From assembly GCF_056746865.1 (NCBI RefSeq), contig NZ_CM163382.1: a DNA stretch of 64,000 nucleotides; one strand, written 5' to 3'. Shown here piece by piece: positions 1 through 64,000 of the stretch. The notes below the pieces were generated by a model. The model saw nothing but the letters and a program-made list of their open reading frames with translations. It ran no database searches and was not told where the DNA came from. The position numbers and the translations under genes were made by a program. Numbering within the stretch: position 1 is the first letter of the stretch; the number at the start of each line of letters is the position of its first letter.

Positions 1-114
1 GCGTATACCGGTCGTGAAGTGCAGGATATTCCCGGTGTGCTGGCCGTGTTTGCTGAACGCCGTAAGGACAGTTTTGGCCCGTATGTCCGGCTGATGAGCG
101 TCACCCTGAACTGA
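1..114 (+). CDS. yeeT: YeeT-like island protein, 3' partial (5' end lies outside the window)
   Basis: Frame open from window start to TGA at 112-114; the translated tail ...AYTGREVQDIPGVLAVFAERRKDSFGPYVRLMSVTLN matches the C-terminus of the complete copy at 29067..29288; lies directly upstream of cbeA as in CP4-44-type islands. Confidence 0.6.
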   Translation, partial: AYTGREVQDIPGVLAVFAERRKDSFGPYVRLMSVTLN

Positions 115-193
115 GTCTGGAAGGGCATTCAGAAGAGCAGAATTATCGCCACCACCGGACCATTCTTAACCAATTTTCTGTGAGGATTTTATC

Positions 194-568
194 GTGCCAG
201 ACACTCTCCCCGGGACAACGCATCCCGACGATAACAACGACCGCCCCTGGTGGGGGCTACCCTGCACCGTGACGCCCTGTTTTGGGGCACGTCTGGTGCA
301 GGAGGGTAACCGGTTGCATTACCTTGCAGACCGCGCCGGTATCAGAGGCCGGTTCAGCGACGCGGATGCGTACCATCTGGACCAGGCCTTTCCGCTGCTG
401 ATGAAACAACTGGAACTCATGCTCACCAGCGGTGAACTGAATCCCCGCCATCAGCATACCGTCACGCTGTATGCAAAAGGGCTGACCTGCAAAGCCGATA
501 CCCTCAGCAGTTGTGGTTACGTTTATATGGCTGTTTATCCGACACTGGCACCCGCAACCACCTCATAA
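194..568 (+). CDS. cbeA: CbeA/YeeU-family antitoxin (cytoskeleton bundling-enhancing factor), GTG start
   Basis: 124-aa ORF; translation (MPDTLPGTTHPDDNNDRPWWGLPCTVTPCFGARLVQEGNRLHYLADRAGIRG...) recognised from memory as YeeU/CbeA; followed by cbtA. Confidence 0.85.
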   Translation: MPDTLPGTTHPDDNNDRPWWGLPCTVTPCFGARLVQEGNRLHYLADRAGIRGRFSDADAYHLDQAFPLLMKQLELMLTSGELNPRHQHTVTLYAKGLTCKADTLSSCGYVYMAVYPTLAPATTS

Positions 569-614
569 CCCCGAATATCTCACCTTTAGCACTACCAGTT
601 ACAGAGAACTTAAG

Positions 615-992
615 ATGAAAACATTACCTGACACACACGTACGGGAGGCATCGCGCTGCCCGTCTCCCGTCACCATCTGGCAGACACTGCTCACCCGACT
701 GTTGGACCAGCATTACGGCCTCACACTGAATGACACACCGTTCGCTGATGAACGTGTGATTGAGCAGCATATTGAGGCAGGCATTTCACTGTGCGATGCG
801 GTGAACTTTCTCGTTGAAAAATACGCACTGGTACGTACCGACCAGCCAGGATTCAGCGCCTGTACCCGTTCTCAGTTAATAAACAGTATTGATATCCTCC
901 GGGCCCGCCGGGCAACCGGCCTGATGGCCCGCGACAATTACAGAACGGTAAATAACATTACCCTGGGTAAACATCCGGGGGCGAAACAATGA
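615..992 (+). CDS. cbtA: CbtA/YeeV-family toxin
   Basis: ATG at 615 inside ORF 513..992; MKTLPDTHVREASRCPSPVTIWQTLLTRLLDQHYGLTLNDTPFADERVIEQHIEAGISLCDAVNFLVEKYALVRTDQPGFS... recognised as CbtA; paired with cbeA; 4-bp overlap with the next ORF. Confidence 0.85.
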   Translation: MKTLPDTHVREASRCPSPVTIWQTLLTRLLDQHYGLTLNDTPFADERVIEQHIEAGISLCDAVNFLVEKYALVRTDQPGFSACTRSQLINSIDILRARRATGLMARDNYRTVNNITLGKHPGAKQ

Positions 993-1480
993 AACTGGCC
1001 CTGACGCTGGAAGCCGACAGCATTAACGTGCAGGCACTGAACATGGGGCGCATTGTCGTTGACGTCGATGGTGTTACTCTCGCTGAACTGATTAACGTGG
1101 TCTGCGATAACGGTTACTCCCTTCGTGTTGTTGATGAATCTGACCGGACATCAGCAGAGCGCACGCCATCATCTGCGGCGGCCCTTACCGGCATACGCTG
1201 CAGTACCGCGCATATCACGGCAAAGGACAACGCCTGGCTGTACTCGCTGTCACATCAGACGAATGGCACCGGCGAATCAGAATGGATTCATTTCACAGGT
1301 AGCGGATATCTGTTACGTACCGATGCGTGGTCATACCCGGTTCTGCGGCTTAAGCGCCTGGGCCTGTCAAAAACGTTCCGTCGTCTGGTTGTCACACTTA
1401 CCCGACGTTATGGCGTCAGTCTCATTCATCTGGATGCCAGCGCTGAATGTCTGCCGGACCTGCCCACTTTCGACTGGTAA
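989..1480 (+). CDS. yeeW: YeeW-like island protein
   Basis: 163-aa ORF translationally coupled to cbtA (ATGA overlap); position and sequence consistent with yeeW of CP4-44. Confidence 0.6.
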   Translation: MKLALTLEADSINVQALNMGRIVVDVDGVTLAELINVVCDNGYSLRVVDESDRTSAERTPSSAAALTGIRCSTAHITAKDNAWLYSLSHQTNGTGESEWIHFTGSGYLLRTDAWSYPVLRLKRLGLSKTFRRLVVTLTRRYGVSLIHLDASAECLPDLPTFDW

Positions 1481-1491
1481 CCAGGAACAAC

Positions 1492-1689
1492 ATGAAATCA
1501 TTAACCACGGAAACCGCACTGGATATTCTGATTGCGTGGCTACAGGACAATATCGACTGCGAATCGGGAATTATCTTTGACAACGATGAGGATAGAACGG
1601 ATTCGGCAGCACTGTTGCCCTGTATCGAACAGGCCAGGGAGGATATCCGTATCCTGCGCCAGTTGCAGCTTCTGCAACAGAACCGGTGA
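1492..1689 (+). CDS. small conserved hypothetical protein downstream of yeeW
   Basis: ATG at 1492 inside ORF 1447..1689 (MKSLTTETALDILIAWLQDNIDCESGIIFDNDED...); the same sequence recurs in the second copy fused in frame to yeeW (30193..30816). Confidence 0.5.
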   Translation: MKSLTTETALDILIAWLQDNIDCESGIIFDNDEDRTDSAALLPCIEQAREDIRILRQLQLLQQNR

Positions 1690-1773
1690 GTCTTACTCAC
1701 CAGACTTCATTCCACTGACGCCAGCCTGAACAGGGCTGGCGTTTTCATTTATCTGCAAAAAGGAATATCGATT

Positions 1774-2640
1774 ATGTCTGAAATCACAGCCCCCCGTCCG
1801 GAAGTGGTCAACGGGCATACGGACGTTATCGGCTCAACCAGCATCCGCCACATTCTGGCTGTACGAAAGAGTGCGCTGCTGCAAATCGACACACTTATCC
1901 GGCAACTGGCAGAAATCTCGGTGCTGACGGAAAGCATCGGAGGTAAAACTGCACTGGACTGGGCCATGAAACAGGATTTTCGCTGCGGTTGCTGGCTGAT
2001 GGAAAAACCGGAAACCGCAATGAAAGCCATCACCCGCAACCTTGACCGCGAAATCTGGCGTGATCTGATGCAACGTTCAGGGATGCTGTCATTAATGGAT
2101 GCACAAGCCCGTGATACATGGTACCGGTCACTGGAGTACGATAATTTTCCGGAAATCAGCGAAGCAAATATCCTGAGCACGTTTGAACAACTGCACCAGA
2201 ACAAAGATGAAGTGTTTGAGCGAGGGGTGCTCAACGTTTTCAGAGGACTGAGCTGGAATTACAAAACCAATTCACCCTGCAAATTTGGCAGTAAAATTAT
2301 CGTCAACAATCTGGTGAGGTGGGACCGGTGGGGGTTTCATCTTATCACCGGACAACAGGCCGATCGACTTGCCGATCTGGAAAGAATGCTGCACCTGTTC
2401 AGCGGCAAACCGATCCCCGACAACCGGGAAAACATCACCATTCATCTGGATGATCACATCCAGTCTGTTCAGGGTAAAGAGGACTATGAAGATGAGATGT
2501 TCAGCATCAGATACTTTAAGAAGGGCTCCGCGCACATCACGTTCAGGAAACCAGAGCTGGTTGACAGGCTTAATGATATTATTGCCAGACACTACCCGGA
2601 AGCCCTGGCAAGCACAGTGAACAAAAGCCGCAAGGCATAA
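1774..2640 (+). CDS. conserved island protein, possibly DUF4942 family
   Basis: 288-aa ORF; a truncated paralog (N-terminal 79 aa) is present at 30916..31155. Confidence 0.55.
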   Translation: MSEITAPRPEVVNGHTDVIGSTSIRHILAVRKSALLQIDTLIRQLAEISVLTESIGGKTALDWAMKQDFRCGCWLMEKPETAMKAITRNLDREIWRDLMQRSGMLSLMDAQARDTWYRSLEYDNFPEISEANILSTFEQLHQNKDEVFERGVLNVFRGLSWNYKTNSPCKFGSKIIVNNLVRWDRWGFHLITGQQADRLADLERMLHLFSGKPIPDNRENITIHLDDHIQSVQGKEDYEDEMFSIRYFKKGSAHITFRKPELVDRLNDIIARHYPEALASTVNKSRKA

Positions 2641-2711
2641 AAGAGGTATTTTACAATTCGCGAATATTAACTATTATTAATTGATAGCAATCAATCGGCG
2701 AGAAAATAACC

Positions 2712-2975
2712 ATGCCTACCAGTGTATCCCTCAGTCCTTACTTTGAAACGTTTATCCGCGAACAAATAGAAAGTGGTCGGTACAACAATACAAGTGAAGT
2801 CATTCGTGCCGGACTTCGTGCTCTGGAAGAACGGGAACAGCAGATAAAGCTTGAATCACTCCAGAGCGCCGTGGCCGCAGGCATCAACAGCGGTGAAAGT
2901 AAAAGTGCTGAAGAGGTATTCGGGCGACTGACGCACAAATACAAAAAGATGGCAGAAGGTGAACAGCCAATATGA
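2712..2975 (+). CDS. parD: type II antitoxin, ParD/RHH family
   Basis: 87-aa ORF (…FETFIREQIESGRYNNTSEVIRAGLRALEERE…) typical of ParD antitoxins; 4-bp ATGA overlap with the following toxin ORF. Confidence 0.75.
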   Translation: MPTSVSLSPYFETFIREQIESGRYNNTSEVIRAGLRALEEREQQIKLESLQSAVAAGINSGESKSAEEVFGRLTHKYKKMAEGEQPI

Positions 2976-3298
2976 AACTGACTGTTTCACCATTAGCAGA
3001 ACACGATCTTGAAGCTATAGGTGACTGGATCGCTCAGGATAATCCTGTCCGTGCAATCAGTTTTACCGAAGAGCTTTACCAACAATGTCTGTTGATAGCC
3101 GAATCGCCAGTACTCTACAGAGAAAGACCCGAGTTAGGGGCTGGGATCAGAGGTTGTTCGTATGGTCGTTACCTTCTGCTGTTCAGGGTACTGGATACTG
3201 AAGTTCGTATCGAACGTATCGTTCATGGTTCCCGGGATATCAACAGGGTACTTGCAGAGCCAGACGACAAACCATCAGATCATTTCTGGCAGCCATAA
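2972..3298 (+). CDS. parE: type II toxin, ParE/RelE family
   Basis: 108-aa ORF coupled to the preceding RHH antitoxin; size and C-terminal region fit ParE/RelE. Confidence 0.7.
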   Translation: MKLTVSPLAEHDLEAIGDWIAQDNPVRAISFTEELYQQCLLIAESPVLYRERPELGAGIRGCSYGRYLLLFRVLDTEVRIERIVHGSRDINRVLAEPDDKPSDHFWQP

Positions 3299-3545
3299 AC
3301 AAAATCTGTGCGTTAACGCTCCCTAACACAGGTAGCCAGGTATTTTATAAATCTCTGTATTTTGTTGTCACTTCGATTCCGCGATTCAGCATATCGAACC
3401 AGACAAAATGATTACAACAAACCACAAGAAAGAGGGATTATAGCGTCAAAAGAATTCGAATTGCACATGGGGGCCTCATTGGTGGCCTCAAAAAGAACAA
3501 GGATAAAACAGTCGATACAAAACAATTGGTTATATAACCAGTTTC

Positions 3546-3564
3546 ATTCCGAGTCCGGGCACCA
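3546..3564 (+). repeat. 19-bp copy of the tRNA-Phe 3' end (ATTCCGAGTCCGGGCACCA): island att direct repeat, not a complete tRNA
   Basis: Exact match to the 3' terminal 19 nt of E. coli tRNA-Phe including CCA; upstream sequence does not match the rest of the tRNA; integrase gene begins about 200 bp downstream. Confidence 0.7.
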
Positions 3565-3576
3565 AATTCATATAAA

Positions 3577-3603
3577 CGGACCTCCACGGAGGTCCGTTTT
3601 TCG
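3577..3603 (+). terminator. rho-independent terminator-like hairpin after the tRNA-Phe repeat
   Basis: CGGACCTCC-ACGG-AGGTCCG stem-loop followed by a T-run. Confidence 0.5.
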
Positions 3604-3761
3604 TTTCAGGACGCCACGATTTAAGTGTCCTGCCGCCAAATCAATTCTACCGAACTCAACCAGACTCCCCCCACATCAACCCCATTGTGTGGGTATAATT
3701 GCGGGTATACCCCAGTTCGACAGAATTTGTACCCTCTTTAACGCATTCAGAAGGCTGAACT

Positions 3762-5027
3762 ATGGCACTGACTGACGCAAAAATCCGGGCTGCAAAGCAC
3801 ACTGACAAGGCTTATAAACTCACTGACGGGGCTGGCATGTTCCTGCTGGTACATCCTAATGGTTCCCGTTACTGGCGTCTCCGTTATCGCATTCTGGGTA
3901 AGGAGAAAACTCTGGCACTTGGTGTATACCCGGAGGTTTCTCTCTCCGAAGCTCGTACAAAACGGGATGAGGCCCGAAAACTGATTTCGGAGGGGATTGA
4001 CCCTTGCGAACAGAAAAGAGCTAAAAAAGTAGTCCCTGATTTACAACTCTCTTTTGAACATATCGCACGACGCTGGCATGCCAGTAATAAACAATGGGCA
4101 CAATCACACAGCGATAAGGTACTCAAAAGCCTCGAAACACACGTTTTCCCCTTTATCGGCAACCGGAACATCACAACACTCAATACCCCGGACCTGCTTA
4201 TCCCTGTTCGTGCTGCAGAAGCTAAACAAATTTATGAAATCGCCAGTCGTCTGCAGCAAAGAATATCTGCTGTAATGCGTTATGCCGTACAGTCTGGCAT
4301 CATCAGATATAATCCTGCTCTGGATATGGCTGGCGCATTGACCTCTGTAAAACGACAGCATCGCCCCGCTCTTGATCTTTCACGTCTGCCTGAACTTCTG
4401 TCGCGTATTAACAGTTATAAAGGTCAGCCTGTCACCCGGCTTGCTGTTATGCTGAATTTACTGGTTTTTATTCGCTCCAGTGAACTCAGATATGCCCGCT
4501 GGGCTGAAATTGATATTGACAATTCAATGTGGACTATTCCAGCCGAACGCAAACCTCTGCCAGGGGTAAAATTCTCACACCGGGGCTCCAAGATGCGAAC
4601 ACCACATCTTGTGCCACTCAGCAAACAGGCTGTAGCCATACTGACAGAACTTCAGACATGGGCTGGTGAAAATGGTCTGATCTTTACGGGAGCACATGAC
4701 CCGCGTAAACCAATCAGTGAAAATACCGTAAATAAGGCCCTCAGAGTGATGGGGTATGACACAACCAAGGAAGTCTGTGGCCATGGATTCCGGGCGATGG
4801 CGTGCAGTGCATTGATTGAATCCGGCTTATGGTCAAGAGATGCGGTTGAACGTCAGATGAGTCATCAGGAGCGCAACGGAGTACGTGCCGCGTATATTCA
4901 TAAAGCAGAACATCTGGAAGAACGTCGGCTTATGCTGCAATGGTGGGCAGATTTTCTGGATGCAAACAGGGAGGAGTGTATCAGTCCGTTTGAATATGCA
5001 AAAGTTAACAATCCACTGAAAAGGTGA
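3762..5027 (+). CDS. int: tyrosine recombinase / P4-type phage integrase
   Basis: 421-aa ORF; N-terminus MALTDAKIRAAKHTDKAYKLTDGAGMFLLVHPNGSRYWRLRYR... is the characteristic P4-integrase N-terminal domain; C-terminal catalytic region present (…HGFRAMA…); lies next to the tRNA-Phe att repeat. Confidence 0.9.
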   Translation: MALTDAKIRAAKHTDKAYKLTDGAGMFLLVHPNGSRYWRLRYRILGKEKTLALGVYPEVSLSEARTKRDEARKLISEGIDPCEQKRAKKVVPDLQLSFEHIARRWHASNKQWAQSHSDKVLKSLETHVFPFIGNRNITTLNTPDLLIPVRAAEAKQIYEIASRLQQRISAVMRYAVQSGIIRYNPALDMAGALTSVKRQHRPALDLSRLPELLSRINSYKGQPVTRLAVMLNLLVFIRSSELRYARWAEIDIDNSMWTIPAERKPLPGVKFSHRGSKMRTPHLVPLSKQAVAILTELQTWAGENGLIFTGAHDPRKPISENTVNKALRVMGYDTTKEVCGHGFRAMACSALIESGLWSRDAVERQMSHQERNGVRAAYIHKAEHLEERRLMLQWWADFLDANREECISPFEYAKVNNPLKR

Positions 5028-5282
5028 CTGAACGCCATTTACACACATGCTCTTCCTCTTAAGGGGAAGAGCACCCGCCTCAATCAATTTCTTTTTTATG
5101 CCGGCGGAACCATCAGCCAGGCTGAGGTTCTCATTCAATAACTCAACGTCTTACCACAGAACAGAATTCACTGTATTATCATGGGCAACGTTAATCCCGG
5201 ACAATAAAAGGACACCGATGCCAGGCATCACAATTTTTATAGCCTGCAGATTATGGTCCATCCTTTTTTACAGGTTCAGAAT

Positions 5283-6326
5283 ATGACTGGCAAATTACGC
5301 TTTGAAGTGAACGATAACCAGGGCTGTTTCATATTTCCGGAAACCTGGTTTGGCTCGTTGCTGGATGAGTTTGAAGAACTGATTGATGCATACGATGCGG
5401 ATGAAATCAGCGAAACAAGTTACATCAACAAACTCAGGCGCCTTGCCCGACAGGAGAATGACTTTATTGATGTACACGCTCACTTGGCATACGTATTTCT
5501 GGAGCAGAATGCCCCGCGTAAGGCGCTGAATGCTGCCCTTAAAGGGCTGGCAGTTGGCAATCGTCTTATCCCTGAAGGTTTCAGTGGCAGAATCATCTGG
5601 ATACATCCTGACAACCGACCTTTTCTTCGTGCCCTCTATGCGGCAATCCTGGCAAATGCACATTTACAGCGTCATCAGGATGCCATCATGCTCATTGAAA
5701 AAATACTGGATTACAATCCCGAAGATAATCATGGTGCACGCTGGCTACTGGGACCGGAACTGTTACGCACTGGCGCTCATGAACAGGCACGCCATATACT
5801 GCAGGAACATGCAGATGAATTTTCACCTTACTGGTATGAACTCGGCCTTCTGCATTTTCTTAATGGGGAACTGGTAAAAGCTGCAACTGCATTTCGTCGC
5901 GGCTTTGCGGCAAATACTTACATCGCAGAAATACTGTGCGGAAATCTGCATCCATTTCCACTTGCTGTATGGCATAACTTTTCAGGCGGTCCGGATACTG
6001 CCGAAGATTATTATGCCACATACCACCCGTTATGGGGGCAATATCCGGAAGCATTGCTGTTTGTAAACTGGCTCTATAATCATTCCTCTGTGCTGCATGA
6101 ACGGGCAGAAATCATTAAATGCGCCGAAATGCTGATGCAGGAAGATGATTTCGAAATATGCGAAAGTATTTTAAGACAGCAGGAGAAGTTGCGTGAAAGA
6201 ATTGATGAGACGCTTTCTGAGAAAATTGTACAGAAATGCAGAAATATGAATGGTGAATATGTCTGGCCCTGGATATTGCCGTTTTCAGCGGCAGGCATGA
6301 AACATACTGGCATACAGTATCAGTAG
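5283..6326 (+). CDS. hypothetical protein, helical/TPR-like, unknown function
   Basis: ORF 5253..6326 (357 aa), internal ATG at 5283; no recognisable catalytic motif; composition suggests alpha-helical repeats. Confidence 0.4.
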   Translation: MTGKLRFEVNDNQGCFIFPETWFGSLLDEFEELIDAYDADEISETSYINKLRRLARQENDFIDVHAHLAYVFLEQNAPRKALNAALKGLAVGNRLIPEGFSGRIIWIHPDNRPFLRALYAAILANAHLQRHQDAIMLIEKILDYNPEDNHGARWLLGPELLRTGAHEQARHILQEHADEFSPYWYELGLLHFLNGELVKAATAFRRGFAANTYIAEILCGNLHPFPLAVWHNFSGGPDTAEDYYATYHPLWGQYPEALLFVNWLYNHSSVLHERAEIIKCAEMLMQEDDFEICESILRQQEKLRERIDETLSEKIVQKCRNMNGEYVWPWILPFSAAGMKHTGIQYQ

Positions 6327-6695
6327 ATATTGCATTAGTGTATCCTGCACACAAGTAATAATTTATCCACCAATAATAACACTGTTAATGTCCCCTTCCC
6401 CTGGTTGTCAGCCAGGGGTTATCTTCTGAATATTTCTTTTGAAAAGGATAACACAGTAAATTATTTTTATGAATTATCCCATGGGCTCATTAACACCCTT
6501 TCATAATGCTTTATTGTCAAATACGTTATGGCTGACATCAAAAAAACCGGATTTCCTCTGCCAGCGGGTAATCACCTCCCCGGTGTTTTCGGTTGGTCTG
6601 GTTACTCCTGTCTGGTTATTAGCAAGATAATTGCTATAAACAGTGGAAAACTCATCGTACATAATCTGGTGATGAACATTACGCTTATTTTCCCT

Positions 6696-6779
6696 TAGAC
6701 TGGCCCCCTGAATCTCCAGACAACCAGTATCACTTAAATAAGTGATACTGGTTGTCTGGAGATTCAGGGGGCCAGTCTA
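6696..6779. repeat. 84-bp perfect palindrome (two 41-bp arms)
   Basis: TAGACTGGCCCCCTGAATCTCCAGACAACCAGTATCACTTAA|ATAAGTGATACTGGTTGTCTGGAGATTCAGGGGGCCAGTCTA reads identically on both strands; abuts the stop of the truncated transposase fragment. Confidence 0.6.
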
Positions 6780-7013
6780 CTGAGCTCTTTCAGTGATATT
6801 TTCTTTGTGAGGAGCCATGATTTTATTAGCAGAGACTTTATCGTTTGAAAAACAACTATAAGCTGCCTTTGTTTCACTCCAGGTACGGCAGGAAACAGGA
6901 ATACTTTCTTCTGGTGAACGACTGAGGCTATTGAGGATATGTTTTACTCTTTTATCAAGTCTTGAGTCCCCTATATCCAGTGATTTTAGCTCCTGAATAA
7001 CCCAGTTTTCCAT
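6777..7013 (-). pseudogene. IS4-family (Tn5/IS50-like) transposase, N-terminal fragment only
   Basis: 78-aa ORF; …DIGDSRLDKRVKHILNSLSRSPEESIPVSCRTWSETKAAYSCFSNDKVSANKIMAP… aligns in pattern with the N-terminal DNA-binding region of Tn5 transposase; a full transposase would be about 450 aa. Confidence 0.55.
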
Positions 7014-7349
7014 AACACCTCTGAAATAATCTCTGTCTTTTCAATATAATACTATTATTTCAACTTGTGGGTAAGGGTATGAGATGCGAAGTGATGATCG
7101 ATAGTGATGCGAATAAGTGTTCGATTCAGATGCGATTATGCAATATGATTTTATGTGTGTTGCTTAATTATCATATTTCTTGCCCGTTCCCCGCCGCGCA
7201 GATCCGGTTTCCGGCTGAAGTGGATACAGACCTGATTTGTTGCTGAGTATCGGTAAAAGTGCGGCTTATAAGCTATTCTGAAACATGGCAAGTGAATCTG
7301 GGCGGTATAATTCCGGCAAATGTCATCTGTATTTAAAGGACGTGTGAGT

Positions 7350-7802
7350 ATGAAATTTCTGGAATGTGCTGTCCGGGATGTGATTTATGGGACCAATGTC
7401 CGTATTGTCAAACCGGTCAACATTTATGAATGTGAACTCAGGGACAACGTGTTTGTCGGCCCCTTCGTTGAGATACAGAAAGGCTGTGTCATTGGTAGTG
7501 GAAGTCGAATACAGTCGCATACGTTTATTTGTGAGAACGTAACACTGGGAGAGAACTGCTTCATTGGTCATAACGTGACGTTCGCCAACGATCTGTTTCG
7601 TTCAGGAGCACCAGATCCGTCACCGGATAACTGGATCAGCATTATCCTGGGGGATTCGGTTACTGTTGGCAGTGGAGCCATTATTCTGTCTCCGTATATA
7701 TGCAGCGGAGCTGTTATCGGTGCGGGGGCTGTTGTAGTAAAACCGATTGAGAACAAAGGCATTTATGCAGGAAACCCGGCAAGACTGATCAGAATATTAT
7801 GA
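7350..7802 (+). CDS. hexapeptide-repeat (left-handed beta-helix) acyl/acetyltransferase
   Basis: ATG at 7350 in ORF 7320..7802; repeated [LIV]-G-x-x-x-x-I hexapeptide pattern (…VIGSGSRI…VTLGENCFIGHNVTF…ILGDSVTVGSGAIIL…VIGAGAVVV…). Confidence 0.7.
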   Translation: MKFLECAVRDVIYGTNVRIVKPVNIYECELRDNVFVGPFVEIQKGCVIGSGSRIQSHTFICENVTLGENCFIGHNVTFANDLFRSGAPDPSPDNWISIILGDSVTVGSGAIILSPYICSGAVIGAGAVVVKPIENKGIYAGNPARLIRIL

Positions 7803-7928
7803 AATCGGGATAGGAGCTGATCTCACGATCAGCTTCCTCCCACACCGTCAAAATTGCTGGTCGGACTCGACTTATTTAATTGTGTAAACAGGGCCTCTCA
7901 GCGAAAGACCCTTATGCATCACCTGACG

Positions 7929-8495
7929 TTAAAAGTCACTACACCCAAGATGACGTTCAATAGCACCATGCGATTCAATGTAAGCCCGGGCCGTCTGTTC
8001 CAGTACACCAGACTCAGCGTTGTATGTGTTAGCTGCATCAAATACCAACGACAACACTTCAGGATACACAACCAGATGTGTAATGGAGTTATCTTCACCC
8101 AATACTTTTCCCCACGCCTGCTCAATCAGATTTCTTAGAACCACCACCTCACGACTCTTACACCAGACATCGTTATTAAGTAGCAACACCATAAGATAAG
8201 GAGTGGTATCGTTAGCCACAGCTTCCCTACTCCAGAGATAATATAAAGGGGTGGGCTCAACAGATTTATCTTTACGTCTCTTGCACTGCAAATATTCAGA
8301 AATGAGTCTATGCAGTTCACCAGTAAAATCGGCCATCAGAGAGGGAATGGTCTTATTAATACCCTGCCCTGGTATTAATTTAAATTGTAATAATTTAATT
8401 TCAGGATGTGTAGCTGCAGCCCGATACAGAGTTGCAAGGACACACTTTTGCCAGAGGGCGTTACAGGAAAGCTTAACATTTGATTCTGTATACAT
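7929..8495 (-). CDS. YfjJ/YagK-like island protein (inovirus Gp2-type family)
   Basis: 188 aa; paralogous to 11200..11805 (shared …YLWSREAV…/…HYVWAREFG… regions); this family is typical of CP4-57/CP4-6-type islands. Confidence 0.55.
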   Translation of the reverse strand: MYTESNVKLSCNALWQKCVLATLYRAAATHPEIKLLQFKLIPGQGINKTIPSLMADFTGELHRLISEYLQCKRRKDKSVEPTPLYYLWSREAVANDTTPYLMVLLLNNDVWCKSREVVVLRNLIEQAWGKVLGEDNSITHLVVYPEVLSLVFDAANTYNAESGVLEQTARAYIESHGAIERHLGCSDF

Positions 8496-8522
8496 AATAA
8501 ATCACCTTACAGTTACAACAGG

Positions 8523-8765
8523 TCAAAAACCGCTGTAGCCAGAGTTACGCTGGCCTGATGCTTTAGTATCGGGCTTCGTCAGATAATCCAGACGTGCCAA
8601 TAAGCGCTGATACTGCTCAGGAAAATCAGGATCATGAATATCCAGGATGTAACGTCCATTAGCAGGGAAATGAACAATGCAGCCCCCTGGATTAACTATG
8701 CAGAAATCGTCCTGAGGCACTGATAAATACGGAGAGGACTCTCGCGTGTGGTTGGTTGACACCAC
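8523..8765 (-). pseudogene. C-terminal fragment of a further YfjJ/YagK-like gene
   Basis: 80-aa ORF ending …QRLLARLDYLTKPDTKASGQRNSGYSGF, matching the C-terminal region of the full copy at 11200..11805 (…QQVLERADYLAKESTKAYGTGERNFGCSRG). Confidence 0.4.
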
Positions 8766-8966
8766 AGTGCGGATTCGGCGAATCCTCGATCACGGTGCGA
8801 TTTCGTCCCACAGTACACAATCAATACCCCGGGTTTTATTCAGGTAAGCAGGACTGCGGATATCCGGTGTCGCGCCGTTGTGTCACGAACGGGGCAGGTG
8901 CGAAACACCGGATAAAATGCAGGTTGCGATACCTCTGAACGCCCTGCGCAGAGCGGCGATTTTGGA

Positions 8967-11033
<2,067 letters not shown>

Positions 11034-11199
11034 AGTATATGTTCCTCTGCGCCAGACGACACGCAGGCAACAGCCGTCCCGGTACGGGCAGCGTGGTCAA
11101 GTGTGAATGGCGGTTTTCAGTTCAGTCTCAGAAGGGAAAATCAGTGTGGTCGCTGTGAACACGTCATCACACTAAGGTCAGATAAGTCGTCTGTCGGGC

Positions 11200-11805
11200 T
11201 CAGCCACGACTGCAGCCAAAGTTGCGCTCACCGGTGCCGTAAGCTTTGGTACTCTCCTTCGCCAGATAGTCAGCACGCTCCAGCACCTGCTGAAAGCCGG
11301 TGTCATCATCGCGTTCCAGCCACACAGCCGGCCTGACCGGAAAATGCGCCAGCGTGGTATGATCTCCGGTATCCACTCCCAGGGCACTGCACCACGCCTG
11401 TTTAATCATCCCGGCCAGTGATCCCGGAGCGCGGTAATCACCGGCACGACACCAGGTATCCCGGTTGACCAGCAGCATCAGGTGATAGTGTTTTTTACCT
11501 TTGCACTCCCCAAACTCCCGGGCCCAGACGTAATGCAGGGTTGTGGGATGCACGCGTTTACCTTCCCGATGCTTACGTTTCTGGTAAGCGTCGATTCGGG
11601 CTTTCAGGGCATTAATGAAGCGGGATATCACAGCTGCGTCCGTTGCTGCCGGTACATCCGGGAAACGCAGGTCAACCCGCAATGCCGTCAGGCGGGGATG
11701 AACATTCAGTGCGTGCCGCACCGTCTCACGAATACGTTGCTGCCAGAAGGGGTTGTATTTGTAGGTCATGGTTAAATCTCCGTATGGTTCATACGGAATA
11801 GCCAC
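11200..11805 (-). CDS. YfjJ/YagK-like island protein (inovirus Gp2-type family)
   Basis: 201 aa; paralog of 7929..8495. Confidence 0.55.
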   Translation of the reverse strand: MAIPYEPYGDLTMTYKYNPFWQQRIRETVRHALNVHPRLTALRVDLRFPDVPAATDAAVISRFINALKARIDAYQKRKHREGKRVHPTTLHYVWAREFGECKGKKHYHLMLLVNRDTWCRAGDYRAPGSLAGMIKQAWCSALGVDTGDHTTLAHFPVRPAVWLERDDDTGFQQVLERADYLAKESTKAYGTGERNFGCSRG

Positions 11806-11964
11806 GTCGTAAAAAATACGCAGAGTCCCTGAAGTGACCTCCGGCAGGACACTGTCTCAGGCACTCTGTGATAACCCGAACGGTCGTCTCCGGACTGACG
11901 GTTGAATTTTCAGCGTCGTTTTTTAATGTAAAAAACCGGTTACGGGTAAGGCTGTGAGGAGGGA

Positions 11965-12165
11965 GTGATGGTGATACGCAAAAAGAAGTGCAGGGACTGT
12001 GGTAACGCGATTACTCATAATACAGTTTGTTGCCCGTATTGTGGCGCTGTCGACCCCTTCGGTTATTACCGGAAGACCGATCGTCTGCTCTGTTTACTGA
12101 CGTTACTGCTGGTGCTGATTCTGGTTACCGTTTCAGGCGTCAGTGTATTTGTACTGTTGCAGTAG
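11965..12165 (+). CDS. small hypothetical protein with zinc-ribbon motif and C-terminal hydrophobic helix
   Basis: 66 aa; C-x2-C…C-x2-C followed by LLCLLTLLLVLILVTVSGVSVFVLL; no homolog recognised. Confidence 0.3.
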   Translation: MMVIRKKKCRDCGNAITHNTVCCPYCGAVDPFGYYRKTDRLLCLLTLLLVLILVTVSGVSVFVLLQ

Positions 12166-12249
12166 GTTACAGGGGAGGGATTATCAGGAATCGGCGGGGC
12201 AGAGCGACCCGCTGCGTTTGTTGTGCCAGACAGTAACGCACCGGCTCCC

Positions 12250-12325
12250 TGCAAAATGGTACCTGAATCAATCACAGTCAGGTATTCCGCCAATCCGTGA
12301 TCGAATCGAGCGGAATACTCAGCCC
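12250..12325. repeat. miniature remnant matching both termini of the IS21-family element at 18514-21142
   Basis: GCAAAATGGTACCTGAATCAATC matches the IS left end (GCAAAATGGCATCTGAATCGATC) and CCAATCCGTGATCGAATCGAGCGGAATAC matches the IS right end (CCAATCCGTGATCGAATAGAGCGGAATAC). Confidence 0.45.
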
Positions 12326-12497
12326 CGACAAATACGAGTCCCCTTCAGAAGATACAGGCCGGTAATGCCTGAACGCCTGCCCCTCTGTACACCATTCCCT
12401 TTTGATTTCGAATTCTTTGTTGCCGTTATACTGCTTAATGTTCCCGATCTTCCGGTGCACAGATAACACCGGAGTCATCGTAGCGCGGATTCAAGAT

Positions 12498-12710
12498 TCA
12501 GGTGACATATTTCCAGACGGAAGCCGGCACGCGATCGTAAAGTTTGTTCATTGTCAGTTCTGCCAGCCGGTTGTCAACGGCAGAGTTAAAGGCTTCCAGC
12601 TCCGCAGGGGTAAGTTTATAACGTGTGTGGGAAATCACTTTTTCCAGCGTCTCCCGGGATGAACAACGACGGAACTGATACAGCCAGTCTTCTTTGGTTT
12701 TAACTTCCAT
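12498..12710 (-). CDS. small hypothetical protein
   Basis: 70-aa ORF with coding-like composition (MEVKTKEDWLYQFRRCSSRETLEKVISHTRYKLTPAELEAF…); function unknown. Confidence 0.4.
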   Translation of the reverse strand: MEVKTKEDWLYQFRRCSSRETLEKVISHTRYKLTPAELEAFNSAVDNRLAELTMNKLYDRVPASVWKYVT

Positions 12711-13434
12711 TAGCCTCTCATTACTTTATGCTGCGGTTAACAGGATGCTGTCAGCATACCGCACCAGCCTGGCATTCTGGTACCCTCCCCAAACTCATTA
12801 CTCCCGTGCCACCACTTAACCGGTCTCTCAGACTGTCACTCACCAGGTCGGATACGTTTACCGCTCAGACGGATGCTTAATGCACTCTGTTCACGTGTGT
12901 TGCAGGTACGTTTTATATACGCAGGTTATACGCCAGCTATCAGAGATAGCCCTGTGGGTACAACGCAATCTGCTGCTACTGCGTTCTCATGCCCACTGAT
13001 CGCACTCACAGTGTTTATTTCACATATATGAACTCATGTATTTGATCTCATGTGTTTGATCTCTCTTATATATTTATAATACCAATCAGACAGTCTTATC
13101 CCACCAGTGATAACTGTCGCCTGCCCACAGGTCACAGGCTGATATACCACAACCGCCTTCAAAAACAACTCTGCAATTATCAGAACGCTAGTTTTCCCCT
13201 TGTCTCACGAAAGTCCTCCCTCCTTTATCGCGTGCGCGTGCGGAAGCATCGTTTCGCAACAACCACCCGACATACCGGTACAGCTCAGCCACCGCAATCC
13301 CCCCGTTTATCTCCTGACGGTCACATTCCCGATTATTTTTTACGTTTCTCCCCGGTTGTTATGCCGGTGAAGGTGGTGCGTTGTTTTCATCACCAACGCC
13401 GGTTGAGATTAACAACATCCGGAGGAACATTCTC

Positions 13435-13641
13435 ATGACCCCCCCAGTTTCACTGATGGATGACCAGATGGTCGACATGGCGTTTATCACTCAACTGACT
13501 GGCCTGACCGATAAGTGGTTTTACAAACTCATCAGGGATGGGGCCTTTCCGGCCCCCATCAAGCTGGGCCGCAGTTCCCGCTGGCTGAAAAGTGAAGTGG
13601 AAGCCTGGCTGCAGGCGCGTATTGCACAGTCCCGTCCGTAA
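13435..13641 (+). CDS. alpA: AlpA-family prophage transcriptional regulator
   Basis: ATG at 13435 within ORF 13381..13641; …MAFITQLTGLTDKWFYKLIRDGAFPAPIKLGRSSRWLKSEVEAWL… is the characteristic AlpA/MerR-like HTH. Confidence 0.7.
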   Translation: MTPPVSLMDDQMVDMAFITQLTGLTDKWFYKLIRDGAFPAPIKLGRSSRWLKSEVEAWLQARIAQSRP

Positions 13642-13721
13642 TTTCTGACCGTTATCCGTTCACCCGCAGCAGACGTAATCCCCGGCCTGCCGGCGGCATT
13701 CTGCTGCCTGTTATATCCCCC

Positions 13722-14339
13722 GTGAGGAATATGAAAATGAAACAACAGTATCAGACCCGTTACGAACTGCTCCACGAAAGCTACCAGAAATGGCTGACCG
13801 GCTTCACCCGGCACGCCGTATCCTGGGGCGTGTGTCATCCGAATATCTACTACTTCCATAATCTGACGCCCGGGTGGGTGTCATTCAATGGTGAAAAACC
13901 GGAGATTGCCATCGTACCCCAGAGCCTGCACCGGCTGATTTATGGCCCTGACAAACGGGCCACGCCGCCCCTGGATGATGATCTGATAGTGAATTTATGC
14001 ACCAGTGAACATCTGCTGGTTCATCATCCGATGCTGGAAGGCATTCTCCTGTCTGAATGTGAACGTCTGAGGCAGCGTTCTCTGGCAAATAAACTGATTA
14101 GCCTCTTCCGTCAGTTTGGTGGCACGGAGTTGCGCCTCAAACTGGTCTGGCTTTGCTGGCTTGATTTAATGACCGGAAACAGCCTTGAAGACTGGAAAGA
14201 GAACCTGAAACGGAAATCAGAAAAAGAGCTGGAGGAATGGATCATCAACCGTCAGAGGCAGAGCGCAGCACTGACGGATCTGATGGATCAGTACGTGCTC
14301 CTGGCATACCGCACAACGGTTGACGATAGCCGCAACTGA
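13722..14339 (+). CDS. hypothetical protein
   Basis: 205-aa ORF immediately downstream of alpA; no family recognised. Confidence 0.45.
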   Translation: MRNMKMKQQYQTRYELLHESYQKWLTGFTRHAVSWGVCHPNIYYFHNLTPGWVSFNGEKPEIAIVPQSLHRLIYGPDKRATPPLDDDLIVNLCTSEHLLVHHPMLEGILLSECERLRQRSLANKLISLFRQFGGTELRLKLVWLCWLDLMTGNSLEDWKENLKRKSEKELEEWIINRQRQSAALTDLMDQYVLLAYRTTVDDSRN

Positions 14340-15541
14340 TGCCGGTTGCTTCCGGAAGGTGTGACAAAATACGGAAATGATGATGCTCCCGGCCCTGCAT
14401 GCTCACCTGCAGAGCGTGTTCGTCGTCATCATACTGAGCCATGACGGGCGTCTTAAGGGCATCCTGTCATTGCTGAGCAGGCAACACCACCAGAGGAGCC
14501 ACGGACAGGGATGTTCTTTACAGCCCGATACACGCCAGGTTCTCAGCAGACTGAATGTGCAGGTGCGGTTATTCACCAGAAATGGCATGCTGCGGTACAT
14601 ACCCATCCTGGTGACAATATGTACGTGGCGACAGCGATCCCGGCACTGTGGAAGAGACTCACTCAGCCTGCAGGATATTCTTTCCGGCATCCGGGAATGT
14701 CCGCCTGAATGCAAACAGGATGATATTTGAATCCGTAATACTGTTCTTTCATCATAAATAATTTATGCAGATACAGTTAACCGTTACAGTAGCAGGTTTG
14801 TTTTACCGGGAAATAATATCCGTCAGACTGATGCCGGAACATATCTGAAACACGTTATGATGTTTTGTTATCAGAAATGTTGTATATTCTTATCCGTGGC
14901 GACAGTTTAATGCCCTCTGGTATCACCTTGGATAATGCATATCCTGCGATGATTCGTTATATTTACGGGACACGCCTCTTTTCATTGTGCTCCTTTTCAG
15001 ACTTCATTTTCCGTAAGTGTTCCCCGGCATAAAGGAGGTACCTTTCTGGCGTTTATAACTCTCTTTATCGGTGACGCCGGTAATACAGGGAATACCACAC
15101 CGACAAACGAGGTATTAACAGACGATATTTCAGTGTCCATAATTTTTCTGTCCGGTTAAATAACGTCAGTCTGCTGCCCTCTGACTGTAATCATCAAAGC
15201 CGGAATGCATACCGGGTTACAACGTAAAAAAAGTGATGCTGGCCCCCGGTGCAGCTGGCGGGCGAAACATGTTTACCTTTCAATACCCCCTGTCTGCAGT
15301 CTCCACTCTTCCATCCTCTTAAGCTACGTCGGCCACATGAATGCACTTCCATGATAACAGGTATTCCTGTCAGCATAACGAAGCCGGTTACCTTCCCTTC
15401 CTCCTGCACTTCCTGTCATAATGACTATACAGCGCGCAGATTGCCTTTTTATTGACCACCTTAATATACCATTATAAACTTCTTTTTATCATGTTATTAT
15501 CACCTTGTTATGTTTAATTTTTAAGCAACCGGAGAAAGGGG

Positions 15542-16459
15542 ATGGTTCAGAAAATTTTGTCGGATAAGGTTATGAATGAAAGAACAAATGCGTATTACTC
15601 TTATTATCTTGGAGAGCGTAATATCTCCGTACTGCCCCTTAATGTTTATGATCCCCCGGAACGTTTTATCGCTTACATAAAAAAAAACAGAGAAAATCTG
15701 AACATCACACTTTCAGATTTTGAACTTGAACAAATAATTTCTGGTATGCGTCTGAAGGCACTGGCCTTCCTGGTCCCCCTGGAAAAAATATCCTGGATCG
15801 CGGGCAGTGAACGCGCATGCTTATTTTCCTGGTATCTGTTGATGCAGTTTATCCAGAATAACAGGGCAAAAATAAGTGCAGACTTGCTTCAAAAGAATAA
15901 ACTGTATCTTAAAGAAGAGTATTTAGAAGGGAATGCCTTCCCGTCGGACTCATCGACACAGTTCAGACAAATACTCAGAGTTCTCGATATTCTTTCTGAT
16001 AAGAATTTGCGGGATGAGTGGATAATCCAGACCAAAGACAGATGGATGCGGGCATTTAAATCAAAGAGCCCTTTCAGTTACCTCCTCCCGGAGAACGAAC
16101 ATGAATGCATATGGACATGGAATTATTTAAAGGAAAAAAATATTGCACTGGACAACCTGGCCAGTTTTCCTGGTTCTGCTGATATTTACCACGCAATTCA
16201 CCTTTCATTTGACATATGGGTTACCCATCCATCTGCCTCACCTGACGATATAAAAAATTTCAGGAACAGTTTCAATAAGGCCAAGGCACAGCGCAAGTAC
16301 AAAAAAATGCAGGAAGATAAAGTCAATGTACAGTTTTTTCTTGACGCAGAAACCAGGGCGCAGCTCAAAGAATTATCGAGGGCCAGAAGACTCAGTACTG
16401 GCGAAATGCTGCATGACCTGATTGTTGAAGAGTATAAAAGGTACCGACATTCCAGATAA
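15542..16459 (+). CDS. hypothetical protein, AT-rich gene with ribbon-helix-helix-like C-terminus
   Basis: 305-aa ORF with markedly lower GC than its neighbours; C-terminal …VQFFLDAETRAQLKELSRARRLSTGEMLHDLIVEEYKRY fits the beta-strand/helix/helix pattern of CopG/Arc-type RHH domains. Confidence 0.45.
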   Translation: MVQKILSDKVMNERTNAYYSYYLGERNISVLPLNVYDPPERFIAYIKKNRENLNITLSDFELEQIISGMRLKALAFLVPLEKISWIAGSERACLFSWYLLMQFIQNNRAKISADLLQKNKLYLKEEYLEGNAFPSDSSTQFRQILRVLDILSDKNLRDEWIIQTKDRWMRAFKSKSPFSYLLPENEHECIWTWNYLKEKNIALDNLASFPGSADIYHAIHLSFDIWVTHPSASPDDIKNFRNSFNKAKAQRKYKKMQEDKVNVQFFLDAETRAQLKELSRARRLSTGEMLHDLIVEEYKRYRHSR

Positions 16460-16542
16460 TTTCAGACATATATTATCTCCGTGAATCCCCCGCCACCTTT
16501 CCGGTGTGTGGGGTTTTGTCTTTTTTCACCGGGAATACATGT

Positions 16543-17415
16543 ATGAATCCGTCTGATGCCATTGAGGCAATTGAAAAACCGCTCTCCTCCCTGCCTTACT
16601 CACTTTCCCGTCACATCCTGGAACATCTGCGTAAACTCACCAGTCACGAACCCGTGATTGGCATTATGGGTAAAAGCGGGGCCGGTAAATCCTCACTCTG
16701 TAATACACTGTTTCAGGGGGAGGTCACCCCGGTCAGTGATGTTCACGCCGGCACCCGGGAAGTGCAGCGCTTCCGTCTGAGTGGCCATGGTCACAGCATG
16801 GTTATCACTGACCTGCCCGGGGTGGGCGAGAGTCGTGACAGGGATGCAGAGTATGAAGCCCTGTACCGTGACATTCTGCCTGAACTGGACCTGGTACTGT
16901 GGCTGATTAAAGCCGATGACCGGGCCCTGTCTGTGGATGAGTATTTCTGGCGACACATCCTGCACCGGGGACATCAGCAGGTGCTGTTTGTGGTGACGCA
17001 GGCCGACAAAACGGAGCCCTGCCATGAATGGGATATGGCCGGCATTCAGCCTTCTCCCGCACAGGCACAGAACATTCGCGAAAAAACGGAGGCGGTATTC
17101 CGTCTGTTCCGGCCCGTACATCCGGTTGTTGCCGTATCGGCCCGCACCGGCTGGGAACTGGATACGCTGGTCAGTGCGCTCATGACAGCGCTTCCCGACC
17201 ATGCCGCCAGTCCCCTGATGACCCGCCTGCAGGACGAGCTGCGCACGGAATCTGTCCGGGGTCAGGCCCGTGAACAGTTTACCGGTGCGGTGGACCGGAT
17301 ATTTGACACGGCGGAGAGCGTCTGTGTTGCCTCTGTTGCCCGTACGGTTCTGCGTGCCGTCCGTGACACGGTGGTCTCTGTTGCCCGCGCTGTATGGAAC
17401 TGGATTTTCTTCTGA
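16543..17415 (+). CDS. yeeP: YeeP/YfjP/YkfA-family GTPase
   Basis: ATG at 16543 in ORF 16504..17415; P-loop GIMGKSGAGKSS and downstream DLPGVGES motif; located just upstream of flu as yeeP is in CP4-44. Confidence 0.75.
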   Translation: MNPSDAIEAIEKPLSSLPYSLSRHILEHLRKLTSHEPVIGIMGKSGAGKSSLCNTLFQGEVTPVSDVHAGTREVQRFRLSGHGHSMVITDLPGVGESRDRDAEYEALYRDILPELDLVLWLIKADDRALSVDEYFWRHILHRGHQQVLFVVTQADKTEPCHEWDMAGIQPSPAQAQNIREKTEAVFRLFRPVHPVVAVSARTGWELDTLVSALMTALPDHAASPLMTRLQDELRTESVRGQAREQFTGAVDRIFDTAESVCVASVARTVLRAVRDTVVSVARAVWNWIFF

Positions 17416-17524
17416 ACAGTCTGCCAGGGAAATGCCTGATAACATTACGTTAACCAACTGAAAACATGACACAACCCCCTCATACTCCTCCTGTTTCTCT
17501 TGCGTGACTGCCTTGCTGTTAATA

Positions 17525-17575
17525 GAATATAACGATCGATAAAACAGATATCGATCGTTACTATCGATCGTTTAT
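17525..17575 (+). promoter_or_regulatory. flu (agn43) phase-variation switch: three GATC Dam sites within the OxyR-binding region
   Basis: CGATCGATAAAACAGATATCGATCGTTACTATCGATCG with GATC at 17534, 17553 and 17566, about 220 bp upstream of the flu start. Confidence 0.7.
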
Positions 17576-17721
17576 AGTGGTTAATGGTCTGCGAAAAGGC
17601 AGCTGAATCTCTTCATCATGCAGAACGGAATTGCACACAACGGACTGATACTTCTCTGGCGGATGAGAGAGGGGAAGCATTTATGTCCGGGAAAAACCAC
17701 TTTATCTGACCATGCTGTTTT

Positions 17722-17761
17722 GTACCTGCCGGTATCCACTTTTGTGGGTACCGGCTTTTTT
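17722..17761 (+). other. stem-loop plus T-run in the flu 5' leader (terminator-like; may close an IsrC-like small RNA or act as a leader structure)
   Basis: GTACCTGCCGGTATCCAC-TTTT-GTGGGTACCGGC followed by TTTTTT, ending about 25 nt before the flu ATG. Confidence 0.35.
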
Positions 17762-17786
17762 ATTCACCCTCTGTAAGGAAAAGCTG

Positions 17787-18515
17787 ATGAAACGACATCT
17801 GAACACCAGCTACAGGCTGGTATGGAATCACATTACGGGTACCCTGGTGGTGGCCTCCGAACTGGCCCGCTCACGGGGAAAACGCGCCGGTGTGGCGATT
17901 GCGCTGTCTCTTGCTGCTGTCACATCAGTCCCGGCACTGGCTGCTGACACGGTTGTACAGGCGGGAGAAACCGTGAGCGGCGGAACACTGACAAATCATG
18001 ACAACCAGATTGTATCCGGAACAGCTGATGGCGTGACTGTCAGTACCGGGCTTGAGCTGGGGCCGGACAGTGACGAAAACACCGGCGGGCAATGGATAAA
18101 AGCGGGTGGCACAGGCAGAAACACCACTGTCACCGCAAATGGTCGTCAGATTGTGCAGGCAGGAGGAACTGCCAGTGATACGGTTATTCGTGATGGCGGA
18201 GGGCAGAGCCTTAACGGACTGGCGGTGAACACCACGCTGGATAACAGAGGTGAGCAGTGGGTACACGGGGGAGGGAAAGCTGCCGGTACAATTATTAACC
18301 AGGATGGTTACCAGACCATAAAACATGGCGGACTGGCAACCGGAACCATCGTCAACACCGGTGCAGAAGGTGGTCCGGAGTCTGAAAATGTGTCCAGCGG
18401 TCAGATGGTCGGAGGGACGGCTGAATCCACCACCATCAACAAAAATGGCCGGCAGGTTATCTGGTCTTCGGGGATGGCACGGGACACCCTCATTTACGCC
18501 GGTGGTGACCAGACT
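17787..18515 (+). pseudogene. flu: antigen 43 (Ag43) autotransporter, 5' portion interrupted by an IS
   Basis: MKRHLNTSYRLVWNHITGTLVVASELARSRGKRAGVAIALSLAAVTSVPALAADTVVQ… matches the Ag43 signal peptide and passenger domain; identity ends at …YAGGDQT where IS sequence begins. Confidence 0.85.
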
Positions 18516-18716
18516 GCAAAATGGCATCTGAATCGATCGCAGTTTGGCATTCGAATCGATCATGATTTGGCATCCATCTCCGATCACAGTTTGGCATCAC
18601 AATCGATCACGATTTGGCATGCTTCCGATCATTGATTGGCATCCTGCCAGTCACTCCGGGAATTAACTCTTTTCACCACAGTCTCCATTGCCGTGTTTAA
18701 ACCAGTGGAGACGTCA

Positions 18717-20282
18717 ATGTCCAGAAAGAGAAAATCCAGGAGCACTATGGAAACCTGTTTTAAGATTCTTCAGCTCAAGTTCGACAAGAAGCTGACTAAC
18801 CGTTGTATCGGACTGACGTTACACATCAGCGCCTCAACCGTTTTTGAGGTTCTTGCCCGCTTCAAAGCCTCTTCTCTGTCATGGCCATTACCTGCTGATA
18901 TATCCCATGACACGCTGGAGAAACTCATTTTTCCGCCCAAAGACACCTTTGCATCAGAGCTTGTAATGCCTGACATGTTGTACCTCGATACGGAAATGAG
19001 AAAACCAGGTGTGACGCGGCAACTGTTGTGGATGGAATACAAGGCACAGGCGGGTAACAAAGCGATGGGATACTCGCACTTCTGCCGTTGCTACCGGGAG
19101 TGGAAAAAAACGCGACGTCTCTCCATGCGCCAGGAGCATCGTGCCGGCGAAAAGCTTTTTATCGACTTCTGTGGTCCTACGGTTCCTGTTATTAATCCGG
19201 ACACCGGTGAGATACGCCGCGTGGCAATCTTCGTGGCCGTAATGGGGGCGTCCAACTATACCTACGTTGAAGCGTGCGAAGGTCAGGACATGATGTCATG
19301 GTTAAATGCCCACAGCCGTTGCCTGACCTTCCTGGGCGGCGTACCGAAGCTGCTCATCCCCGATAACCTCAGAAGCGCAGTGAAAAAGGCCGATCGATAT
19401 GAGCCTGTCATCAACGACAGTTATCAGGCACTGGCTGAGCACTATGGCACGGTTATCATCCCGGCCCGACCACGCAAACCTAAAGATAAACCAAAAGCAG
19501 AAAACGGCGTCCTCATCGTCGAACGATGGCTTCTTGCCCGCATCCGTAATGAAACCTTCCACACGCTCAGGGCGCTGAATGCGCGCCTTAGGGAGTTACT
19601 GACAGACATGAATAACCGGCCAATGAAGGGGTACGGCAATCAAACCCGTGCAGAACGCTTCCGCATACTGGATGCGCCAGCACTCTCTCCGCTGCCTCTG
19701 GCACCTTATGAATACACGGAATACAAAGCTGTGAAGGTTGGCCCTGACTACCACGTTGAATATGCCCGTCACTGGTACTCCGTTCCACACGAACTGGTCG
19801 GTCAGCGTCTGTCACTGAAGGCGGGGCAGTCGGTGGTACAGCTCTGGCACAAGGGGCAGTGTGTGGCGCAACATCCGCGCAGCACACATGAATATAAACA
19901 CACAACCAATCCGCTTCACATGCCAGAGCGCCACCGGCAGCACGGGACATGGACACCGGAACGCCTGATCGAGCAGGGAAAACGTACGGGCCCGTCCACA
20001 GGCCGGGTGGTTGAATCCATGCTGAAGGCAAAACCCCATCCGGAACTGGCTTATCGTGCAGTTCTGGGGCTGCTGGCACTTCAGAAAAAATACGGCCCGG
20101 AACGGCTGGAAAAGGCCTGTTACGTTGCCCTGCACTATAACGCCCCTGACAGACGCTTTATCGACAATCTGCTGCGTCACCATCGGGAGAACCTGGAGCT
20201 TCCATTATCCCGCCAGGGCGAACAACATCCGGCATATGCTTCAGAGCATGAAAACCTGCGTGGTCCGGGCTACTACCACTGA
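18717..20282 (+). CDS. istA: IS21-family transposase IstA
   Basis: Large ORF 18636..20282 with integrase-core features (…LFIDFCGPTVPV…); the start codon is uncertain (18636, 18717 or 18747). Confidence 0.75.
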   Translation: MSRKRKSRSTMETCFKILQLKFDKKLTNRCIGLTLHISASTVFEVLARFKASSLSWPLPADISHDTLEKLIFPPKDTFASELVMPDMLYLDTEMRKPGVTRQLLWMEYKAQAGNKAMGYSHFCRCYREWKKTRRLSMRQEHRAGEKLFIDFCGPTVPVINPDTGEIRRVAIFVAVMGASNYTYVEACEGQDMMSWLNAHSRCLTFLGGVPKLLIPDNLRSAVKKADRYEPVINDSYQALAEHYGTVIIPARPRKPKDKPKAENGVLIVERWLLARIRNETFHTLRALNARLRELLTDMNNRPMKGYGNQTRAERFRILDAPALSPLPLAPYEYTEYKAVKVGPDYHVEYARHWYSVPHELVGQRLSLKAGQSVVQLWHKGQCVAQHPRSTHEYKHTTNPLHMPERHRQHGTWTPERLIEQGKRTGPSTGRVVESMLKAKPHPELAYRAVLGLLALQKKYGPERLEKACYVALHYNAPDRRFIDNLLRHHRENLELPLSRQGEQHPAYASEHENLRGPGYYH

Positions 20283-20298
20283 CAGAAGGAACAACAGT

Positions 20299-21054
20299 AT
20301 GAGTGATAACCTGTTAAACAAACTGACCCAACTGAAACTCCCGGCGATGGCCGGGAGCCTGATACGGCAGCGGGAAACGCCTCAGACCTACGACGAACTG
20401 TCGTTCGAGGAAAGGCTGACGCTGCTGGTTGATGACGAGCTTCTGAGCAGGGAAAACAGCCGTGTGGCACGGTTGAGAAAAAATGCCGGCCTGAAATACC
20501 AGGCAACACCGGAAGGGCTGCGCTATCCGGCCTCAAGAGGTCTGCGGGCTGAACAGATGAGAGAACTGCTGAACGGCCACTACATAACCCACAGGAAAAA
20601 CCTGCTGATAACCGGTCCGACAGGATGTGGCAAGAGCTGGATAGCCAATGCGCTGGGCGAACAGGCATGTCGACAGAAACACAGCGTCCGGTACTGTAGA
20701 ACCGGGCGATTACTGGAACAACTGGCTCAGGGACGTGTTGATGGCAGCTGGCTGAAATATCTGAAACAGTTGCAAAAAATACAGGTTCTAATCCTGGACG
20801 ATCTGGGGCTGGAACAGTTAAGTAACGCCCAGTGTAATGACCTTCTGGAGCTCATAGAGGATCGTTACGGACAAAGCAGCACGATAGTGGTAAGCCAGTT
20901 CCCGGTAGATAAATGGCATGGTCTGATGGAGAACCCAACAACAGCAGATGCCATCCTGGACAGACTGGTACATAACTCACACCGGGTGGTCCTTCAGGGA
21001 GAGTCACTGAGGAAAAATCCCCCGGTAGTGGAAAGCAGCGAAAAAACGCGTTAA
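20299..21054 (+). CDS. istB: IS21-family helper ATPase IstB
   Basis: 251 aa from the ATG at 20299; Walker A GPTGCGKSW and Walker B VLILDDLG. Confidence 0.85.
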   Translation: MSDNLLNKLTQLKLPAMAGSLIRQRETPQTYDELSFEERLTLLVDDELLSRENSRVARLRKNAGLKYQATPEGLRYPASRGLRAEQMRELLNGHYITHRKNLLITGPTGCGKSWIANALGEQACRQKHSVRYCRTGRLLEQLAQGRVDGSWLKYLKQLQKIQVLILDDLGLEQLSNAQCNDLLELIEDRYGQSSTIVVSQFPVDKWHGLMENPTTADAILDRLVHNSHRVVLQGESLRKNPPVVESSEKTR

Positions 21055-21144
21055 AAAGCGGTAGAAAAAGTTAAGTTCCCGGTTGATCGAATGGATGCGA
21101 ATCGCTGATCGGACTTCGATGCCAATCCGTGATCGAATAGAGCG

Positions 21145-23554
21145 GAATACGCACCAGACGGTACACGGAGAGGCACATAACACCCGACTGGAGGGGGGTA
21201 ACCAGTATGTACACAACGGTGGCACGGCAACAGAGACGCTGATAAACCGTGATGGCTGGCAGATGATTAAGGAAGGAGGAACTGCCGCGCATACCACCAT
21301 CAACCAGAAAGGAAAGCTGCAGGTGAATGCCGGCGGTAAAGCGTCTGATGTCACCCAGAACACGGGCGGTGCACTGGTTACCAGTACAGCTGCAACCGTC
21401 ACCGGCACAAACCGCCTGGGAGCATTCTCCGTTGTGGCGGGTAAGGCTGATAATGTCGTACTGGAAAATGGCGGACGTCTGGATGTGCTGAGCGGACACA
21501 CAGCCACTAATACCCGTGTGGATGATGGCGGAACGCTGGATGTCCGCAACGGTGGTGCCGCCACCACCGTATCCATGGGGAATGGCGGTGTACTGCTGGC
21601 CGATTCCGGTGCCGCTGTCAGTGGTACCCGGAGCGACGGAACGGCATTCCATATCGGAGGCGGTCAGGCGGATGCCCTGATGCTGGAAAAAGGCAGTTCA
21701 TTCACGCTGAACGCCGGTGATACGGCCACGGATACCACGGTAAATGGCGGATTGTTCACTGCCAGAGGGGGCTCGCTGGCGGGCACCACCACGCTGAATA
21801 ACGGTGCCACGCTTATCCTTTCCGGGAAAACGGTAAATAACGATACCCTGACCATCCGTGAAGGTGATGCACTCCTGCAGGGAGGCGCTCTTACCGGTAA
21901 CGGCAGGGTGGAAAAATCAGGAAGTGGCACACTCACTGTCAGCAACACCACACTCACCCAGAAAACCGTCAACCTGAATGAAGGCACGCTGACGCTGAAC
22001 AACAGTACCGTCACCACGGATGTCATCGCTCAGCGCGGCACGGCCCTGAAGCTGACCGGCAGCACAGTGCTGAACGGTGCCATTGACCCCACGAATGTCA
22101 TCCTGACATCCGGTGCCACCTGGAATATCCCCGATAACGCCACGGTTCAGTCGGTGGTGGATGACCTCAGCCATGCCGGACAGATTCATTTCACCTCCGC
22201 CCGCACAGGGAAGTTCGTTCCGACAACTCTGCAGGTGAAAAACCTGAACGGGCAGAATGGCACCATCAGCCTGCGTGTACGCCCGGATATGGCGCAGAAC
22301 AATGCTGACAGACTGGTCATTGACGGTGGCAGGGCAACCGGAAAAACCATCCTGAATCTGGTGAACGCCGGCAACAGTGGTACGGGGCTGGCGACCACCG
22401 GTAAGGGTATTCAGGTGGTTGAGGCCATTAACGGTGCCACCACGGAGGAAGGGGCTTTTGTCCAGGGGAATATGTTGCAGGCCGGGGCCTTTAACTACAC
22501 CCTCAACCGGGACAGTGATGAGAGCTGGTATCTGCGCAGTGAAGAACGTTATCGTGCTGAAGTCCCCCTGTACGCCTCCATGCTGACACAGGCAATGGAC
22601 TATGACCGGATTCTGGCAGGCTCCCGCAGCCATCAGACCGGTGTAAACGGTGAAAATAACAGCGTCCGTCTCAGCATTCAGGGCGGCCATCTCGGTCACG
22701 ATAACAACGGCGGTATTGCCCGTGGGGCCACGCCGGAAAGCAGCGGCAGCTATGGCTTCGTCCGTCTGGAGAGTGACCTGCTCAGAACAGAGGTCGCCGG
22801 TATGTCACTGACGACAGGAGTGTATGGTGCTGCAGGCCATTCTTCCGTTGATGTTAAGGATGATGACGGCTCCCGCGCCGGCACGGTCCGGGATGATGCC
22901 GGCAGCCTGGGCGGATATATGAACCTGACACACACCTCCTCCGGCCTGTGGGCTGACATTGTGGCACAGGGAACCCGCCACAGTATGAAAGCGTCATCGG
23001 GCAATAACGACTTCCGCGCACGGGGCTGGGGCTGGCTGGGCTCACTGGAAACCGGTCTGCCCTTCAGTATCACTGACAACCTGATGCTGGAGCCACGGCT
23101 GCAGTACACCTGGCAGGGGCTTTCGCTGGATGACGGTAAGGACAACGCCGGTTATGTGAAGTTCGGGCATGGCAGTGCACAACATGTGCGTGCCGGTTTC
23201 CGTCTGGGCAGCCACAACGATATGACCTTTGGTGAAGGCACCTCATCCCGTGCCCCCCTGCGTGACAGTGCAAAACACAGTGTGCGTGAACTGCCGGTGA
23301 ACTGGTGGGTACAGCCTTCCGTTATCCGCACCTTCAGCTCCCGGGGTGATATGCGTGTGGGGACCTCCACCGCAGGCAGCGGGATGACGTTCTCACCCTC
23401 ACAGAATGGCACTTCACTGGATCTGCAGGCAGGACTGGAAGCCCGTGTCCGGGAAAATATCACCCTGGGCGTTCAGGCCGGTTATGCCCACAGCGTCAGC
23501 GGCAGCAGCGCTGAAGGCTATAACGGTCAGGCCACGCTGAATGTGACCTTCTGA
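21145..23554 (+). pseudogene. flu: antigen 43 (Ag43) autotransporter, 3' portion (rest of passenger domain plus beta-barrel)
   Basis: Reading frame resumes with …HQTVHGEAHNTRLEGGNQYVHNGGTATE… and continues to the canonical autotransporter C-terminus …GYNGQATLNVTF. Confidence 0.85.
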
Positions 23555-23668
23555 CAGAACCATCGCCTCTTTGTGGTCCCGGTCATCATGATCGGGACCC
23601 GGACCGGCGCAACGGATATTCAACGCCACATTCGCTGGCATTAACAATAACATGATATTCATCACGGA

Positions 23669-25168
23669 GTGACTATGTTACAGATAGTCGGCGCGCTGAT
23701 CCTGCTGATAGCAGGATTTGCCATTCTTCGCCTTTTGTTCAGAGCATTAATCAGCACAGCTTCTGCGCTGGCAGGGCTTATATTGCTGTGTCTGTTCGGC
23801 CCGGCTTTACTGGCTGGCTATATCACTGAACGCATAACCCGGTTATTCCATATTCGCTGGCTGGCAGGCGTATTTCTGACAATTGCCGGAATGATCATCA
23901 GCTTCATGTGGGGACTTGATGGTAAACATATCACACTGGAGGCTCATACCTTTGACTCTGTAAAATTTATTCTGACCACCGCTCTCGCCGCTGGTCTGCT
24001 GGCTCTTCCCGTGCAGATAAGAACAATTCAGCAGAACGGGCTCACACCAGAAGATATCAGCAAGGAAATTAACGGGTATTACTGCTGTTTTTATACTGCT
24101 TTTTTCCTTATGGCGTGTTCTGCATACGCACCATTGATCGCATTGCCGTTCGATATTTCACCCTCACTGATGTGGTGGGGCGGGTTGTTGTACTGGCTGG
24201 CTGCATTAGTGACGCTGCTATGGGCGGCCAGCCAGATCCAGGCGCTGAAAAAACTGACCAGTGCCATCCGCCAGACACTGGAAGAACAACCGGTGCTCAA
24301 CAGTAAATCGTGGCTGAGCAGTTTGCAAAACGATTACAGCCTTCCTGAAACGTTGACGGAGCGCATCTGGCTCACGCTCATTTCACAACGGATTTCCCGG
24401 GGAGAACTGAGGGAATTTGAACTGGCAGACGGAAACTGGCTACTGGACAATGCCTGGTATGAAAGAAACATGGCGGGTTTCAACGAAAAGCTGAGAGAGA
24501 GCCTGTCATTTACCCCTGATGAACTGAAAACCCTCTTCCGGAACCGCCTGAATTTATCACCGGAAGCGAATGACGATTTTCTCGATCGTTGCCTGGACGG
24601 CGGTGACTGGTACCCCTTTTCAGAAGGCCGCCGTTTTGTATCATTCCACCACGTGGATGAGCTTCGTATCTGTGCCTCCTGCGGGCTGACAGAAGTACAT
24701 CATGCCCCGGAAAATCATAAGCCGGATCCGGAATGGTACTGCTCCTCTCTTTGTCGCGAAACAGAAACACTGTGTCAGGACATTTATGAACGTTCTTACA
24801 CCGGTTTTATTTCCGATGCAACGGCGAATGGTCTGATTCTCATGAAACTGCCGGAAACCTGGAGTACAAATGAGAAAATGTTTGCTTCCGGAGGGCAGGG
24901 ACATGGGTTTGCCGCTGAACGGGGAAACCATATTGTCGACAGAGTCCGTCTGAAAAACGCACGGATCCTCGGTGATAATAATGCCAAAAATGGAGCAGAC
25001 AGACTGGTCAGCGGAACAGAAATCCAGACGAAATATTGTTCAACTGCAGCCCGTAGCGTCGGTGCGGCATTCGACGGACAGAACGGACAGTATCGTTACA
25101 TGGGAAATCATGGTCCCATGCAACTGGAAGTCCCCGTGATCAGTATGCCGGCGCTGTGGAAACCATGA
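23669..25168 (+). CDS. yeeR: YeeR-like inner membrane protein
   Basis: 499 aa with several N-terminal hydrophobic helices; position downstream of flu as in CP4-44. Confidence 0.55.
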   Translation: MTMLQIVGALILLIAGFAILRLLFRALISTASALAGLILLCLFGPALLAGYITERITRLFHIRWLAGVFLTIAGMIISFMWGLDGKHITLEAHTFDSVKFILTTALAAGLLALPVQIRTIQQNGLTPEDISKEINGYYCCFYTAFFLMACSAYAPLIALPFDISPSLMWWGGLLYWLAALVTLLWAASQIQALKKLTSAIRQTLEEQPVLNSKSWLSSLQNDYSLPETLTERIWLTLISQRISRGELREFELADGNWLLDNAWYERNMAGFNEKLRESLSFTPDELKTLFRNRLNLSPEANDDFLDRCLDGGDWYPFSEGRRFVSFHHVDELRICASCGLTEVHHAPENHKPDPEWYCSSLCRETETLCQDIYERSYTGFISDATANGLILMKLPETWSTNEKMFASGGQGHGFAAERGNHIVDRVRLKNARILGDNNAKNGADRLVSGTEIQTKYCSTAARSVGAAFDGQNGQYRYMGNHGPMQLEVPVISMPALWKP

Positions 25169-26190
25169 AGAATAAGATCCGCGAAGGTAAAGTACCCGGT
25201 GTAACCGATCCCGAAGAAGCGTCCCGGCTGATTCGTCGGGGACATCTGACTTATACCCAGGCCCGTAATATCACCCGGTTCGGGACCATCGAATCGGTCA
25301 CTTATGATATTGCCGAGGGGTCGGTTGTCAGTCTGGCGGCCGGAGGGATCAGTTTTGCCCTGACGGCATCGGTCTTCTGGCTCAGCACCGGCGATCGCGA
25401 TGCTGCCCTGCAGACAGCTGCTGTCCAGGCAGGAAAAACCTTCACCCGCACACTGGCTGTCTACGTCACAACCCAGCAACTTCACCGGCTCAGTGTTGTT
25501 CAGGGTATGCTGAAGCATATTGATTTTTCGACGGCCAGCCCGACTGTCCGGCAGGCGCTTCAGAAGGGGACCGGTGCAGGAAATATCAGTGCCCTGAACA
25601 AAGTGATGAAGGGGTCGCTGGTGACATCTCTGGCACTGGTAGCTGTCACAACCGGCCCTGACATGATCAAAATGTTGCGGGGACGGATCTCCGGTGCGCA
25701 GTTCATCAGGAATCTTGCCGTGGCATCTTCCTGTGTGGCAGGTGGTGCTGTCGGGTCAGTGGCGGGCGGGATATTGTTCAGTCCACTGGGACCATTTGGT
25801 GCACTGACAGGGCGTGTGGTTGGCGGTGTTCTGGGGGGAATGATTGCCTCCGCTGTATCAGGAAAAATTGCCGGAGCGCTGGTTGAAGAAGATCGCGTCA
25901 AAATTCTGGCAATGATTCAGGAGCAGGTGACATGGCTTGCCGGCAGTTTCCTGCTGACCGGACATGAGATTGAAAATCTGAACGCGAATCTGGCCCGTGT
26001 TATCGATCAGAATGCTCTGGAGATCATTTTCGCCGCCGGTATACAACAACGGGCCGCGACCAACATGTTAATCAAACCACTGGTGGTCAGTATCATCAGG
26101 CAACGCCCCGTCATGGAATATGATGCATCCCATCTCGGCAATATGGTTAACCGACTGGAAGAAACATTACCCCCGGAGTTACCGGCATAA
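25156..26190 (+). CDS. hypothetical membrane protein (Gly/Ala-rich hydrophobic segments); may be a frameshifted continuation of the upstream gene
   Basis: 344-aa ORF beginning 13 nt before the upstream stop, in a different frame. Confidence 0.45.
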   Translation: METMKNKIREGKVPGVTDPEEASRLIRRGHLTYTQARNITRFGTIESVTYDIAEGSVVSLAAGGISFALTASVFWLSTGDRDAALQTAAVQAGKTFTRTLAVYVTTQQLHRLSVVQGMLKHIDFSTASPTVRQALQKGTGAGNISALNKVMKGSLVTSLALVAVTTGPDMIKMLRGRISGAQFIRNLAVASSCVAGGAVGSVAGGILFSPLGPFGALTGRVVGGVLGGMIASAVSGKIAGALVEEDRVKILAMIQEQVTWLAGSFLLTGHEIENLNANLARVIDQNALEIIFAAGIQQRAATNMLIKPLVVSIIRQRPVMEYDASHLGNMVNRLEETLPPELPA

Positions 26191-26265
26191 CGGCTATTCT
26201 GCGCCTTTTACGTTTTATCACCTGATTTGTCAGTGTCATCGTCATGACTCAGAGAGGTAAATACC

Positions 26266-26721
26266 ATGATTCACCTGTTCAAAACCTGCATGATTACCGC
26301 CTTCATTCTGGGGTTAACGTGGTCTGCCCCACTCCGGGCACAGGATCAACGTTACATCAGTATACGCAATACAGATACGATATGGCTCCCGGGAAATATT
26401 TGTGCTTACCAGTTCCGGCTGGATAATGGCGGAAACGATGAAGGATTTGGCCCCCTCACCATCACTCTGCAACTCAAAGACAAATATGGTCAGACGCTGG
26501 TGACCAGAAAAATGGAAACGGAAGCCTTTGGTGACAGTAATGCCACGCGAACCACAGACGCATTTCTGGAAACGGAGTGCGTGGAAAATGTCGCCACAAC
26601 CGAAATCATTAAAGCAACTGAAGAAAGTAACGGCCATCGTGTCAGTCTGCCGTTATCGGTTTTCGATCCCCAGGACTACCATCCACTGCTGATTACCGTT
26701 TCCGGAAAAAATGTTAACTGA
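26266..26721 (+). CDS. hypothetical secreted protein
   Basis: 151 aa with N-terminal signal-peptide-like segment (MIHLFKTCMITAFILGLTWSAPLRAQ). Confidence 0.5.
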   Translation: MIHLFKTCMITAFILGLTWSAPLRAQDQRYISIRNTDTIWLPGNICAYQFRLDNGGNDEGFGPLTITLQLKDKYGQTLVTRKMETEAFGDSNATRTTDAFLETECVENVATTEIIKATEESNGHRVSLPLSVFDPQDYHPLLITVSGKNVN

Positions 26722-27110
26722 TCCCTGAAGTCAGTTTCATGCTTCAGCCTCTGCCACAACGTATGGCAGAGGCTATTTATCAGGAGAAACCAGATATGCC
26801 GGGTTACACACAGAGTATGTCCTGGCTGAAGGATCTTTCTCATACGGGCAGGCGGTTGCTGTCATAACAGCTTACCGCAATGTGTTTACTGAAGATGACC
26901 AGGGAACATATTCCCGGCTGGTTATCCGTAATGCTGAAGGTCAGTTGCGCTGGTGATGCCGGAACACAGCTTAATACTCAGCTCGCCAGTTAAGGGCTTC
27001 TCAGACAATAAACGTCATTCATTTCATCTGTCAGGCCGCGTCTTCTCCGGGAGACGTGGCTTTTTCATTTATTACACCAGTAAATCTTAACCACCGATAA
27101 GGAGCAAATT

Positions 27111-27929
27111 ATGCGACTAGCCAGTCGTTTTGGTTATGCGAACCAGATACGCCGTGACCGTCCGCTGACACACGAAGAACTGATGCACCATGTACCGGGT
27201 ATTTTCGGTGAAGACCGGCATACCTCCCGCAGTGAACGCTATACGTACATCCCCACCATCACCGTACTGGAAAGCCTGCAGCGGGAAGGCTTTCAGCCAT
27301 TCTTCGCCTGCCAGACCCGCGTACGTGACCCGGACCGCCGGGAATACACCAAACACATGCTGCGTCTGCGGCGGGCCGGAGAGATAAACGGAGAACATGT
27401 CCCTGAAATTATTCTGCTCAACTCTCATGACGGTACCTCCAGCTACCAGATGCTGCCGGGTTACTTCAGGTTCGTCTGCCAGAACGGATGCGTCTGTGGT
27501 CAGTCTCTGGGGGAAGTGCGTGTTCCGCACCGGGGAAATGTGGTGGAGAAAGTTATTGAAGGGGCTTACGAGGTGGTGGGGGTTTTTGACCGGATTGAGG
27601 AAAAGCGTGATGCCATGCAGTCGCTGATTCTGCCGCCACCGGCACGCCAGGCGCTGGCACAGGCGGCACTGACTTACCGTTATGGTGACGAACATCAGCC
27701 CGTCACCACCGCCGACATTCTGACACCACGACGCCGGGAGGATTACGGTAAGGACCTGTGGAGTGCTTATCAGACCATTCAGGAGAATATGCTGAAAGGC
27801 GGAATTTCCGGTCGCAGTGCCAGAGGAAAACGTATCCATACCCGTGCCATTCACAGCATCGACACCGACATTAAGCTCAACCGCGCATTGTGGGTGATGG
27901 CTGAAACGCTGCTGGAGAGTATGCGCTGA
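27111..27929 (+). CDS. conserved island protein (YfjQ-like, possibly DUF932 family)
   Basis: 272-aa ORF; occupies the position of the yfjQ/ykfC-type gene in CP4-type islands. Confidence 0.55.
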   Translation: MRLASRFGYANQIRRDRPLTHEELMHHVPGIFGEDRHTSRSERYTYIPTITVLESLQREGFQPFFACQTRVRDPDRREYTKHMLRLRRAGEINGEHVPEIILLNSHDGTSSYQMLPGYFRFVCQNGCVCGQSLGEVRVPHRGNVVEKVIEGAYEVVGVFDRIEEKRDAMQSLILPPPARQALAQAALTYRYGDEHQPVTTADILTPRRREDYGKDLWSAYQTIQENMLKGGISGRSARGKRIHTRAIHSIDTDIKLNRALWVMAETLLESMR

Positions 27930-28020
27930 TGCCGTTTCCCTGAAAGCGCAGTTCTGACTCACGTCTGTCCCTTCCCCCGGGGTTTCTTCCATTCATTTAC
28001 TTTTTATAAGGAATAATCTC

Positions 28021-28506
28021 ATGACAACCGTCTTGCATAATTCCACCACTCCTTCTGTTTCCGTAACCGCTGCATCAGGGAATGACCAGCCTCAGCTGGT
28101 TGCCACCATAGTCCCTGATGAACAGCGCATCAGCTTCTGGCCGCAGCACTTTGGCCTCATTCCACAGTGGGTGACCCTGGAGCCCCGTGTCTTCGGCTGG
28201 ATGGACCGTCTGTGCGAAGACTACTGCGGTGGTATCTGGAATCTGTACACCCTGAACAACGGCGGGGCATTTATGGCACCCGAACCGGATGACGATGATG
28301 ACGAAAACTGGGTACTGTTCAATGCCATGAACGGTAACCGCGCTGAAATGAGCCCGGAAGCCGCCGGCATTGCCGCCTGTCTGATGACGTACAGTCATCA
28401 TGCCTGTCGTACGGAGTGTTATGCCATGACGATCCATTATTACCGGTTGCGGGATTACGCCCTGCAGCATCCGGAATGCAGCGCCATTATGCGCATCATC
28501 GACTGA
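28021..28506 (+). CDS. antirestriction protein (KlcA/ArdB-like; YfjX/YafX family)
   Basis: 161 aa; acidic patch PEPDDDDDENW and family-typical context directly upstream of radC. Confidence 0.65.
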   Translation: MTTVLHNSTTPSVSVTAASGNDQPQLVATIVPDEQRISFWPQHFGLIPQWVTLEPRVFGWMDRLCEDYCGGIWNLYTLNNGGAFMAPEPDDDDDENWVLFNAMNGNRAEMSPEAAGIAACLMTYSHHACRTECYAMTIHYYRLRDYALQHPECSAIMRIID

Positions 28507-28998
28507 ATGGAGAGAAGCACAATGCAACAACTTTCCTTTCTGCCCGGAGAGATGACGCCCGGCGAGCGCAGTCTCATTCTGCGGGCCCTGAAAACCCTGG
28601 ACCGCCATCTTCATGAACCCGGCGTGGCCTTCACCTCCACCCGTGCGGCACGGGAATGGCTGATTCTGAACATGGCGGGACTGGAGCGTGAAGAGTTCCG
28701 GGTACTGTATCTGAACAACCAGAATCAGCTGATTGCCGGTGAAACCCTCTTCACCGGCACCATCAACCGCACGGAAGTCCATCCCCGGGAAGTGATTAAA
28801 CGCGCCCTGTACCACAATGCCGCCGCCGTGGTACTGGCACACAATCACCCGTCCGGTGAAGTCACCCCCAGTAAGGCAGACCGCCTTATCACGGAACGTC
28901 TGGTACAGGCACTGGCCCTGGTGGATATCCGGGTACCGGACCATCTGATAGTTGGTGGCAGTCAGGTTTTCTCCTTTGCGGAACACGGTCTGCTTTAA
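28507..28998 (+). CDS. yeeS: RadC-like JAB-domain protein (YeeS/YfjY/YkfG family)
   Basis: 163 aa; JAMM-like motif HNHPSGEVTPSKAD. Confidence 0.8.
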   Translation: MERSTMQQLSFLPGEMTPGERSLILRALKTLDRHLHEPGVAFTSTRAAREWLILNMAGLEREEFRVLYLNNQNQLIAGETLFTGTINRTEVHPREVIKRALYHNAAAVVLAHNHPSGEVTPSKADRLITERLVQALALVDIRVPDHLIVGGSQVFSFAEHGLL

Positions 28999-29066
28999 CC
29001 CGTCACCGTCACAACCACATCACACCTGTTTTCACTTTTATCTTCTGTCTTCAGAGGTATCCCATT

Positions 29067-29288
29067 ATGAAAATCATCACCCGTGGTGAAGCCATGCGTA
29101 TTCACCAACAGCATCCTGCATCCCGTCTATTTCCGTTCTGCACCGGTAAGTACCGCTGGCACGGCAGTGCTGAGGCGTATACCGGTCGTGAAGTACAGGA
29201 TATTCCCGGTGTGCTGGCCGTGTTTGCTGAACGCCGTAAGGACAGTTTTGGCCCGTATGTCCGGCTGATGAGCGTCACCCTGAACTGA
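29067..29288 (+). CDS. yeeT: YeeT-like island protein
   Basis: 73 aa; complete copy of the partial gene at 1..114. Confidence 0.7.
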   Translation: MKIITRGEAMRIHQQHPASRLFPFCTGKYRWHGSAEAYTGREVQDIPGVLAVFAERRKDSFGPYVRLMSVTLN

Positions 29289-29361
29289 GTGGGAATTCTG
29301 ATGAGCAGAATTATCGCCAATACCGGAGCATTCTTAGCCGATTTTCTGTAGGGATTTTATC

Positions 29362-29730
29362 GTGTCAGACACACTCCCCGGGACAACACTTCCCGACGAC
29401 AATCACGACCGCCCCTGGTGGGGGCTGCCCTGCACCGTGACGCCCTGTTTCGGGGCACGTCTGGTGCAGGAGGGTAACCGGTTGCATTACCTTGCCGACC
29501 GCGCCGGTATCAGAGGCCTGTACAGCAATGCAGATGCGTACCACCTGGACCAGGCCTTTCCGCTGCTGATGAAACAACTGGAACTCATGCTCACCAGCGG
29601 TGAACTGAATCCCCGCCATCAGCATACCGTCACGCTGTATGCAAAAGGGCTGACCTGCAAAGCCGATACCCTCAGCAGTTGTGGTTACGTTTATCTGGCT
29701 GTTTATCCGACGCCCGAAATGAAAAATTAA
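29362..29730 (+). CDS. cbeA: CbeA/YeeU-family antitoxin, second copy (GTG start)
   Basis: 122 aa; MSDTLPGTTLPDDNHDRPWWGLPCTVTPCFGARLVQEGNRLHYLADRAGIRG…; near-identical to 194..568. Confidence 0.85.
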   Translation: MSDTLPGTTLPDDNHDRPWWGLPCTVTPCFGARLVQEGNRLHYLADRAGIRGLYSNADAYHLDQAFPLLMKQLELMLTSGELNPRHQHTVTLYAKGLTCKADTLSSCGYVYLAVYPTPEMKN

Positions 29731-29818
29731 CTCTCCAGAATAGCCTTCTGCTACGGCCTGGTGTTTTCACCACGCCACTTTCCCATTTTTATATCTGCAT
29801 ATCAGGAAAATCTTCAGT

Positions 29819-30196
29819 ATGAAAACATTACCTGTATTACCCGGGCAGGCGGCCAGTTCTCGCCCGTCTCCTGTTGAAATCTGGCAGATACTTCTGTCCC
29901 GACTGCTGGACCAGCACTACGGCCTCACACTGAATGACACACCGTTTGCCGATGAACGTGTGATCGAGCAGCATATTGAGGCAGGCATTTCACTGTGTGA
30001 TGCGGTGAACTTTCTCGTGGAAAAATACGCGCTGGTGCGTACCGACCAGCCGGGATTCAGCGCCTGTACCCGCTCTCAGTTAATAAACAGCATCGATATC
30101 CTCCGGGCTCGCAGGGCGACCGGCCTGATGACCCGCGACAATTACAGAACGGTAAATAATATTATCCTGGGTAAGCACCCGGAGGTGAAACAATGA
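29819..30196 (+). CDS. cbtA: CbtA/YeeV-family toxin, second copy
   Basis: 125 aa; near-identical to 615..992. Confidence 0.85.
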   Translation: MKTLPVLPGQAASSRPSPVEIWQILLSRLLDQHYGLTLNDTPFADERVIEQHIEAGISLCDAVNFLVEKYALVRTDQPGFSACTRSQLINSIDILRARRATGLMTRDNYRTVNNIILGKHPEVKQ

Positions 30197-30816
30197 AACT
30201 TTCCCTGACGCCGGAAGCCGACAGCGTTAACGTACAGGCACTGAATATGGGGCGCATTGTCGTTGACGTCGATGGTATTAATCTCGCTGAACTGATTAAC
30301 AAGGTCGCTGAAAACGGTTATTCACTCCGCGTGGTGGATGAATCTGACCAACAGTCAACCTGCACTCCACAACCGTTTACGACTCTTTCCGGCATACGCT
30401 GCAGTACCGCACATATCACGGAAAAGGACAACGCCTGGCTGTACTCGCTGTTACACCAGACCAGTGACTTTGGTGAATCAGAATGGATTCATTTTACCGG
30501 TACCGGTTATCTGTTACGTTCCGTCGTCTGGTCGTCACACTCATCCGGCGTTATGGTGTCAGTCTCATTCATCTGGATGCCAGTGCCAGATGTCTGCCAG
30601 GTTTACCCACTTTCGACTGGTAATCCGGAAATTCACAACATGAAATCATTAACCACGGAAACAGCGCTGGATATTCTGATTACGTGGCTGCAGGACAATA
30701 TCGACTGCGAATCGGGAATTATCTTCGACAACGATGAGGATAAAACAGATTCGGCAGCACTGTTGCCCTGTATCGAACAGGCCAGGGAGGGTATCCGTAC
30801 CCTGCGCCAACAGTAA
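30193..30816 (+). CDS. yeeW: YeeW-like protein fused in frame to the small downstream protein (deletion variant)
   Basis: 207-aa ORF; relative to copy 1 a stretch of about 58 bp is missing in the yeeW 3' region, placing yeeW and the MKSLTTETALDIL… ORF in one frame. Confidence 0.5.
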   Translation: MKLSLTPEADSVNVQALNMGRIVVDVDGINLAELINKVAENGYSLRVVDESDQQSTCTPQPFTTLSGIRCSTAHITEKDNAWLYSLLHQTSDFGESEWIHFTGTGYLLRSVVWSSHSSGVMVSVSFIWMPVPDVCQVYPLSTGNPEIHNMKSLTTETALDILITWLQDNIDCESGIIFDNDEDKTDSAALLPCIEQAREGIRTLRQQ

Positions 30817-30915
30817 CTTTTGCACCAGAACCAGTGAAGATCACTCACCCGATTTCACTTCCCTGACGTCAGCCTGAACACGGCTGGCGTTTTCATTTAT
30901 AAACAGAAAGGAAAA

Positions 30916-31155
30916 ATGATGATGTCAGATACCACACACTCCCGCCCGGAGGTGGTGAGCGGGCATACGGACGTTATCTATTCCACCTCAGTCTGCCACA
31001 TTCTGGCTGTACGAAAAAGTATACTGCTGCAAATCGACACACTTATCCGGCAACTGGCTGAAATCTCAGTTCTGACGGAAAGCATTGGAGGTAAAACCGG
31101 CCTGAACTGGTCGAGAAAGCAGGGTTTTCGCTGCGGTTGTTGGCTGATTGAGTAA
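30916..31155 (+). pseudogene. truncated copy of the DUF4942-like island gene (N-terminal 79 codons)
   Basis: Homology to 1774..2640 ends at about 31180, where the kpsS 3' end begins. Confidence 0.55.
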
Positions 31156-31177
31156 CCTGAAACGCCCATGAAAACCA

Positions 31178-32407
31178 TCATCTGCTACCGTTTAGGAATG
31201 CGGACCTTCTATTGCTTTTTGATTTTACACCATAATAAACAGCATTAATTTGCGTCTTCATCAATAAATATTCACGAAACTTCTTAAACAGTTTCATATC
31301 TGGTTTAAAATCGGCCTGCCAGAATTGGTGCAAATGCCCTTGATACGTCAACCCCTTGATGTCGTACAGAGCATTACCCATCACTTTGAGTGGTTTGTTA
31401 TGAATCAGTGCAGAGATCCCCACTGTACTGTTAATTGTCACAACCGCTTTTGCATGGCGTAATAATTCCGGCATTGGGAGATCGTGTACGTATATGACTC
31501 GCTCGCCTAAGCCATATTCCTTACTCAACCGCTTAATTAATGGTCGATAGAGTCTGTGACCGCGATCCATCGGATGGTGTTTGATCACCAAATAACTCTC
31601 TTTCGGTGCCTTATGCGAAAATGAATATACAACTTCGTTAATATAATCACGCACATCATTATAATTACTGTGATTACGAATTTGGCTATCATTATAAACT
31701 TGTAAAATAACAAGATAGTAACGTTGGTCCAGATCATTCACTAACCGAGCCAATACATTACGTTGCATTATTTTGTAAAATAGCTTACGCCAGTACGCAC
31801 GCCCCCAGCAACGAGCCTCATACCAAGGAGAAAATGATTTGTGATGACGGTAGCGAGTGAATTCATGTCGGTAATGCCATCCCATCAGGTAATACCACAT
31901 TGCATGACCAATACGTTTCATCGTCGAGGGTTTTAAGTTCTCAACATGTGGTGCAGGCATATCTGGTAATTTACGATAAAAGTCAGGATCGCGCGGCAGC
32001 GATGAATACGCGTTTACACCGTCCTCTTCAACAGTAATAAATTGCGGACGTAAATATCCTTCTTCAAATGCCAGAAAGCGGATCCCTTTAGACTTCGCCC
32101 AACGTTTTGCTTCTTTGTGCAATGGACGGCAGTCACCAAAACAGAGAATGGTATCAAAGTCAAATTGCCGGTGGATATCTCGTAACCAACCAGGAAATTC
32201 TTTCGGCGTTTGGTAATAAGCCAGATAGTGTCGATGACGGCAGTAAAAACGATCTCCTCCATTGAATACAACATTCACAGCGTTACGACCTAATGACTCT
32301 AACCACTCGGCAACATCATTGAAGAAAGGTCCCATCGGTCCCTGCAATAGCAGATATTTTTTACCAGATAATAAAATGCTCAGAGCATTATTTTTCATAA
32401 TAATCAA
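31178..32407 (-). CDS. kpsS: capsule polysaccharide biosynthesis protein KpsS
   Basis: 409 aa; …LLSGKKYLLLQGPMGPFF…LAFEEGYLRP… recognised as KpsS. Confidence 0.85.
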   Translation of the reverse strand: MIIMKNNALSILLSGKKYLLLQGPMGPFFNDVAEWLESLGRNAVNVVFNGGDRFYCRHRHYLAYYQTPKEFPGWLRDIHRQFDFDTILCFGDCRPLHKEAKRWAKSKGIRFLAFEEGYLRPQFITVEEDGVNAYSSLPRDPDFYRKLPDMPAPHVENLKPSTMKRIGHAMWYYLMGWHYRHEFTRYRHHKSFSPWYEARCWGRAYWRKLFYKIMQRNVLARLVNDLDQRYYLVILQVYNDSQIRNHSNYNDVRDYINEVVYSFSHKAPKESYLVIKHHPMDRGHRLYRPLIKRLSKEYGLGERVIYVHDLPMPELLRHAKAVVTINSTVGISALIHNKPLKVMGNALYDIKGLTYQGHLHQFWQADFKPDMKLFKKFREYLLMKTQINAVYYGVKSKSNRRSAFLNGSR

Positions 32408-33560
32408 GTAATAGTTGACAATAAAATTTATCAGTTCAGTAAAATTATAAGAATATAATTAATTTCCGTTAACAGCGTATAACTCGTTTCTTTTTTCTGA
32501 TAAAAAATCGAATTTGATTGATGTTTGAAGTAAATATTTCAAAGATTATCCAACCGCAATAGGCTCCAGCCGTATTGGGAGCATAAAATATTGGATAAGC
32601 ACAGATCGCATCTGCGAATCTTAATCTACGCCCGTGACGTGGGGAAAATGGTATACACCAACATTATATCTGTATTAAATTCTAGATTTTCAAGTGTCTG
32701 TCATTTCCTTTAAAAAAGAAAGCGTCGCCATAAACACTCTCTAAACAAAAAACCTATAAGAATAGAATTTATTATAGAACCAAGACGGTTTAGAAACACA
32801 TCTATTACCAAACACTGAACATAACTCTAAACAACATTGAATAAAAATTAATGACTTTTAATATATTTCATATAGTGTATCCTCTGGAGAGCAATATATT
32901 AATCGCTACAGAACGGTTATTAAAAAATATAGAACCAGTGATTGAATCAAAATGACCGATAAACAGTTCAGCAAAGTATAGCAACAGTGACATTTGTTAT
33001 AACAATGATTTTTACTACACGCAAAATATTAACATCACTAAAGTAATGAAAAAACATATTTATCTAAGCACAAAAATACAATATATAGCACATTATAAAA
33101 TAGAATTAAAACAAACCGTAACAACCATGATGCTATATTAATAGTTAAAATATTTTTAGTAAAAGATAAATTACCCCCATTAAAAATTCAAAACTGATGT
33201 TAGTTAACTCATAAGATCCTGCTAATTGATATAACTACGCCCCATGGGATAATGTTTTAATAACAGAACATTATCAGAAAACTGATCCCTCCAAATTTAA
33301 TTATTTTCTTGCTTATTTTATCAATAAAATAGAGTTCTGAAAAGTTATCTTATCTGAAAATATATTAGTGCCATATAGTAACAAAAAATATCAACCTTGC
33401 ATAATGATTTTAACTGTTCAAATAGTGCTCTACCCACATATCACGGGTGACATTTAATATATTTCCTTTGATACTCTACCAATAATAATTTATTGCTGAT
33501 TGTTTAATCACATAATCCCAAACTGCCCTGCAATAATATATTAACTCACAAAAAAAATCA

Positions 33561-35708
33561 TCAGGGTAAAAGTGAACGAAAAAGTCTCAAAGTTTGAGCA
33601 AAAGAAACTAACTTAATTCGCCAACGCTGCCACCACTTAACACCTGCCGTCGTAGCTTTTTTTTGAGTAGATAATAGATGAATTAATTGTTCAGGGCTGC
33701 ACCAAAGCCCTGACTTCCAATCTATATAACGCGGATATTTTACTAATGTAATATATGCTAATGCACTCAACGTTAATGTACGATGGCGTCTTTCTGATGG
33801 ATGCTTATCTTGTGTTAATCCCCAACCACTATAAAACGGCTGTCCCCATGTCGTAACCTTCACTCCTTGAACTAGTGCCTCAAATCCACTAAGCGAAGTC
33901 ATGGTATGTAACTCATTTATGTGTGGATATAGCGATTCCAGTCTAATATCAGATACTTGGCTATCAACACAGTGTGCTAAACAACGCGCCGAAATAGTAC
34001 CTTTTCGATTGCCAGATACCACATCCGGATGAGGTTTGAACAGAATATGTGCATTCGGTTTAGCTTCACGCACAGCCCACAACAACTGTTCATTGCTGCG
34101 GATAATCGGGCTACCACACAAAATGGATGCATCACCATCAACCTGACCAACCACTAGAATCAACTCACGTCCGTCGTTAGGGGGCTCATATTCTTGTGTA
34201 CTCCCCACATTGTATTTACTGACTCGTGATGATTGTAATTGCGCTAATAATGACTCTGCGCGTGCTTCTTCTTTCGCATCTAAAACGTACGTAGTGAGTA
34301 ACTGCTCAAGCTTACTCGGACGGCGGCTATCAAAATAGATTCCAACGGGGTCAATCGAGAGTGATGAAGGTCGACATAAATTAGACCCCAATCCGTTGGA
34401 GCGGATAAAACCATCTTCAATCCGGATCACTGATTGCAGTTCAGGATAACGGTTTCCCCACACCAACACCTGTTCATCATCTTTTAACTGTGAGGGCACA
34501 GTACGAACAAAACAAAGTTCATCTGCCAAATACGCACAAAATGTGCGTATAAAAGCACGCTTCCACAGAGAAAAACCAACGAGATAAAGACGACGCCAAG
34601 GTTTGGGCTCTACCTGCTGCTGAGCCAAAATCGCTACAACATCTTCTACCTCACAACGTTTTCCCAATATAGGATCTAAATAACGCGGATAACGGATCAA
34701 CGCCGCCGCAACTAAGCGGGGCAATGAAATAGATGAAACGCCTTCGGCTGACATTGCTTCTTCACGGCGTATACAACGTTTACTGTCATGCGTTAACCCC
34801 CACCCAGCATAAAATGGCATACCGAAGCAATATACAGGTTTGCCCAACAGCAACGCTTCAAAGCCAACCTGCGATGAAACTGTGTACACCGCATCCACCA
34901 TACGAATTATTCTATGCGGATGGCAAGGTTCACTCACCACCTCAACATCAGCCAGTCGAGGATCACGCCCCACTAAACGTGCTAACACGCCGCTTTTTTT
35001 GCTAAAGCGTGTATCTGGGTGTGTTCGCAACAATAGACGCGCATTAGGGTGATTACGGCGAGCCTCGACCACCATAGAAACAAAATCAGCTTCGCAAGCA
35101 AGAGCCCCAGAAATTGACAAGTCTCCCGCTACTTGATCCACAAGCAAAATACGCGGTCTTGGATCATCCAGTAAACGTGCTAAGTTTGAATGAGCCGTGA
35201 GGGTGAATAACTCAGGTTGTATATGTGTCGGTAAATCTAAAGAAGGCCCGTCAGTAGCACGGACAGAGCCATTAAATGTATGCTCAGTGCTATTGGTATA
35301 GCAGTTATACTTGGTGATTCCTAAACGCAAAATATCAGAGATCAGATGCTCAGCGCGCGCAAGTAAAGCCGTATCAACAGGTTCAATAATAAGCTGTTCT
35401 AATTGACTCGTCTGATGTGCATCATAATATATCCCCAGAGGGTCAGCAATAAGAGAAACCGCCTTTCCTCCTTTTGCTGGGTGCCCGATATAGCCAATAA
35501 AACCATCTTCAAGTTGCCAATAAGATATTCCTAACTCTTGAGCTTTCTGTTTAATCTGCTTAGTATTAGATTTTTTTCCCCAGCCAACTAAAACGTCATT
35601 TTTAGAAAAAGCCTCGTCTCCTTTCATATAAAGCAATGGGTGACCAAGCATAGGCTCAATATTATTTTTTCTGGCAAGAATCCCTTTCGATCCCGTATAT
35701 AAATACAT
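33561..35708 (-). CDS. kpsC: capsule polysaccharide biosynthesis protein KpsC (two-domain)
   Basis: 715 aa; duplicated-domain architecture with motifs …LEDGFIGY… and …IEDGFIRSNGLGS…, …PHPDV…GNRKG…, …HTMTSLSGFEAL…; exact start codon uncertain. Confidence 0.85.
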   Translation of the reverse strand: MYLYTGSKGILARKNNIEPMLGHPLLYMKGDEAFSKNDVLVGWGKKSNTKQIKQKAQELGISYWQLEDGFIGYIGHPAKGGKAVSLIADPLGIYYDAHQTSQLEQLIIEPVDTALLARAEHLISDILRLGITKYNCYTNSTEHTFNGSVRATDGPSLDLPTHIQPELFTLTAHSNLARLLDDPRPRILLVDQVAGDLSISGALACEADFVSMVVEARRNHPNARLLLRTHPDTRFSKKSGVLARLVGRDPRLADVEVVSEPCHPHRIIRMVDAVYTVSSQVGFEALLLGKPVYCFGMPFYAGWGLTHDSKRCIRREEAMSAEGVSSISLPRLVAAALIRYPRYLDPILGKRCEVEDVVAILAQQQVEPKPWRRLYLVGFSLWKRAFIRTFCAYLADELCFVRTVPSQLKDDEQVLVWGNRYPELQSVIRIEDGFIRSNGLGSNLCRPSSLSIDPVGIYFDSRRPSKLEQLLTTYVLDAKEEARAESLLAQLQSSRVSKYNVGSTQEYEPPNDGRELILVVGQVDGDASILCGSPIIRSNEQLLWAVREAKPNAHILFKPHPDVVSGNRKGTISARCLAHCVDSQVSDIRLESLYPHINELHTMTSLSGFEALVQGVKVTTWGQPFYSGWGLTQDKHPSERRHRTLTLSALAYITLVKYPRYIDWKSGLWCSPEQLIHLLSTQKKATTAGVKWWQRWRIKLVSFAQTLRLFRSLLP

Positions 35709-35757
35709 GTTGTCTCTGTGAACTGAAGATTCTCTACAATGGTGTATAAAGTGTGAT

Positions 35758-36309
35758 TTAGATGAACAGCTCTGCGCTCTCTAATGACTTTGCAATACTA
35801 TCTTTTGCTGAAGTGAGAATGTCCGCCTTTAACTCGGGCCACCTAATACCAATTGTAGGATCATTCCATGCAATGCCTCTATCACTGGCAGGGGCATAAT
35901 AATTAGTTGTTTTATACAAAAATTCGGCCGATTCAGTCAGTGTTACAAAACCATGGGCAAATCCTTCCGGAATCCATAACTGTCGTTTGTTTTCCCCTGA
36001 AAGATGAACGCCAACCCATTGTCCGAAGCTCGGTGAGCTTTTGCGAATATCTACCGCAACATCAAACACTTCACCGGCTACACAACGCACTAACTTGCCC
36101 TGGGCATGGGGAGGTAACTGATAGTGCAAGCCACGCAGTACCCCTTTAGAAGATTTTGAGTGATTATCCTGCACAAAGGTAACTGGATATCCTACAGCCT
36201 CTTCAAACAACTTGTGATTAAAACTCTCAAAGAAAAAACCACGCTCATCTCCAAATACTTTTGGCTCAAAAATAAGCACACCAGGAATTGCTGTCTTGAT
36301 TACATTCAT
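35758..36309 (-). CDS. rmlC: dTDP-4-dehydrorhamnose 3,5-epimerase
   Basis: 183 aa; …FGDERGFFFESFN…RGLHYQ… cupin motifs of RmlC. Confidence 0.9.
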   Translation of the reverse strand: MNVIKTAIPGVLIFEPKVFGDERGFFFESFNHKLFEEAVGYPVTFVQDNHSKSSKGVLRGLHYQLPPHAQGKLVRCVAGEVFDVAVDIRKSSPSFGQWVGVHLSGENKRQLWIPEGFAHGFVTLTESAEFLYKTTNYYAPASDRGIAWNDPTIGIRWPELKADILTSAKDSIAKSLESAELFI

Positions 36310-36374
36310 CTATATGCCCACATTTAATTAAATATTTTTAGGGGAAGCATATTCCCTCCCCCTTCTCAATTACA

Positions 36375-37253
36375 TCACGCCTTATCAATCATTTTTAATA
36401 AATATTGCCCATAGGCGTTTTTTGCCAACGGAGCAGCAAGCTCACGAACCTGGTCGGCACTAATAAACTTCTGGCGATAAGCAATCTCTTCCGGACAAGC
36501 CACTTTCAATCCCTGACGCGTCTCGATGGTCTGAATAAAGTTACTCGCTTCAATTAGGCTTTCGTGGGTACCGGTATCAAGCCAGGCATAACCACGCCCC
36601 ATCATTGCCACCGATAGATTGCCTTGCTCCAGGTAAATACGGTTCACATCGGTGATTTCCAACTCACCACGCGGCGATGGCTTGAGACCCTTGGCAACGT
36701 CCACAACGCTGTTGTCGTAGAAATAGAGGCCGGTGACTGCGTAGCTACTCTTAGGCTCCAGTGGTTTTTCTTCCAGTGAAATAGCGGTACCTTGATTATC
36801 AAATTCGACCACTCCATAACGTTCCGGGTCGTGCACATGATAGGCAAATACAGTAGCACCGGTCTCTTTGGCCGCGGCTGCCTCCAACTGTTTCTGTAGG
36901 TCATGACCGTAGAAGATGTTATCCCCCAGCACCAGTGCACACGGGGCTGAACCAATGAATTCTTCACCCAGAATAAAAGCTTGTGCCAACCCGTCTGGGC
37001 TTGGCTGAACCTCATATTGTAAATTCAGTCCCCAGTGGCTGCCATCACCCAGCAATCGCTGAAAGCGAGGAGTATCTTGTGGAGTGCTAATGATCAAAAT
37101 ATCGCGAATTCCAGCCAGCATCAGGGTGCTCAGCGGGTAGTAGATCATCGGCTTGTCATAGATGGGCAACAACTGCTTGCTCACCGCCATAGTAACCGGA
37201 TAGAGACGTGTACCAGATCCACCGGCCAGAATAATACCTTTACGTTTAGTCAT
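36375..37253 (-). CDS. rmlA: glucose-1-phosphate thymidylyltransferase
   Basis: 292 aa; [21 protein letters not shown]… signature. Confidence 0.9.
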
Positions 37254-37333
37254 GATGCTTGTTTCTTATTTTTAAATTACATAAGAATAAAGTGGCTTGA
37301 GCCGCGCCTTTCTGTTTTATCCTCACCTGTGGT

Positions 37334-38221
37334 TTACTTCCCCATGATCTCAGTCAACATCCGCTCAACACCGACTGACCAGTCCGGCAAAACCAGATCA
37401 AATGTACGCTGGAATTTTTTAGTATCAAGTCGGGAATTATGAGGGCGTTTCGCCGGGGTCGGAAAGGCGCCTGTCGGCACTGCATTAAGCTGTGTGACTG
37501 CCAGTTCAACTCCTGCGTCTCTGGCTTTGTCAAACACCAACCGGGCGTAGTCAAACCAAGTGGTAGTACCGGAGGCAGCCAAATGGTACAGCCCGGCAAC
37601 GTCGGGTTTGCTCTGTGCAACTCGGATTGCATGGGCGGTACAATCGGCCAGCAACTCAGCTCCAGTTGGAGCGCCAAACTGATCATTAATGACCGATATC
37701 TCGCGACGCTCTTTGCCAAGACGCAGCATAGTTTTGGCGAAGTTGGCACCGCGCGCAGCATAAACCCAACTGGTACGAAAGATAAGGTGACGTGAGCAGA
37801 GTGCCGCACCGTGTTCCCCTGCCAGCTTGGTTTCGCCATAGACGTTGAGCGGGGAAATCACATCGGTTTCCACCCAAGGACGTTCACCACTTCCATCGAA
37901 AACATAGTCGGTGGAATAATGTACTAGCCACGCACCTAATGCTTCAGCTTCTTTGGCAATAACCGCCACACTAGTTGCATTGAGTAACTCGGCAAATTCC
38001 CGCTCACTCTCCGCTTTGTCGACTGCAGTATGGGCCGCTGCGTTAACAATCACATCCGGCTTGACGAGACGTACCGTTTCAGCCACCCCTGCAGAATTGC
38101 TAAAATCACCGCAATAGTCGGTGGAGTCAAAATCAACGGCAGTGATGTGCCCCAGAGGCGCCAATGCACGCTGCAGCTCCCATCCTACCTGACCATTTTT
38201 GCCAAACAACAGAATATGCAT
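37334..38221 (-). CDS. rmlD: dTDP-4-dehydrorhamnose reductase
   Basis: 295 aa; [20 protein letters not shown]…; start overlaps the rmlB stop (ATGA). Confidence 0.9.
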   Translation of the reverse strand: MHILLFGKNGQVGWELQRALAPLGHITAVDFDSTDYCGDFSNSAGVAETVRLVKPDVIVNAAAHTAVDKAESEREFAELLNATSVAVIAKEAEALGAWLVHYSTDYVFDGSGERPWVETDVISPLNVYGETKLAGEHGAALCSRHLIFRTSWVYAARGANFAKTMLRLGKERREISVINDQFGAPTGAELLADCTAHAIRVAQSKPDVAGLYHLAASGTTTWFDYARLVFDKARDAGVELAVTQLNAVPTGAFPTPAKRPHNSRLDTKKFQRTFDLVLPDWSVGVERMLTEIMGK

Positions 38222-39306
38222 CAGGTACGCTCCCTATAGTTTTGTTCAATCCAGGATTGGTAGGCACCACTCTTGACGTTGTTAATCCATTGTTGATTAT
38301 CCAGATACCACTGCACGGTCTTGCGAATACCAGACTCAAAAGTCTCCTCTGGCTGCCAATCCAACGCAGCGCTCATCTTGCAAGCATCAATCGCATATCG
38401 GCGATCGTGTCCGGGGCGATCCGCCACATAAGTAATTTGATCGCGATAAGAGCCAGCTTTCGGTACCATCTCGTCAAGCAGATCACAAATAGTATGTACT
38501 ACATCCAGGTTCTGCTTCTCGTTGTGACCGCCTATGTTATAAGTCTCCCCGACCAAGCCAGTGGTCACTACCTTGTAGAGTGCTCGTGCATGATCTTCCA
38601 CATACAACCAGTCACGAATTTGGTCACCTTTACCATAAACCGGCAGCGGCTTGCCATCCAGCGCATTGAGGATCACTAGCGGGATCAGCTTCTCGGGAAA
38701 GTGGTAAGGGCCATAGTTGTTGGAGCAGTTAGTGACAATGGTTGGCAGGCCGTACGTACGGTACCAAGCACGCACCAGATGATCGCTGGAAGCCTTGGAG
38801 GCAGAATAGGGACTGCTAGGAGCGTAGGAGGTAGTTTCGGTAAAGAGCGGCAATGCCTCACCGGAGGCTACTTCATCCGGATGGGGCAGATCGCCATATA
38901 CTTCATCGGTAGAAATATGGTGGAAGCGAAAGGCCGCCTTGCTCAACTCGCCCAGACTGCTCCAATAGGCGCGAGCCGCTTCCAGCAATGTATAGGTGCC
39001 TACGATATTGGTTTCGATAAAGTCGGCTGGCCCTGTGATAGAACGATCAACATGGCTTTCAGCAGCCAGATGCATCACGGCATCTGGCTGGTGCAGAGCA
39101 AACACCCGATCCAACTCAGCACGATTACAGATATCAACTTGTTCAAACGAATAACGCTCACTTGACGATACACTGGCCAAAGATTCCAAATTGCCAGCAT
39201 AGGTGAGTTTATCCAGATTGATAACGGAGTCTCCAGTATCACTAATGATATGACGCACCACGGCAGAGCCGATAAAACCAGCACCGCCAGTAACGAGAAT
39301 CTTCAT
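38221..39306 (-). CDS. rmlB: dTDP-glucose 4,6-dehydratase
   Basis: 361 aa; [21 protein letters not shown]… Rossmann motif and SDR catalytic region. Confidence 0.9.
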
Positions 39307-40030
39307 ATATTTCGCTCTCTTATTTTACAATTAATAGCTATTAAAAATAAACTTGTTGACTCCGATATATTAGAAATATCGGGATACCGAACTAAATATT
39401 TTTATATGCTTTTGCCAAGCAGACTCTATATCCACCCTGTATCACTATGCTTTCTGGCATACAATATCCCATCATTGACACAATGATAAACATATAAATA
39501 AAGAAAATTTTAAATCATATAACCAAATTACTTTCACTTTATTATCAATAAGTATTTTGATAAGAATACCTATACCACAGGGAGCCCCCTGAAACATAAT
39601 ATTAGCGAAGAATGATAACTGATAGTTACCATCTTAGAGATAAAAACTTATTTGTGTGGCGGGCATGACATGCCAGAGAATAAAATAGACTCAAAAAAAA
39701 TCACTAAGGGAGTTATTTGCAGCAAGAGAATTTCTTAGTCACTTGATTCAAAACAATCAAATTAAAAAGCGTTTTGATTATTAGCCTTATTTTATATATT
39801 GTGTCGTTACAGATAAAGTAAAAAACACATAATGGCATTTTCGGTTGACATATGTATTAACATATATTGCTTTATCATATAACCATATTTCAATTCAACT
39901 TACACTCTCAAGTTAATTGAAGCAGGCAATGCCTAATATATTTTTGCATCATAACCTATGATTAATATTAAAACACCAATCAGTTCGATTTTTAAACATT
40001 CAATAGCACCAATTAAATAAAAATATCTTT

Positions 40031-41062
40031 TTACTCGACACCTACAATTTTACAAGCATATTTTTTAGCATTGAACGCCAACTCGCTACGTTTATGATCT
40101 GCACTAACAAGTAATGAAAGAGCTTTTATCCATATATGTGGGTCATTCTCCAGCAAGATTCCATTTACATTTTGTTCAATGAAGTCACTATATGGTACAC
40201 AATTACTATATAAACCTACAGCCCCCATTCTGACAAAATCATAAAATTTTACGGGGCCGCGAGCCGAATTAAAGTCAGAGTCAAGTAATGGTGCTAACCC
40301 GATATCCAGATGATGAGTCTTGGTATACGCAAGATAATTTTGCCAACTCATCGGATGCAGTACTGAAACTCTTGGTAGGTCACGATAATATTTATAAATA
40401 TCATGCTCGCCAAAAATTTCAAAGCTGGCACGGGGACATTCTCCCAATACCCCCTCTACGATTTGTCTCAACCAATATTTTTCTTCCCGATGAGAACTTG
40501 AGCCATGATAAGCGATTTTTACTGATCGATGTGTTTCAATGAGTGCCAGTGACGGTTTAGCAGAAACAATCTCCGGGTTAAGATGTGCATATTTATTAGC
40601 CAAATAGGCAGTTGAAACCCAAATGTTATCACAATATTGCGTAATCCATCGATGCTGAGCCGCCGACCTCCTTATTATCTTGGTACGATACTCTTTTGGT
40701 AACGTAGATAGTGCAGTCGGGTCAAACAGGTCGTCATCCATAAAATAAACAATTCGAGAAAACCTGTCGTTATATCTTTCTATGTGCTGTTGCCATTTTG
40801 GGGAGATGAATCTAATGACGACAAGGGCAGATCCTCTAGGAATAAATATATCAGTGGATGCTAATGTGTCGATAAAATGACATTCTGCATCAGGAAACCG
40901 ACTTATAATAGCCGATTCAAAATAGGCTAATGTAGGTGATTTTCCCTCATGTAATATAAACAATCGTTCAAAGTTAATCTCAGAGCTTTGCTGACTTCTA
41001 TAACTCTGTTTATTTAATTTACGATAAGGCTTAAATAGTTTCCTGCGAATTAATTCATCCAT
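40031..41062 (-). CDS. hypothetical protein, putative glycosyltransferase of the capsule serotype region
   Basis: 343-aa ORF, AT-rich, first gene after a 0.7-kb AT-rich spacer; no firm motif recognised. Confidence 0.4.
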   Translation of the reverse strand: MDELIRRKLFKPYRKLNKQSYRSQQSSEINFERLFILHEGKSPTLAYFESAIISRFPDAECHFIDTLASTDIFIPRGSALVVIRFISPKWQQHIERYNDRFSRIVYFMDDDLFDPTALSTLPKEYRTKIIRRSAAQHRWITQYCDNIWVSTAYLANKYAHLNPEIVSAKPSLALIETHRSVKIAYHGSSSHREEKYWLRQIVEGVLGECPRASFEIFGEHDIYKYYRDLPRVSVLHPMSWQNYLAYTKTHHLDIGLAPLLDSDFNSARGPVKFYDFVRMGAVGLYSNCVPYSDFIEQNVNGILLENDPHIWIKALSLLVSADHKRSELAFNAKKYACKIVGVE

Positions 41063-43071
41063 GGCAATACTATATTAGGAGCTCTACTTAAAGAGAAATC
41101 AGGACGTTCATAACTCAAATTTTGGTTGTAGGCTGGATCGTGTTTAAGTGCACATGCCCATCGTTTTTTCATATAGCGCAACTCAGATTTCGCTCGTATC
41201 TGCTGTTGTTTTGATACATCTTTACCACGGGAAATAGACTCATGATGATACAATTCAGCGAAGGGAGTCCAGATTACTCTCCAGCCAGCATCTCGAACTC
41301 TGAGACAATAATCTACGTCATTAAAAGCTATCGGCAAATTCGTTTCATCAAGTCCTCCGAGCGCCAGATATAACTCTTTATGAGTCAATAAACAAGCTGC
41401 AGTCACAGCTGACAGCTCTTGGGCACTAACAGCCCTACGCTGATATCCAGGATCGTTAGCTGACAAACCATTATGAAAATGATCTGCACAACCGCCAGGG
41501 CCGACAGCATCGCCTGCATGCTGAATCAAGCCATTTCCGTAATACAGCTTTGCTCCTACCACACCCACGCCGGGGCGTAATAAATGAGAAACCATTTCAT
41601 CCAGCCAGTCAATACTGATTACCTGAGTATCATTATTCAGCAAACATATCATATCTCCATGTGCGTTTCTCACTGCCAGATTGTTGATGGCTGAATAGTT
41701 AAACGGTTGATCATAAGAAATCACCCTAACGCCATAAACCTGTTCGATATGAGCAAGATAAGCAAGCGTCTCCTCCTCATCGCTCTGATTATCCATCACT
41801 ATGACTTCCATATTGGCATATTGCGTCTTTTGTATCAGGCTTTCGATACAAGGGCGTAAATGAGCAATACCATTTCTAGTAGGGATAATCACTGAAACCA
41901 ATGGCAATTGCGCTGGCAACGGCCAGCGCCAACGACATACACCATGAGGTGCTGCCTCAATGCTCACTCCTGATGGCAGTAAATCTTCTTTATCTTTCAG
42001 CGACTCAAAATCATCCGAAATCAACGCTCTTGCAGGCAAATGCATCATCAATGATGGAATATGGACTATCTGTTTCGGTTCACACATCTTTGCCAACTGT
42101 AGCCACCACTGATGACATGCCGCCGAATCAAAGGGAACACGGCCAGCACCATGTTCACGCCACAAACCACACCAACTAATATAGTTTTGGCTCTGTAGCA
42201 GCGTTTCATTCCAATCAGGTTTAAAGTTGGGAGAGTGACGTTCGCCTCTCTCGTCAAGCAGATCGTGATCACCGTATATCCATAAACAATCAGGATTCTG
42301 GCGTAACTGGTGGGCAACCCAAAATAAGGCGCCGGGCGAAACCACTGCCCCTACAGGCAACACCCACTGCCATTCGCCGCCTGACTGACTGGAGATTTCT
42401 GGATATGCACTATGCTCCTGCAGACTTATATTGCTTGCCGGATAACAGAGTGCCTGAATACTCTCCAGGGTCTTGTTGCGGCTCTGTTCATCCCCAACGC
42501 CAACAAGATGCAAACAGAAACGTGGTAATGTGCCCCAGCGAGCCAGCTGGCGCTTAATCAGCTTGTATTCGGCGGGTTCAAGGGTGTCGAAGTCTGCTAG
42601 CCACTCATCATAGCTATTGAGTGGCTTATCATCGCGAACTCTGCTGACAAGTTGGTAAGCCTGCTGCAAGTCCGTGAGCCACAAATGCCATGAAAGGCCT
42701 AACCTTTTGCGTCTGGACTTCGTTAAGCGTCGGTAAAAAGGCAAAACCCGGCGCAATCGACGCCAGAGACTCTCGGCGCGTGATACACAACAAAGCTGAG
42801 CAATCTCAACATTACACTCAGCGCCCTTAGTACTTGCCAGCAAAGACAAATGACTAGCTCCCGTGGGTAGATAAACCAGCTCCAGCAACGTGCCTCGACG
42901 AGTGACCGGCAACATCTGTTCATGCCATATTCCTTGTCCGCATTGCCAGCGCAGAAGAGTTTCACCTCGAGTTTGAGTCGTCGACACGCGCCCCCGAATC
43001 AGAAGCCAACCAGCATGAAGAGAAAACGAGTCTGGCAATGTCAGAGGCTGCCAATCGCGATAGCTACACAT
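41050..43071 (-). CDS. family 2 glycosyltransferase with N-terminal extension
   Basis: 673 aa; GT-A signature …VSVIIPTRNGIAHLRPCIESL…VIVMDNQSDEE…. Confidence 0.7.
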   Translation of the reverse strand: MCSYRDWQPLTLPDSFSLHAGWLLIRGRVSTTQTRGETLLRWQCGQGIWHEQMLPVTRRGTLLELVYLPTGASHLSLLASTKGAECNVEIAQLCCVSRAESLWRRLRRVLPFYRRLTKSRRKRLGLSWHLWLTDLQQAYQLVSRVRDDKPLNSYDEWLADFDTLEPAEYKLIKRQLARWGTLPRFCLHLVGVGDEQSRNKTLESIQALCYPASNISLQEHSAYPEISSQSGGEWQWVLPVGAVVSPGALFWVAHQLRQNPDCLWIYGDHDLLDERGERHSPNFKPDWNETLLQSQNYISWCGLWREHGAGRVPFDSAACHQWWLQLAKMCEPKQIVHIPSLMMHLPARALISDDFESLKDKEDLLPSGVSIEAAPHGVCRWRWPLPAQLPLVSVIIPTRNGIAHLRPCIESLIQKTQYANMEVIVMDNQSDEEETLAYLAHIEQVYGVRVISYDQPFNYSAINNLAVRNAHGDMICLLNNDTQVISIDWLDEMVSHLLRPGVGVVGAKLYYGNGLIQHAGDAVGPGGCADHFHNGLSANDPGYQRRAVSAQELSAVTAACLLTHKELYLALGGLDETNLPIAFNDVDYCLRVRDAGWRVIWTPFAELYHHESISRGKDVSKQQQIRAKSELRYMKKRWACALKHDPAYNQNLSYERPDFSLSRAPNIVLPWMN

Positions 43072-43174
43072 AATATAACTTACAGTCCAAAGTAACAGAT
43101 GGGGGATACAGATCCTTATTAGCAGGCCTGTAGATAAGAGCAGAAATAAACACCAAAGCGCTTGCTCAATATAT

Positions 43175-44143
43175 TCAAACCATCCATTTCTTCATTTTTT
43201 TTTTGAACCAAGAACCAGTAGGAATAGGTTCAACTGCTGATAACTCAGTCAACTTCACACTTAATCGTTCCATTTCAGCTTTTACTTGTCCTGAGAATGC
43301 GGCAGCGAGAAGGCACTCTTCATCATTACGATCATGTGCCTTGAAATAATCTTTATGCTTCACTCGATTAGCAGTAGCAGCACTACCACGCAGATGCTTG
43401 CCCAACAAGAATTCCTCAAGTGATTTAACTGCATAGTGATTTACCCTGACACCGCTCCAAATCACTTCAGCACTAACTCCTTTACCATGCCTCGGGTGCA
43501 GAATCAAATCACGACCTAACACATCAATATATCGACCATAACGCAAATCAGCATAATGCGGATTATGAAAGCGGTTAACTCGTTCTGGTTTGACCACACT
43601 TTTGAAGTTATGATGAACGTTAAAGGGTTGCGGGGCACGATAGGTAAAACGTTCAATAACCAACCCCTCTTCAGCAAACAGTTCACCACTAGAACCAAAA
43701 TTTGCCCAATTCAATGCAATAGCGCTGACACTCTCATCCTGAAACTTTTCAGAAAAAAAATCTGACAATTTGGTATCCGATTCAAGTGGCAATAAAAATT
43801 CATCAGCATCTATAAATGCAAGCAGGTCTATGTCTCTGGGACAGCTACGTAAAATATGTTCATATGCAGGTAATTGTGGCTTTTGATTCACCAAAATCGG
43901 TTGATCGAACATCTTCACAATACCTAAGCGAGCGAGGGACAATAGCAACTCTCGACTACCATCACGACTACCATTATCTGCAATAATAAACCCATCAACA
44001 CCTAATACTCGATGGTAAGCAATCCATTCAAGTAAACTTGAATACTCATCCTTGATAATAGCGGCTATATAGAGTTTCAAATTATCATCCAGCAAAAATG
44101 TATCAATGCCGATACTATCGGCATTGATACTCAATTTTATCAT
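43175..44143 (-). CDS. putative glycosyltransferase (GT-A-like), paralog of the N-terminal domain of 47216..48445
   Basis: 322 aa; …AAIIKDEYSSLLEWIAYHRVLGVDGFIIADNGSRDGS…AFIDADEFLLP… parallels …AILKNEYPFIVEWIAYHMALGINDIYIADNISSDGS…AFIDADEFISP…. Confidence 0.5.
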   Translation of the reverse strand: MIKLSINADSIGIDTFLLDDNLKLYIAAIIKDEYSSLLEWIAYHRVLGVDGFIIADNGSRDGSRELLLSLARLGIVKMFDQPILVNQKPQLPAYEHILRSCPRDIDLLAFIDADEFLLPLESDTKLSDFFSEKFQDESVSAIALNWANFGSSGELFAEEGLVIERFTYRAPQPFNVHHNFKSVVKPERVNRFHNPHYADLRYGRYIDVLGRDLILHPRHGKGVSAEVIWSGVRVNHYAVKSLEEFLLGKHLRGSAATANRVKHKDYFKAHDRNDEECLLAAAFSGQVKAEMERLSVKLTELSAVEPIPTGSWFKKKMKKWMV

Positions 44144-44586
44144 CAGGCAGGAGAAAAAAATAACCCGTCCAACCAGGTGATCACCCCATCTGATTCCAGC
44201 CCAATAATTATTTTGGTAGAAAATGGAATACTGATATCAAATCCGCACCGAAGTTTTTGATGTTTTTCAGGTGGTTGTTTTAGTATAGCTGAAATAACAT
44301 CAGGCCGCTTTGTATTGAAAGGAAAACTGTATGTCATATGATCAATTTTAACAGCAACATGGGAATCTGCTTCCCCTTCAGCCACTAACCACCCCCGAAG
44401 TACAATCCGGCCATTGACGATCTTTAGTGGTTGTTGTTCTGATGGCGAATCAATATTCCAATATAATTGACCGCCAGACTTGACGAGTGGCGATTTTGTG
44501 AGGGTATAAATAACAGCCATACGATTCCTTCTATTTGAAATATTGCTCAAATAACTCAGACTATCTCCAGATTGCCTTTCAAGCAA
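44143..44586 (-). CDS. small protein carrying the recurring ~100-aa region-2 module
   Basis: 147-aa ORF (start may be the internal MAVIYTL…); shares the G-W…RPDV…CGF pattern with the C-terminus of 47216..48445 and the N-terminus of 45929..47209. Confidence 0.4.
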   Translation of the reverse strand: MLERQSGDSLSYLSNISNRRNRMAVIYTLTKSPLVKSGGQLYWNIDSPSEQQPLKIVNGRIVLRGWLVAEGEADSHVAVKIDHMTYSFPFNTKRPDVISAILKQPPEKHQKLRCGFDISIPFSTKIIIGLESDGVITWLDGLFFSPA

Positions 44587-44713
44587 GATAATCCCAAGTT
44601 TTTATGGGATATACATAACTATGGATACAACCAAGAAAAATGATTTTGCCTCAATGGAAGAAATTACGGTAATAGAATTCCATTATCCCATTTACAATCC
44701 ACTGCTACGTTAT

Positions 44714-45910
44714 TTAATCAGCCCCAAAAAGATCTCTGGTATAAACCTTTTCGGCTACATCGACTAATTCAGCAGCCATGCGATTACAGAGAATAACATC
44801 GCTCAGCGCTTTAAACTCAGCCAGTTCCCGAATCACTCGGGAATTGAAGAATGTATCTTCATGAATAGTCGGTTCAAAGACCACTACCTCAATACCCTTG
44901 GCCTTAATACGCTTCATGACTCCCTGTATCGCAGAAGAGCGGAAATTATCTGAGCCAGCCTTCATCACCAAACGATGGATGCCCACCACCTTAGGTTTAC
45001 GACGCAATACGCTATCAGCAATAAAGTCTTTGCGAGTGCAATTAGCATCGACAATGGCGCGGATCAGATTGTTGGGTACCTTGTTGTAGTTGGCCAGCAA
45101 CTGCTTGGTGTCTTTGGGCAGGCAATAGCCACCATAACCAAATGAGGGGTTGTTATAATGGCTACCGATACGCGGATCCAAGCCAACCCCTTCGATAATC
45201 TGACGACTGTCCAAGTCATGCGACTGAGCATAGGTGTCCAACTCATTGAAATAGGCCACCCGCATTGCCAGATACGTATTAGCAAACAACTTGATGGCCT
45301 CCGCCTCGGTGCTGCCCGTTAGCAGTACCGGAATGTTCTGCTTGATCGCCCCTTCTTGCAACAATTCAGCAAATCGTTTGGCCCGCTCACTACGCTCACC
45401 CACCACAATACGGGAAGGGTATAGGTTGTCATACAGCGCCTTGCCCTCACGCAAGAACTCGGGAGAGAAGATCAGATTATCGGTGCCTAACTCACTACGC
45501 AGCCGCTCGGTAAAGCCTACCGGAATGGTAGACTTGATCACCATCACTGCATTAGGGTTGATACTGATCACATCGCGAATCACCCACTCGACTGAGTCGG
45601 TGTTAAAGTAGTTGGTCTCGGGATCATAATCGGTGGGGGTAGCAATAATCACAAATTCGGCCGCCTCATACGCCTCGAATTTATTCAGCGTCGCCTTAAG
45701 GTTCAGATGATTGTTGGCCAGATAGGCCTCCAGCTCTTTATCTGCAATGGGGGATTGACGGCGATTAATCAGTTCGACTTTCTCTGGTAATATATCCAGT
45801 GCAATTACCTGATGATGTTGAGCTAATAGCACTGCAATAGAAAGACCTACATAACCAGTTCCAGCTATAGCTATTTTCATGTTATAAAATACCTGCTCAA
45901 TTAAGTTCAC
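44714..45910 (-). CDS. ugd: UDP-glucose 6-dehydrogenase
   Basis: 398 aa; [21 protein letters not shown]… NAD-binding motif and catalytic …GGYCLPKD…. Confidence 0.85.
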
Positions 45911-45928
45911 ATATATTTTTTACAAGTA

Positions 45929-47209
45929 TTATGAGGGTGCAGATTCAGTATTATATAATTTACTCATTTTTTCATGATAAAATAAAAGCGAAGGGCAAGA
46001 ATTATACTCAAAATTATTAATCTTTTTCTTGTATATTTTTCTAACAATTTCAGAAGTAAAACAGAAATTGTTTTTAGGTGGCTTCACAATAAATCTAGAA
46101 GCGACCTGAATAATTATTTTTGATGGCTTTTCATGAGCCACCACATCAAGATCCACACTCGCACCAGAAAATACATGGATTACTCTTTTATATTTATTTA
46201 CAAAATATGGAAGCATATTTATAGAATAAGAATCACCAAAAAAAACCACGACACTATCATCTATTTTGCGATTATTTTCAAATACTCTCACCCATCCTCT
46301 ATTATTAACCCCGTTATCATAAACAATATAATTATCAATACCAGAGAAATCAGCCTTCAATATATCCTGCGAAATCGGAGGGGTTGTCTTAATTCCTAAA
46401 TCGCCATAACTCCTTTTAATGTAAAAAGGGAAAATAGAATTATCGAGGACCGTGTTGTTTTTATTTAAGATATTATCTATATATTTAGCCACCTGCAATG
46501 CAGCAAAATCAGACCAGTGCGTATCAACTTTAGAATATGAGCTATCACCGATATCTCTTAATATATCTAAAGGATAAACTATATCAGTACAAATGGAGAG
46601 TAACTGTTCAACTGGTGTCTCTGGCGATTTTTTAAACGGATAGTATGATGACAATACATTCTCTTTGGCTGGAGCCAAACAAAAAACATATTCAATCCGT
46701 TGATCATTCATATATTTCCGAATAAAATCTAGATAGTTCTTCCAAACAGAAATATCATCATTTGTAATTTTTTTAATTCCAATAAACTGCTCTTTACTCT
46801 GATTGGTATCATGATCCAAGAATAAATACCCATTGTGTCCAAAAAGCACTTTTTGAGGAGGAGTTATATCTACTCTCGCTATTACATAATCAACATTATT
46901 AATAGTTGTTCCAATACTAAACGACTCCAAACTAGTAATAGCATAACTAAAACCACACATAGTATCACTAACATTTCCATTGAAATGTCTTACTACGTCT
47001 AATCTGGGTGTATTATAGTCAAGAATTAATTTCTCTCCATTCTTAACTATATATATATTATTCTGACAACCTTTATAGAGTAGCCATCCCGATAAATGAA
47101 TCGCAGAGCAATTTGACTTAAAATAACTACATGTCCGAGGACTATCAATTGAAAACTTGAGCCCGGTAATATCTGGTCTTATAACAGATAGTTTGATATC
47201 ATATTTCAT
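45929..47209 (-). CDS. hypothetical protein with recurring N-terminal module and possible SGNH/GDSL-type esterase or O-acyltransferase region
   Basis: 426 aa, very AT-rich; …VVVFFGDSYSINM… resembles a GDS(L) block. Confidence 0.4.
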   Translation of the reverse strand: MKYDIKLSVIRPDITGLKFSIDSPRTCSYFKSNCSAIHLSGWLLYKGCQNNIYIVKNGEKLILDYNTPRLDVVRHFNGNVSDTMCGFSYAITSLESFSIGTTINNVDYVIARVDITPPQKVLFGHNGYLFLDHDTNQSKEQFIGIKKITNDDISVWKNYLDFIRKYMNDQRIEYVFCLAPAKENVLSSYYPFKKSPETPVEQLLSICTDIVYPLDILRDIGDSSYSKVDTHWSDFAALQVAKYIDNILNKNNTVLDNSIFPFYIKRSYGDLGIKTTPPISQDILKADFSGIDNYIVYDNGVNNRGWVRVFENNRKIDDSVVVFFGDSYSINMLPYFVNKYKRVIHVFSGASVDLDVVAHEKPSKIIIQVASRFIVKPPKNNFCFTSEIVRKIYKKKINNFEYNSCPSLLFYHEKMSKLYNTESAPS

Positions 47210-47215
47210 TAAATT

Positions 47216-48445
47216 TTAAACCAATTTTGAAACTAATTCTTCATTGAGTGGAAATTCTAAACTAACTAATCCAGCCTGATTTAAAGTATATATCTGAACG
47301 CTTGAGATAAGTTGTGTAGGAAGCGACAACGAACATATAAACCCGCACCCAATTCCATTACCAATCCCAGCTTTTTCTACATCAGGCCGATCATAAAATG
47401 ATAGTGAGTCTGGGCGTATTAAAAAAGAGTTATTTATAACCATTACAATACTACTACATGGTTTTTTATCATTATCTACTGCCCAACCTTTTAGAACTAT
47501 AGCACGTCCATCTTTTTTAATTGTATCAATAAATCCAACCCCCATACTTTTAGTAGTCTTATAAAGTGGTTCACTTCTGCTTTCTATGAGCGGCTGATAT
47601 CCACAATCAAGCAATTTCTCATTAATGGTTGCGATTTGACATTTTACTTTTCTCAGAAACCATAATGGAATATGTTGCTCAATATTATTCAAATCATGAT
47701 TTTTAAAAAATTGCAGATTTCTACCGAGACTATTTTTTAGTGTTGTAGCTCTACCTCGAGCGACCTTTTTATTCAAGAATTCAGCCTTTGACTTAATTAC
47801 ATAATGATTAAGTCTGATAACTGACCAGTCAATCACCTCACTTATTCCATCATAACTATGATGTTCTTCTCCACTTGGCATAACAAATTTCTTATCTGAA
47901 TTAATAATAAAAGCATGGGGTGTTGGTCCTGCTTTGATAACATCAGAAACACGAACTATTGACTTATAATGCCTATTAACAGGATGCAGATCAGCAGCTC
48001 TCTTAACGAATCGTTCTATAACAAGACCGTCATCAGGTAAAATTGAATGAGATGAGCCATATACAGCCCAGTTGAGTGATATTGCACCAATCGCCTGATC
48101 ATTTAATAGCGGCATCAGTTTGTTTAAACCATCTTCATAGTCATTTGGTGAAATAAATTCATCTGCATCAATAAATGCAACCCATCTATCTTTATCAAGC
48201 ATTGACAATATTTTATTGTACGCCCCCAATTGTGGGGGAATACCATCTTGTGTCGGATAGTCAATCCTTTTGATAATATTCGCTTTATCTAGAAAATATA
48301 AAAGCTCACTACTTCCATCACTACTAATATTGTCGGCAATATATATATCATTAATGCCAAGAGCCATATGGTAAGCAATCCACTCAACAATGAATGGGTA
48401 TTCATTTTTTAAAATTGCACCTATTGAAAGCATCGCTGTTATCAC
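47216..48445 (-). CDS. putative glycosyltransferase (GT-A-like) with C-terminal recurring module
   Basis: 409 aa; N-terminal domain paralogous to 43175..44143; C-terminal …IVLKGWAV…RPDV…CGF…. Confidence 0.5.
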   Translation of the reverse strand: MITAMLSIGAILKNEYPFIVEWIAYHMALGINDIYIADNISSDGSSELLYFLDKANIIKRIDYPTQDGIPPQLGAYNKILSMLDKDRWVAFIDADEFISPNDYEDGLNKLMPLLNDQAIGAISLNWAVYGSSHSILPDDGLVIERFVKRAADLHPVNRHYKSIVRVSDVIKAGPTPHAFIINSDKKFVMPSGEEHHSYDGISEVIDWSVIRLNHYVIKSKAEFLNKKVARGRATTLKNSLGRNLQFFKNHDLNNIEQHIPLWFLRKVKCQIATINEKLLDCGYQPLIESRSEPLYKTTKSMGVGFIDTIKKDGRAIVLKGWAVDNDKKPCSSIVMVINNSFLIRPDSLSFYDRPDVEKAGIGNGIGCGFICSLSLPTQLISSVQIYTLNQAGLVSLEFPLNEELVSKLV

Positions 48446-48456
48446 TCTACTTAAAA

Positions 48457-50874
48457 TTAAATGGAGAAGTCTTCTCTATCTTTAGATAGGTTTGGACTGT
48501 AGAAGGGATCGAGTTCGAGATGTTTACCCCATTTGCTTTTCATAAAGTTCACTTCCCTGGCAAATCTGGCTATTTTCTCCGGGGAATCTTCGGCACCTCG
48601 ACTAATTGATTCATAGTGGTAAAGCTCGGCATAAGGCGTCCAGAGATTACGGTACCCCGCTTCGCGTACTTTCAGACAGAAGTCCACATCATTAAAAGCA
48701 ACATGCAAATTCTCTTCATCCAACCCGGCAACTTCCTCATAAATATTTTTGCGAATAAGCAGGCAAGCAGCCGTGACGGCCGAGAGAGTTTGTGTCAACA
48801 ACAAACGGCTGAAATAACCCGGATGATGGCGAGGGTACTGTTTATGAGAGTGTCCCGCTACACCACCAATACCGAGAATAACTCCGCCATGTTGTAAAGT
48901 ATCATTACTGTAATAGAGCTTGGCCCCGACACAACCAATCTCTGGTCGCATGCAGTGACTCACCATCTCGGTCAGCCAATCCGGGTTGATTACCTCGACA
49001 TCATTATTGACCAAGCCGATAATGGCCCCCTTGGCGTGACGAACGCCAAAGTTGTTGATGGCCGAGTAGTTAAAGGGGTGGTCATAGCGCAATACTCTGA
49101 CCCGGCTGTCTTCCTGCTGGATCTGGGCAAAGAAATCGAGAGTCTCCTGCTCCACGCTGCCATTATCGAGAATCAGGATCTCGAAATGGGTATAGGTACT
49201 GCGATCGATGATGCTACGCACCGCAGTTTCGGTTAGAGCACGACGATCCCGAGTAGGAATAAGCAAACTAACCAGTGGGGCTGGTTCTGAAATAGGGTAA
49301 CGTACCCGATAGGTGTTGGGAACCAACCCCGCCTCAACCGTAACCTCAGGTTGCTGCTTAGAAAAATAGTCGCGTAGCGCTTTGATGCCAGCCTCCGTGG
49401 TGTAGCTCTTCTCGCCAGAAGCCAAAGCTGTAGAGCCCTCAATGGTACGCCAGTGGTAAAGCACACGGGGAATGTGAACTATCTGCTCTGCAGCTACATG
49501 AGGCAGACAACGCAGCAGCAGATCCTGATCCTGACTTCCTTCTACTCCCAAACGGAATCCCCCAATCTGTTGCAGCAGAGAGCGACGATAGACCCCGAGA
49601 TGCGAGACATAGTTTTGCGAAAAGAATAAATCTGGATTCCAATCGCTCTTGAAATGAGGATCAAAACGCTCACCGCGGGCATTAATTTTATCTTCGTCAC
49701 TGTAAAGGATCTGGGTATGAGGCTGCTCACAAATAGCCTGAGCCATAAATAGCATAGCATGCTCTGGCAACACATCATCATGATCCAACAGAGCTACGAA
49801 ATCCCCTTTTGCAATTTCGAGAGCACTGTTGGAAGCAGCCGAAATATGACCATTGTGCTTTCGGTAGACAACTTTGATTCGGCTATCCTTGGCCTCGTAT
49901 TCGCGCAGTACGCGTTGCACATGTTCTTTTGGCGAACGATCATCGGCAATACAGAGTTCCCAATGGGGATAGCTTTGAGCCAGGACAGAATCCAGACAGG
50001 CACGCAAGTAGATCTCCGCTGGATTATAAACAGGAATCACAATAGATATAACTGGAGGGTGAGTCATACTGGCAAGCATCAGACTCACCTCTTTGTTGCC
50101 AGGCAACGAAGGTAATTCCACCGTTTCTATCCATTCCTCATAACCGACAGAAAACGGGGTAACGCTGAACGTTTCGTTATAGAATGCCTGCAGGCGCTCT
50201 ATTGACATATCGCCATTGTCCATCAATATGGATTTTTTGATTTTTTCTAGCGGCATGTCACGATAGCTTTGGTGTTCTTTTTGAATGCGAGCCAATAGTG
50301 CAGACTCAACTACTTTCACATCAACAGCTGCTATTTCAAACTGATTAATTGCAAATGTTGCTGCCTGTTCTAATGGATCAAATCGTAATGCAACAAGAGG
50401 CGATTCCAGATAGAACAAACGACTGACGCTGACCGCTCGTTTATATGGCAACGTTACTGTTTCAAACTCATTGAACCCTTTACCTGTATCCAAATATAAC
50501 TTAGCTAATCCTTGCTTTGGTTGGCAATTAATAGAGATATTAAATTGATACCATCCCTTGCTAATATTTGAGAGCTGCTCCAAATCAATAATGAAAAATG
50601 GATCATTTCCCTCTGCAACCCAACTTTGTGAATTATCTATATCTATCGAGAGCTGATTTGTTGCCAGATAGGGCAGCACAACTGTATTTTGCATTTTACT
50701 CACTGCAGGAGAAACGTCCCATGCTTCGCATGGTTTCCTACCGAGTAACATCCCATAACGCTTAAAATGTTCTCTTGCTGACAACCCGGTCTGTTTCACA
50801 TCCAAATAGTTATGCAGATACCAATGTTCATCAAAGTGAGCTAGCAACTCGTCTTGGTGATTTTTAACCATCAC
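48457..50874 (-). CDS. two-domain family 2 glycosyltransferase
   Basis: 805 aa; two GT-A signatures (…ISIVIPVYNPAEIYLRACLDSV… and …VSLLIPTRDRRALTETAVRSI…); N-terminal FDEHWYLHNYLDV… motif shared with the C-terminus of the 909-aa protein. Confidence 0.7.
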   Translation of the reverse strand: MMVKNHQDELLAHFDEHWYLHNYLDVKQTGLSAREHFKRYGMLLGRKPCEAWDVSPAVSKMQNTVVLPYLATNQLSIDIDNSQSWVAEGNDPFFIIDLEQLSNISKGWYQFNISINCQPKQGLAKLYLDTGKGFNEFETVTLPYKRAVSVSRLFYLESPLVALRFDPLEQAATFAINQFEIAAVDVKVVESALLARIQKEHQSYRDMPLEKIKKSILMDNGDMSIERLQAFYNETFSVTPFSVGYEEWIETVELPSLPGNKEVSLMLASMTHPPVISIVIPVYNPAEIYLRACLDSVLAQSYPHWELCIADDRSPKEHVQRVLREYEAKDSRIKVVYRKHNGHISAASNSALEIAKGDFVALLDHDDVLPEHAMLFMAQAICEQPHTQILYSDEDKINARGERFDPHFKSDWNPDLFFSQNYVSHLGVYRRSLLQQIGGFRLGVEGSQDQDLLLRCLPHVAAEQIVHIPRVLYHWRTIEGSTALASGEKSYTTEAGIKALRDYFSKQQPEVTVEAGLVPNTYRVRYPISEPAPLVSLLIPTRDRRALTETAVRSIIDRSTYTHFEILILDNGSVEQETLDFFAQIQQEDSRVRVLRYDHPFNYSAINNFGVRHAKGAIIGLVNNDVEVINPDWLTEMVSHCMRPEIGCVGAKLYYSNDTLQHGGVILGIGGVAGHSHKQYPRHHPGYFSRLLLTQTLSAVTAACLLIRKNIYEEVAGLDEENLHVAFNDVDFCLKVREAGYRNLWTPYAELYHYESISRGAEDSPEKIARFAREVNFMKSKWGKHLELDPFYSPNLSKDREDFSI

Positions 50875-50876
50875 TT

Positions 50877-53606
50877 TTATTCTCCCTTATTGACAGGCAG
50901 GCAACTGCGCTGCTCAAACTTCCCATACATAATGTAATGAAGCAGCGGATTAATGCCTCCTTGGGCCACATCCGGATAGGCTTGCAAATACCAGCGAGTA
51001 TCAAACTGCTCACTAGGGCTATAACCTTTATCCGCCCCCACGCTAATAAAATGCTCAAGAGCTGAGAGCCCAGTGTCTGCAACCTCTGGGTAGCGATGTT
51101 GATACCAGAGTTCATCAAACAATCCTGAAGCGGCAATACGCTCCGCGGCACTCTCTGTAGCTGTTGTTCTGGATGGAGTCTCCTTAAATGTTCTGCCAAG
51201 AGCACGAACTGGGGCTGTAATCTTCCAAGAGACGGTTCTCTTCAAATTCTGAGCGCGTTCTTTTGCTCTATTCAATTGCCGCTCTTTTTGTTTTAACTCA
51301 CAGCTAAGCTGCTCCATATGCCGCGTCATGACTGCCAACTCCTGGAAACGCTCTGCAATATTAGCTTCCAACCTTCCGTTGAGTGTGGTTAGTTCTCTTA
51401 CCTGGTCTTGCAGTACAGACTGCTGGCTCTGCAGCAAGGTTTGTTCCCGGATTAAGGCCTCCTTCTCTTCTTTCCAGGCTTGCTGCTGAGCTCTATATGT
51501 TTCATTGGTCTGTTGTTGTTCACTTGCTGCGCTAAGGAGTGCCTGATCACGTTCTTCCAGCCAACGGGTTAAGGTTGCAATCTCGCTGTACCGCTCATTG
51601 AGCACCGATTCCAACTCATCAAGTTGATGTTGCTTTTCTTTTGCTGCTGAGAGCAATGCAGACTGGGCCTGCTGAAGCGACTCTTGCTCAGCCCTTAACT
51701 GCTGCTCTACGCCAGACAACTTGGTGGTAATCAATTGTTTTTCAATCTCTAGTTCAGTGATAATCTGCTTGTGCTCTTCTAATAGACGTGTTAGAGCTAC
51801 CGTTTCACTAAAACGCTCGGCTAATGCCAAGTCCCGTTCGCTAATCTGTTGCTGATGTGTGGTCTGTTCAACTGCCAGTTGTTGTTGTAATGCTGATAGC
51901 GCCTCTGTGAGTTGCTTATACTCTGCTTGTTGAGCAGCCATTACGTCGCTTTGTGACGCAATATTAGACTCGCGCACTGCTATTAGTTGAGTCAGTTCAT
52001 CACATTGTTTAGAAGCCGCAGCCAAAGCAAGAGTTTGCTCATCTATGCTTTGCTGCAATGTTTGTTGCACAAGTTGCCCTTCTTCCAACTGTTGCTGTAG
52101 ATTTGCACTTACCTTTTTCAGTGCATCATATTCCAAGCCTAACGTATCGTGCTGTGCTTCCAGTAATCCATAAGCATGCTGCAACTGGTTTTTAGTTTGC
52201 TGCTCACCGTCAAGCTGCTGCTGCAATGCATTAGCCTGCTGTTGCAACAAGTTCACCATATTGTCTCGCTCGGCCAGTGTACGAACCTGTGTATCCTGGA
52301 CATGTAGCGCTTGTTCCAACTGAAGCTGTAATTCGGTAATTTGCCGCGAATGTTCGCTCAATGCTCTGTTACTCTTGCTGAGCGCGAGAGTAAGGTGAGA
52401 TGCACGCTGTGTTTCTTCACTCAATTGTAACGTCAGGGTATTGACCTGTTGCTCCAGTTGATGGCGAGCTTGCTCCTGGCTCGTGATGCGACTCTGTTGC
52501 TGCTCTAGTTGATGCAGAGCTGTATGCAACTCATCGTTGGCTTGTATTCGCTCCTGCGACCATACACTCAAGTTTGTTTGGGCCTCATTGAGCTGTTCTT
52601 GCAATAATGCCACCTCAGATGTCAGCGAATTGATATGTTGCTGGGCAAAAGATAGCTCATCAGATTGCACTTGAGCATGTGCAAGCTGCTTTTCCATTTC
52701 TAATATGCTGTTATGTTGTGCAGTAATGCGCTCGGCAAGACGCCCTCTTTCCAATGCCTGCTGTTCTACCAATAGCTGCCGTTCAGCCTGAATGTCATCT
52801 TGTTGTGTAGACAACTGACGTTTTAACAGGGAATTCTCCCAACTCTCGCTACAAGATTTCCCCAAACGACAAAAGATGTCTTGGACTTGTTTGGTTACAC
52901 GAGCATTTTCTGAGATTTTATACAAATTATTAAGTTCTGGAGATTGTTCACACCCCACACCAACTATCCCTAGTCCATGCCCATGAGCGAACTCAAAGTG
53001 TGGATATTGTCGTTTTAATTCATCCAAAAGCTGAAATACGCCAAAACCACGTTCCCTAACATTGGTATCATGCATAATGACCACAGCCCTTTCAGAAAGC
53101 TTTGGCAACCAGCTTTCAAAATCATGGCGTACCGCTTCGAACGTATGCAAACCATCAATATGAAGCAGATCAATGCTACCTTGTGAAAAATGCTCTAACG
53201 CTTGGTCAAATGTACTGCGAATGAGAGTAGAAAAACCTGAATAGTGCTGTTGATTATATTCTGATACTTGCCTGTAAACTTCTTCGCCATACAGCCCCGC
53301 ATGTTCATCTCCCCCCCAGGTATCAACGGCAAAGCAGCATGTTTCTAAATCTAGTTTAGAGACTGCCTGGCAGAATGAGAAATAAGAACTTCCATAATGA
53401 GTTCCCAGCTCAACAATATTTCTTGGCCGCAGTGTGTCAACTAACCAGAAAGCAAAAGGAATATGTTCTAGCCAAGCAGATTGTGCAAGATATGTAGGAC
53501 GCCAAAAAAGAGATGATTTGAAAATGAAATTCAATTCCCCGCCAATATCAGTGATGGGATATAACTCACGATTTTCTACTAACTGACTAATTTTTTGACT
53601 ATCCAT
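50877..53606 (-). CDS. methyltransferase-domain protein with ~550-aa coiled coil and C-terminal repeat motif
   Basis: 909 aa; N-terminal …IVELGTHYGSSYFSF…IDLLHIDGLHTFEAVRHDFESWLPKLSERAVVIMHDT… resembles class I SAM-dependent (Methyltransf_24-like) methyltransferases; residues ~250-800 are Q/E/L-rich heptad-like sequence; C-terminus has two FD..WY…YPDV… repeats. Confidence 0.6.
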   Translation of the reverse strand: MDSQKISQLVENRELYPITDIGGELNFIFKSSLFWRPTYLAQSAWLEHIPFAFWLVDTLRPRNIVELGTHYGSSYFSFCQAVSKLDLETCCFAVDTWGGDEHAGLYGEEVYRQVSEYNQQHYSGFSTLIRSTFDQALEHFSQGSIDLLHIDGLHTFEAVRHDFESWLPKLSERAVVIMHDTNVRERGFGVFQLLDELKRQYPHFEFAHGHGLGIVGVGCEQSPELNNLYKISENARVTKQVQDIFCRLGKSCSESWENSLLKRQLSTQQDDIQAERQLLVEQQALERGRLAERITAQHNSILEMEKQLAHAQVQSDELSFAQQHINSLTSEVALLQEQLNEAQTNLSVWSQERIQANDELHTALHQLEQQQSRITSQEQARHQLEQQVNTLTLQLSEETQRASHLTLALSKSNRALSEHSRQITELQLQLEQALHVQDTQVRTLAERDNMVNLLQQQANALQQQLDGEQQTKNQLQHAYGLLEAQHDTLGLEYDALKKVSANLQQQLEEGQLVQQTLQQSIDEQTLALAAASKQCDELTQLIAVRESNIASQSDVMAAQQAEYKQLTEALSALQQQLAVEQTTHQQQISERDLALAERFSETVALTRLLEEHKQIITELEIEKQLITTKLSGVEQQLRAEQESLQQAQSALLSAAKEKQHQLDELESVLNERYSEIATLTRWLEERDQALLSAASEQQQTNETYRAQQQAWKEEKEALIREQTLLQSQQSVLQDQVRELTTLNGRLEANIAERFQELAVMTRHMEQLSCELKQKERQLNRAKERAQNLKRTVSWKITAPVRALGRTFKETPSRTTATESAAERIAASGLFDELWYQHRYPEVADTGLSALEHFISVGADKGYSPSEQFDTRWYLQAYPDVAQGGINPLLHYIMYGKFEQRSCLPVNKGE

Positions 53607-53746
53607 TGAGGAAAACTCACATGTATTTATAGAATTAAATCAAGAAACCTGAAAATACCTATAGTGCGGTAACTTATTAACTAACATTAAAATATTAACA
53701 ATACACTTGGAAATATTAGTTAAAAATAAATCATTATGATTTCTCA

Positions 53747-54949
53747 TCAATCCTGGTGCTCACGCAAAGTTGCCAGCCCCATAATAATAAGACCATAGAA
53801 CAAGCAAAGTAATACACCCACAGTCGCAAGATTATAGAATCGCCGTGGATATTCGGCATCTTCCGCTAAAGTTGGTTGGGTAATAACCAATAGGTGCTTA
53901 AGTTTACGATATGCCTCAACCCGCGTCTGCTCTAAGCTGATAAGGCCAGTTTTGTAGAGATCCGCTGCCAAGGTTGCCTGCGTTTGCACATCCATGTAAC
54001 CGGCGGTGATTTCATTCATGGCATCGTTATCTTGACCAGTCAGCTTAGCACGCTCCTGTTCAAGCTGCTTGGTTAGGGCGTCAACTCGGCTCTGTAATGA
54101 GACTACGGCCGGTGCGGTTTCCTTCATATAGCTGCGCAGTTGTTTTAGCTCCGCCTGTTGACGCACCAGCTCTCCTTCAATCTGGCTGACCACTCCTAAG
54201 CGTGCGCTGCTGGTAGATTCAGGGCTGAGAAGTTGGTGGCTATTCTGAAATGCTAATACTTTAGCTTTTTCATCCTGTAAGCGTTGATATGCTCTATTTA
54301 CTTCTTTTTCAACAAAGGCCAATTGTTCGAGCGCAACCTGATGACCTAATTTGTTAATAAAACGCTCCGATTCTTTGAGCATTAACTCAACAACTCGCTG
54401 ACCGTATTGGGGATCAAATGTCTGCAACTCAACGGTAAGTACTCCTGATAATTCATCAAGATGTAACGTCAAATGTTTGCGGTAATAATCAAGAAAATCC
54501 TCCCTACTGACTCCCTTATGCAACCGCGAGAAATAATCTGCACTATCACTCTGGAAATGTGCTTTAAGTGCAAGTTCTTTGTCCAACTTGGCCAGCATAT
54601 CCCATGACTTCATATAATCCTGAACGAGTAATATATCCTGATGATTACTACCACCGATCCCTAACATTGATAACGCATCAGGCAACATTTTAACTTGATC
54701 GGCTTGTTTAATCATTAATTCAGCCCGGCTCACATAACGATCGGAAGCAATGAAGCCAAAATAGAGCACTGCGATAGAAAAGCAGATAACTACCCAAAGA
54801 AAACTGCCTAGCTGTAAACTTTTCTTCCACGAGCGGTGTACAATTTGATATCCTCTCGAATCAATCAAAAATAGTTTTGGATTATTGCTCAGTTTTCTTA
54901 ACTTTCGCGCAAGGCGAGATATTGAGGATGAAGAATTCGGAGATGTCAT
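53747..54949 (-). CDS. kpsE: capsule export inner-membrane protein KpsE
   Basis: ORF 53747..55006; start at MTSPN (54949) avoids overlap with kpsT; N-terminal TM segment then long periplasmic helical region and C-terminal hydrophobic segment. Confidence 0.7.
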   Translation of the reverse strand: MTSPNSSSSISRLARKLRKLSNNPKLFLIDSRGYQIVHRSWKKSLQLGSFLWVVICFSIAVLYFGFIASDRYVSRAELMIKQADQVKMLPDALSMLGIGGSNHQDILLVQDYMKSWDMLAKLDKELALKAHFQSDSADYFSRLHKGVSREDFLDYYRKHLTLHLDELSGVLTVELQTFDPQYGQRVVELMLKESERFINKLGHQVALEQLAFVEKEVNRAYQRLQDEKAKVLAFQNSHQLLSPESTSSARLGVVSQIEGELVRQQAELKQLRSYMKETAPAVVSLQSRVDALTKQLEQERAKLTGQDNDAMNEITAGYMDVQTQATLAADLYKTGLISLEQTRVEAYRKLKHLLVITQPTLAEDAEYPRRFYNLATVGVLLCLFYGLIIMGLATLREHQD

Positions 54950-54962
54950 AATCAGTTGCTGC

Positions 54963-55613
54963 TCAAAGTGACTGGTAAATTTTGATGGCATCATCAATAT
55001 TATCAAAAACTTCTAATTTACCATCACGTAACAAGATGCCCATATCGCATTGTTGTCGTAGATTTTTCATATCATGTGAAACCATAATCAAACTAGCTGT
55101 TTCTCGCTTTTTGTTAAATACATCAATACATTTTTGTTTAAAACGTGCATCACCTACTGAGGTAATTTCATCGGTAAGATATATATCAAAATCAAAAGCC
55201 ATACTAACAGCAAAAGAAAATTTTGATTTCATGCCGCTAGAGTATGTTTTAATAGGCAACTCATAATGTTGTCCAATTTCAGAAAACTCTTTAACCCACT
55301 CTTCTACGGTGCTTGTATCGCGTACACCATGAATGCGGCAAACAAATCGCGTGTTTTCACGACCAGTCATACTACCTTGAAATCCCCCACCTAGTGCTAG
55401 AGGCCAAGATACTCGGCAGAGACGAGTTACTTTCCCCCTGTTAGGCGTATCCATCCCTCCTAACAAACGTAACAAAGTAGATTTTCCTGCTCCATTGATA
55501 CCTAGAATACCTATATTACGGTCCCTTGGTAGCTCAATATTTACATTCCTCAGGACATAATTTCGTCCAAATTTAGTCGGATAATATTTTGATACATTAT
55601 CAAGAATAATCAT
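54963..55613 (-). CDS. kpsT: capsule ABC transporter ATP-binding protein KpsT
   Basis: 216 aa; Walker A GINGAGKST, ABC signature YSSGMKSKF, Walker B IYLTDE. Confidence 0.9.
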   Translation of the reverse strand: MIILDNVSKYYPTKFGRNYVLRNVNIELPRDRNIGILGINGAGKSTLLRLLGGMDTPNRGKVTRLCRVSWPLALGGGFQGSMTGRENTRFVCRIHGVRDTSTVEEWVKEFSEIGQHYELPIKTYSSGMKSKFSFAVSMAFDFDIYLTDEITSVGDARFKQKCIDVFNKKRETASLIMVSHDMKNLRQQCDMGILLRDGKLEVFDNIDDAIKIYQSL

Positions 55614-55624
55614 TTTTCTTAACG

Positions 55625-56425
55625 CTAACTAGCAATCAATTGGCGATGCCGTAATCGGTAACAACTCATAGCAAAAGTGAGCAATAATAAGGTGACAACC
55701 GACAGATACGCCCAACTTACATCAGGACTACGATAACCAGATATCCATGCCCTTCGGATTAGTTCTACAGCATGCACAAGTGGATTCCATAAAAACCAAT
55801 GCTGATATTGAGGGGGAATAGTAGCAAGAGGAAACATAACACAAGAGATAAACATCAAAGGCATCATTAACAAGCTAAGAAATTTATCTGCCTCTTTCGC
55901 TAAGTTACAAATAACACAAAATACAATACCAAGAGAAAAAGAAAACAGCATCAGAAGAGAATAACCAAGGATCACTTGCAATGGATCCGCAGGTATTGCA
56001 TCAAAGCCAAACCACAATAATCCTAGTACTAGGATGATACCGACAATCATGCCCACCATTGTTTCTAGCATAAAACGTGCTATAAAAGTTGCAAAAGGAG
56101 TCACTTGTCTATAACAAAAAAGTCCCATATTAGCATTGACAGCAGATTTCAACTGAGTCACAACTTTATTGAAAAACATGAAAGGTAAATAACCAGCAGT
56201 AATAAAAACCTGGGCTGGGACACCACCAAAGCCACTTTGGCTTCTCATCCCAAATACTACACTGAACAGGCTAATCATTAATAATGGGTCAAGTAATGCC
56301 CAAGCATAACCTAGTCGGTAATTACCAAATCTTGTTTTTAGCTCACGAATTAATAAGCCAAATACTACATCACGTAATACTTGCAAAGAAGTGCGTGGAG
56401 TTTGACTAATAATGGGTTTGTCCAT
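55625..56425 (-). CDS. kpsM: capsule ABC transporter permease KpsM
   Basis: 266 aa; ABC-2 type permease with six predicted TM segments; immediately upstream of kpsT. Confidence 0.9.
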   Translation of the reverse strand: MDKPIISQTPRTSLQVLRDVVFGLLIRELKTRFGNYRLGYAWALLDPLLMISLFSVVFGMRSQSGFGGVPAQVFITAGYLPFMFFNKVVTQLKSAVNANMGLFCYRQVTPFATFIARFMLETMVGMIVGIILVLGLLWFGFDAIPADPLQVILGYSLLMLFSFSLGIVFCVICNLAKEADKFLSLLMMPLMFISCVMFPLATIPPQYQHWFLWNPLVHAVELIRRAWISGYRSPDVSWAYLSVVTLLLLTFAMSCYRLRHRQLIAS

Positions 56426-56491
56426 TAATACTTACCCAAATAATCGGCTCATTATAGCAACGAGCCTCCGATTAAAATTTAAAACACTCAA

Positions 56492-58237
56492 TCATTTAAT
56501 AGCAACGTTAGCAGCTACAGCGATTTGATAAATAATTTGTGTGATATCTTTAAATGATTGCATGGTTTTGCTATCAACCTGAGGTAGAACCAATATCTGA
56601 TCCCCCGGTTGTACTTTACCTTGCCCTTTAAATTCTACAAGACCATTTGCATGTACAATAGCAATTCGCTTGTCGTTAGCTCGCTCAGTAAAACCTCCGG
56701 CCCATGCAACATAATCATCCAAATTAGCATCGGCATTATATACTACTGCTTGTGGCATCAACACTTCACCACCCACTTGAATAAGATCAGTCTTATTTGG
56801 AATAACTATTTGATCGCCTTGTTCTAATTGGATATTGGCAATAACACCTTTATCTGCAACTACTACTTTACCAAGCGGTTGAACTTTACGAGCCTTTTCA
56901 ACAAACTGCATCACTAACTCTGCTTCTTTAGCACGTATATTCGCCTCACCATCAGATCGCGCGGGTGTGGTAAATACACTACGTTCCAAGCGGTTTAGAG
57001 ATTCATCCAGCATCTCTTTTTGTCTTGCAGCCACACTCTTTCGTATCAGATAAATTGATTGATAATCCGCAAGCTCTGGGTCAATAGGGATATAGTTCAA
57101 TAAATCATGCAATTTAGTTTGCTTACGAACCGTGAAATATGACGGTCCCATATAACTGCCTGATACTTGTATATCATATACTTGTGCATGCATGTCATCA
57201 TTAAAAAGTACTTTGTCACCGTCTTTAAGTTGAAGACGTGTAAAATCTTTATACGGCAAGTAGACGGAAAACGGGCCGCTTTCCCTGTCGCCAATCACAC
57301 CGACATGACTGACTTTTGCGAGAGGAAGTGCATAATTCACCAATTCAGAGCCTAATGCATTGCGCTGGGTAAGCTCAAATCGGAATGGGTTTCGAACCTT
57401 TCCCGCAACATTGATCATTGGACCTTGTTGCTCAACTAAAATCACATCTTGATCTTTTAATGCCAGCTTCGGGAGTTTCCCATACCGTATGAAATCATAA
57501 AGATCAATTTGCTGTATTACTCTATTTTGTCGTAACACCTTAATTTTTCGATAACTTCCACGGTCAGAATCTATTCCACCGGCACGTTTTAAAAAATACA
57601 ATATACTATCAGAAGATTGTCCTGCATACTGCCCAGGACGAATTACAGGCCCCGTAACGAATACACTTACAGGGGTTGCAGTCAAAAGATTTACGTAAGT
57701 ATTTACATTATTGGTAAATACATCACCGATCTTACTTGCCACCAACTGATTAACTTGGCTTGCAGGAACATTTTTTACATTTATTGGACCTACATCAGGT
57801 ATGAAAATATTTCCTTGATTATCTACCGTAACCACATTAGAGAAATTGACCGCTCCCCAAATCCAGATATTTAACTTATCCCCAGGAGCAATCAAATAAT
57901 TATCGCTTAAGCCGTCACTCCTTTCTGTTTCATAGCCTCCGGCAAATAAATTAGCACCATACGGAGGAGGTAAGCCTGCTTCAGATTGCGGCAGTAATTT
58001 TCGTACATCTGACTCTCCTGGAAGCAACATCCCATTACGATTCTGTTGTGTGAAGCTTCCTGTTGTGGAGGTTGTATTAGGCTGTCCAGTGATGTCTGCT
58101 AGCATTTTCCGAGACTCTCCTGTCGAGGCAGCAAGATCATAATCTAAATGTGAACCATTAGATTGATTTTGCTCTATTGCGGCGAATGCTGATGCAGAAA
58201 TAAGAAAGAGAAGAGTGCTAAGTTGCGAAATTTTCAT
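56492..58237 (-). CDS. kpsD: capsule polysaccharide export protein KpsD (Wza-like)
   Basis: 581 aa with signal peptide (MKISQLSTLLFLISASAFA); polysaccharide-export family regions; first recognisable kps gene of a kpsD-M-T-E block. Confidence 0.8.
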   Translation of the reverse strand: MKISQLSTLLFLISASAFAAIEQNQSNGSHLDYDLAASTGESRKMLADITGQPNTTSTTGSFTQQNRNGMLLPGESDVRKLLPQSEAGLPPPYGANLFAGGYETERSDGLSDNYLIAPGDKLNIWIWGAVNFSNVVTVDNQGNIFIPDVGPINVKNVPASQVNQLVASKIGDVFTNNVNTYVNLLTATPVSVFVTGPVIRPGQYAGQSSDSILYFLKRAGGIDSDRGSYRKIKVLRQNRVIQQIDLYDFIRYGKLPKLALKDQDVILVEQQGPMINVAGKVRNPFRFELTQRNALGSELVNYALPLAKVSHVGVIGDRESGPFSVYLPYKDFTRLQLKDGDKVLFNDDMHAQVYDIQVSGSYMGPSYFTVRKQTKLHDLLNYIPIDPELADYQSIYLIRKSVAARQKEMLDESLNRLERSVFTTPARSDGEANIRAKEAELVMQFVEKARKVQPLGKVVVADKGVIANIQLEQGDQIVIPNKTDLIQVGGEVLMPQAVVYNADANLDDYVAWAGGFTERANDKRIAIVHANGLVEFKGQGKVQPGDQILVLPQVDSKTMQSFKDITQIIYQIAVAANVAIK

Positions 58238-58263
58238 TATTTTCTAACCGTCTACCTTCAACT

Positions 58264-58635
58264 TTATTCTTCAATAAGCAAAGTGCTAACTGATGTTTGT
58301 TCCAACTGAGGTACTTGATACCACTTGTTATTCTCTTTACATACAACACTTCGCTTTGAATAATTTTTATTCATCGCATAACTTAACTTTATGCATTGAG
58401 AACCTAAAGCCGATATATACCTTTCCTCAATAGTATAAATTACGCCATTTTTGTTGAATGTCGTGCCTTGATCTTGGTTATTTAATGGTGCCTGCAAATC
58501 TTCAGGAATAAGAGAATAAGAAGAATTAATCGCTGTTACCAATGGACGAGAGGCTTCAACTTGTTTTGGATCATGTGCGCAGGCCGTTATAAAAAAGATT
58601 AGTGAAAATAATAAAATACGATGTGCAAGGTGCAT
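58264..58635 (-). CDS. putative small lipoprotein
   Basis: 123 aa; signal peptide with lipobox-like FITAC; directly upstream of and co-directional with kpsD. Confidence 0.45.
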   Translation of the reverse strand: MHLAHRILLFSLIFFITACAHDPKQVEASRPLVTAINSSYSLIPEDLQAPLNNQDQGTTFNKNGVIYTIEERYISALGSQCIKLSYAMNKNYSKRSVVCKENNKWYQVPQLEQTSVSTLLIEE

Positions 58636-59565
58636 TTTAAAACGTTATCCAAAAGTTGATAGTATGTAAAACAATTACCTTCTATTATTGATACTCTGAC
58701 AGATATCAATAATAGCCCATAAATATAAGATATTTAAAATTATAACCACACAAATTAATCATAGATGTTGCTAGTATAAGATTGACTTTAGTCAACTGGT
58801 GTTTACATCATCTGTTTATAACTAATTACGAATATATCCTTTATCTTTTGGATATGTACTACATATGCAACACACATCCCTAAAAATATTATTTTTATGG
58901 CCCCGTATATTGCTATCTTTTTTTTATAAAATTTAATAATAACAACCATATGGAAGAGAAAATCCCTCTTATACATAAAGAGGGATCAATTAAATAAATT
59001 TGTTTTGTAATGACTCAGTAAGGCATAGACGTTTTCATAAATTCTTAAATTACTATCCCCAAAAATCTAAGTCCTGAAAAACTTTAACACTCTAATATTT
59101 TCATGAGCCGTTCAGCACACCCTCAACTTCGATAAAAAATGCTAACTAGTAAATAATTGTCGCAATAATAATAGTCGTACTTTATCAATAACAGATAAAC
59201 AAAAATAATAAAAAAGAGGGGAGATACACTTGCGATAGAATGGCGGCTTCTTGCCCCCCTTTGCCCGGTCCTGACTAGCATGGCTGGAGTCAGTGTCAGG
59301 CCACGACCATGCTCATCATGGAAGCAGCTTTTGTAGTACACTTCGCAGCTTATTTTCCTGGAACGAAATGTCTGGCATCGTGGTGCATAACATAACCCCC
59401 AATGCCCAGCAGATGCACAGAAGGTTCTAGAATCGCCCACTGATATCCCATACAAAATTTACCAAAACGTGTTCGTATTTCTCGTATAAATAATGTCTCT
59501 ATGGTGACGTTCTAGACTTCAAACCCACTTTTTGAATTTGATGATGTGCTCCTAATCTCTTCAGG

Positions 59566-59577
59566 AATGCTACCGCC
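59566..59577 (-). promoter_or_regulatory. ops-like element (GGCGGTAGCATT on the minus strand) in the kps leader; candidate RfaH recruitment site
   Basis: Reverse complement of 59566-59577 reads GGCGGTAGCATT, matching the ops core GGCGGTAG; lies about 930 bp upstream of the first ORF of the kpsD-M-T-E block. Confidence 0.4.
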
Positions 59578-60062
59578 CCTGGCTTTACAGCTACCAATAC
59601 ACTGGAGGTATACTTATCTGCAACTGGATGAACTAGATATACTTGAGCAAACATTTCATAAGCTCGACGAACAGTTTTCGTAGAAATTATTTTCCTTATT
59701 TAAAATTCACTTATTGATTATCTCTAGGAATTTTACTAATTTCCAAGTCACATAAAATACAGATCACACAAGAATTATCCTATATGCTTTAACCTATCAA
59801 TTATTACTCAATGATTCATTACAACTATTAATAATCATAATGCGTCAAAACACTTAAGCAACTTTACAGTCTGAGAAAGGTGTCGATTCACAAGGACTGC
59901 ATAGTGAAAAACGAATTCCTACAGTATTATCGAACATTCCGTGGTGGTCTGGAGGGAGATAACCCTTGCTACATCGGAACTCAGCCCGGTGAGCGGGTTT
60001 GACAGTTCCGCACTCACCTTTGGGCTAAGGTTATCAGGTGGGGTTTAAGGGGATGGCAATAC

Positions 60063-60599
60063 TTACCCCCGTCCAAACTCCAGCCGCTGCACGTTCACCA
60101 TTCCAGCCTTTTCATCTGCACTGACATCAATTTGTGTCACCCGCAGCGCATACTTTTCATCCAGCGCGTTTAACCAGTTCAGCAGATCATTAAATACCAC
60201 AGGATCTATCCAGACCTGGATATTCTCCCCGCGCTCGGCTATCCGCTTAATGACCACTGAATGCGCCGAAGCACTGTCACTGATGACCCGCGATACCTGC
60301 GCAGGCGTTGTTGTGGCAGATTTTCGCGCTGCAATAATATCCGGCGCGGCGTTCTTCAGTCGGGTGTTCATCGCCACCAGCTGCTGCAATATTGTCTCCT
60401 GTTGCTCAATCCGTTCGCTCAACGGCTGCCAGATGAGGACGTAATATCCGACGCTAAACAGGAACACCACCGCTGCCAGTAACATGCCCTTTTCACGCGG
60501 AGAACGCCCCGCCAGGTGTTGTGCCAGCCAGTGTTCGCCACGGCTTAACTGGCGTTCACGCCATTGCTGAAAATAGTGAATAAATTTATCGCGTAACAT
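60063..60599 (-). CDS. gspM: type II secretion system protein GspM (YghD-like)
   Basis: 178 aa; single N-terminal TM helix; last gene of the gspH-to-M run. Confidence 0.8.
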   Translation of the reverse strand: MLRDKFIHYFQQWRERQLSRGEHWLAQHLAGRSPREKGMLLAAVVFLFSVGYYVLIWQPLSERIEQQETILQQLVAMNTRLKNAAPDIIAARKSATTTPAQVSRVISDSASAHSVVIKRIAERGENIQVWIDPVVFNDLLNWLNALDEKYALRVTQIDVSADEKAGMVNVQRLEFGRG

Positions 60600-60600
60600 G

Positions 60601-61779
60601 TTATTTCCTCCGCAACGTTACGCCGCCGGAAACCGCATCACCCTCTTTCTGTAACGCGTCCTGTTGCACAACATAATCTGCCGCCAGTGCGCTACGCAGT
60701 TTGTCGAAGCTGGCAAAGTTCGCAGCCCGTAGCTGAAGGTGAAGCGTCTGGCGTTTTTGATCAAAGTTGAAACCACGCATTTCGATGTCGGAAAGTGACG
60801 CTGATTTCAGGGCACTGGCGATCGCTGACAATTCTGCGAGCAGCCGGGTATCGTCGGCCTGTGGGCGATATTTTTTCAGCGCCATCGTCACCTGAGAGCG
60901 TAAATTCACAATCCGCTTCTGCTCCGGGAATAGCGTTAAGAACTGTTTCTCCGCCTGGGTGCGGCTTTGCGCCACCTGTTCGCTGACGCTCCATAACGTC
61001 ACGCCCCGTTCCACTACCAGCGCAACCAGAATCAGCAATACCGGCAGAATCATCACCCGCCAGCGCGCCCACTGTTTTCGGTAGCTGACACGAGGCTGCC
61101 ACGGCCCTGTTAGCAGGTTCCCTTTCGGTTCGCCATAAGTGGTAATGGCGGGCAGAGCCGTAACGGTCAGGCGTTCGGCGTCCGCACCAGCCCATGCAGA
61201 CAGTTCTTCCGGTGCAATGCCGACCACAGTTAGTGAAATCGGTAAATCCTGCTCATTGAGCTGTGCGCGGAACATGGCCGGAGCCAGCGCCCGCCCGGCG
61301 CTCCATCCCCGGCATTCATCGATGCGGCAGATAACCCGTTGCGCATCGCCAGCCATAAACCCACAAGGAATAGACATCCAGTCCGGCGCGACGGTAGCGC
61401 GGGTGATGCCGTTTGCCTGCAACCATTGCGCAATGTTGCGCATATGCTGCTGGTGAATCACAGCTACGGTTGCCAGTTGCTGGTCGATTTTCAACGGGGC
61501 GAAATGCAGTTCATCGATATCCTGGTTCAGCTCTTCTTCCAGCAAGGCGGGCAGAATCGTCGGTATCTGCTTGCGGGGCACATCAGGCAGTTCAACCTGC
61601 CAGACGCTGATCCATTCGCCGGGAATGTAGAGTCGAATCGCATCAGTTTGCAGCCATTGCTGGAGACGTTCGTCAGCAACGTCAGGCCAGATACCGTGCT
61701 CCACGTCGGGTGTATGGCGCTGCCAACGGATGGGATCAGCGGCGCAAAGCGGGAAAAAAATCTCAAGCATGGAACTCAC
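60601..61779 (-). CDS. gspL: type II secretion system protein GspL (YghE-like)
   Basis: 392 aa; position between gspK and gspM; central TM segment (…WRVMILPVLLILVALVV…). Confidence 0.8.
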   Translation of the reverse strand: MSSMLEIFFPLCAADPIRWQRHTPDVEHGIWPDVADERLQQWLQTDAIRLYIPGEWISVWQVELPDVPRKQIPTILPALLEEELNQDIDELHFAPLKIDQQLATVAVIHQQHMRNIAQWLQANGITRATVAPDWMSIPCGFMAGDAQRVICRIDECRGWSAGRALAPAMFRAQLNEQDLPISLTVVGIAPEELSAWAGADAERLTVTALPAITTYGEPKGNLLTGPWQPRVSYRKQWARWRVMILPVLLILVALVVERGVTLWSVSEQVAQSRTQAEKQFLTLFPEQKRIVNLRSQVTMALKKYRPQADDTRLLAELSAIASALKSASLSDIEMRGFNFDQKRQTLHLQLRAANFASFDKLRSALAADYVVQQDALQKEGDAVSGGVTLRRK

Positions 61780-61784
61780 TCACT

Positions 61785-62753
61785 TTATCCTGTCTGATGC
61801 CAGAGAACAGAAAAGTGTTGTGGGCCCATGCGGACAATTAACGAATTCATCGTCAGTTCAATCTCATTCACGGTGATATCTGAACGCAGCCAGAAGTAAT
61901 TGCTGTCCACGCTCAGGACGGTTTTTAGCTGTTTTTTAGTACGCTCATCGACGTCTGCAAGTAGCGGCTGAGCAAGAAATTGATCGACATCTTCCCAGCC
62001 CTTCGCCGGACGTTGTTGTAATAACGCCCGCGCCTGAACAGGGCTTAACCACGGGTCAAACAGCGCCTCAAGAATCACACTTTGCGTGACATCTAATGTA
62101 TTGATGTTGATTTGCTGGCGGGCCATCGGCAGCGCACAGACCAACGGTTTCAGTTTTTGATAAAGCCCGGCGTCCATTCCCTGTACCACGCGCATTTCGC
62201 TGATATCCGCCAGCGGTTGATTAGTGGCGTAGAACGGCACCGAGCGGGCGAGATACTCGCTGTCTTCACGACCCAGTCGCGTCTGCACGCTGCGGTCTTC
62301 GTCAATAAACTCCCACAGGCTTTCGGCTATCAGTTCGGCCCGATAAGCAGGCACATCAAGGCGCGAGATCAGGGCAATCAGTTGTTGTACCGCGAGCGGA
62401 CGCGACGCCGTCGTCGGCTGAGCGAGGGCATTCAGGTTAAAGCAGGCCTGTGCGTCACGCAGAGTGACGGCAATTTGCCCCTGCGGCAGTGGGAAAAAAC
62501 GCGGGCCAGAAGCCCACGGTTGTGCCAGATGCACACGCTTTTCATTTTTCAGGCTCAGACTGAGCGCGCTCAGCGCCAGGCTTTCTGCACTGGCGCTGTA
62601 CCACAGCGCCTGCTGGTACTCCTGCTGGCTGCGCGTTCGCCCAAGTTGCTGCTGCATCCGACTGGAAAGCGTGATGGTCACCAGCATCATAACCGCCAGC
62701 AATACCAGCACCACGACCAGTGCCATTCCGCGTTTTGGTGGTGAGGTGATCAT
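61785..62753 (-). CDS. gspK: type II secretion minor pseudopilin GspK
   Basis: 322 aa; N-terminal hydrophobic segment MALVVVLVLLAVMMLVTI; gene order. Confidence 0.8.
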   Translation of the reverse strand: MITSPPKRGMALVVVLVLLAVMMLVTITLSSRMQQQLGRTRSQQEYQQALWYSASAESLALSALSLSLKNEKRVHLAQPWASGPRFFPLPQGQIAVTLRDAQACFNLNALAQPTTASRPLAVQQLIALISRLDVPAYRAELIAESLWEFIDEDRSVQTRLGREDSEYLARSVPFYATNQPLADISEMRVVQGMDAGLYQKLKPLVCALPMARQQININTLDVTQSVILEALFDPWLSPVQARALLQQRPAKGWEDVDQFLAQPLLADVDERTKKQLKTVLSVDSNYFWLRSDITVNEIELTMNSLIVRMGPQHFSVLWHQTG

Positions 62754-63355
62754 GATAATTGCGGCCCACGTAACAACCAGATGCGTTCAATCTCGCCCCA
62801 TTGCGGCGAATGCAGAGTCATGCGCACCGCCACAGGGATCGCCTGCCCTGACGACCAACTCGCCTGCCAGCGCGTGCCGTCGTAGAACTGCAAACGGAGC
62901 GAATCCGCCGGAATTAATTTTTGCGTTGTTGGCTTCACGCTGCCCGCTGCATCGGTCAGCGGCCAGGCTAACCGTTCAAGGTAACCGTCATGAATGCGGT
63001 AACCGACAGTGAGCAGATTACTGCGCGGCAGGCGCATCAACGGATTAACCACGCCGCCACGCACAAAGCGCATCCCTTCACTCTCAGACGCCAGCACGCC
63101 AGCGCCCGCCAGTAACGCTGGTTCACGCTGGCCCTGATCGCCTCTTACCGGACGCGGCATCATTTGTGTCAGATCGTGGTTCAAAAAACTCATCGTTTGC
63201 TGCATGAGGTTTAGTTTTTGATCGTGTCCGGCGACGGCGCTATTCACGCGTGTAACGCCGTTTGTCACCTGCTGCGCCATCAGTGCCAGTGAGGCAAAAA
63301 TGGCTATCGCCACCAGCATTTCCAGTAACGTGAAACCAGTGCGAGCCCTTCTCAC
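62750..63355 (-). CDS. gspJ: type II secretion minor pseudopilin GspJ
   Basis: 201 aa; prepilin motif RTGFTLLEMLVAIAIF. Confidence 0.8.
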   Translation of the reverse strand: MRRARTGFTLLEMLVAIAIFASLALMAQQVTNGVTRVNSAVAGHDQKLNLMQQTMSFLNHDLTQMMPRPVRGDQGQREPALLAGAGVLASESEGMRFVRGGVVNPLMRLPRSNLLTVGYRIHDGYLERLAWPLTDAAGSVKPTTQKLIPADSLRLQFYDGTRWQASWSSGQAIPVAVRMTLHSPQWGEIERIWLLRGPQLS

Positions 63356-63723
63356 TGTTGGCCTCCCACGGCGCTAAACCAGGCGCGTCGTGACTGAATC
63401 ACTGGCGAAAAGTCGTCATGAAGACTGACTTCAATATCCACCGCCTGGAGCAGCACGTTACCGGTATTCAGAGGGATCGTTCGCCAGTACCAGCGGCTTC
63501 CTGCCATATCACTCTCGCCCTGGTGCCTGACCGCTCGTTGTTCACGGGTCATCAGGTAAAGCAGCGCAGTCTGGTTTTCAGCTACCCAGCCCGCTACCGT
63601 TTTCTCCTCAAGAACCTGCTGATTGTTTAGCGCGCCGCTGGCGATCTGTAATACCGCCGTGGCAGCCAGCGCAAAAATCGCCAGTGCGATCATCACTTCC
63701 AGCAAGGTAAATCCGCGCTTCAT
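63352..63723 (-). CDS. gspI: type II secretion minor pseudopilin GspI
   Basis: 123 aa; prepilin motif KRGFTLLEVMIALAIF. Confidence 0.8.
   Translation of the reverse strand: MKRGFTLLEVMIALAIFALAATAVLQIASGALNNQQVLEEKTVAGWVAENQTALLYLMTREQRAVRHQGESDMAGSRWYWRTIPLNTGNVLLQAVDIEVSLHDDFSPVIQSRRAWFSAVGGQQ

Positions 63724-64000: not shown

Follow-up and report, generated by a model that had tools for sequence, protein, structure and literature searches.

The intergenic segment at positions 12250-12321 (plus strand) of the window, by which we refer to the whole analysed stretch of 64,000 nucleotides, is probably a fossilized miniature element (MITE) that is non-autonomous and derives from an ISSso4-like insertion sequence (IS) of the IS21 family. 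This assignment draws on features that are directly observed, namely the anatomy of the 72-bp segment, its insertion relative to empty sites, a family of related elements at other sites which carry target duplications, and an intact partner IS in its neighbourhood.

The intact IS in agn43/flu

Transposase could be supplied in trans by a full-length IS21-family IS of 2639 bp (18515-21153, plus strand), which interrupts agn43/flu at a distance of 6.2 kb from the 72-bp element, as had been recognized in the preliminary description. Its istA and istB are both intact. The element is labelled as ISSso4 family by PGAP, and identical copies in RefSeq are listed as 'IS21-like element ISSso4 family'. 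It is flanked by two copies of the sequence CCAGAC (18509-18514 and 21154-21159, both on the plus strand), which is found only once in the uninterrupted agn43 allele GGTGGTGACCAGACGGTACACGG of strain 2016C-3878 (L001), and the IS has therefore duplicated 6 bp of its target. The transposase encoded by istA (18747-20282, plus strand) comprises 511 amino acids (NF033546, 285.8 bits with a cutoff of 160) and the helper AAA+ ATPase encoded by istB (20299-21054, plus strand) comprises 251 (NF038214, 257.8 bits with a cutoff of 200).

Both ends of the IS are composed of repeat units in a strongly asymmetric arrangement (18515-18651 compared to 21085-21153). An array of six units of 22-24 bp forms the left end (18515-18651, plus strand), where TGGCAT cores are found at positions 8, 31, 54, 78, 101 and 123 of the IS, whereas the right end contains three units with cores at positions 8, 30 and 54; its terminal unit, TATTCCGCT, is devoid of the TGGCAT core. 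By analogy to the system described in PMC10122671, the units of the left end are presumed binding sites of IstA. At each end, a block that is conserved in the second repeat, CGATCnnnnTTTGGCAT, extends over positions 19-36.

Anatomy of the 72-bp element

The 72-bp element starts with TGCAAAATGG and ends with GGAATACTCA (complete sequence of 12250-12321: TGCAAAATGGTACCTGAATCAATCACAGTCAGGTATTCCGCCAATCCGTGATCGAATCGAGCGGAATACTCA). It has no coding capacity and constitutes a precise insertion relative to empty sites. Its relationship to the IS was detected in a repeat search of the window, where positions 12249-12287 pair with 18514-18552 (82% of 39 nt) and positions 12289-12321 with 21121-21153 (94% of 33 nt). 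In ungapped counts, 31 of 38 nucleotides at the left terminus and 31 of 33 at the right terminus are identical to the respective ends of the flu-inserted IS, compared to best values of 24 of 38 and 22 of 33 in 30 shuffles of the whole 64-kb window. Similarly, a two-anchor pattern consisting of the left tip, a gap of 20-50 nt and the right tip has a single match in the window and none in 100 shuffles. The similarity of both arms to the IS ends is far beyond chance. The alignment to both ends that had been proposed as a check of the preliminary description has thus revealed similarity at either side that exceeds every shuffle, and its central claim, that both termini of an IS21-family element are joined without a transposase in between, is borne out. 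The numbers given there (19 of 23 and 28 of 29 nucleotides) are close to, but not identical with, our recount over the same spans, which yields 20 of 23 and 27 of 29, and the end of the segment, placed at 12325, was set 4 nt too far, with the true end residing at 12321.

The outer tips of the element are TG and CA, as in the IS, with TGCAAAATGG...ATACTCA corresponding to TGCAAAATGG...ATACGCA. This orientation bears on the proposal that the segment reflects a fortuitous similarity or else the relic of an IRR-IRL junction between tandem IS copies, for which the short length of the matches is the sole argument. Fortuitous similarity is refuted by the shuffles, and the order with IRL first, IRR last and TG...CA in the outermost position is the opposite of what abutted IRR and IRL ends would produce, which leaves a negligible probability for either version.

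The segment is divided into two halves of 36 nt each. The left arm (12250-12285, plus strand) combines the terminal repeat L1 with the second conserved block L2, and 29 of its 36 positions match the IS in a manual count. The right arm (12286-12321, plus strand) contains the R2 block (15 of 17 identical) followed by the terminal repeat R1, and its last 33 nt include the 31 positions shared with the right end of the IS. Since the element consists of 36 plus 36 bp, the L2 and R2 blocks abut without overlap. Between the arms there is no coding sequence, with spurious overlapping open reading frames as the only ones found, and no gene is annotated under the match in RefSeq genomes. The two arms differ in their preservation. 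The right arm is well preserved, whereas on the left the L1 block shares 20 of 23 positions with the IS and the L2 block only 12 of 17 (CAATCACAGTCAGGTAT compared to CGATCGCAGTTTGGCAT), where the changes have converted GATC to AATC and TTTGGCAT to TCAGGTAT.

Insertion site and neighbourhood

The element is located between two convergent genes, a small zinc-ribbon/membrane open reading frame of 66 amino acids upstream (11965-12165, plus strand) and hha downstream (12498-12710, minus strand; 70 amino acids, NF008191, 102.9 bits), both part of an island that adjoins a tRNA-Phe gene. Paralogous islands in the strains M6 and CUVET19-2242 (L002 and L004) define the empty site, which reads ...GTAACGCAC CGGATCCCCGG TAAATACGAG with nothing in between, whereas the occupied site in the window and in ATCC 43896 reads ...CACCGG(C/A)TCCC, followed by the 72 bp and GCCCCGACAAATACGAG (alignment A1). 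The additional sequence begins exactly at the TG tip and ends exactly at the CA tip, and the two paralogous islands lack precisely 72 bp. Relative to these empty sites, the segment is a discrete insertion.

At the borders we find a decayed target duplication of about 5 bp, with CTCCC on the left (12245-12249, plus strand; ATCCC in other carriers and CGGATCCCCGG in the empty site) and GCCCC on the right (12322-12326, plus strand; ACCCC in L082). The two copies agree in 3 of 5 positions in the window and in 4 of 5 in the best carrier L082 (ATCCC/ACCCC).

The same alignment contains two other length differences. Two islands (L003 and L005) contain about 100 bp of unrelated sequence at the position of the miniature element (columns about 130-262 of A1), and three (L002, L004 and L005) carry an additional segment of about 67 bp beside the stop codon of hha, with an internal inverted repeat CCTGGTTCCCGACAACAGGAAC (columns 379-445). 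These segments may be other small indel elements.

The placement between convergent genes and its retention in about 1,500 genomes could also suggest that the sequence was recruited for a structural function, such as an RNA hairpin or a terminator that lies between the zinc-ribbon reading frame and hha, and was kept for that role. The fold of the minus-strand RNA, with an energy of -33.3 kcal/mol and a z-score of -2.18, would be in line with this assumption, but the z-score of the plus strand is only -1.55, a T-run is missing and no terminator is predicted over the element, the sole prediction being located at 12355-12371. The segment also shows no match in Rfam, its arms are gathering substitutions and the paralogous islands do without it, which together render a structural role very unlikely.

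Distribution and age of the 72-bp type

Sequences matching the 72-bp element with at least 80% coverage are found in about 1,577 of 5,426 complete E. coli genomes, and in about 1,505 of these 5,426 genomes, including CFT073, it resides in the same context of 571 bp. Island lineages that are only about 92% identical over the 571-bp region share the element (H70). The full-length IS, in contrast, is present in only 225 genomes. From this difference between about 1,500 carriers of the element at the same locus and the 225 of them with a full-length IS, we conclude that the miniature predates the neighbouring copy in flu and was not derived from it, contrary to the origin implied in the preliminary description. 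The identity of only 82% in its left arm equally identifies the element as older than the flu-inserted IS.

The junction that characterizes the 72-bp type was found in a single context in complete genomes, and all metagenome copies of 71 or 72 bp share the same flanks. The copy itself thus gives no sign of having moved as a miniature. This uniqueness would be expected if a full-length IS had inserted at the site and lost its interior by a later illegitimate deletion, in which case the 72 bp would never have moved in their present form. Such deletion in situ would, however, have to leave exactly two arms of 36 bp with both repeat blocks, and no full-length or intermediate copy of the IS is found at the site in any of the 5,426 complete E. 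coli genomes when searched with a chimeric query composed of the left flank and the first 186 bp of the IS (at least 80% coverage). The best match of this query (H289) was discarded as an unrelated insertion, in which the IS resides in an Rhs element and next to a flank that is only similar to that of the 72-bp element. In this Rhs element of E. coli O177:H21 (L107:3500-3520), the sequence to the left of a full-length IS, CGACAGTCAGCACCGGCTGG, agrees with that of the miniature, ACAGTAACGCACCGGCTCCC, at about 16 of 21 positions, a likeness that could be a coincidence or hint at a target preference.

Outside of E. coli genomes, the two-anchor scan of GTDB species representatives gave a single match, located on a contig of a 'Collinsella' metagenome-assembled genome with the context of an E. 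coli plasmid. As this match is probably a contamination, it lends no support to an occurrence of the element beyond E. coli and its plasmids. The same scan of viral contigs gave no match.

A family of miniature elements with 61-89 bp

Elements of the same architecture and with sizes between 61 and 89 bp are found in at least ten other insertion contexts in E. coli, at one to three copies per genome. The contexts were sorted by length and flanking sequence from the results of a BLAST search with the 72-bp sequence, from 92 metagenome loci identified in the two-anchor scan and from copies in complete genomes. This search, which follows a suggestion made together with the preliminary description, has uncovered target duplications of 5-7 bp in eight contexts, seven of them perfect, compared to 6 bp in the parent IS. 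Among the shorter types, the flanking duplications are GTTATGA for an element of 64 bp (L076/L087), GTGATAG for one of 65 bp (L075) and ATTTGT for one of 68 bp (L015). Another 65-bp element (L008), which is found in about 800 genomes, is bordered by CGTACT and CGTAAT, and its empty site, GGTCATG CGTAAT GATT, is preserved in L011 and L012 (alignment A2). The longer types are associated with the duplications ACATAA (89 bp, L014/L036, including EPEC E2348/69), CGCTGC (89 bp, L016/L077), CAGAG (88 bp, L097) and AATAAT (89 bp, L114). For the first of these longer types the empty site was identified in L108 (alignment A3), so that beyond the 72-bp locus empty sites are verified for a 65-bp and an 89-bp type. 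The part of the island that would contain the site of the 65-bp type is absent from the window.

The most informative members in this respect are the elements of 88 and 89 bp. Their architecture, L1-L2-L3 joined to R2-R1, has a junction that is equal within 1 nt at four unrelated sites with four different duplications. Since random deletion would not hit the same point repeatedly, transposition as a miniature is the economical reading for these copies, and the presence of related elements with a shared junction at several sites, each with its own duplication, also weighs against deletion in situ as an account of the 72-bp element.

Other observations point in the opposite direction. The junction points vary among size classes, and since the short types differ in the left repeat that is joined, some of them may stem from in-place deletion or from slippage between repeat units. 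Two elements of 65 bp, one found on 63 plasmids (L007) and the other in L065, are not flanked by any duplication, which counts against their transposition as miniatures, and no empty site for the plasmid copy was found among 72,556 plasmids. Internal deletion derivatives of the IS also exist, as illustrated by a copy of 541 bp in rspA of E. coli S1-CAM-02-A (L113:1501-2041), in which the right end, all left repeats and 219 nt from the start of istA are retained. This copy, which shows that larger non-autonomous derivatives are likewise generated from the IS, is flanked by a direct repeat of 10 bp, CCACCCTCAA, longer than the 5-7 bp found elsewhere. Weighing both sides, we consider deletion in situ to be an unlikely though serious competitor. 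The preliminary description had left the choice between an internally deleted copy and a MITE-like derivative, and it is the latter that gains support from the 61-89-bp family and its duplications.

A metagenome contig (L100:1301-1365) contains a 65-bp element whose left flank corresponds to the plasmid locus L007 and its right flank to the chromosomal locus L008. Either two copies have recombined or the contig was assembled as a chimera; recombination might also account for the plasmid copy without a duplication.

Other IS21-like traces in the window

Two further sequences in the window resemble IS21-family ends. At positions 7080-7142 on the minus strand, with its tip at 7142, we find an isolated end, TGCATAATCGCATCTGAATCGAACACTTATTCGCATCACTATCGATCATCACTTCGCATC, that belongs to a related IS21-family element. 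It is identical to the left end of the IS at 28 of 38 positions and contains repeat units of its own of the type GATC...TTCGCAT. A partner for this end was not found within the window. The second sequence, TGCGAAAAGGCAGCTGAATC at positions 17590-17609, is located just downstream of three GATC sites upstream of agn43 and shows two mismatches to the 20-mer pattern of the left IS tip, for which 0.09 matches with up to three mismatches are expected by chance per window. The resemblance may be coincidental, or the agn43 leader may contain an ancient IS21-like tip.

Discussion

The properties of the 72-bp element and its relatives can be viewed in light of the mechanism of IS21-family transposition. 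In case of IS5376, IstA forms a tetramer that synapses the two ends and that requires two complete direct repeats per end, at a distance of 23 bp (PMC10122671). The TGGCAT cores of the IS described here are equally spaced by 23 bp, and the 72-bp element is exactly twice 36 bp long. L1 and L2 are complete in the elements of 88 and 89 bp. In those of 64-65 bp, the inner blocks of the left and right end share about 7 bp at a TTGG|CCAA palindrome. The sizes of the miniatures thus cluster at the minimum that retains two repeats per end, which, if the requirements of IS5376 apply, is what selection for mobilisable derivatives would be expected to yield. From the rule of two repeats per end, a minimal size of about twice 36-46 bp would be expected, which is the range observed here. 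The resemblance to the terminal repeats of IS21 and IS5376 extends to the presence of two repeats per end at a distance of about 23 bp and to the terminal CA, but the sequences are unrelated and binding of IstA to the blocks of our elements is putative.

In the proposed sequence of events, IstA from an autonomous copy would have bound to two repeats at each end of a derivative from which 2.5 kb with istA and istB had been lost, leaving two abutting arms (L1 and L2 joined to R2 and R1). Cleavage by IstA at the terminal CA-3' and integration with the help of IstB would have duplicated 5-7 bp of the target. A single old insertion between the zinc-ribbon reading frame and hha of the tRNA-associated island, into which the element presumably arrived as a miniature, would since have been inherited with the island, while the L2 block and the target duplication decayed. 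Despite the intact istA and istB at a distance of 6 kb, the copy is probably a poor substrate by now. The decay of L2 (12 of 17) and of the duplication (3 of 5) and the lack of a second location point to a fossil that is best read as no longer mobilised, which makes the suggestion in the preliminary description that it could still be mobilised in trans unlikely.

With the ISSso4-like IS in the window (18515-21153), the 72-bp element shares the termini (TGCAAAATGG.../...GGAATAC(G/T)CA), the repeat blocks and the TG...CA ends, and the duplications of 5-7 bp in the miniature family match the 6 bp of the IS. In contrast, it is 72 instead of 2639 bp long, the identity of its left arm amounts to only 82%, and of the six left and three right units it retains two each. 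Although TG...CA termini and multiple repeats at a distance of about 23 bp are typical for IS21-family ends, the element is not itself an IS of this family since the pair of istA and istB is absent. Compared to the 541-bp copy in rspA, both elements have kept the two ends, lost the interior and are flanked by direct repeats, which are decayed at the 72-bp element, but the larger derivative preserves part of istA and all terminal repeat units, whereas the 72-bp element is confined to minimal repeat blocks.

The 72-bp element has most of the properties that define a MITE, which include its small size without a transposase gene, termini that are homologous to both ends of an IS and a precise empty site. 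Occurrence at several unrelated loci is a property of the family with its at least ten contexts and not of the 72-bp type, which is found in one. As in other bacterial MITEs such as Correia/CREE, ERIC and MITEAba12 (PMC10969869, PMC3184786), we find short, non-coding, intergenic sequences with terminal inverted repeats, target duplications, a polymorphic presence and a dependence on transposase in trans, which is putative in our case. The elements described here are distinguished by their much shorter length of 61-89 bp, by their much lower number of 1-3 copies per genome and by a parental IS21-family IS that depends on two proteins, IstA and IstB. MITEEc1, which is reported in most E. coli and also in Salmonella, is, to judge from this distribution, probably a different element. 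In the literature, ISfinder being outside of this search, we found no description of an IS21-derived MITE, and the reviews PMC10969869 and PMC3184786 do not mention any.

We thus tentatively propose, as a possibility that we rank below an even chance, that the elements of 61-89 bp constitute a family of IS21-derived MITEs, which would be the first non-autonomous derivatives reported for the two-protein system of IstA and IstB, and whose sizes (72 as 2 x 36 and 89 as about 2 x 46) would reflect the minimal substrate with two repeats per end. For a tetrameric transpososome, the synapsis of ends separated by only 65-89 bp is sterically awkward, which counts against transposition as a miniature. 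If the proposal is correct, the IstA tetramer, which wraps two supercoiled ends in the normal case, would have to operate on ends at this short distance, perhaps by pairing those that belong to different copies or to sister chromosomes.

For the window, our assignment implies that an unannotated intergenic stretch beside hha, in a pathogenicity-type island that is widespread in E. coli, is probably transposon debris, and that the 72-bp segment would be neither a regulatory element nor a sign of recent activity. All miniature copies are left unlabelled by current genome annotation pipelines. Collectively, the family would offer natural minimal substrates for IS21-family transposition, in line with the need of IstA for two repeats per end that is established for IS5376, and its members may serve as portable stretches of homology through which islands and plasmids recombine, as is hinted at by the chimeric metagenome contig.

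Follow-up and report, generated by a model that had tools for sequence, protein, structure and literature searches.

Gene B, which lies just upstream of a YeeP-type GTPase gene in a CP4-type island of E. coli, may well encode an autoregulated, site-specific DNA-binding regulator that is carried in a swappable cassette at the junction of the island arms. In this reading, gene A, further upstream, is an unrelated backbone gene, and the adjacent defence hotspot is empty. The probability of the reading as a whole is put at roughly 0.55. The initial annotation had taken A and B together as a two-gene cargo. As judged by comparative sequence analysis, they are two unrelated pieces of the island and not a paired defence or addiction cargo, and the hope of a new pair of this kind in the window (the whole stretch of 64,000 nucleotides that was analysed) is not borne out.

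The host element is a tRNA-Phe island of E. coli, which is carried by about one-quarter of complete genomes. The core of a CP4-type integrative island comprises int, alpA, a Gp2-like Rep, the GTPase, DUF932, antirestriction, RadC and CbtA/CbeA. Islands of this type (CP4-57, CP4-44, CP4-6 and their relatives among the pathogenicity islands) rank with the most frequent accessory elements in E. coli and other Enterobacterales, and their control is little understood. In RefSeq, both A and B are labelled ‘hypothetical protein’. The analysis assigns a probable regulator and candidate operators to such a hypothetical-protein family, found in roughly one in four E. coli genomes. The features of the locus are as follows:

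13435..13641, + strand: alpA, AlpA/excisionase-type helix-turn-helix (HTH) regulator (TIGR01764, E 3e-4; RefSeq ‘helix-turn-helix/AlpA family transcriptional regulator’); its longest open reading frame starts at 13381
13737..14339, + strand: gene A, conserved backbone protein downstream of alpA, 200 aa (RefSeq WP_000813436.1)
14340..14662, + strand: conserved 3' flank of gene A and left border of the variable cassette, homologous to the islands L100 and L101 (86-94%); the L100 homology stops at 14662
14663..16447, + strand: variable cassette, made up of the B-linked upstream region and gene B; the sister E. coli island has unrelated sequence here (blastn against L100)
14663..15457, no strand assigned: unannotated 795-bp region inherited together with the B allele (the two co-occur in 1409 E. 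coli genomes at >=95% identity)
15452..15480, + strand: predicted sigma-70-type promoter of B (TTGACC, 17-nt spacer, TAAACT; consensus scan, 9 of 12 matches)
15456..15467, + strand: upstream operator-like repeat copy CCACCTTAATAT, overlapping the predicted -35 element
15499..15511, + strand: operator-like element ATCACCTTGTTAT, which differs at one position from the palindrome ATCACNNNGTGAT of the family and precedes the start codon of B by 43 nt
15542..16459, + strand: gene B, 305 aa from an ATG (RefSeq WP_001536286.1), stop codon 16457-16459
15542..16096, + strand: N-terminal all-helical domain of B, residues 1-185, without known relative
16097..16459, + strand: predicted C-terminal MatP-like DNA-binding core of B, residues ~186-305 (hhalign against MatP)
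16325-16441, + strand: ribbon-helix-helix (RHH) of B, residues ~262-300, within the C-terminal core
16463..16476, + strand: conserved box CAGACATATATTAT (family consensus CAGAYAKATATYAT), promoter -10-like, with which the GTPase leader begins and which bounds the variable slot on the right
16477..16542, + strand: structured leader, with an outer helix (16477-16485 with 16525-16533), a GC-rich hairpin (16488-16513) and a U-tract (16514-16526)
16543..17415, + strand: YeeP/YfjP/YkfA-type GTPase, 290 aa (longest open reading frame from 16504), first gene of the conserved rightward arm, 99% identical in L100

Gene A and the exchanged cassette

Both open reading frames are present as first described, namely 15542..16459 for B and 13722..14339 on the + strand for A, where the alternative GTG start at 13722 gives 205 aa and RefSeq uses the ATG at 13737. 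Gene B has a GC content of 0.41, against 0.52 for A and 0.58 for the GTPase gene, so that its description as low-GC is correct. The 1.2-kb spacer between A and B had been called AT-rich; at a GC content of 0.46, this holds relative to the flanking genes only and not against the window mean of 0.469.

Gene A follows alpA in every relative and, by sequence comparison, is a conserved backbone gene of the island and not cargo; it would be co-transcribed with alpA. It adjoins alpA on the strand opposite to gene B in all 20 of the other-species loci, and in the GTPase-locus survey alpA itself is opposite in strand to B in 27 of 27 loci. As alpA and A are directed away from gene B in the other species, the arrangement in the window is an inversion. 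Between the window and the sister island L100, A is 96% and the GTPase 99% identical, while the B proteins share only about 26% identity.

In favour of a functional two-gene system, as originally framed, A and B are same-strand neighbours in the window and in about 1285 E. coli genomes. The two genes are, however, separated by 1.2 kb, their identities are uncorrelated (Mantel test, rho 0.03), L100 retains A next to an unrelated B allele, and in distant islands B is found without A. They do not make up the adjacent, co-oriented and co-inherited pair typical of type II toxin-antitoxin or RnlAB-like systems. Such a system is therefore most improbable, being already contradicted by the comparative data, together with the strand opposition noted above.

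By blastn, homology between the window and L100 extends over 12498-14662 (92.7%) and 16448-18458 (91%), with nothing in between. Relative to the sister island, the stretch 14663-16447 is, on this alignment, a replaced cassette. The identity of B is likewise uncorrelated with that of the GTPase, A or alpA (Mantel tests, rho ~0), and B was rejected as a co-evolving partner of any of them. The open reading frames of the 795-bp region have no family match in NCBIfam, and no RNA in this region or in the 1.2-kb spacer matches Rfam above chance. That the spacer is a decayed Rep/YagK gene was also rejected, as tblastn with seven Rep proteins was negative.

The position of B was surveyed with the GTPase as query, which gave 75 usable GTPase loci from different Enterobacterales species. 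Gene B adjoins the GTPase gene in 24 of these and lies 1-6.6 kb upstream in five more; it is found directly upstream in Serratia, Edwardsiella, Morganella/Yersinia and E. coli variants. No B lies within 8 kb in the remaining 46 loci, and the rightward arm can hence do without it. Small distant islands carry B between the integrase gene and alpA, without the GTPase, and on a Klebsiella plasmid copy, again without the GTPase, B heads the DUF932-antirestriction-RadC arm. The place of B is fixed and its alleles are very diverse. YfjH of CP4-57 is of the same size as B and likewise lies between intA and alpA; as a homologue of B it was rejected (hhalign probability 0.5%, BLASTP not significant).

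Gene B family and its candidate operators

The initial annotation recognised neither protein, and profile searches bear this out, with no significant match for A or B in Pfam, NCBIfam, PADLOC or PDB sequences. No family of the PADLOC-DB v2.0 HMMs matched either protein at E<=1. Similarity to known toxins or antitoxins was absent for both in Pfam, NCBIfam and PADLOC, where only a generic RHH signal was seen, and in these databases B is not recognisable as a toxin, antitoxin or defence protein. Neither an enzymatic or toxin fold of B nor a phage homologue was found. With its relatives, B forms an unnamed family in the gammaproteobacteria, with at least 272 representative clusters (E<=1e-3), in which the length of about 300 aa is conserved and certain Trp, Asp and RHH positions are invariant.

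An RHH-like C-terminal region had also been suggested for B; it is real, being weak in the single sequence and clear at the family level. The protein alone matched PF01402 with an i-E of 0.3 (residues 264-299) and the Arc-like PHROG 582 with an E of 0.041, both of them weak. The family profile, run against PDB by hmmsearch, found the RHH protein SvtR (2kel, E 0.0047) and MatP (E 0.04). Among 71 family members, RepB-RCR_reg matched 20, three of them at E<=1e-3, and RHH_1 matched five. In hhalign, the B family aligned with MatP at a probability of 84.7% (E 6.7e-6; B 187-302 on MatP 9-131), the MatP profile being a shallow one of three sequences, since the homologue search retrieved near-identical sequences only. 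Four independent comparisons thus point to the same C-terminal stretch (residues ~245-300 for the RHH). For the single window protein, all RHH and MatP matches fall under the family thresholds, and they are convincing at the family level only. The single-chain AF2 model of B has a pLDDT of 80.9; residues 261-265 fall below 50, with the putative beta-strand modelled as a low-confidence helix. The family thus has the sequence pattern of the RHH (CopG/Arc/MetJ) superfamily, and its predicted C-terminal core appears to resemble MatP in combining a four-helix bundle with a ribbon-helix-helix.

The block upstream of B is conserved across orthologues with only 50% protein identity, and the predicted promoter falls in the part conserved with Serratia. 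Direct repeats of the CCACCTTAATAT type, 44-45 nt apart, are kept in two Serratia loci (L002, L033) and in an E. coli variant (L007). Among 35 non-redundant upstream regions of B genes, the palindrome ATCACNNNGTGAT is perfect in five and present with at most one mismatch in eight, where 0.45 would be expected. The window's own site ATCACCTTGTTAT is an imperfect palindrome, and motif matches across the window (six against 2.3 expected) are not significantly enriched. Across 15 lineages, three classes of RHH beta-strand were distinguished, each with its own upstream motif. As palindromes are placed shortly before B genes and differ in type according to the RHH beta-strand, B is most likely an autoregulated, immunity-type regulator of the island. 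We infer that it may bind DNA at the putative sites 15456-15467 and 15499-15511, control its own expression and have regulatory targets.

Defence slot and GTPase leader

The content upstream of the GTPase gene differs widely among the 75 Enterobacterales loci. Strong PADLOC matches were obtained in 16 of 25 sampled slot loci, the systems in other species including Gabija, Septu, CBASS, restriction-modification of types I, IIG and III, Mokosh, Lamassu, PDC-S06 and others. The site has the attributes of a defence hotspot within a mobile element, with conserved flanks, mutually unrelated contents and an enrichment of recognised defence systems. The insertion point lies between B and the GTPase leader, as is seen with Septu in L018 and Gabija in L022 and L036. 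In the window, the B stop codon (16459) is directly followed by the leader box at 16463, and what remains of the cassette is B and the 795 bp without recognisable genes; the insertion point is empty here. The earlier idea of a variable slot for defence or addiction cargo is thus sound for these islands in general and fails for this window. Its precedent, rnlA-rnlB directly upstream of the yfjP GTPase gene of CP4-57, is correct in K-12, where abpA/abpB lie slightly further upstream. A rich hotspot is located in this way, sharply bounded by the B gene to the left and the leader box to the right. As large slot genes without a strong PADLOC match occur in nine of the 25 loci, these flanks can be used to seek new anti-phage systems.

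A leader is found ahead of every YeeP-type GTPase gene, with the box, a terminator-like hairpin and a predicted helix that sequesters the Shine-Dalgarno sequence. All 86 GTPase loci, whether or not they carry B, have a single copy of the box, which precedes the ATG by 77-92 nt. The window leader folds with an energy of -19.4 kcal/mol (z -3.15); among 84 distinct leaders, the median z is -3.4. RNAalifold on MAFFT alignments gave no consensus because MAFFT misaligned the hairpin variants, and the structure was assessed instead by per-sequence folding, which recovered the outer helix in 72 of the 84, and by covariance-model alignment. The latter gave 86% paired cells, where slid controls reached 32-61%, and compensatory changes were seen in 11 pairs. 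The model matches only at GTPase 5' ends; with default filters, this class-1 model did not recover the class-2 (yfjP-type) leaders, and the leader has no match in Rfam. On these patterns, it probably terminates B and, for the GTPase gene, works as an attenuator and sequesters the Shine-Dalgarno sequence. The whole rightward arm, with Ag43, the antirestriction gene and CbtA/CbeA, is probably under its control.

Alternative readings and comparison with known systems

In the regulator reading, an N-terminal helical domain of ~185 aa would be fused to the MatP-like core of four-helix bundle and ribbon-helix-helix, and a dimer of B would bind the repeat or palindrome elements bracketing the B promoter. 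Gene, operator and promoter would form a self-contained cassette, closed by its own terminator, and B would act as an autoregulated regulator where the two arms of the island meet. Its fixed place and diverse alleles would correspond to those of phage and satellite repressors of the immunity or master type, and anti-phage systems would insert directly downstream of the cassette, before the GTPase leader.

An alternative is that B mainly organises DNA, or serves as a partition-like or origin-binding protein of the excised island in the manner of MatP, ParG or omega, and is not mainly a transcription factor; its target would then be a centromere- or origin-like site. MatP, the best analogue in structure and sequence, is itself a DNA-organising protein, Rep proteins of the Gp2/YagK type are encoded on the divergent arm of the island, some relatives (L021) have iteron-like tandem repeats upstream of B, and the N-terminal domain could mediate higher-order assembly. 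This is nevertheless unlikely, as there are only one or two candidate sites, placed on B's own promoter, the loci examined contain no gene for a ParA-type partner, B is missing the C-terminal coiled coil that MatP needs for bridging, and the window has no matS-like site. The initial idea, restricted to B, is that B alone or with the GTPase forms a novel anti-phage or addiction module, in which the RHH would have an autoregulatory or antitoxin-like role and the N-terminal domain would be the effector or sensor. RHH domains are common in antitoxins, and B, with its low GC content, occupies a slot in which defence systems are found elsewhere and is next to the GTPase gene in a third of the surveyed loci (24 of 75). 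The extreme diversity of its alleles beside conserved flanks would fit an exclusion or defence determinant equally well. We regard such a module as quite unlikely, since B matches nothing in PADLOC, Pfam or NCBIfam and has no detected enzymatic or toxin fold, stays put beside the true systems inserted in L018, L022 and L036, occurs without the GTPase beside the integrase and on the plasmid copy, and is separated from the GTPase gene by a predicted terminator.

It has also to be considered whether B is a decaying remnant, at present functionless in E. coli. The island is cryptic and IS-ridden, and truncated B variants are common in databases and occur in some E. coli strains. Decay is, however, very unlikely, as B is full-length at >=95% identity in 1349 of 1408 carrier genomes, its family keeps its length and invariant positions across the gammaproteobacteria, and the predicted promoter, operator and terminator are conserved as well. 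The regulator reading can, on the other hand, be extended, although rather speculatively. The family would then be an undescribed class of hypervariable sensor-repressors, derived from MatP, by which the CP4-type islands of gammaproteobacteria fall into ‘immunity groups’. The core would silence the island by way of allele-specific palindromic operators, the diversified N-terminal domain would sense a helper phage or plasmid protein and cause induction as in SaPI Stl, and the attenuator leader would gate the GTPase-antirestriction-RadC-toxin arm. This extension is doubtful, though conceivable.

Among known proteins, MatP, the macrodomain Ter protein of E. coli (b0956; PF06303 and PF17414), is the nearest, its four-helix bundle and ribbon-helix-helix aligning with the last ~120 residues of B-family proteins. 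Both have the motifs ‘C-x-W-x-W-x-Y’ and ‘A-x-x-Q/R-K-K/R’, and the candidate targets of B are 13-bp palindromes of the 5-3-5 layout, like matS (GTGACRNYGTCAC). The candidate sites are, however, unlike matS in sequence and lie on B's own promoter, and at up to one mismatch no matS-like site was found within the window. The coiled coil of MatP is responsible for tetramerisation and contact with ZapB; in B, the chain stops at residue 305, directly behind RHH helix B, and the alignment ends at residue 131 of the 150 in MatP. Further, B has the extra N-terminal domain, and whereas MatP is a single housekeeping gene, B occurs as many divergent alleles on mobile islands and plasmids.

Similarly, the small RHH repressors (CopG/RepB-RCR_reg of rolling-circle plasmids, Arc/Mnt, SvtR) have profiles that match the same segment of B, although all below threshold. 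As in the autoregulated members, operator-like repeats overlap B's own promoter, and B, like them, adjoins a Rep-encoding module. It is, however, six to seven times larger, with its RHH at the C-terminus behind two further helical domains. With repressors of the lambda cI type and SaPI Stl, the likeness is a functional analogy only; they carry helix-turn-helix domains and are related to B neither in sequence nor in fold. As with such immunity-type repressors, B is fixed at a divergent control region beside int, alpA and rep, and its hypervariable alleles, strongly divergent between otherwise similar elements, each have their own type of candidate operator.

Defence hotspots inside mobile elements are known from P2/P4 (PMC9122126) and from Pseudomonas tmRNA islands with intY-alpA-Gp2-RadC (PMC12595487). 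There, too, conserved flanks surround mutually unrelated anti-phage systems, and the tmRNA islands share the core genes alpA, Gp2-like Rep and RadC with the present ones. Unlike in those hotspots, the right flank here is the conserved GTPase leader and the left flank a B-family gene, a combination of which no description was found in the literature searched. RnlA-RnlB and AbpA-AbpB of CP4-57 in K-12 are found in this slot, ahead of the homologous GTPase gene yfjP, and have no similarity to A or B; they are true cargo, whereas B is a recurrent resident by the insertion point.

Genes A and B and their neighbourhood

Two open reading frames, here called A and B, lie between alpA on the upstream side and the gene of a YeeP-type GTPase (RefSeq start 16543) on the downstream side. 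The ORF list of the window confirmed both at the positions proposed in the initial annotation.

Genes between alpA and the GTPase
13722..14339, + strand: gene A, 205 aa from GTG; RefSeq start ATG 13737, giving 200 aa (WP_000813436.1)
15542..16459, + strand: gene B, 305 aa (WP_001536286.1)

The GC content is 0.41 in B, 0.52 in A, 0.58 in the GTPase gene and 0.46 in the spacer, the window mean being 0.469. Several E. coli chromosomes are 100% identical to the window across 13300-17500. In strain 2016C-3878, the region lies within a tRNA-Phe island with the order int, YagK/YfjJ, zinc-ribbon genes, Gp2-family Rep, hha, alpA, A, B, GTPase, agn43, DUF932, antirestriction, radC, cbeA/cbtA. Of 5426 complete E. 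coli genomes, 1285 carry 80% or more of the block; B taken by itself occurs in 1408, always at 95% identity or more.

Insertions were also seen in the surroundings. An IS3-family element at 9440-10653 (overlapping orfA/orfB, rve-type transposase) separates a pair of genes annotated as 'putative zinc ribbon protein' (8967-9455 and 10623-11033), which are neighbours in strain 2016C-3878 (L001; L-numbers denote fetched relative loci). An IS21-type element at 18636-21054, with a long istA-like ORF (18636-20282) and an istB-like ORF ending at 21054, interrupts the Ag43 autotransporter gene (parts 17712-18635 and 21083-23554); this gene is uninterrupted in 2016C-3878 (L001:16488-19610). Between the GTPase and Ag43 genes, 17532-17768 matches the Rfam IS102 RNA (isrC-type sRNA; 71 bits, E 9e-11).

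A and B had been read as a two-gene cargo. Relatives do not bear this out, as alpA-A stands there on the strand opposite to B. Homologues of B in Serratia (68% identity), an E. coli variant (52%), Edwardsiella (50%) and Morganella/Yersinia (~24%) lie immediately 5' of the GTPase gene on the same strand, and at these loci alpA and then an A homologue (61%, 31%, 52% identity to A) are found on the opposite strand, directed away from B. Further, HMM searches were run on 80 fetched GTPase loci representing different species of Enterobacterales, 75 of them having sufficient upstream sequence. A B-family gene adjoins the GTPase in 24 of these 75 and lies 1-6.6 kb upstream in 5; within 8 kb of the GTPase, none was found in 46. 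The B-containing loci have alpA upstream in 27/29 and A upstream in 20/29, always on the opposite strand. Thus, the co-directional alpA-A-B order of the window is an E. coli-specific inversion, and this was confirmed by blastn: 13419-14206 aligns to Serratia in reverse, and 15458-17062 is collinear. A is a conserved alpA-linked protein. The two genes do not form a recognisable defence or addiction module either, as neither protein matched Pfam, NCBIfam, PADLOC or PDB sequences.

Protein B and its candidate operators

The sole signals for B from single-protein searches were faint Arc/ribbon-helix-helix (RHH) signals at residues ~245-300. A search of 1.84 billion proteins with a profile from its close homologues retrieved 272 representative clusters (E<=1e-3), mostly of ~290-330 aa and matched over the full length. 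The AFDB50 neighbours (Enterobacterales, Vibrionaceae, Moraxellaceae, Oceanospirillales and others) are all uncharacterised, a few carrying the label 'CopG family regulator'. Against PDB sequences, the family profile matched the RHH regulator SvtR (E 0.005, residues 248-293) and the macrodomain Ter protein MatP (E 0.04), and a member-by-member Pfam scan of 71 B-family proteins gave RepB-RCR_reg in 20/71 and RHH_1 in 5/71. Profile-profile comparison reached 67% probability with a single MatP sequence and 84.7% with a three-sequence MatP alignment (E 6.7e-6, 102 columns, MatP 9-131), the aligned span taking in the RHH as well as the four-helix bundle. With these RHH and MatP matches, B looks like an N-terminal helical domain of ~185 aa fused to a MatP-like DNA-binding core; unlike MatP, it has no C-terminal coiled coil. 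It is probably a new, unnamed variant of the RHH/MatP-type DNA-binding proteins.

About 90 nt 5' of B are conserved among orthologues with just 50-68% protein identity. This upstream block holds the element CACCTTRWTAT twice, at a spacing of 44-45 nt, and the candidate operator elements ATCACCTTGTTAT and CCACCTTAATAT lie within 15440-15520 of the window.

Predicted control region of B
15456-15467 and 15499-15511: CACCTTRWTAT copies, bracketing the predicted B promoter
15452-15457: TTGACC of the predicted promoter
15475-15480: TAAACT of the predicted promoter

An operator survey covered 35 non-redundant B loci. The 13-bp palindrome ATCACNNNGTGAT sits 10-65 nt 5' of the B start codon, being perfect in 5/35 loci and carrying at most one mismatch in 8/35, against 0.45 expected. 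In the 1.38 Mb of fetched sequence there are 10 perfect copies, five of which are the sites upstream of B. The motif type tracks the RHH beta-strand type in about 15 independent lineages.

RHH beta-strand types and the accompanying upstream motifs
xLN[TS][YF]x: ACTACGTAGT(GAT)
LNVxIS or LVTMIS: ATCAC-N2-3-GTGAT
NVQF[FY]LD (class of the window's B): TATCACCTTRTTAT

Among the computational evidence, this covariation argues most strongly that B would bind the candidate sites via its beta-ribbon. Across the whole window, the motif count is not significant, and no matS-like site is present. In a Yersinia similis island, three tandem, iteron-like 11-bp repeats (TTTTACTGTGT) were noted at L021:~7650-7720, ~135-160 nt 5' of the B gene in the divergent control region.

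The structured GTPase leader and the defence slot

The box CAGAYAKATATYAT is present in 86/86 GTPase loci, with or without B, as one copy per locus, 77-92 nt 5' of the ATG. It begins a structured RNA leader.

Leader of the GTPase gene
16463-16542: leader in the window (example elsewhere, L015:14623-14710, in K-12 CP4-57)
16463-16476: box CAGAYAKATATYAT
16477-16485: first 9-nt outer strand
16488-16513: GC-rich inner hairpin, terminator-like
16514-16526: U-tract
16525-16533: second outer strand, pairing with 16477-16485

The second outer strand contains the Shine-Dalgarno sequence in most loci. The window leader folds at -19.4 kcal/mol (z -3.15); a set of 84 distinct leaders has a median z of -3.4. 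Of the 84, 72 form the outer helix, and across the set the inner hairpins have 72 different sequences from several unrelated stem families. A covariance model from 20 class-1 leaders matches GTPase 5' ends only (40 loci). In its alignment, whose fitting to the model favours structure, 86% of cells are paired vs 32-61% in slid controls, and 11/18 base pairs have compensatory changes, a level reached by 1/500 shuffles. The leader has no match in Rfam. For the GTPase arm it is probably an attenuator that also sequesters the Shine-Dalgarno sequence, and for B probably a transcription terminator.

Further copies of leader parts were observed. In K-12 CP4-57, a second box (CAGATATATATCAT) lies at L015:22457, near the ypjI pseudogene and far from yfjP. 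In Kluyvera georgiana (L059:6996-7110), a duplicated leader hairpin and GTPase-like ORF start (MKNSD...) lie 3' of B, followed by ~1 kb of inserted sequence and then the true box and GTPase.

The leader is the right border of a hotspot. The general idea of a variable, defence-prone slot upstream of the GTPase proved correct, with strong PADLOC matches in 16 of 25 sampled loci. The comparison with CP4-57 was likewise upheld: in K-12, rnlA-rnlB is directly upstream of yfjP with abpA/abpB nearby; RnlAB and AbpAB occupy the same slot. Large unrelated genes fill the slot in loci without B, and lie between B and the GTPase in five loci.

Slot content by PADLOC
Type III R-M: L016, L068
Gabija: L019, L031, L022, L036
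Septu: L018
Mokosh: L043
Lamassu: L048
IetA-like ATPase: L077
Type IIG R-M: L035
DUF262/HEC-06-like genes: L055
CBASS: L065
Type I R-M: L072
PDC-S06: L095
ATPase: L066

A strong PADLOC match is missing in 9/25 sampled loci, and these nine may hold undescribed systems. The hotspot of L089, L093, L025, L063, L052, L020 and L028 holds large genes (up to 1276 aa) that PADLOC does not match and that may belong to undescribed defence systems.

L018, L022 and L036 carry the same B subfamily followed by different defence systems, which places the insertion point between B and the GTPase leader. The window has nothing in this interval, as the leader follows directly on the B stop codon (16457-16459). 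Sister E. coli islands have remnants of an ATP-binding/AAA ATPase gene (annotated pseudogenes; L100:7637-8016 and L101:7481-7615) between A and the B-family gene. These hint at a second variable site with decayed cargo; no such remnant is recognisable between A and B in the window.

Allele exchange at a fixed position and known systems

B keeps its place in other settings too. In small distant islands (a marine metagenome and three others), the integrase lies on one side of it and a divergent alpA/Rep module on the other, and a Klebsiella plasmid copy stands at the head of a DUF905-DUF932-antirestriction-RadC-YeeU/CbtA arm without the GTPase. No B homologues were found in phage genomes. The median pairwise identity between loci is 21% for B, 59% for the GTPase, 54% for A and 69% for alpA, and B identity is uncorrelated with that of the GTPase (rho 0.04), A (rho 0.03) or alpA (rho -0.02).

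The clearest case of B allele exchange between conserved flanks is E. coli FDAARGOS_1302, which shares 96% identity in A and 99% in the GTPase with the window. Its B-family gene encodes 290 aa with only ~26% identity to the window's B over 130 residues. DNA homology (blastn) ends at 14662 and restarts at 16448; the stretch between is thus a swapped cassette.

Swapped cassette
14663-16447: 795-bp region (14663-15457), then B

The 795-bp region always accompanies the window's B allele (~1409 E. coli genomes, >=95% identity). It holds no recognisable gene or RNA, and the B loci of Serratia and Edwardsiella lack it.

In the literature searched, no mention was found of Ybl124, the UniProt name for B fragments, and no description of MatP-like proteins on mobile elements or of a hotspot between B and the GTPase leader. 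The papers naming yeeP, yfjP or ykfA together are few, and none is a functional study of these GTPases. Surveys of E. coli defence islands mapped integration hotspots, not the internal slot upstream of the GTPase (PMC10121019). Related Pseudomonas tmRNA islands carry intY, alpA, a Gp2-like protein, RadC and defence cargo (2025 PNAS, PMC12595487), and are transferred by jumbo-phage transduction (PMC12595487).

Most likely, B is an autoregulated island regulator. It is favoured, with moderate confidence, that B is an immunity/master-repressor-type protein, which would act as a regulator of this kind for the island. Immunity or master repressors of phages and satellites are marked by a constant position, very high allelic diversity and an operator of their own; B shows the first two, together with a candidate operator.

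Follow-up and report, generated by a model that had tools for sequence, protein, structure and literature searches.

The flu (agn43) gene, which encodes antigen 43 (Ag43), a self-aggregation adhesin of E. coli, has in the stretch of DNA analysed here, a window of 64,000 nucleotides, very probably been split by an ISSso4-like insertion sequence of the IS21 family that entered at codon 243, leaving an Ag43/Cah-family pseudogene at the locus. A knockout of this sort is a known kind of event. We propose that the IS copy transposed into agn43 within an E. coli genomic island, duplicating 6–7 bp of target and dividing the gene, with the IstA transposase and IstB helper ATPase acting by what would be the usual mechanism of the family, through 3'-CA ends and a staggered target cut.

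The split gene and its junctions

From the open reading frame (ORF) list and a reading of the sequence, flu extends on the + strand from a start codon at 17787 to the end of its stop codon at 23554. The frame breaks past codon 243 (…YAGGDQT), at 18514. The 5' fragment (17787..18514, + strand) matches the intact allele and encodes codons 1–243, containing the ESPR signal peptide (Pfam ESPR at residues 6–50) and the first part of the passenger with AIDA repeats. Beyond it the frame continues for 39 codons of IS sequence and terminates at 18633–18635, and the truncated reading frame in the ORF list and its translation (17787..18635, + strand) consists of 243 Ag43 residues followed by 39 from the IS. 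The flu frame resumes from 21158, and the 3' fragment (21160..23554, + strand), 100% identical to the intact allele, carries the remaining passenger, the autochaperone, the β-barrel and the stop, with the Pfam domains AIDA, AC_1 and Autotransporter. This 798-residue 3' part by itself scores 1369.2 bits against the NCBIfam equivalog model NF033177 auto_Ag43 (cut-off 1200), and the curated family model places the gene among the Ag43/Cah autotransporter adhesins, as an earlier sequence-only reading of this DNA had proposed. Every element of the type Va architecture (extended signal peptide, repeat passenger, autochaperone and C-terminal β-barrel) is present across the two fragments. The domains become contiguous only once the IS is removed in silico, and the locus lacks the uninterrupted reading frame of the family.

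Compared base by base, the window and the intact agn43 allele of strain 2016C-3878 match exactly over 17400–18514 and 21153–23700, and the two flanks, of 1,115 and 2,548 nt, thus show no substitution in a total of 3,663 nt (100% identity). The matched segments share 7 nt of that allele, ACCAGAC, which identifies the duplicated target; extension of the exact matches places its copies, (A)CCAGAC, at 18508..18514 and 21153..21159. The first A of the right copy (base 21153) could equally belong to the IS as its terminal base, and the duplication is therefore 6–7 bp long, CCAGAC plus an ambiguous A, when the ends are set at TG…CA as in four other copies of the element. Removing the IS and one repeat in silico restores a frame of 1,040 amino acids, since 17787–18514 joined to 21160–23554 makes 3,123 nt, or 1,040 codons with a single terminal stop. 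A 7-nt identity alone would be expected by chance at about 6e-5 per site pair (1/4^7), and in combination with exact restoration of the frame it lies far beyond chance. The sequence-only reading had described an istA–istB element of roughly 2.6 kb that interrupts flu after …YAGGDQT, with ACCAGA(C) at both junctions, and had recommended alignment with an intact allele; that alignment confirms both the insertion point and the duplication. The left edge that it gave, after 18514, stands, and the right boundary moves from 21142 to 21153 (or 21152).

An insertion sequence is a classic cause of misassembly, and this one is found at full length in about 4% of E. coli genomes, with as many as 34 places in a single genome that match it at least in part, so a repeated IS misplaced inside flu by the assembler deserves consideration. 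We give this next to no credence, as both junctions lie within one contiguous sequence and a misjoin would not create a clean 6–7-bp duplication around canonical TG…CA ends.

The ORF list also contains a chimeric entry (21083..23554, + strand) that opens at a TTG within the right end of the IS and continues in frame into the 3' part of flu, giving 823 amino acids without a signal peptide. Such a frame raises the idea that the 3' part is still expressed, from the IS end, as a functional N-terminally truncated Ag43, and in strain CB7453 PGAP calls an analogous 5'-truncated remainder an intact ‘agn43’ CDS. An autotransporter without a signal peptide cannot reach the periplasm, and the chimeric frame has neither an ESPR nor a Sec signal peptide, the ESPR lying only in the 5' fragment; a consensus promoter scan, moreover, found no promoter-like site on the + strand at the right end of the IS. 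Continued expression of a working protein is extremely improbable on these grounds, and the chimeric frame is an entry in an ORF list, not evidence of a gene.

By domain logic, then, the disrupted flu locus would yield no functional Ag43: the 5' product of 243 + 39 residues would retain the signal peptide and lose the autochaperone and β-barrel, while the 3' part would retain the barrel without a signal peptide or native promoter. No sequence evidence contradicting a knockout was seen. The Ag43 copy of the island would be unable to contribute to autoaggregation or biofilm in this strain whatever the state of its switch, although a second, intact agn43 paralogue outside the 64-kb window could mask the phenotype: genomes with any match to a 6.3-kb query of flu plus the IS had a median of two matching places. 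The locus would be overcalled by PCR typing for presence or absence of ‘agn43’, and likewise where its 3' ORF is annotated automatically.

The IS21-family element

The IS occupies 18515..21153 on the + strand (2,639 bp, 5'-TG…CA-3'), with boundaries set by comparison with the intact allele and with four other copies that have different flanks. The name ISSso4 follows the PGAP label (‘ISSso4 family’). The ends, TGCAAAATGG… and …GGAATACGCA, are the same in all five copies, and the TG…CA termini are thus shared with four copies in differing contexts. IS21-family elements carry multiple repeats within their terminal inverted repeats (PMC10122671), and the same arrangement is found here. The left terminal region (18515..18643, + strand) holds about five direct subterminal repeats (…GATCnnnnTTTGGCAT…, spaced 22–24 nt; repeat families D1 and D2), and the right terminal region (21084..21153, + strand) holds copies in inverted form, with inverted repeats I1, I2, I6–I8 and I11 and the direct family D3. 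The terminal inverted repeats with their 5'-TG…CA-3' ends, the direct families D1–D3 and the inverted pairs I1, I2 and I6–I8 are those of an IS21 element, as is the short direct target duplication (A)CCAGAC. The subterminal repeats are presumably binding sites for IstA. They are also rich in GATC: eight of these sites fall in about 160 nt of IS ends, against four in the 2.4-kb interior, and every subterminal repeat has one.

The element has the two genes that define the family, istA, for a transposase with HTH and DDE domains, followed by istB, for an AAA+ helper. The istA gene (18747..20282, + strand) encodes 511 amino acids, or 521 from an alternative in-frame start at 18717, an offset equal to that of the PGAP istA in MS 200-1; each of the two ATGs has its own Shine-Dalgarno sequence. 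IstA scores 285.8 bits against NCBIfam transpos_IS21 (cut-off 160) and contains the Pfam domains rve and Mu-transpos_C_2. The istB gene (20299..21054, + strand) encodes an AAA+ helper ATPase of 251 amino acids that scores 257.8 bits against NCBIfam IS21_help_AAA (cut-off 200) and matches Pfam IstB_IS21 with E=1e-60. These scores, together with the exact flank matches, uphold the earlier assignment of the knockout to an IS21-family insertion.

The EC13 copy, in which PGAP calls istA (511 aa) and istB (251 aa) intact, agrees with this IS at all 2,639 bp (100% identity), as do plasmid copies. Full-length copies are present in 225 genomes. Identical copies in several replicons and this wide occurrence lend indirect support to an element that looks active. 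Where target duplications of other copies are recognisable they are AAAAG in MS 200-1 (5 bp) and GTTTCAG in EC13 (7 bp), and these two and CCAGAC, the three that can be recognised, share no consensus that would indicate a target-sequence preference. Elsewhere in the window, a 72-bp mini-element (12250–12321) is identical in L009; L007 diverges across the whole segment, so it offers no clean empty site.

Promoter, Dam/OxyR switch and possible read-through

The region upstream of flu was compared with K-12 without gaps, anchored on the first GATC; a MAFFT alignment of the same region had mis-registered the GATC sites, and the anchored comparison gave the correct register. The putative flu promoter (TTGCGT, a 17-nt spacer and TAGAAT) lies at 17500..17528 on the + strand. 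A consensus promoter scan left it below threshold because its −35 matches only three of six positions, and the promoter is consequently assigned, from a reading of the sequence, through conservation with K-12 only: K-12 conserves the −10 block AATAGAATA and the interval between it and GATC-I. The switch core follows (17534..17569, + strand), with GATC-I at 17534, GATC-II at 17553 and GATC-III at 17566. Their spacing of 19 and 13 nt is identical to that of K-12 (GATCs at 1318, 1337 and 1350 of the K-12 sequence compared), and the ATCGATCG blocks flanking the sites are conserved.

In the model of the agn43 switch, one OxyR-binding region immediately following the promoter contains three GATC sites (PMC2909390), and methylation prevents OxyR from binding, which gives heritable ON and OFF states; the window carries what appears to be the same arrangement of sites. 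Promoter, GATC sites and leader are all 100% identical to the intact allele of 2016C-3878, which supports a switch that is intact as far as its sequence can indicate; the three upstream GATC sites that the sequence-only reading ascribed to Dam/OxyR control were correctly recognised at this level. The 5' leader (17532..17768, + strand) matches Rfam RF00124 ‘IS102 RNA’ over the full model (1–206; cmscan 71.1 bits, gathering score 46), and its K-12 counterpart is annotated isrC, beginning at the first GATC. Within it a terminator scan found a terminator-like hairpin and T-run (17728..17764, + strand; 12 pairs, of which 8 are G-C, then TTTTTTATT), in a block that hardly varies in the alignment with K-12.

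The switch would still toggle transcription, now only of the leader and the truncated frame and possibly of read-through into the IS. The IS is co-oriented with flu, and the terminator scan found no terminator-like site on the + strand between the flu start codon and istA, for which reason the switch may drive read-through of istAB. Transposition may in addition be sensitive to Dam methylation, because each subterminal repeat carries a GATC; transposition of IS10 and IS50 is Dam-methylation-sensitive. Taken together, the switch may impose phase-variable read-through on istAB, with IS mobility bistable in a clonal population, and transposition itself may respond to Dam methylation, but we regard this as a conjecture with rather poor prospects. 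The literature searched contained no paper linking Dam-methylation sensitivity to the IS21 family. Apart from these minor leads, the GATC-rich IS ends and read-through from a phase-variable promoter, the locus opens no new question, and it stands as one more dated example of how accessory genes for adhesins in the islands of E. coli are eroded by insertion sequences.

Age of the insertion and comparison with known systems

The junction appears in none of the collections searched: an 80-mer spanning it was covered to at least 80% in 0 of 5,426 complete E. coli genomes, and a 29-mer had no exact match in GTDB species representatives or JGI metagenome contigs. Because the flanks are undiverged, an identical IS copy exists elsewhere and the junction is absent from every collection searched, the event is probably evolutionarily very recent and private to the strain, ‘recent’ being understood here as absence from finite collections. 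This agrees with the earlier suggestion of a recent insertional knockout. IS-disrupted agn43 does persist in several sequenced strains, with ISEc31 in CB7453/OZ392432 and IS421 in three of the G series, as might be expected if the locus were instead an old pseudogene fixed in its lineage. That history is very unlikely for this copy, given unsubstituted flanks, a perfect duplication, an IS 100% identical to other copies and a junction missing from all 5,426 genomes and two large contig collections. The recent insertion might in theory be reversed by precise excision, as the earlier reading had envisaged. Slippage between repeats of 6–7 bp that lie 2.6 kb apart is very rare, and reversion, though possible in principle, would probably be so too.

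The same insertion was sought among matches that hold both the IS and agn43, and these proved to be different events. In MS 200-1 an ISSso4-like IS separates the Shine-Dalgarno sequence of agn43 from its ATG, in EC13 it lies at about codon 130, and in the SW070917/G1-2 group within a yeeR-like gene downstream of agn43. Other elements have struck the gene as well: ISEc31 in CB7453/OZ392432 has entered an allele identical to that of the window, and IS421 interrupts agn43 in G1/2. Since the query contained both IS and flu, the match list is enriched for co-occurrences. Enrichment of ISSso4-like elements near agn43 was accordingly rejected, as the query selected such cases and the islands are IS-tolerant.

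These independent insertions at agn43 (CB7453, MS 200-1, EC13 and G1/2), along with a frameshifted flu reported in ST1193 (PMC11488385), could also be taken to mean that loss was adaptive, selected against Ag43 to avoid aggregation or antibody recognition, for example, and not a neutral accident. We consider selection unlikely. The match list carries the bias just described, flu is a large neutral target (3.1 kb, non-essential, in an IS-tolerant island), phase variation already provides an OFF state that weakens selection for permanent loss, and most listed carriers of the 100% identical allele keep it intact (H15–H30).

The split gene compares closely with the flu of K-12, a Dam/OxyR phase-variable autotransporter gene in the cryptic prophage CP4-44. 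The protein reconstructed from the window has the same domain order (ESPR, AIDA repeats, AC_1 and β-barrel) and shares 86.5% identity with K-12 Flu from end to end (1,040 against 1,039 aa). Both loci have the 19/13 GATC spacing just downstream of a TAGAAT −10 and the leader hairpin, and their neighbours correspond, with a yeeP-like GTPase upstream and yeeR and cbeA/cbtA downstream. The window gene differs in being interrupted by an IS and in representing a non-K-12 variant, and its leader departs from the K-12 sequence except in the switch core and the final ~90 nt.

The element itself is 99.6–100% identical to the annotated ISSso4-like copies of E. coli and Shigella chromosomes and plasmids (MS 200-1, EC13, SW070917 and plasmid copies), from which it differs in an insertion site unique to the window. 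As described for the IS21 family (PMC10122671), it carries two ORFs between TG…CA ends, has several subterminal repeats and is flanked by a short target duplication. It has about five repeat units on the left and three on the right, where prototypical members such as IS5376 have ‘usually at least two’, and duplications among its copies range from 5 to 7 bp, in contrast to the fixed 5 bp of IS5376 (PMC10122671). The other IS-disrupted agn43 alleles (CB7453, G1/2, EC13 and MS 200-1) differ from the window in insertion site and some of them in IS family, and none has its junction; the outcome is nevertheless the same throughout, with the gene split or uncoupled from its promoter and the flanking island kept.

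The interrupted reading frame and the limits of the insertion

The flu gene (agn43, encoding antigen 43, Ag43; 17787-23554, plus strand) begins at 17787 with MKRHLNTSYRLVWNH… in the ORF listing and its translation, and its 5' ORF encodes an autotransporter passenger domain up to …LIYAGGDQT, after which 39 unrelated codons lead to a stop at 18633-18635. Beyond this break lie plus-strand ORFs of 511 aa (istA, 18747-20282) and 251 aa (istB, 20299-21054), followed by the remainder of the autotransporter, ending at 23554. Pfam and NCBIfam models place an ESPR extended signal peptide and AIDA repeats in the 5' fragment, and AIDA repeats, an AC_1 autochaperone and an Autotransporter β-domain in the 3' fragment, which scores 1369 bits against the NCBIfam Ag43/Cah equivalog model (cut-off 1200). 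In the same libraries the istA product, with rve and Mu-transpos_C_2 domains, scores 285.8 bits as an IS21-family transposase (cut-off 160), and the istB product scores 257.8 bits as the helper ATPase IstB (cut-off 200), with IstB_IS21 at E=1e-60.

A megablast search of 5,426 complete E. coli genomes with 17400-23700 as query reveals uninterrupted agn43 matching both flanks at 100% in many strains (rows H15-H30 of the match list). With the intact agn43 of strain 2016C-3878 as reference, exact matches extended from either side cover 17400-18514 and 21153-23700, and share seven nucleotides, ACCAGAC, within the intact allele. Joining 17787-18514 to 21160-23554 in silico restores 3,123 nt, or 1,040 codons with one terminal stop, the length annotated by PGAP for the intact gene; the protein so rebuilt shares 86.5% identity with K-12 Flu along its full length. 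Four further copies of the element, in differing contexts, all start TGCAAAATGG… and all finish …GGAATACGCA, and its limits are therefore 18515-21153 (2,639 bp, TG…CA), making the target duplication CCAGAC plus one A assignable to target or IS terminus. This alignment confirms the insertion point and duplication of the sequence-only reading, in which the frame broke after …YAGGDQT and resumed beyond an IS21-family istA-istB element with ACCAGA(C) at both junctions; the sole correction is the right boundary, which lies at 21153 instead of 21142.

Probable consequences for antigen 43, and its switch

The 5' product retains the signal peptide and lacks the autochaperone and β-barrel, which should prevent its surface display. 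The 3' part, including a chimeric plus-strand ORF of 823 aa (21083-23554) with a TTG start inside the IS, has no signal peptide, and a promoter scan detected no promoter-like site ahead of it. Because neither part is complete in these respects, the split locus should yield no functional Ag43, which supports the proposed insertional knockout. A second agn43 copy elsewhere in the genome, beyond the window, could mask the phenotype; among genomes matched at all by the 6.3-kb flu-plus-IS query, the median number of matching places is two.

Precise excision had been proposed as a potential route to reversion. Precise excision of IS elements and transposons proceeds by host replication slippage, is rare, and is helped by long perfect inverted repeats; from flu it would need loss of the IS together with exactly one copy of the duplication. 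Since a distance of 2.6 kb separates direct repeats of just 6-7 bp, and the end regions are complementary at only 70-75% over ~50 nt, such reversion is possible in principle and improbable.

Over the 387 nt preceding the start codon, the sequence does not differ from that of 2016C-3878. It retains the three GATC sites (17534, 17553 and 17566) at the 19- and 13-nt spacing of K-12 flu, and in-register comparison reveals that the surrounding AATAGAATA…ACGATC…ATCGATCGTT…TATCGATCG blocks are kept in K-12. A match to the full length of Rfam model RF00124, the counterpart of the K-12 flu leader (annotated isrC), spans 17532-17768, and K-12 shares the strong terminator-like hairpin at 17728-17764. Repression of agn43 occurs through OxyR at one site spanning three GATCs, with binding abolished by their Dam methylation (PMC2909390). 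Judged by sequence, all of these elements are present upstream of the split gene; the three GATC sites had been described originally.

Age, distribution and genomic setting

The flanks carry 0 substitutions over 3,663 nt relative to the intact allele, the duplication copies are perfect, and the IS matches the copy in strain EC13, where istA and istB are annotated intact, at every one of its 2,639 bp (100%), and is identical to copies on plasmids of chicken isolates. None of the 5,426 complete E. coli genomes covers at least 80% of an 80-mer across the junction, and a 29-mer across it is absent from GTDB species representatives and JGI metagenome contigs. Taken together, these findings speak for an insertion that is very recent and, within the reach of public data, private to the strain, in agreement with the recent origin first suggested. 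The full-length IS occurs in 225 of the 5,426 genomes, and pieces of it (ends or internal segments) in 1,775.

Insertions of this ISSso4-like IS around agn43 in other strains are independent: in MS 200-1 (L002, 1885-4523) it separates the Shine-Dalgarno sequence from the ATG, in EC13 (L005, 1780-4418) it interrupts the gene at ~codon 130, and in the ten records of the SW070917 and G1/2 group (L004/L006) it sits in a yeeR-like gene, with no recognisable duplication. G1/2 also carries IS421 in a 97%-identical agn43 allele, and ST1193 is reported to have a frameshifted flu (PMC11488385). In CB7453 (L008, 688-5071), a 100% identical allele is cut by ISEc31 at ~codon 100, and PGAP nevertheless calls the part left after 5' truncation an intact 'agn43' CDS, an annotation artefact to which the ORF at 21083-23554 could also be subject. 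IS disruption of agn43 is nothing unusual. As the query contained both flu and the IS, we do not claim a hotspot. The insertion is an ordinary, well-understood event, this instance being new to the collections searched; the original observation is confirmed and its interpretation supported.

The gene sits in a CP4-44-like island that opens with an intact integrase ORF (3762-5027, 421 aa), split by ISEc23 in M21170; the window starts in the tail of an adjacent CP4-like island encoding cbtA toxin, DUF4942 and ParDE (region 1-5027). No tRNA gene lies within the 64-kb window. Rfam matches an isrC Hfq-binding sRNA at 9472-9594 (plus strand, 150 bits). A yeeP-like GTPase gene directly precedes flu, and a frameshifted yeeR-family gene and the cbeA/cbtA toxin-antitoxin genes follow it, then a minus-strand polysaccharide/capsule-like cluster at roughly 31-62 kb, preceded by a JUMPstart element (59566-59604, minus strand, Rfam, 54 bits). 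The yeeR-family gene (23669-26190) is split into ORFs 23669-25168 and 25156-26190; annotations of 2016C-3878, A_5 and M21170 also give it a frameshift, and this is therefore an older lesion that these strains share.

The element and the IS21 family

The subterminal repeats of the IS (18535-18630 and 21085-21134), where IstA presumably binds, each contain a GATC, with five GATCs at the left end and three at the right against four in the 2.4-kb interior. This suggests that recognition of the ends may be sensitive to Dam, and no paper in the literature searched connects the IS21 family to Dam. At 12250-12321, a 72-bp mini-element, identical in M21170, consists of only the left and right ends of the same ISSso4-like IS (TGCAAAATGGtAcCTGAATCaATCaCAGT … GCCAATCCGTGATCGAATcGAGCGGAATACtCA) without istAB, and is a MITE-like deletion derivative.

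At the left end of the IS in flu, a ~23-nt unit (…GATCnnnnTTTGGCAT…) is directly repeated about five times, and inverted copies of it lie at the right end, matching the terminal inverted repeats with multiple repeats bound by IstA in the IS21 family (PMC10122671). Target duplications of 5 bp in MS 200-1 (AAAAG) and 7 bp in EC13 (GTTTCAG) imply that duplication length varies somewhat in the ISSso4-like element, in contrast to the fixed 5 bp of the IS21-family member IS5376 (PMC10122671). Within istA, in-frame ATGs at 18717 and 18747 lie ten codons apart, a separate Shine-Dalgarno sequence preceding each (GGAG and AGGAG); this arrangement may parallel the transposase/cointegrase isoforms of IS21 (PMC10122671).

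Follow-up and report, generated by a model that had tools for sequence, protein, structure and literature searches.

A one-nucleotide deletion divides yeeR into two overlapping reading frames in an Escherichia coli Ag43 island

The window analysed here is a 64,000-nt stretch of contig NZ_CM163382.1 (RefSeq assembly GCF_056746865.1), and the segment of interest lies directly 3' of the remaining part of agn43 (flu), the stop codon of which is at 23552–23554. Two ORFs follow on the same strand. As listed mechanically, ORF1 extends from 23669 to 25168 (499 aa counted from a GTG) and ORF2 from 25156 to 26190 (344 aa, also counted from a GTG); they share 13 nt, with ORF2 read in the −1 (+2) frame with respect to ORF1. 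These coordinates and the out-of-frame overlap reproduce those of the original prediction, which had been made from the sequence and which favored a single frameshifted gene, leaving a choice between an authentic frameshift, a sequencing error, and a genuine overlap of two genes. [quoted passage not shown] 2016, PMC4807369), and yeeR is the middle gene of this cluster in CP4-44-like islands. It has been described as one gene within that operon, and one that IS elements or deletions often disrupt (PMC4807369, PMC9431211, PMC6480617), and the flu-yeeR region shows frequent insertions and deletions among pathotypes (PMC6480617, PMC9431211). The features of the locus are shown in Table 1.

The agn43 gene starts at about position 17787 and continues for 728 nt before it is interrupted by a 2.6-kb IS21-family element, which separates the agn43 promoter from yeeR. 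This insertion is absent from every listed record that matches the flanks at 100% identity. Downstream of irmA, the DUF905 gene (about 26800–26993) has, in comparison with intact copies, gained two nucleotides (AC) after codon 4 and lost 20 nt; it is flagged "frameshifted" in identical strains.

Table 1. Coordinates of features at the agn43-yeeR-irmA locus of the window.
Feature	Coordinates	Strand	Basis
IS21-family element (istA/istB) inside agn43, direct repeat ACCAGAC at both ends	18515..21152	+	Flanks contiguous and 100% identical in strain 2016C-3878
agn43 (flu), 3' part	21153..23554	+	Sequence, flank comparison; operon in PMC4807369
Shine-Dalgarno GGAG (23664-23667) and true ATG start (23675-23677) of yeeR	23664..23677	+	Sequence, 40 homologues
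yeeR pseudogene (YeeR family protein, frameshifted)	23675..26190	+	2516 nt vs 2517 nt in intact copies; PGAP on identical copies, one-C repair
ORF1: YeeR residues 1-487, then 10-residue out-of-frame tail VISMPALWKP and TGA	23675..25168	+	Translation, alignment
Lesion: C4 run, C5 in intact alleles, at codons V486-P487-R488 (GTC CCC CGT)	25132..25135	+	DNA alignment, allele counts
ATGA: ORF1 stop TGA (25166-25168) overlapping Met498 ATG (25165-25167)	25165..25168	+	Sequence
ORF2 from internal Met498: YeeR residues 498-838, including hydrophobic/glycine-zipper C-terminal region	25165..26190	+	Translation, weak Pfam hits
irmA (IrmA family protein), downstream of yeeR	26266..26721	+	ORF listing, PGAP on identical copies, PMC4807369

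The GTG at 23669 is merely the earliest start available to the mechanical ORF. The start of ORF1 that has biological support is the ATG at 23675, since it has a GGAG 8 nt upstream, is the start chosen by PGAP, and corresponds to a Met in the homologues; this equivalent Met is the first residue in all 40 aligned homologues, the sequences of which begin ML/IQ. Translated from there, the ORF1 product is 497 aa in length and contains an N-terminal multi-helix membrane domain, a soluble region, an invariant Cys4 cluster, and most of a conserved core. The mechanical GTG start of ORF2 at 25156 is V495 of intact YeeR, and the remainder of the gene from Met498 amounts to 341 codons. The ATGA arrangement at the junction is accidental in origin, but some re-initiation could occur there. 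Both ORFs had been described in the original prediction as hydrophobic and membrane-like, and strongly hydrophobic segments are indeed present in each half, six of them within residues 1–190 and others at 550–568, 683–705 and 715–737, with the ∼350 residues between the N-terminal and C-terminal segments being soluble.

Alignment of the junction with three intact copies and with K-12 shows GT-CCCC-GTG in the window against GT-CCCCC-GTG in the others, and the missing C is the sole length difference there. Addition of one C at 25132–25135 generates a single 838-codon ORF with no other stops, and the repaired gene differs from that of strain JCM 5491 (WP_001328678.1) by 43 nt and 20 aa (∼98% protein identity). 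Because insertion of a single C joins both ORFs into 838 codons, their juxtaposition is not a matter of chance, and the two are therefore the halves of yeeR. The sole lesion is a 1-nt deletion in the C5 run at codons 486–488. As a consequence of the position of the break, residues 488–497 are encoded neither by ORF1 nor by an ORF2 started at Met498, and these include the invariant D489 and Q490 as well as Y491 and A494.

The frameshift is already known, in that the standard NCBI annotation of identical genomes marks it. In copies that are 100% identical to the window, PGAP places one CDS over both ORFs, with the pseudogene flag "frameshifted" and the product name "hypothetical protein" or "YeeR family protein". 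Copies that differ slightly from the window are given one intact 2517-nt CDS of 838 aa, as in JCM 5491, 21AH126 (WP_094171589.1) and SY033 (WP_001378240.1). The correct annotation of the window is thus one frameshifted yeeR pseudogene, instead of two membrane-protein genes; beyond this correction the significance of the lesion is small.

We searched the intact protein against a collection of 5.8 billion proteins, and 403 relatives were returned. Most of the best 120 of these are about 805–850 aa long, cover 65–100% of the query and carry Pfam PF27347 (YeeR_C); the shorter E. coli entries among them are partial or truncated forms. Represented among the best 120 are Serratia, Methylomonas, Pseudomonas, Shewanella, Herbaspirillum, Dyella, Cupriavidus and Stenotrophomonas, along with others. 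Forty homologues with 29–66% identity to the E. coli protein were aligned, and all are single ORFs of about 805–854 aa. The comparison with homologues proposed as a check on the original prediction thus yields a single continuous ORF both in intact E. coli copies and in 40 distant homologues, and not two genes sharing the overlap seen in the window. Around two distant homologues, in Pseudomonas nunensis and Dyella, no conserved partner genes were found; the neighbors are unrelated and the yeeR homologue is alone. The YeeR family extends across Proteobacteria and its members usually stand alone.

The 40-sequence alignment also shows where the break falls. The most conserved block of YeeR reads G(G)QGHGFAAE..N..D ... 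NAKNGADRLV.G..IQTKYC ... PMxLEVPxDQY, and the frameshift site is inside the last of these segments, PMxLEVPxDQY, which is the most conserved motif of the family. P481, M482, E485, V486, P487, D489 and Q490 are invariant, as is the Cys4 cluster (C333, C336, C356 and C360). Once the one C is restored the gene belongs to the YeeR family by full-length homology, differing from WP_001328678.1 at 20 of 838 residues. As it stands in the window, however, it lacks the uninterrupted ORF of ∼805–854 codons that typifies the family, by virtue of the 1-nt deletion at 25132–25135, and its set of invariant residues (the Cys4 cluster, E415, D442, Q451 and K453, and PMxLEVPxDQY) is incomplete, with the native sequence of ORF1 ending at P487. 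We infer from these comparisons that the window yeeR is a pseudogene copy of a YeeR family member and not a functional member, because the break lies within the most conserved motif of the family and strips invariant residues from both possible products.

By megablast, the region was detected in about 3,900 out of 5,426 complete E. coli genomes. The alleles of the lesion were counted with two oligonucleotides centered on the C run, 43 nt for C4 and 44 nt for C5, using the best copy in each record. An exact in-frame C5 copy is present in 2508 of 2560 records and the other 52 differ from C5 by one, as is expected where C4 is the only copy in a record; C4 is the exact best copy in 60 records. No third variant of the 43/44-nt segment was found as the best copy in any of the 2560 records, and none lacks both alleles. 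In a ranking of records on their similarity to the gene in the window, the first 58 are gap-free C4 copies (2,522 nt, 99.8–100% identity), and the next is the first C5 record, with 99.7% identity. Many groups sequenced the C4 carriers, which span several continents and were obtained from humans, poultry, cattle, dogs, a cat, a yak, a monkey and water. This pattern indicates that C4 belongs to one haplotype with one origin. It points to a real, inherited mutation, and to neither a sequencing error nor a recurrent switch, because artefacts would occur on more than one haplotype and a recurrent switch on many. C4 can conveniently serve as a lineage marker and occurs in about 2% of the complete E. 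coli genomes that have the segment.

The explanation that we consider highly probable is that the two ORFs are one gene, yeeR, which has been inactivated by loss of one C from the C5 run at codons 486–488. Translation from the ATG at 23675 runs normally to Pro487, continues through 10 wrong codons and ends at the TGA at 25166–25168, leaving the last 341 codons, from Met498 to the end, in the −1 frame, where they appear as a separate ORF. The mutation presumably arose once, probably through polymerase slippage in the homopolymer, and C4 would then have been inherited, or have moved with the island, in a minority lineage. A complete loss of yeeR function would be expected from C4. Of the readings left open by the original prediction, it is the authentic frameshift and pseudogene that the evidence selects, given that C4 stands against C5 at the run and that intact copies are one 838-aa gene from which the window has lost one C.

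An alternative is that C4 has created a functional split, in which two overlapping cistrons are translated, the C-terminal part by re-initiation at the ATGA, and the parts either cooperate or act alone. The overlap of the ORF1 stop with an in-frame ATG of ORF2 has the form expected of such an arrangement, the gene has no second disabling mutation, and K-12 retains a similar N-terminal fragment with 507 native residues. However, a mutation that is recent would be expected to show no additional decay, and only a weak GGA is found upstream of the ATG at 25165. The split is limited to one young haplotype in about 2% of records and is seen in no distant homologue; moreover, it cuts a folded domain within its invariant motif, and the ten conserved residues 488–497, with D489 and Q490, are lost from both products. 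We therefore regard a functional split as decidedly unlikely. A genuine overlap of two genes is not sustained by the in-frame C5 copies of E. coli or by the single ORFs of the distant homologues.

It is very unlikely that the deletion is a sequencing or assembly error and that the real genome carries C5 and an intact yeeR. A 1-nt change in homopolymer length is the commonest kind of assembly error, but a run of 4–5 bases is short for systematic homopolymer error, and exactly the same C4 is found in about 58–60 complete assemblies that are independent of one another and differ in laboratory, host and country. The haplotype on which all of these lie has 99.8% or higher identity to the window, against at most 99.7% for C5 copies, and random errors would scatter.

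Programmed −1 ribosomal frameshifting, or slippage-based phase variation, that restores or switches full-length YeeR is exceedingly improbable: −1 is the direction that would be required, a single formal X XXY YYZ heptamer (G GGA AAT, 25102–25108) lies in the overlap window, and the neighboring agn43 is phase variable, albeit via Dam/OxyR, but the heptamer is equally present in intact in-frame alleles (with about 0.14 expected by chance in 37 codons), a shift there would garble invariant residues 479–487, the RNA downstream shows no excess stability over shuffled sequence (z = +0.75), the homologues are single-frame and so show no conservation of a shift, a tract of four or five C is much shorter than efficient slipped-strand switching would need, and C4 is restricted to one haplotype with neither recurrence across haplotypes nor any other tract length found. 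The gene was accordingly classed neither as a programmed −1 frameshift gene, on account of the single-frame homologues, the heptamer in intact alleles and the z value, nor as a slipped-strand contingency gene, on account of the tract of 4–5 C and the confinement of C4 to one haplotype.

The frameshifted yeeR of the window can be compared with both intact and truncated forms of the gene. Intact E. coli YeeR (838 aa) is encoded at the same locus, with agn43 upstream and irmA, DUF905, DUF932, antirestriction, radC, yeeT and cbeA genes downstream; that gene is unbroken, whereas loss of one C in the window copy gives a 497-aa product and an untethered remainder of 341 codons. The YeeR of K-12 (b2001, 510 aa, in the CP4-44 prophage) is likewise a C-terminally truncated remnant of the 838-aa gene, consisting of native residues 1–507 followed by EER, and extending 20 residues beyond the 487 native residues of ORF1. 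In K-12 a multi-kb deletion, which joined yeeR to yeeS, has taken irmA and the genes after it together with the 3' third of yeeR. The truncation of K-12 yeeR has been reported previously (PMC6480617, PMC9431211), as has the disruption of the MG1655 gene by a large deletion (PMC4807369). Unlike K-12, the window copy retains the 3' third of yeeR, merely out of frame.

The IS21-family insertion in agn43 bears on the expression of what remains. When an insertion lies between flu and yeeR in CFT073, downstream of agn43a, IrmA expression is abolished (PMC4807369), and because of this parallel we infer that the IS21-family insertion probably uncouples yeeR from the phase-variable agn43 promoter in the window strain. 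Together, the yeeR frameshift, the IS21-family element in agn43 and the broken DUF905 gene show that this copy of the Ag43 island is decaying.

No function is given for yeeR in the literature on the gene that we consulted (PMC4807369, PMC9431211, PMC6480617, PMC11551758); YeeR has been called uncharacterised, and IrmA release is independent of it (PMC4807369). Scans against local Pfam and NCBIfam libraries gave no family for ORF1 and only sub-threshold matches to Gly-zipper and C19orf12 for ORF2, and a Pfam scan of 29 core-domain sequences gave scattered noise only. PDB sequence searches of the local library with the full protein and with a core profile found no match. A weak tape-measure match in PHROGs (E = 0.0028) was put down to low-complexity Gly/Ala helices.

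An AlphaFold2 model of YeeR was built with a 40-sequence alignment and has a mean pLDDT of 77.6. It consists of long helices to residue ∼204, matching the six strongly hydrophobic segments of the N-terminal part, a mixed alpha/beta soluble region at about 205–330, a confidently folded alpha/beta core at about 405–535, and a helical C-terminal part that contains the hydrophobic glycine-zipper segments and is of low confidence at 674–736. The break falls directly after the beta strand at 483–486 in the confidently folded core, where the AlphaFold pLDDT is about 85–92. Foldseek with the full-length model found only marginal winged-helix matches (E at least 0.1), in the region after the membrane domain, and residues ∼205–330 are probably their source.

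Two further resemblances involve the core. Profiles of PDC-M09B, a PADLOC candidate and unvalidated defence protein, match 25 of the 40 YeeR-family members (best E = 1.2e-11; E. coli YeeR, E = 3.6e-6), a similarity that is weak and partial. Conserved core and C-terminal hydrophobic region align with the profiles collinearly, on either side of the break, and the PDC-M09B profiles comprise about 480 positions without the N-terminal membrane domain of YeeR. Two genes make up the candidate system PDC-M09, whereas the two distant YeeR homologues examined stand alone; a literature search for 'PDC-M09' gave no match. The core may also bear a weak resemblance to nucleases of the PD-(D/E)xK fold, such as CdiA-CT of B. 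pseudomallei (4g6v), Hjc, FokI, NgoMIV and HamA. On our reading, YeeR is a membrane protein with a cytoplasmic core that may be a restriction-endonuclease-like domain, which we offer as a lead.

A fuller reading, which we think doubtful, would join these elements: intact YeeR would comprise an N-terminal helical membrane domain, a Cys4 zinc ribbon, a PD-(D/E)xK-like core and a glycine-zipper C-terminal membrane region, would be related to PDC-M09B, and would be co-transcribed in E. coli with the phase-variable Ag43, and the C4 and K-12 alleles, which keep the nuclease-like core and lose the C-terminal membrane module, would then be remnants of altered function rather than simply dead genes. 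A core that looks faintly nuclease-like and its relationship to a candidate defence protein provide a testable lead for yeeR, which is still included in the 'y-ome' of K-12 (PMC11551758).

Four cysteines arranged as CxxC...CxxxC (C333, C336, C356 and C360, numbered as in the intact 838-residue YeeR) are invariant in all 40 YeeR homologues aligned (alignment A2), and we suggest that they form a putative zinc-ribbon-like element immediately N-terminal to the conserved core. The family also shares HMM-level similarity with PDC-M09B, a candidate phage-defence protein; the PADLOC models PDLC04408 and PDLC04409 match 25 of the 40 proteins, with a best E-value of 1.2e-11. The distant homologues in Pseudomonas and Dyella (loci L009-L011) are stand-alone genes with unrelated neighbours. 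A C-terminal Ala-Ala is conserved in most distant YeeR homologues, reminiscent by analogy of C-terminal degradation tags; E. coli YeeR ends in ELPA.

Comparison of the E. coli K-12 MG1655 locus (L006, positions 1370-2902) with window positions 23675-25194 shows that the 510-residue K-12 YeeR consists of the first 507 residues of the 838-residue protein followed by EER. A deletion in K-12 has fused yeeR directly to yeeS, removing the 3' third of yeeR, irmA and the genes for the DUF905, DUF932 and antirestriction proteins, whereas all of these are present in the window.

Upstream, agn43/flu is interrupted 728 nt into the gene by a 2.6-kb IS21-family element, bordered on both sides by the 7-bp direct repeat ACCAGAC. 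No IS21-family insertion in agn43 was found among the listed strains that have 100% identical flanks and the same yeeR allele, and the insertion therefore looks strain-specific and recent.

Downstream of irmA, the DUF905 family gene is a pseudogene that, relative to intact copies, has gained a 2-nt AC just past its start (ACAC to ACACAC) and lost 20 nt; in identical strains PGAP labels it 'frameshifted'. Further downstream, positions 27111-30196 make up the remainder of the island and hold the usual CP4-type module, from DUF932 through CbtA.

Coordinates of features in the window
Feature	Position	Remarks
agn43/flu	~17787 to 23554	interrupted
IS21-family element	18515-21152	inside agn43/flu
istA	18636-20282	of IS21-family element
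istB	end at 21054	of IS21-family element
YeeR Cys4 cluster	~24671-24754	residues 333-360; invariant in alignment A2
DUF905 family gene	~26800-26993	pseudogene
DUF932	27111-27929	appears intact (ORF inspection)
Antirestriction	28021-28506	appears intact (ORF inspection)
RadC/JAB	28507 or 28522 to 28998	appears intact (ORF inspection)
YeeT/DUF987	29067-29288	appears intact (ORF inspection)
CbeA antitoxin	29362-29730	appears intact (ORF inspection)
CbtA toxin	29819-30196	appears intact (ORF inspection)

Follow-up and report, generated by a model that had tools for sequence, protein, structure and literature searches.

An old recombination scar as the likely left boundary of the chromosomal group 3A kps locus of Escherichia coli

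The stretch of E. coli DNA analysed here (64,000 nucleotides, hereafter the window) carries two copies of the end module of a CP4-44-type island. Copy 1 closes island 1 and is intact, whereas copy 2, on the right-hand side of island 2, stops inside a DUF4942 gene at the 3' end of the capsule gene kpsS, which lies on the opposite strand (Table 1). How did an island come to end within one of its own genes and against a capsule locus? The original prediction held that a deletion or recombination had removed the right end of island 2 and joined it to the capsule locus. The right end has indeed been lost, by illegitimate recombination, but this did not happen in the present strain. Instead, the segment is likely to be a scar left by an old illegitimate recombination, and this scar is now a fixed boundary on the left of the chromosomal 3A kps locus of E. 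coli.

Table 1. Features of the window that bear on the joint between island 2 and the capsule locus
Feature	Position	Strand	Basis
Copy 1 yeeW (DUF5983), intact, 163 aa	989..1480	+	ORF
Copy 1 small DUF957-type ORF, 65 aa	1492..1689	+	Sequence
Copy 1 DUF4942 gene, intact, 288 aa	1774..2640	+	Pfam DUF4942 residues 87-276, E=2e-69
Copy 1 end cargo: parD-parE toxin-antitoxin pair	2712..3298	+	Pfam ParE_toxin for 2972-3298
att repeat (3' end of tRNA-Phe)	3547..3564	+	1 match; 0.03 expected by chance
Island 2 integrase, 421 aa, tyrosine recombinase	3762..5027	+	Pfam Arm-DNA-bind_3, Phage_int_M, Phage_integrase
Copy 2 cbeA (yeeU) antitoxin, intact	29362..29730	+	Pfam CbeA_antitoxin E=1.7e-52; PGAP, identical DNA
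Copy 2 cbtA (yeeV) toxin, intact	29819..30196	+	Pfam CbtA_toxin E=3.2e-58; PGAP annotation
Copy 2 yeeW (DUF5983) predicted pseudogene, deletion at 30518/30519	30193..30623	+	Alignments; PGAP 'DUF5983 family protein, frameshifted'
Read-through ORF, 207 aa: yeeW N-terminus, out-of-frame stretch, DUF957	30193..30816	+	ORF
Copy 2 DUF957-type gene, own ATG, intact	30640..30816	+	PGAP WP_000839288.1, identical DNA; alignment to copy 1
Terminator-like hairpin 3' of DUF957, kept in both copies	30865..30891	+	Hairpin and copy alignment
DUF4942 5' fragment	30916..31189	+	Alignments; PGAP 'incomplete; missing C-terminus'
Recombination joint	31178..31192	.	BLAST end points 31178-31189 and position-by-position comparison
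kpsS, group 3A locus, 406 aa	31178..32398	-	Pfam Capsule_synth residues 83-389, full profile covered
Segment with 3A-specific kpsS tail, protein VKSKSNRRSAFLNGSR	31183..31245	-	In exactly 101 genomes, nowhere else
Decayed 3' end of group 2-type kpsC, upstream of kpsS	32427..32601	-	blastn vs strain C4, 71%, indels
kpsC, group 3 type, 715 aa	33561..35708	-	37% identity to group 2 KpsC
kpsE, region 1	53747..55006	-	ORF
kpsT, region 1	54963..55613	-	ORF
kpsM, region 1	55625..56425	-	ORF
kpsD, region 1	56492..58237	-	ORF
Group 2 kpsM 5' end and upstream remnant	59357..59632	-	blastn 83% identity to strain C4; collinear with yghD

Copy 1 provides the standard of comparison within the window. Its yeeW encodes the DUF5983_N domain and the complete C-terminal domain of DUF5983 (Pfam positions 3-90 of 90). 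The small ORF that follows gave no Pfam match at E≤0.001, and PGAP labels its homologous CDS in related genomes as DUF957. A stretch of strain Eco_70239 that is 99.85% identical to the end-cargo region of copy 1 carries annotations for ParD and ParE. Mean identity in the alignment of copy 1 (900-2200) with copy 2 (30100-31300) is 86%. The att repeat closes island 1 on its right and opens island 2 on its left. In strain C4 the same 18-mer forms the 3' terminus of pheV, and in strains Eco_70239 and AVS0575 it serves as the island-end repeat; it is the only part of pheV in the window, the gene itself lying beyond it. In Eco_70239, which has no capsule, DUF4942 is followed by parDE, the att repeat, pheV-downstream DNA, and then yghD. 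Strain C4 shows the order pheV, IS110 fragment, kpsF through kpsM, and yghD. PAI V of strain 536 and the island of AVS0575 are pheV islands beside group 2 loci, in which the island at pheV is followed by kps and then by yghD and gsp, as is the case here. AVS0575 keeps the full DUF4942 gene, its cargo (DUF6088 and AbiEii), the att repeat, pheV-downstream DNA, and an IS110 fragment before kpsF, while the 3A locus is without all of these. Compared with the intact ends, DUF4942 in copy 2 thus lacks its 3' two-thirds, and the end cargo, att repeat, and pheV-downstream DNA are gone.

Island 2 resembles the P4-like cryptic islands CP4-44, CP4-57, and CP4-6 (yeeS-yeeT-yeeU-yeeV-yeeW), with which it shares the integrase type, the tRNA-derived att repeat adjoined by the integrase at the left end, and the gene order antirestriction, RadC, DUF987, CbeA, CbtA, DUF5983, DUF957, and DUF4942. 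Its right-end module (antirestriction, radC, yeeT, cbeA, cbtA, yeeW, DUF957, and DUF4942) was called from the PGAP annotation of identical DNA and from Pfam, with yeeW frameshifted and DUF4942 truncated. Unlike CP4-type islands, it has no right-bounding att direct repeat, which is present in the intact comparators, and it ends inside DUF4942, fused to a capsule gene. When the window was searched for a second copy of TTCCGAGTCCGGGCACCA with up to 3 mismatches allowed, the copy at 3547-3564 remained the sole match, which agrees with the original prediction that the junction has no att repeat; near the DUF4942/kpsS joint of four other 3A genomes no att repeat was found either. As island 2 is without a right-hand att partner, its precise excision should fail, which suggests that the island is locked in place. 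The cbeA and cbtA genes of copy 2 lie side by side and are both full-length by Pfam, as in a predicted type IV toxin-antitoxin system. This pair and DUF957 would still be intact, while yeeW and DUF4942 are presumably dead.

About 89 of the 288 codons of DUF4942 are left in copy 2, and an internal TAA is located at 31153-31155. The entire Pfam domain is absent from the fragment, for which a Pfam search gives no match. BLAST alignments to full DUF4942 genes stop at 31178-31189, and a position-by-position comparison by eye extends the similarity to 31189-31192, a break point that rests on decaying similarity (approximately 75-80% over the last 20 nt), neither parent sequence having been found. 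The stop codon of kpsS is the complement of 31178-31180, and the joint thus lies 9-12 nt inside kpsS, whose stop and last three codons (GSR) overlap antisense DUF4942-derived island DNA. The homology had originally been described as ending exactly at the end of kpsS; the truncation beside kpsS stands, and only its position has to be shifted into the gene. Judged by its sequence, the DUF4942/kpsS joint is non-homologous. A minus-strand terminator 3' of kpsS was looked for, and no convincing candidate emerged.

The alignment of copy 2 with copy 1 contains one further lesion, a 58-bp gap in copy 2 yeeW, whose borders are CTGTT/ACGTACC and CAAAA/ACGTTCC (slash at the border) with a microhomology of 4 bp (ACGT). 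Strain 2547, a closer relative, is about 98% identical near this site and retains the 58 bp, so a deletion occurred in copy 2 rather than an insertion in copy 1. The copy alignment and strain 2547 thus both agree with the earlier claim that about 58 bp are missing from copy 2 yeeW between ACGT repeats. As 58 is not divisible by 3, the reading frame shifts past the old yeeW stop and into the DUF957 frame. The fusion of yeeW with the small downstream ORF, as it had been described, does exist as an ORF of 207 aa, but it is a frameshift by-product: what is left of yeeW is a predicted frameshifted pseudogene, and DUF957 retains its own start and its usual PGAP annotation. The yeeW gene of CP4-44 in K-12 is also a pseudogene.

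Neither lesion is specific to this genome. Among the complete RefSeq E. coli genomes (n=5,426), the junction-spanning query, the 3A-type kpsS with its spacer, and the 3A-specific kpsS tail were each found in exactly 101 genomes, three sets that agree in number and were compared by count, not name by name. KpsS tails are hypervariable across the family after the motif NAVYYG, and 3A and group 2 KpsS share one 90%-identity cluster in the protein database, so that such clusters cannot single out the 3A tail. Every complete E. coli genome with this capsule locus has the DUF4942/kpsS joint (101/101), the tail was found in no other context among complete E. coli genomes, and a 24-nt piece of it had no match in one genome per bacterial species. 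The comparison of strains sharing the capsule locus, which had been proposed along with the original prediction, was thereby carried out, and no surveyed complete E. coli genome with a 3A capsule locus keeps the missing island end. About 102 records contain the 58-bp deletion allele, as do all four of the other 3A genomes examined, and a 96-97% identical yeeW that retains the 58 bp was found in more than 900 genomes. The genomes with both joint and deletion (about 101) are of human, cattle, poultry, pet, yak, and monkey origin, and the structure recurs across different K types, in genomes with a region 2 unlike that of the window. Near the joint, the compared 3A genomes differ by few SNPs and zero indels, with a SNP density of 0.4-0.75% in the island remnant versus 0.08% in kpsS. 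The island-end module from about 28007 onward was co-inherited with kps in all genomes examined; beyond this point to the left, the island sequence varies among 3A genomes (81-96% identity). The structure is far beyond chance because it is present in 101 independent complete assemblies, the agreement of which also rules out an assembly artefact.

The capsule locus itself is a typical group 3A kps locus (K10, K54, K96, and related types) at the chromosomal serA-linked site between pheV and yghD/gsp, and no difference from these loci was noted. Region 1 (kpsD-kpsM-kpsT-kpsE) and region 3 (kpsC-kpsS) surround a variable region 2, which here starts with rmlBDAC, and the locus adjoins the yghD and gsp genes at 60063-63999, which are collinear with strains C4 and Eco_70239. 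A chromosomal location of 3A loci has been described (PMC10433991). The ORFs of regions 1 and 3 match the Pfam families Poly_export/SLBB, ABC2_membrane, ABC_tran, and Capsule_synth; kpsE gave no significant Pfam match and was assigned by the PGAP label 'polysaccharide transporter' on homologous DNA. The locus combines a kpsS of group 2A ancestry with a group 3-type kpsC. The 3A KpsS has 92% amino-acid identity to group 2 KpsS, and 3A kpsS stems from the 2A lineage (PMC13171606, citing Hong et al. 2019). KpsC is 66-68% identical to the KpsC proteins of Aeromonas, Leclercia, and Enterobacter, and the Aeromonas and Leclercia relatives have their own adjacent kpsS, just 37-59% identical to 3A KpsS. 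On the yghD side, the kpsM remnant has 70% identity over KpsM residues 2-55, with one stop codon and a 3-residue gap (tblastn), and a 425-bp flank is common to 3A and group 2 strains and absent from K-12. The orientation of kpsS relative to pheV and yghD is the reverse of that of group 2 kpsS.

The scar probably originated as follows. The ancestor would have carried a pheV-associated CP4-44/CP4-57-type island with a P4-type integrase and an end composed of yeeW, DUF957, DUF4942, cargo, and att. When the 3A mosaic arose or was installed at the site between pheV and yghD, the island would have lost its cargo, its att repeat, and all but the 5' third of DUF4942, and the pheV-downstream DNA would have disappeared as well. 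A group 2 kps locus resident there would have been mostly lost in the same step, a loss made probable by the group 2 kpsM fragment that survives beside yghD. The original prediction had named the island end only; the pheV-downstream DNA is also gone, and the loss probably included most of that group 2 locus. The kpsM fragment together with the group-2-derived kpsC'-kpsS unit suggests that the 3A mosaic replaced both the island end and the resident group 2 locus. The break would have fallen within the hypervariable 3' tail of kpsS, so that the full catalytic domain was kept and three codons plus the stop were supplied by antisense DUF4942. In a separate event, a slippage-type 58-bp deletion between the ACGT microrepeats would have inactivated yeeW, with the read-through as a by-product, and both lesions are passed on with the capsule locus as one haplotype that extends leftward to about 28007. 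We infer this order of events. Since kpsS is reversed with respect to group 2, an in-place deletion alone would be insufficient, and an inversion or an assembly elsewhere would also be needed.

Other explanations have to be weighed against this one. Implicit in the original prediction was a recent deletion, private to the strain, that joined an intact island to the capsule locus. Seen from the window alone, where copy 1 has an intact end and copy 2 does not, such a view has some appeal, but the joint and the 58-bp deletion in about 101 complete genomes of varied hosts and K types refute it, and it deserves practically no credence. It is also highly improbable that selection maintains the yeeW-DUF957 read-through ORF as a functional fusion protein. 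The ORF is open and conserved in all 3A genomes examined, and part of it is called a CDS by PGAP in two other genomes, as a 161-aa 'DUF5983 family protein' (WP_464365045.1). Its conservation, however, is due to its tight linkage to kpsS, and about 40 of its residues (roughly 110-149) are an out-of-frame translation. The DUF5983 N-terminal domain is complete, but half of the C-terminal domain is gone, with positions 3-42 of 90 left (Pfam). The start codon of DUF957, the more than 900 genomes that retain the intact allele, and the higher SNP density of the island remnant than of kpsS likewise argue against a functional fusion.

Quite improbable, too, is a composite island, in which the 3A capsule was cargo of island 2 that had been inserted into DUF4942 in an earlier host, the unit then reaching the pheV att and losing its right-hand att afterwards. 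An intact integrase directly adjoining the att repeat, a module inherited with kps from about 28007 onward, and a 3A tail that complete E. coli genomes hold nowhere outside the joint are all consistent with this model. On the other hand, the decayed kpsM 5' end and the 425-bp yghD flank are in their original orientation, which points to in-place replacement rather than site-specific arrival. Moreover, the divergence to the left of 28007 shows that island 2 and kps are not one conserved unit, and a right-hand att is absent, even in degenerate form, from the window and from the vicinity of the joint in the four other 3A genomes. A possible but unlikely reading, taken with all its steps and corollaries, is that the DUF4942'/kpsS joint is an inversion joint marking the in-place origin of the 3A locus. 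By this account, a group 2 locus resident by the pheV island would have inverted between DUF4942 and the kpsS tail and would then have been mostly overwritten by an Aeromonas/Leclercia-like group 3 cluster, leaving three group 2 relics, namely kpsS (functional and reversed), a kpsC 3' stub, and a kpsM 5' stub. If this were true, the 3.2-kb remnant that accompanies the locus, with its intact cbeA-cbtA pair, could be a left homology arm or addiction module for the horizontal spread of the capsule locus, and read-through from kpsS would run antisense to the cbeA-cbtA module.

Under the preferred reading of an old scar, the left boundary of the E. coli 3A locus is fixed to a few bases (31189-31192), and the C-terminus of KpsS is partly island-encoded with its catalytic domain untouched. 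The scar also explains the frameshifted DUF5983 gene and the partial hypothetical protein that PGAP annotates beside kpsS in every 3A genome, and it appears that the joint with the island remnant belongs to the usual haplotype of 3A loci. The scar is ordinary and already annotated; it adds detail to the published view of 3A loci as mosaics with group 2 parts and has little significance past bookkeeping. This flank is not discussed in the recent group 3 capsule papers that were checked. The case teaches that, in genome scans, an island found truncated beside a virulence locus calls for a population check before a strain-specific reading is adopted. As for the K10 cluster, Clarke, Pearce, and Roberts reportedly found it in 1999 to be flanked by a phiR73-like prophage and an IS3 element.

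The window covers E. coli DNA from between pheV and yghD (features are listed in the table), and the order of its capsule genes, kpsDMTE / region 2 / kpsCS, places it in group 3, chromosomal subgroup 3A (PMC10433991). Among E. coli group 3A capsule loci it is typical, and a CP4-44-type island remnant flanks it. Two copies of a cbeA-cbtA-yeeW-DUF957-DUF4942 module form the right ends of island 1 (copy 1) and island 2 (copy 2), and the DUF4942 fragment of copy 2 meets the 3' end of kpsS.

Features of the islands, the capsule locus, and its flanks (window coordinates unless stated otherwise)
Feature	Position	Strand	Remark
cbeA, copy 1	194-568		right end of island 1
cbtA, copy 1	between cbeA (194-568) and yeeW (989-1480)		
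yeeW, copy 1	989-1480		
Small DUF957-type ORF, copy 1	1492-1689		
DUF4942, copy 1	1774-2640		
parDE, copy 1	2712-3298		
att	3547-3564		18-nt repeat of tRNA-Phe 3' end
Integrase, island 2	3762-5027		opens island 2
Copy 2 module	29175 to about 31190		closes island 2
161-aa read-through CDS (WP_464365045.1)	30331-30816		PGAP; 7092-7577 and 5932-6417 in the stretches compared from two other genomes
kpsS	31178-32398	minus	
Decayed group 2 kpsC 3' end	32427-32601		just upstream of kpsS
kpsC	33561-35708	minus	
rmlCADB, then other region 2 genes	beyond kpsC	minus	
kpsE, kpsT, kpsM, kpsD	after region 2, up to 58237	minus	
Decayed group 2-type kpsM 5' end and upstream region	59357-59632	minus	between group 3 kpsD promoter region and yghD
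yghD and gsp genes	from 60063		

BLAST alignments of full DUF4942 genes with the window end at 31178-31189, and in a base-by-base comparison with copy 1 the similarity runs through ...ATGAAAACCATCATCTGCTACC and is gone after 31189-31192. About 89 of the 288 codons are left in the fragment, which also has an internal TAA (31153-31155). Since the Pfam DUF4942 domain begins at residue 87, essentially the entire domain is absent. kpsS ends with a stop codon on the complement of 31178-31180; this codon and the three before it (Gly-Ser-Arg) therefore consist of antisense DUF4942-derived DNA. The joint lies 9-12 nt inside kpsS and not, as had been described, exactly at its end. Judged from its sequence, KpsS is undamaged by the joint: its Capsule_synth domain (residues 83-389 of 406) covers the full Pfam profile. 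Some sixty KpsS homologues are conserved up to ...NAVYYG, after which an unconserved tail of about 20-30 residues follows; the 3A KpsS tail has 16. The absence of an att repeat at the truncated end was borne out, as the 18-mer, searched over the whole window with up to three mismatches, matched only at 3547-3564 and nowhere after the joint. In strain 2547, a close relative of copy 2 (6323-6576 of the stretch compared) breaks off even sooner, 150 nt into DUF4942, and continues into a helix-turn-helix gene fragment and an Eco31I-type restriction-modification system; breaks at island ends seem to recur in the 5' part of DUF4942.

The alignment of the two copies (86% identity) has a single 58-bp gap in copy 2 yeeW, between the ACGT repeats already noted (CTGTT|ACGTACC and CAAAA|ACGTTCC, 30518/30519; microhomology 4 bp). 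A far closer relative of copy 2, that of strain 2547 (97.8% over 30600-31052), has an intact yeeW of 162 aa with the 58 bp present, so the difference is a deletion in the copy 2 lineage. As 58 is not divisible by three, the frame shifts, the old stop is missed, and the frame of the DUF957 ORF is entered. The resulting ORF of 207 aa (30193-30816) is indeed open into DUF957, but what had been described as an in-frame fusion is a frameshift with about 40 out-of-frame residues; Pfam finds the DUF5983 N-terminal domain whole, but of the 90 positions of the C-terminal domain it matches only 3-42. PGAP is inconsistent on the same DNA, giving either 'DUF5983 family protein, frameshifted' with a separate DUF957 CDS or, in two other genomes, a partial DUF5983 with the 161-aa read-through CDS, labelled 'DUF5983 family protein'. 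By sequence, cbeA, cbtA, and DUF957 of copy 2 are intact, and its yeeW and DUF4942 are likely non-functional. The yeeW deletion is probably an independent, slippage-type lesion in DNA already free of selection.

Three queries were run against 5,426 complete E. coli genomes: one of 1.2 kb across the joint, one of only the 3A kpsS, the kpsS-kpsC spacer and the kpsC start (both at coverage of at least 80%), and a 63-bp segment with the 3A-specific kpsS tail, which had no other match. Each found exactly 101 genomes, the three sets agreeing in number and being compared by count rather than name by name. The yeeW deletion allele was found in about 102 records (single uninterrupted match, identity at least 99%), and more than 900 genomes have a yeeW that is 96-97% identical, with the match split by exactly 58 extra bases. 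Four further 3A genomes (2016C-3878, P31_YH1_02.21, PF9285, and a laboratory K96 derivative) share the frameshifted yeeW, DUF957, the partial DUF4942, and kpsS, all spaced identically; the missing island end, which was to be looked for in relatives with the same capsule locus, is kept in none of these genomes. In several of the four, region 2, i.e., the K type, is unlike that of the window. Strains with this haplotype are separated by a few SNPs and by no indel between about 29300 and the joint, and kpsS is near-invariant (1 SNP in 1218 bp); left of about 28007, identity among 3A genomes drops to 81-96%. Hosts of genomes with the 3A tail include humans, cattle, chickens, pets, yak, and monkey. 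The shared joint, deletion allele, and haplotype show that both lesions came with the 3A locus by descent and did not arise in the window strain. The original interpretation, an island end removed by deletion or recombination, was right in kind and wrong in scope. Region 2 of the window (43055-53746) has no match or only 81% identity in 2016C-3878, with both flanks 99-100% identical, and the two genomes appear to have different K types on the same 3A backbone.

Intact ends are found in other strains. Eco_70239, which has no capsule locus, has an island end of the copy 1 type (99.85% identity to window 881-3572), in the order DUF4942, parD, parE, att repeat, native pheV-downstream sequence (CTAATTCTTAAGAACCCGCCCACAAGGCGGG...), and yghD. 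In AVS0575 (group 2 capsule), cbtA, yeeW, DUF957, a full DUF4942, DUF6088, AbiEii, and the att repeat (one mismatch) are followed by the native sequence, an IS110 fragment, ISEc10, kpsFEDUCS, region 2, kpsTM, and yghD. In C4 (group 2 capsule, no island), pheV is directly followed by the native sequence, the IS110 fragment, and kpsF. Compared with these three strains, the 3A arrangement is missing the remainder of DUF4942, its end cargo, the att repeat, and the DNA downstream of pheV.

On the yghD side, 425 bp (59634-60059) are common to the window and group 2 strains and absent from K-12 and other kps-less strains. The adjacent kpsM remnant (70% protein identity over residues 2-55, one stop codon, a 3-residue gap) lies in the group 2 orientation with respect to yghD and is labelled 'ABC transporter permease' by PGAP in a near-identical genome; this decayed gene beside yghD suggests that a group 2 locus gave way to the 3A cluster. 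The right flank is common to 88 genomes (coverage at least 80%). KpsS is 92% identical to its group 2 counterpart and KpsC only 37%, which agrees with the 2A ancestry published for 3A kpsS (PMC13171606, citing Hong et al. 2019). The nearest KpsC relatives (66-68% identity) come from Aeromonas, Leclercia, and Enterobacter; they are followed, 10-90 bp downstream, by a kpsS of their own with only 37-59% identity to 3A KpsS. The kpsS-kpsC spacer (32408-33560; 1.15 kb, AT-rich, 28% GC) holds the kpsC remnant and possibly a very weak trace of a group 3-type kpsS (about 33186-33278, minus; tblastn E about 1e-4 with the short subject alone). Inside the kpsC remnant, just upstream of kpsS, promoter-like TTAACG, 17 nt, and TATAAT (32444-32472, minus; 10/12) could by consensus match be kpsS's own promoter.

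The joint is most likely an illegitimate-recombination scar, left when a 3A mosaic displaced the island right end and probably also most of the group 2 locus then resident, and fixed ever since. A simple deletion is insufficient, as kpsS faces pheV, whereas group 2 kpsS at its usual position points the other way. The replacement could have been preceded by an inversion with its ends in DUF4942 and the kpsS tail, or the mosaic could have been assembled elsewhere and then imported; no parent of the 39-nt kpsS tail (31190-31228) was found in the genomes searched.

A 1999 description of the K10 cluster reportedly placed a phiR73-like prophage and an IS3 element beside it, and three recent group 3 capsule papers do not discuss this flank. 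The observation is real and was accurately described, and its significance is low; the 58-bp yeeW deletion and the kpsS stop codon donated by the DUF4942 remnant appear to be the only details not traced in print, and they are small. As the island 2 integrase is intact and the right-hand att absent, precise excision should not be expected. No convincing minus-strand terminator was found after kpsS, so that antisense transcription from kps may extend into the island remnant. At the other end (3547-3600), the two islands stand in tandem, the att repeat of island 1 directly abutting the left end of island 2, where a GC-rich hairpin (AAACGGACCTCCACGGAGGTCCGTTTT) and the integrase replace the native pheV-downstream sequence of other strains. 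Two insertions in the window are absent from 2016C-3878, an IS3-family element (rve transposase; 9404-10661, at about 9.4-10.7 kb) and an IS21-family element (istA/istB; 18515-21152) that interrupts the Ag43 autotransporter gene of island 2.
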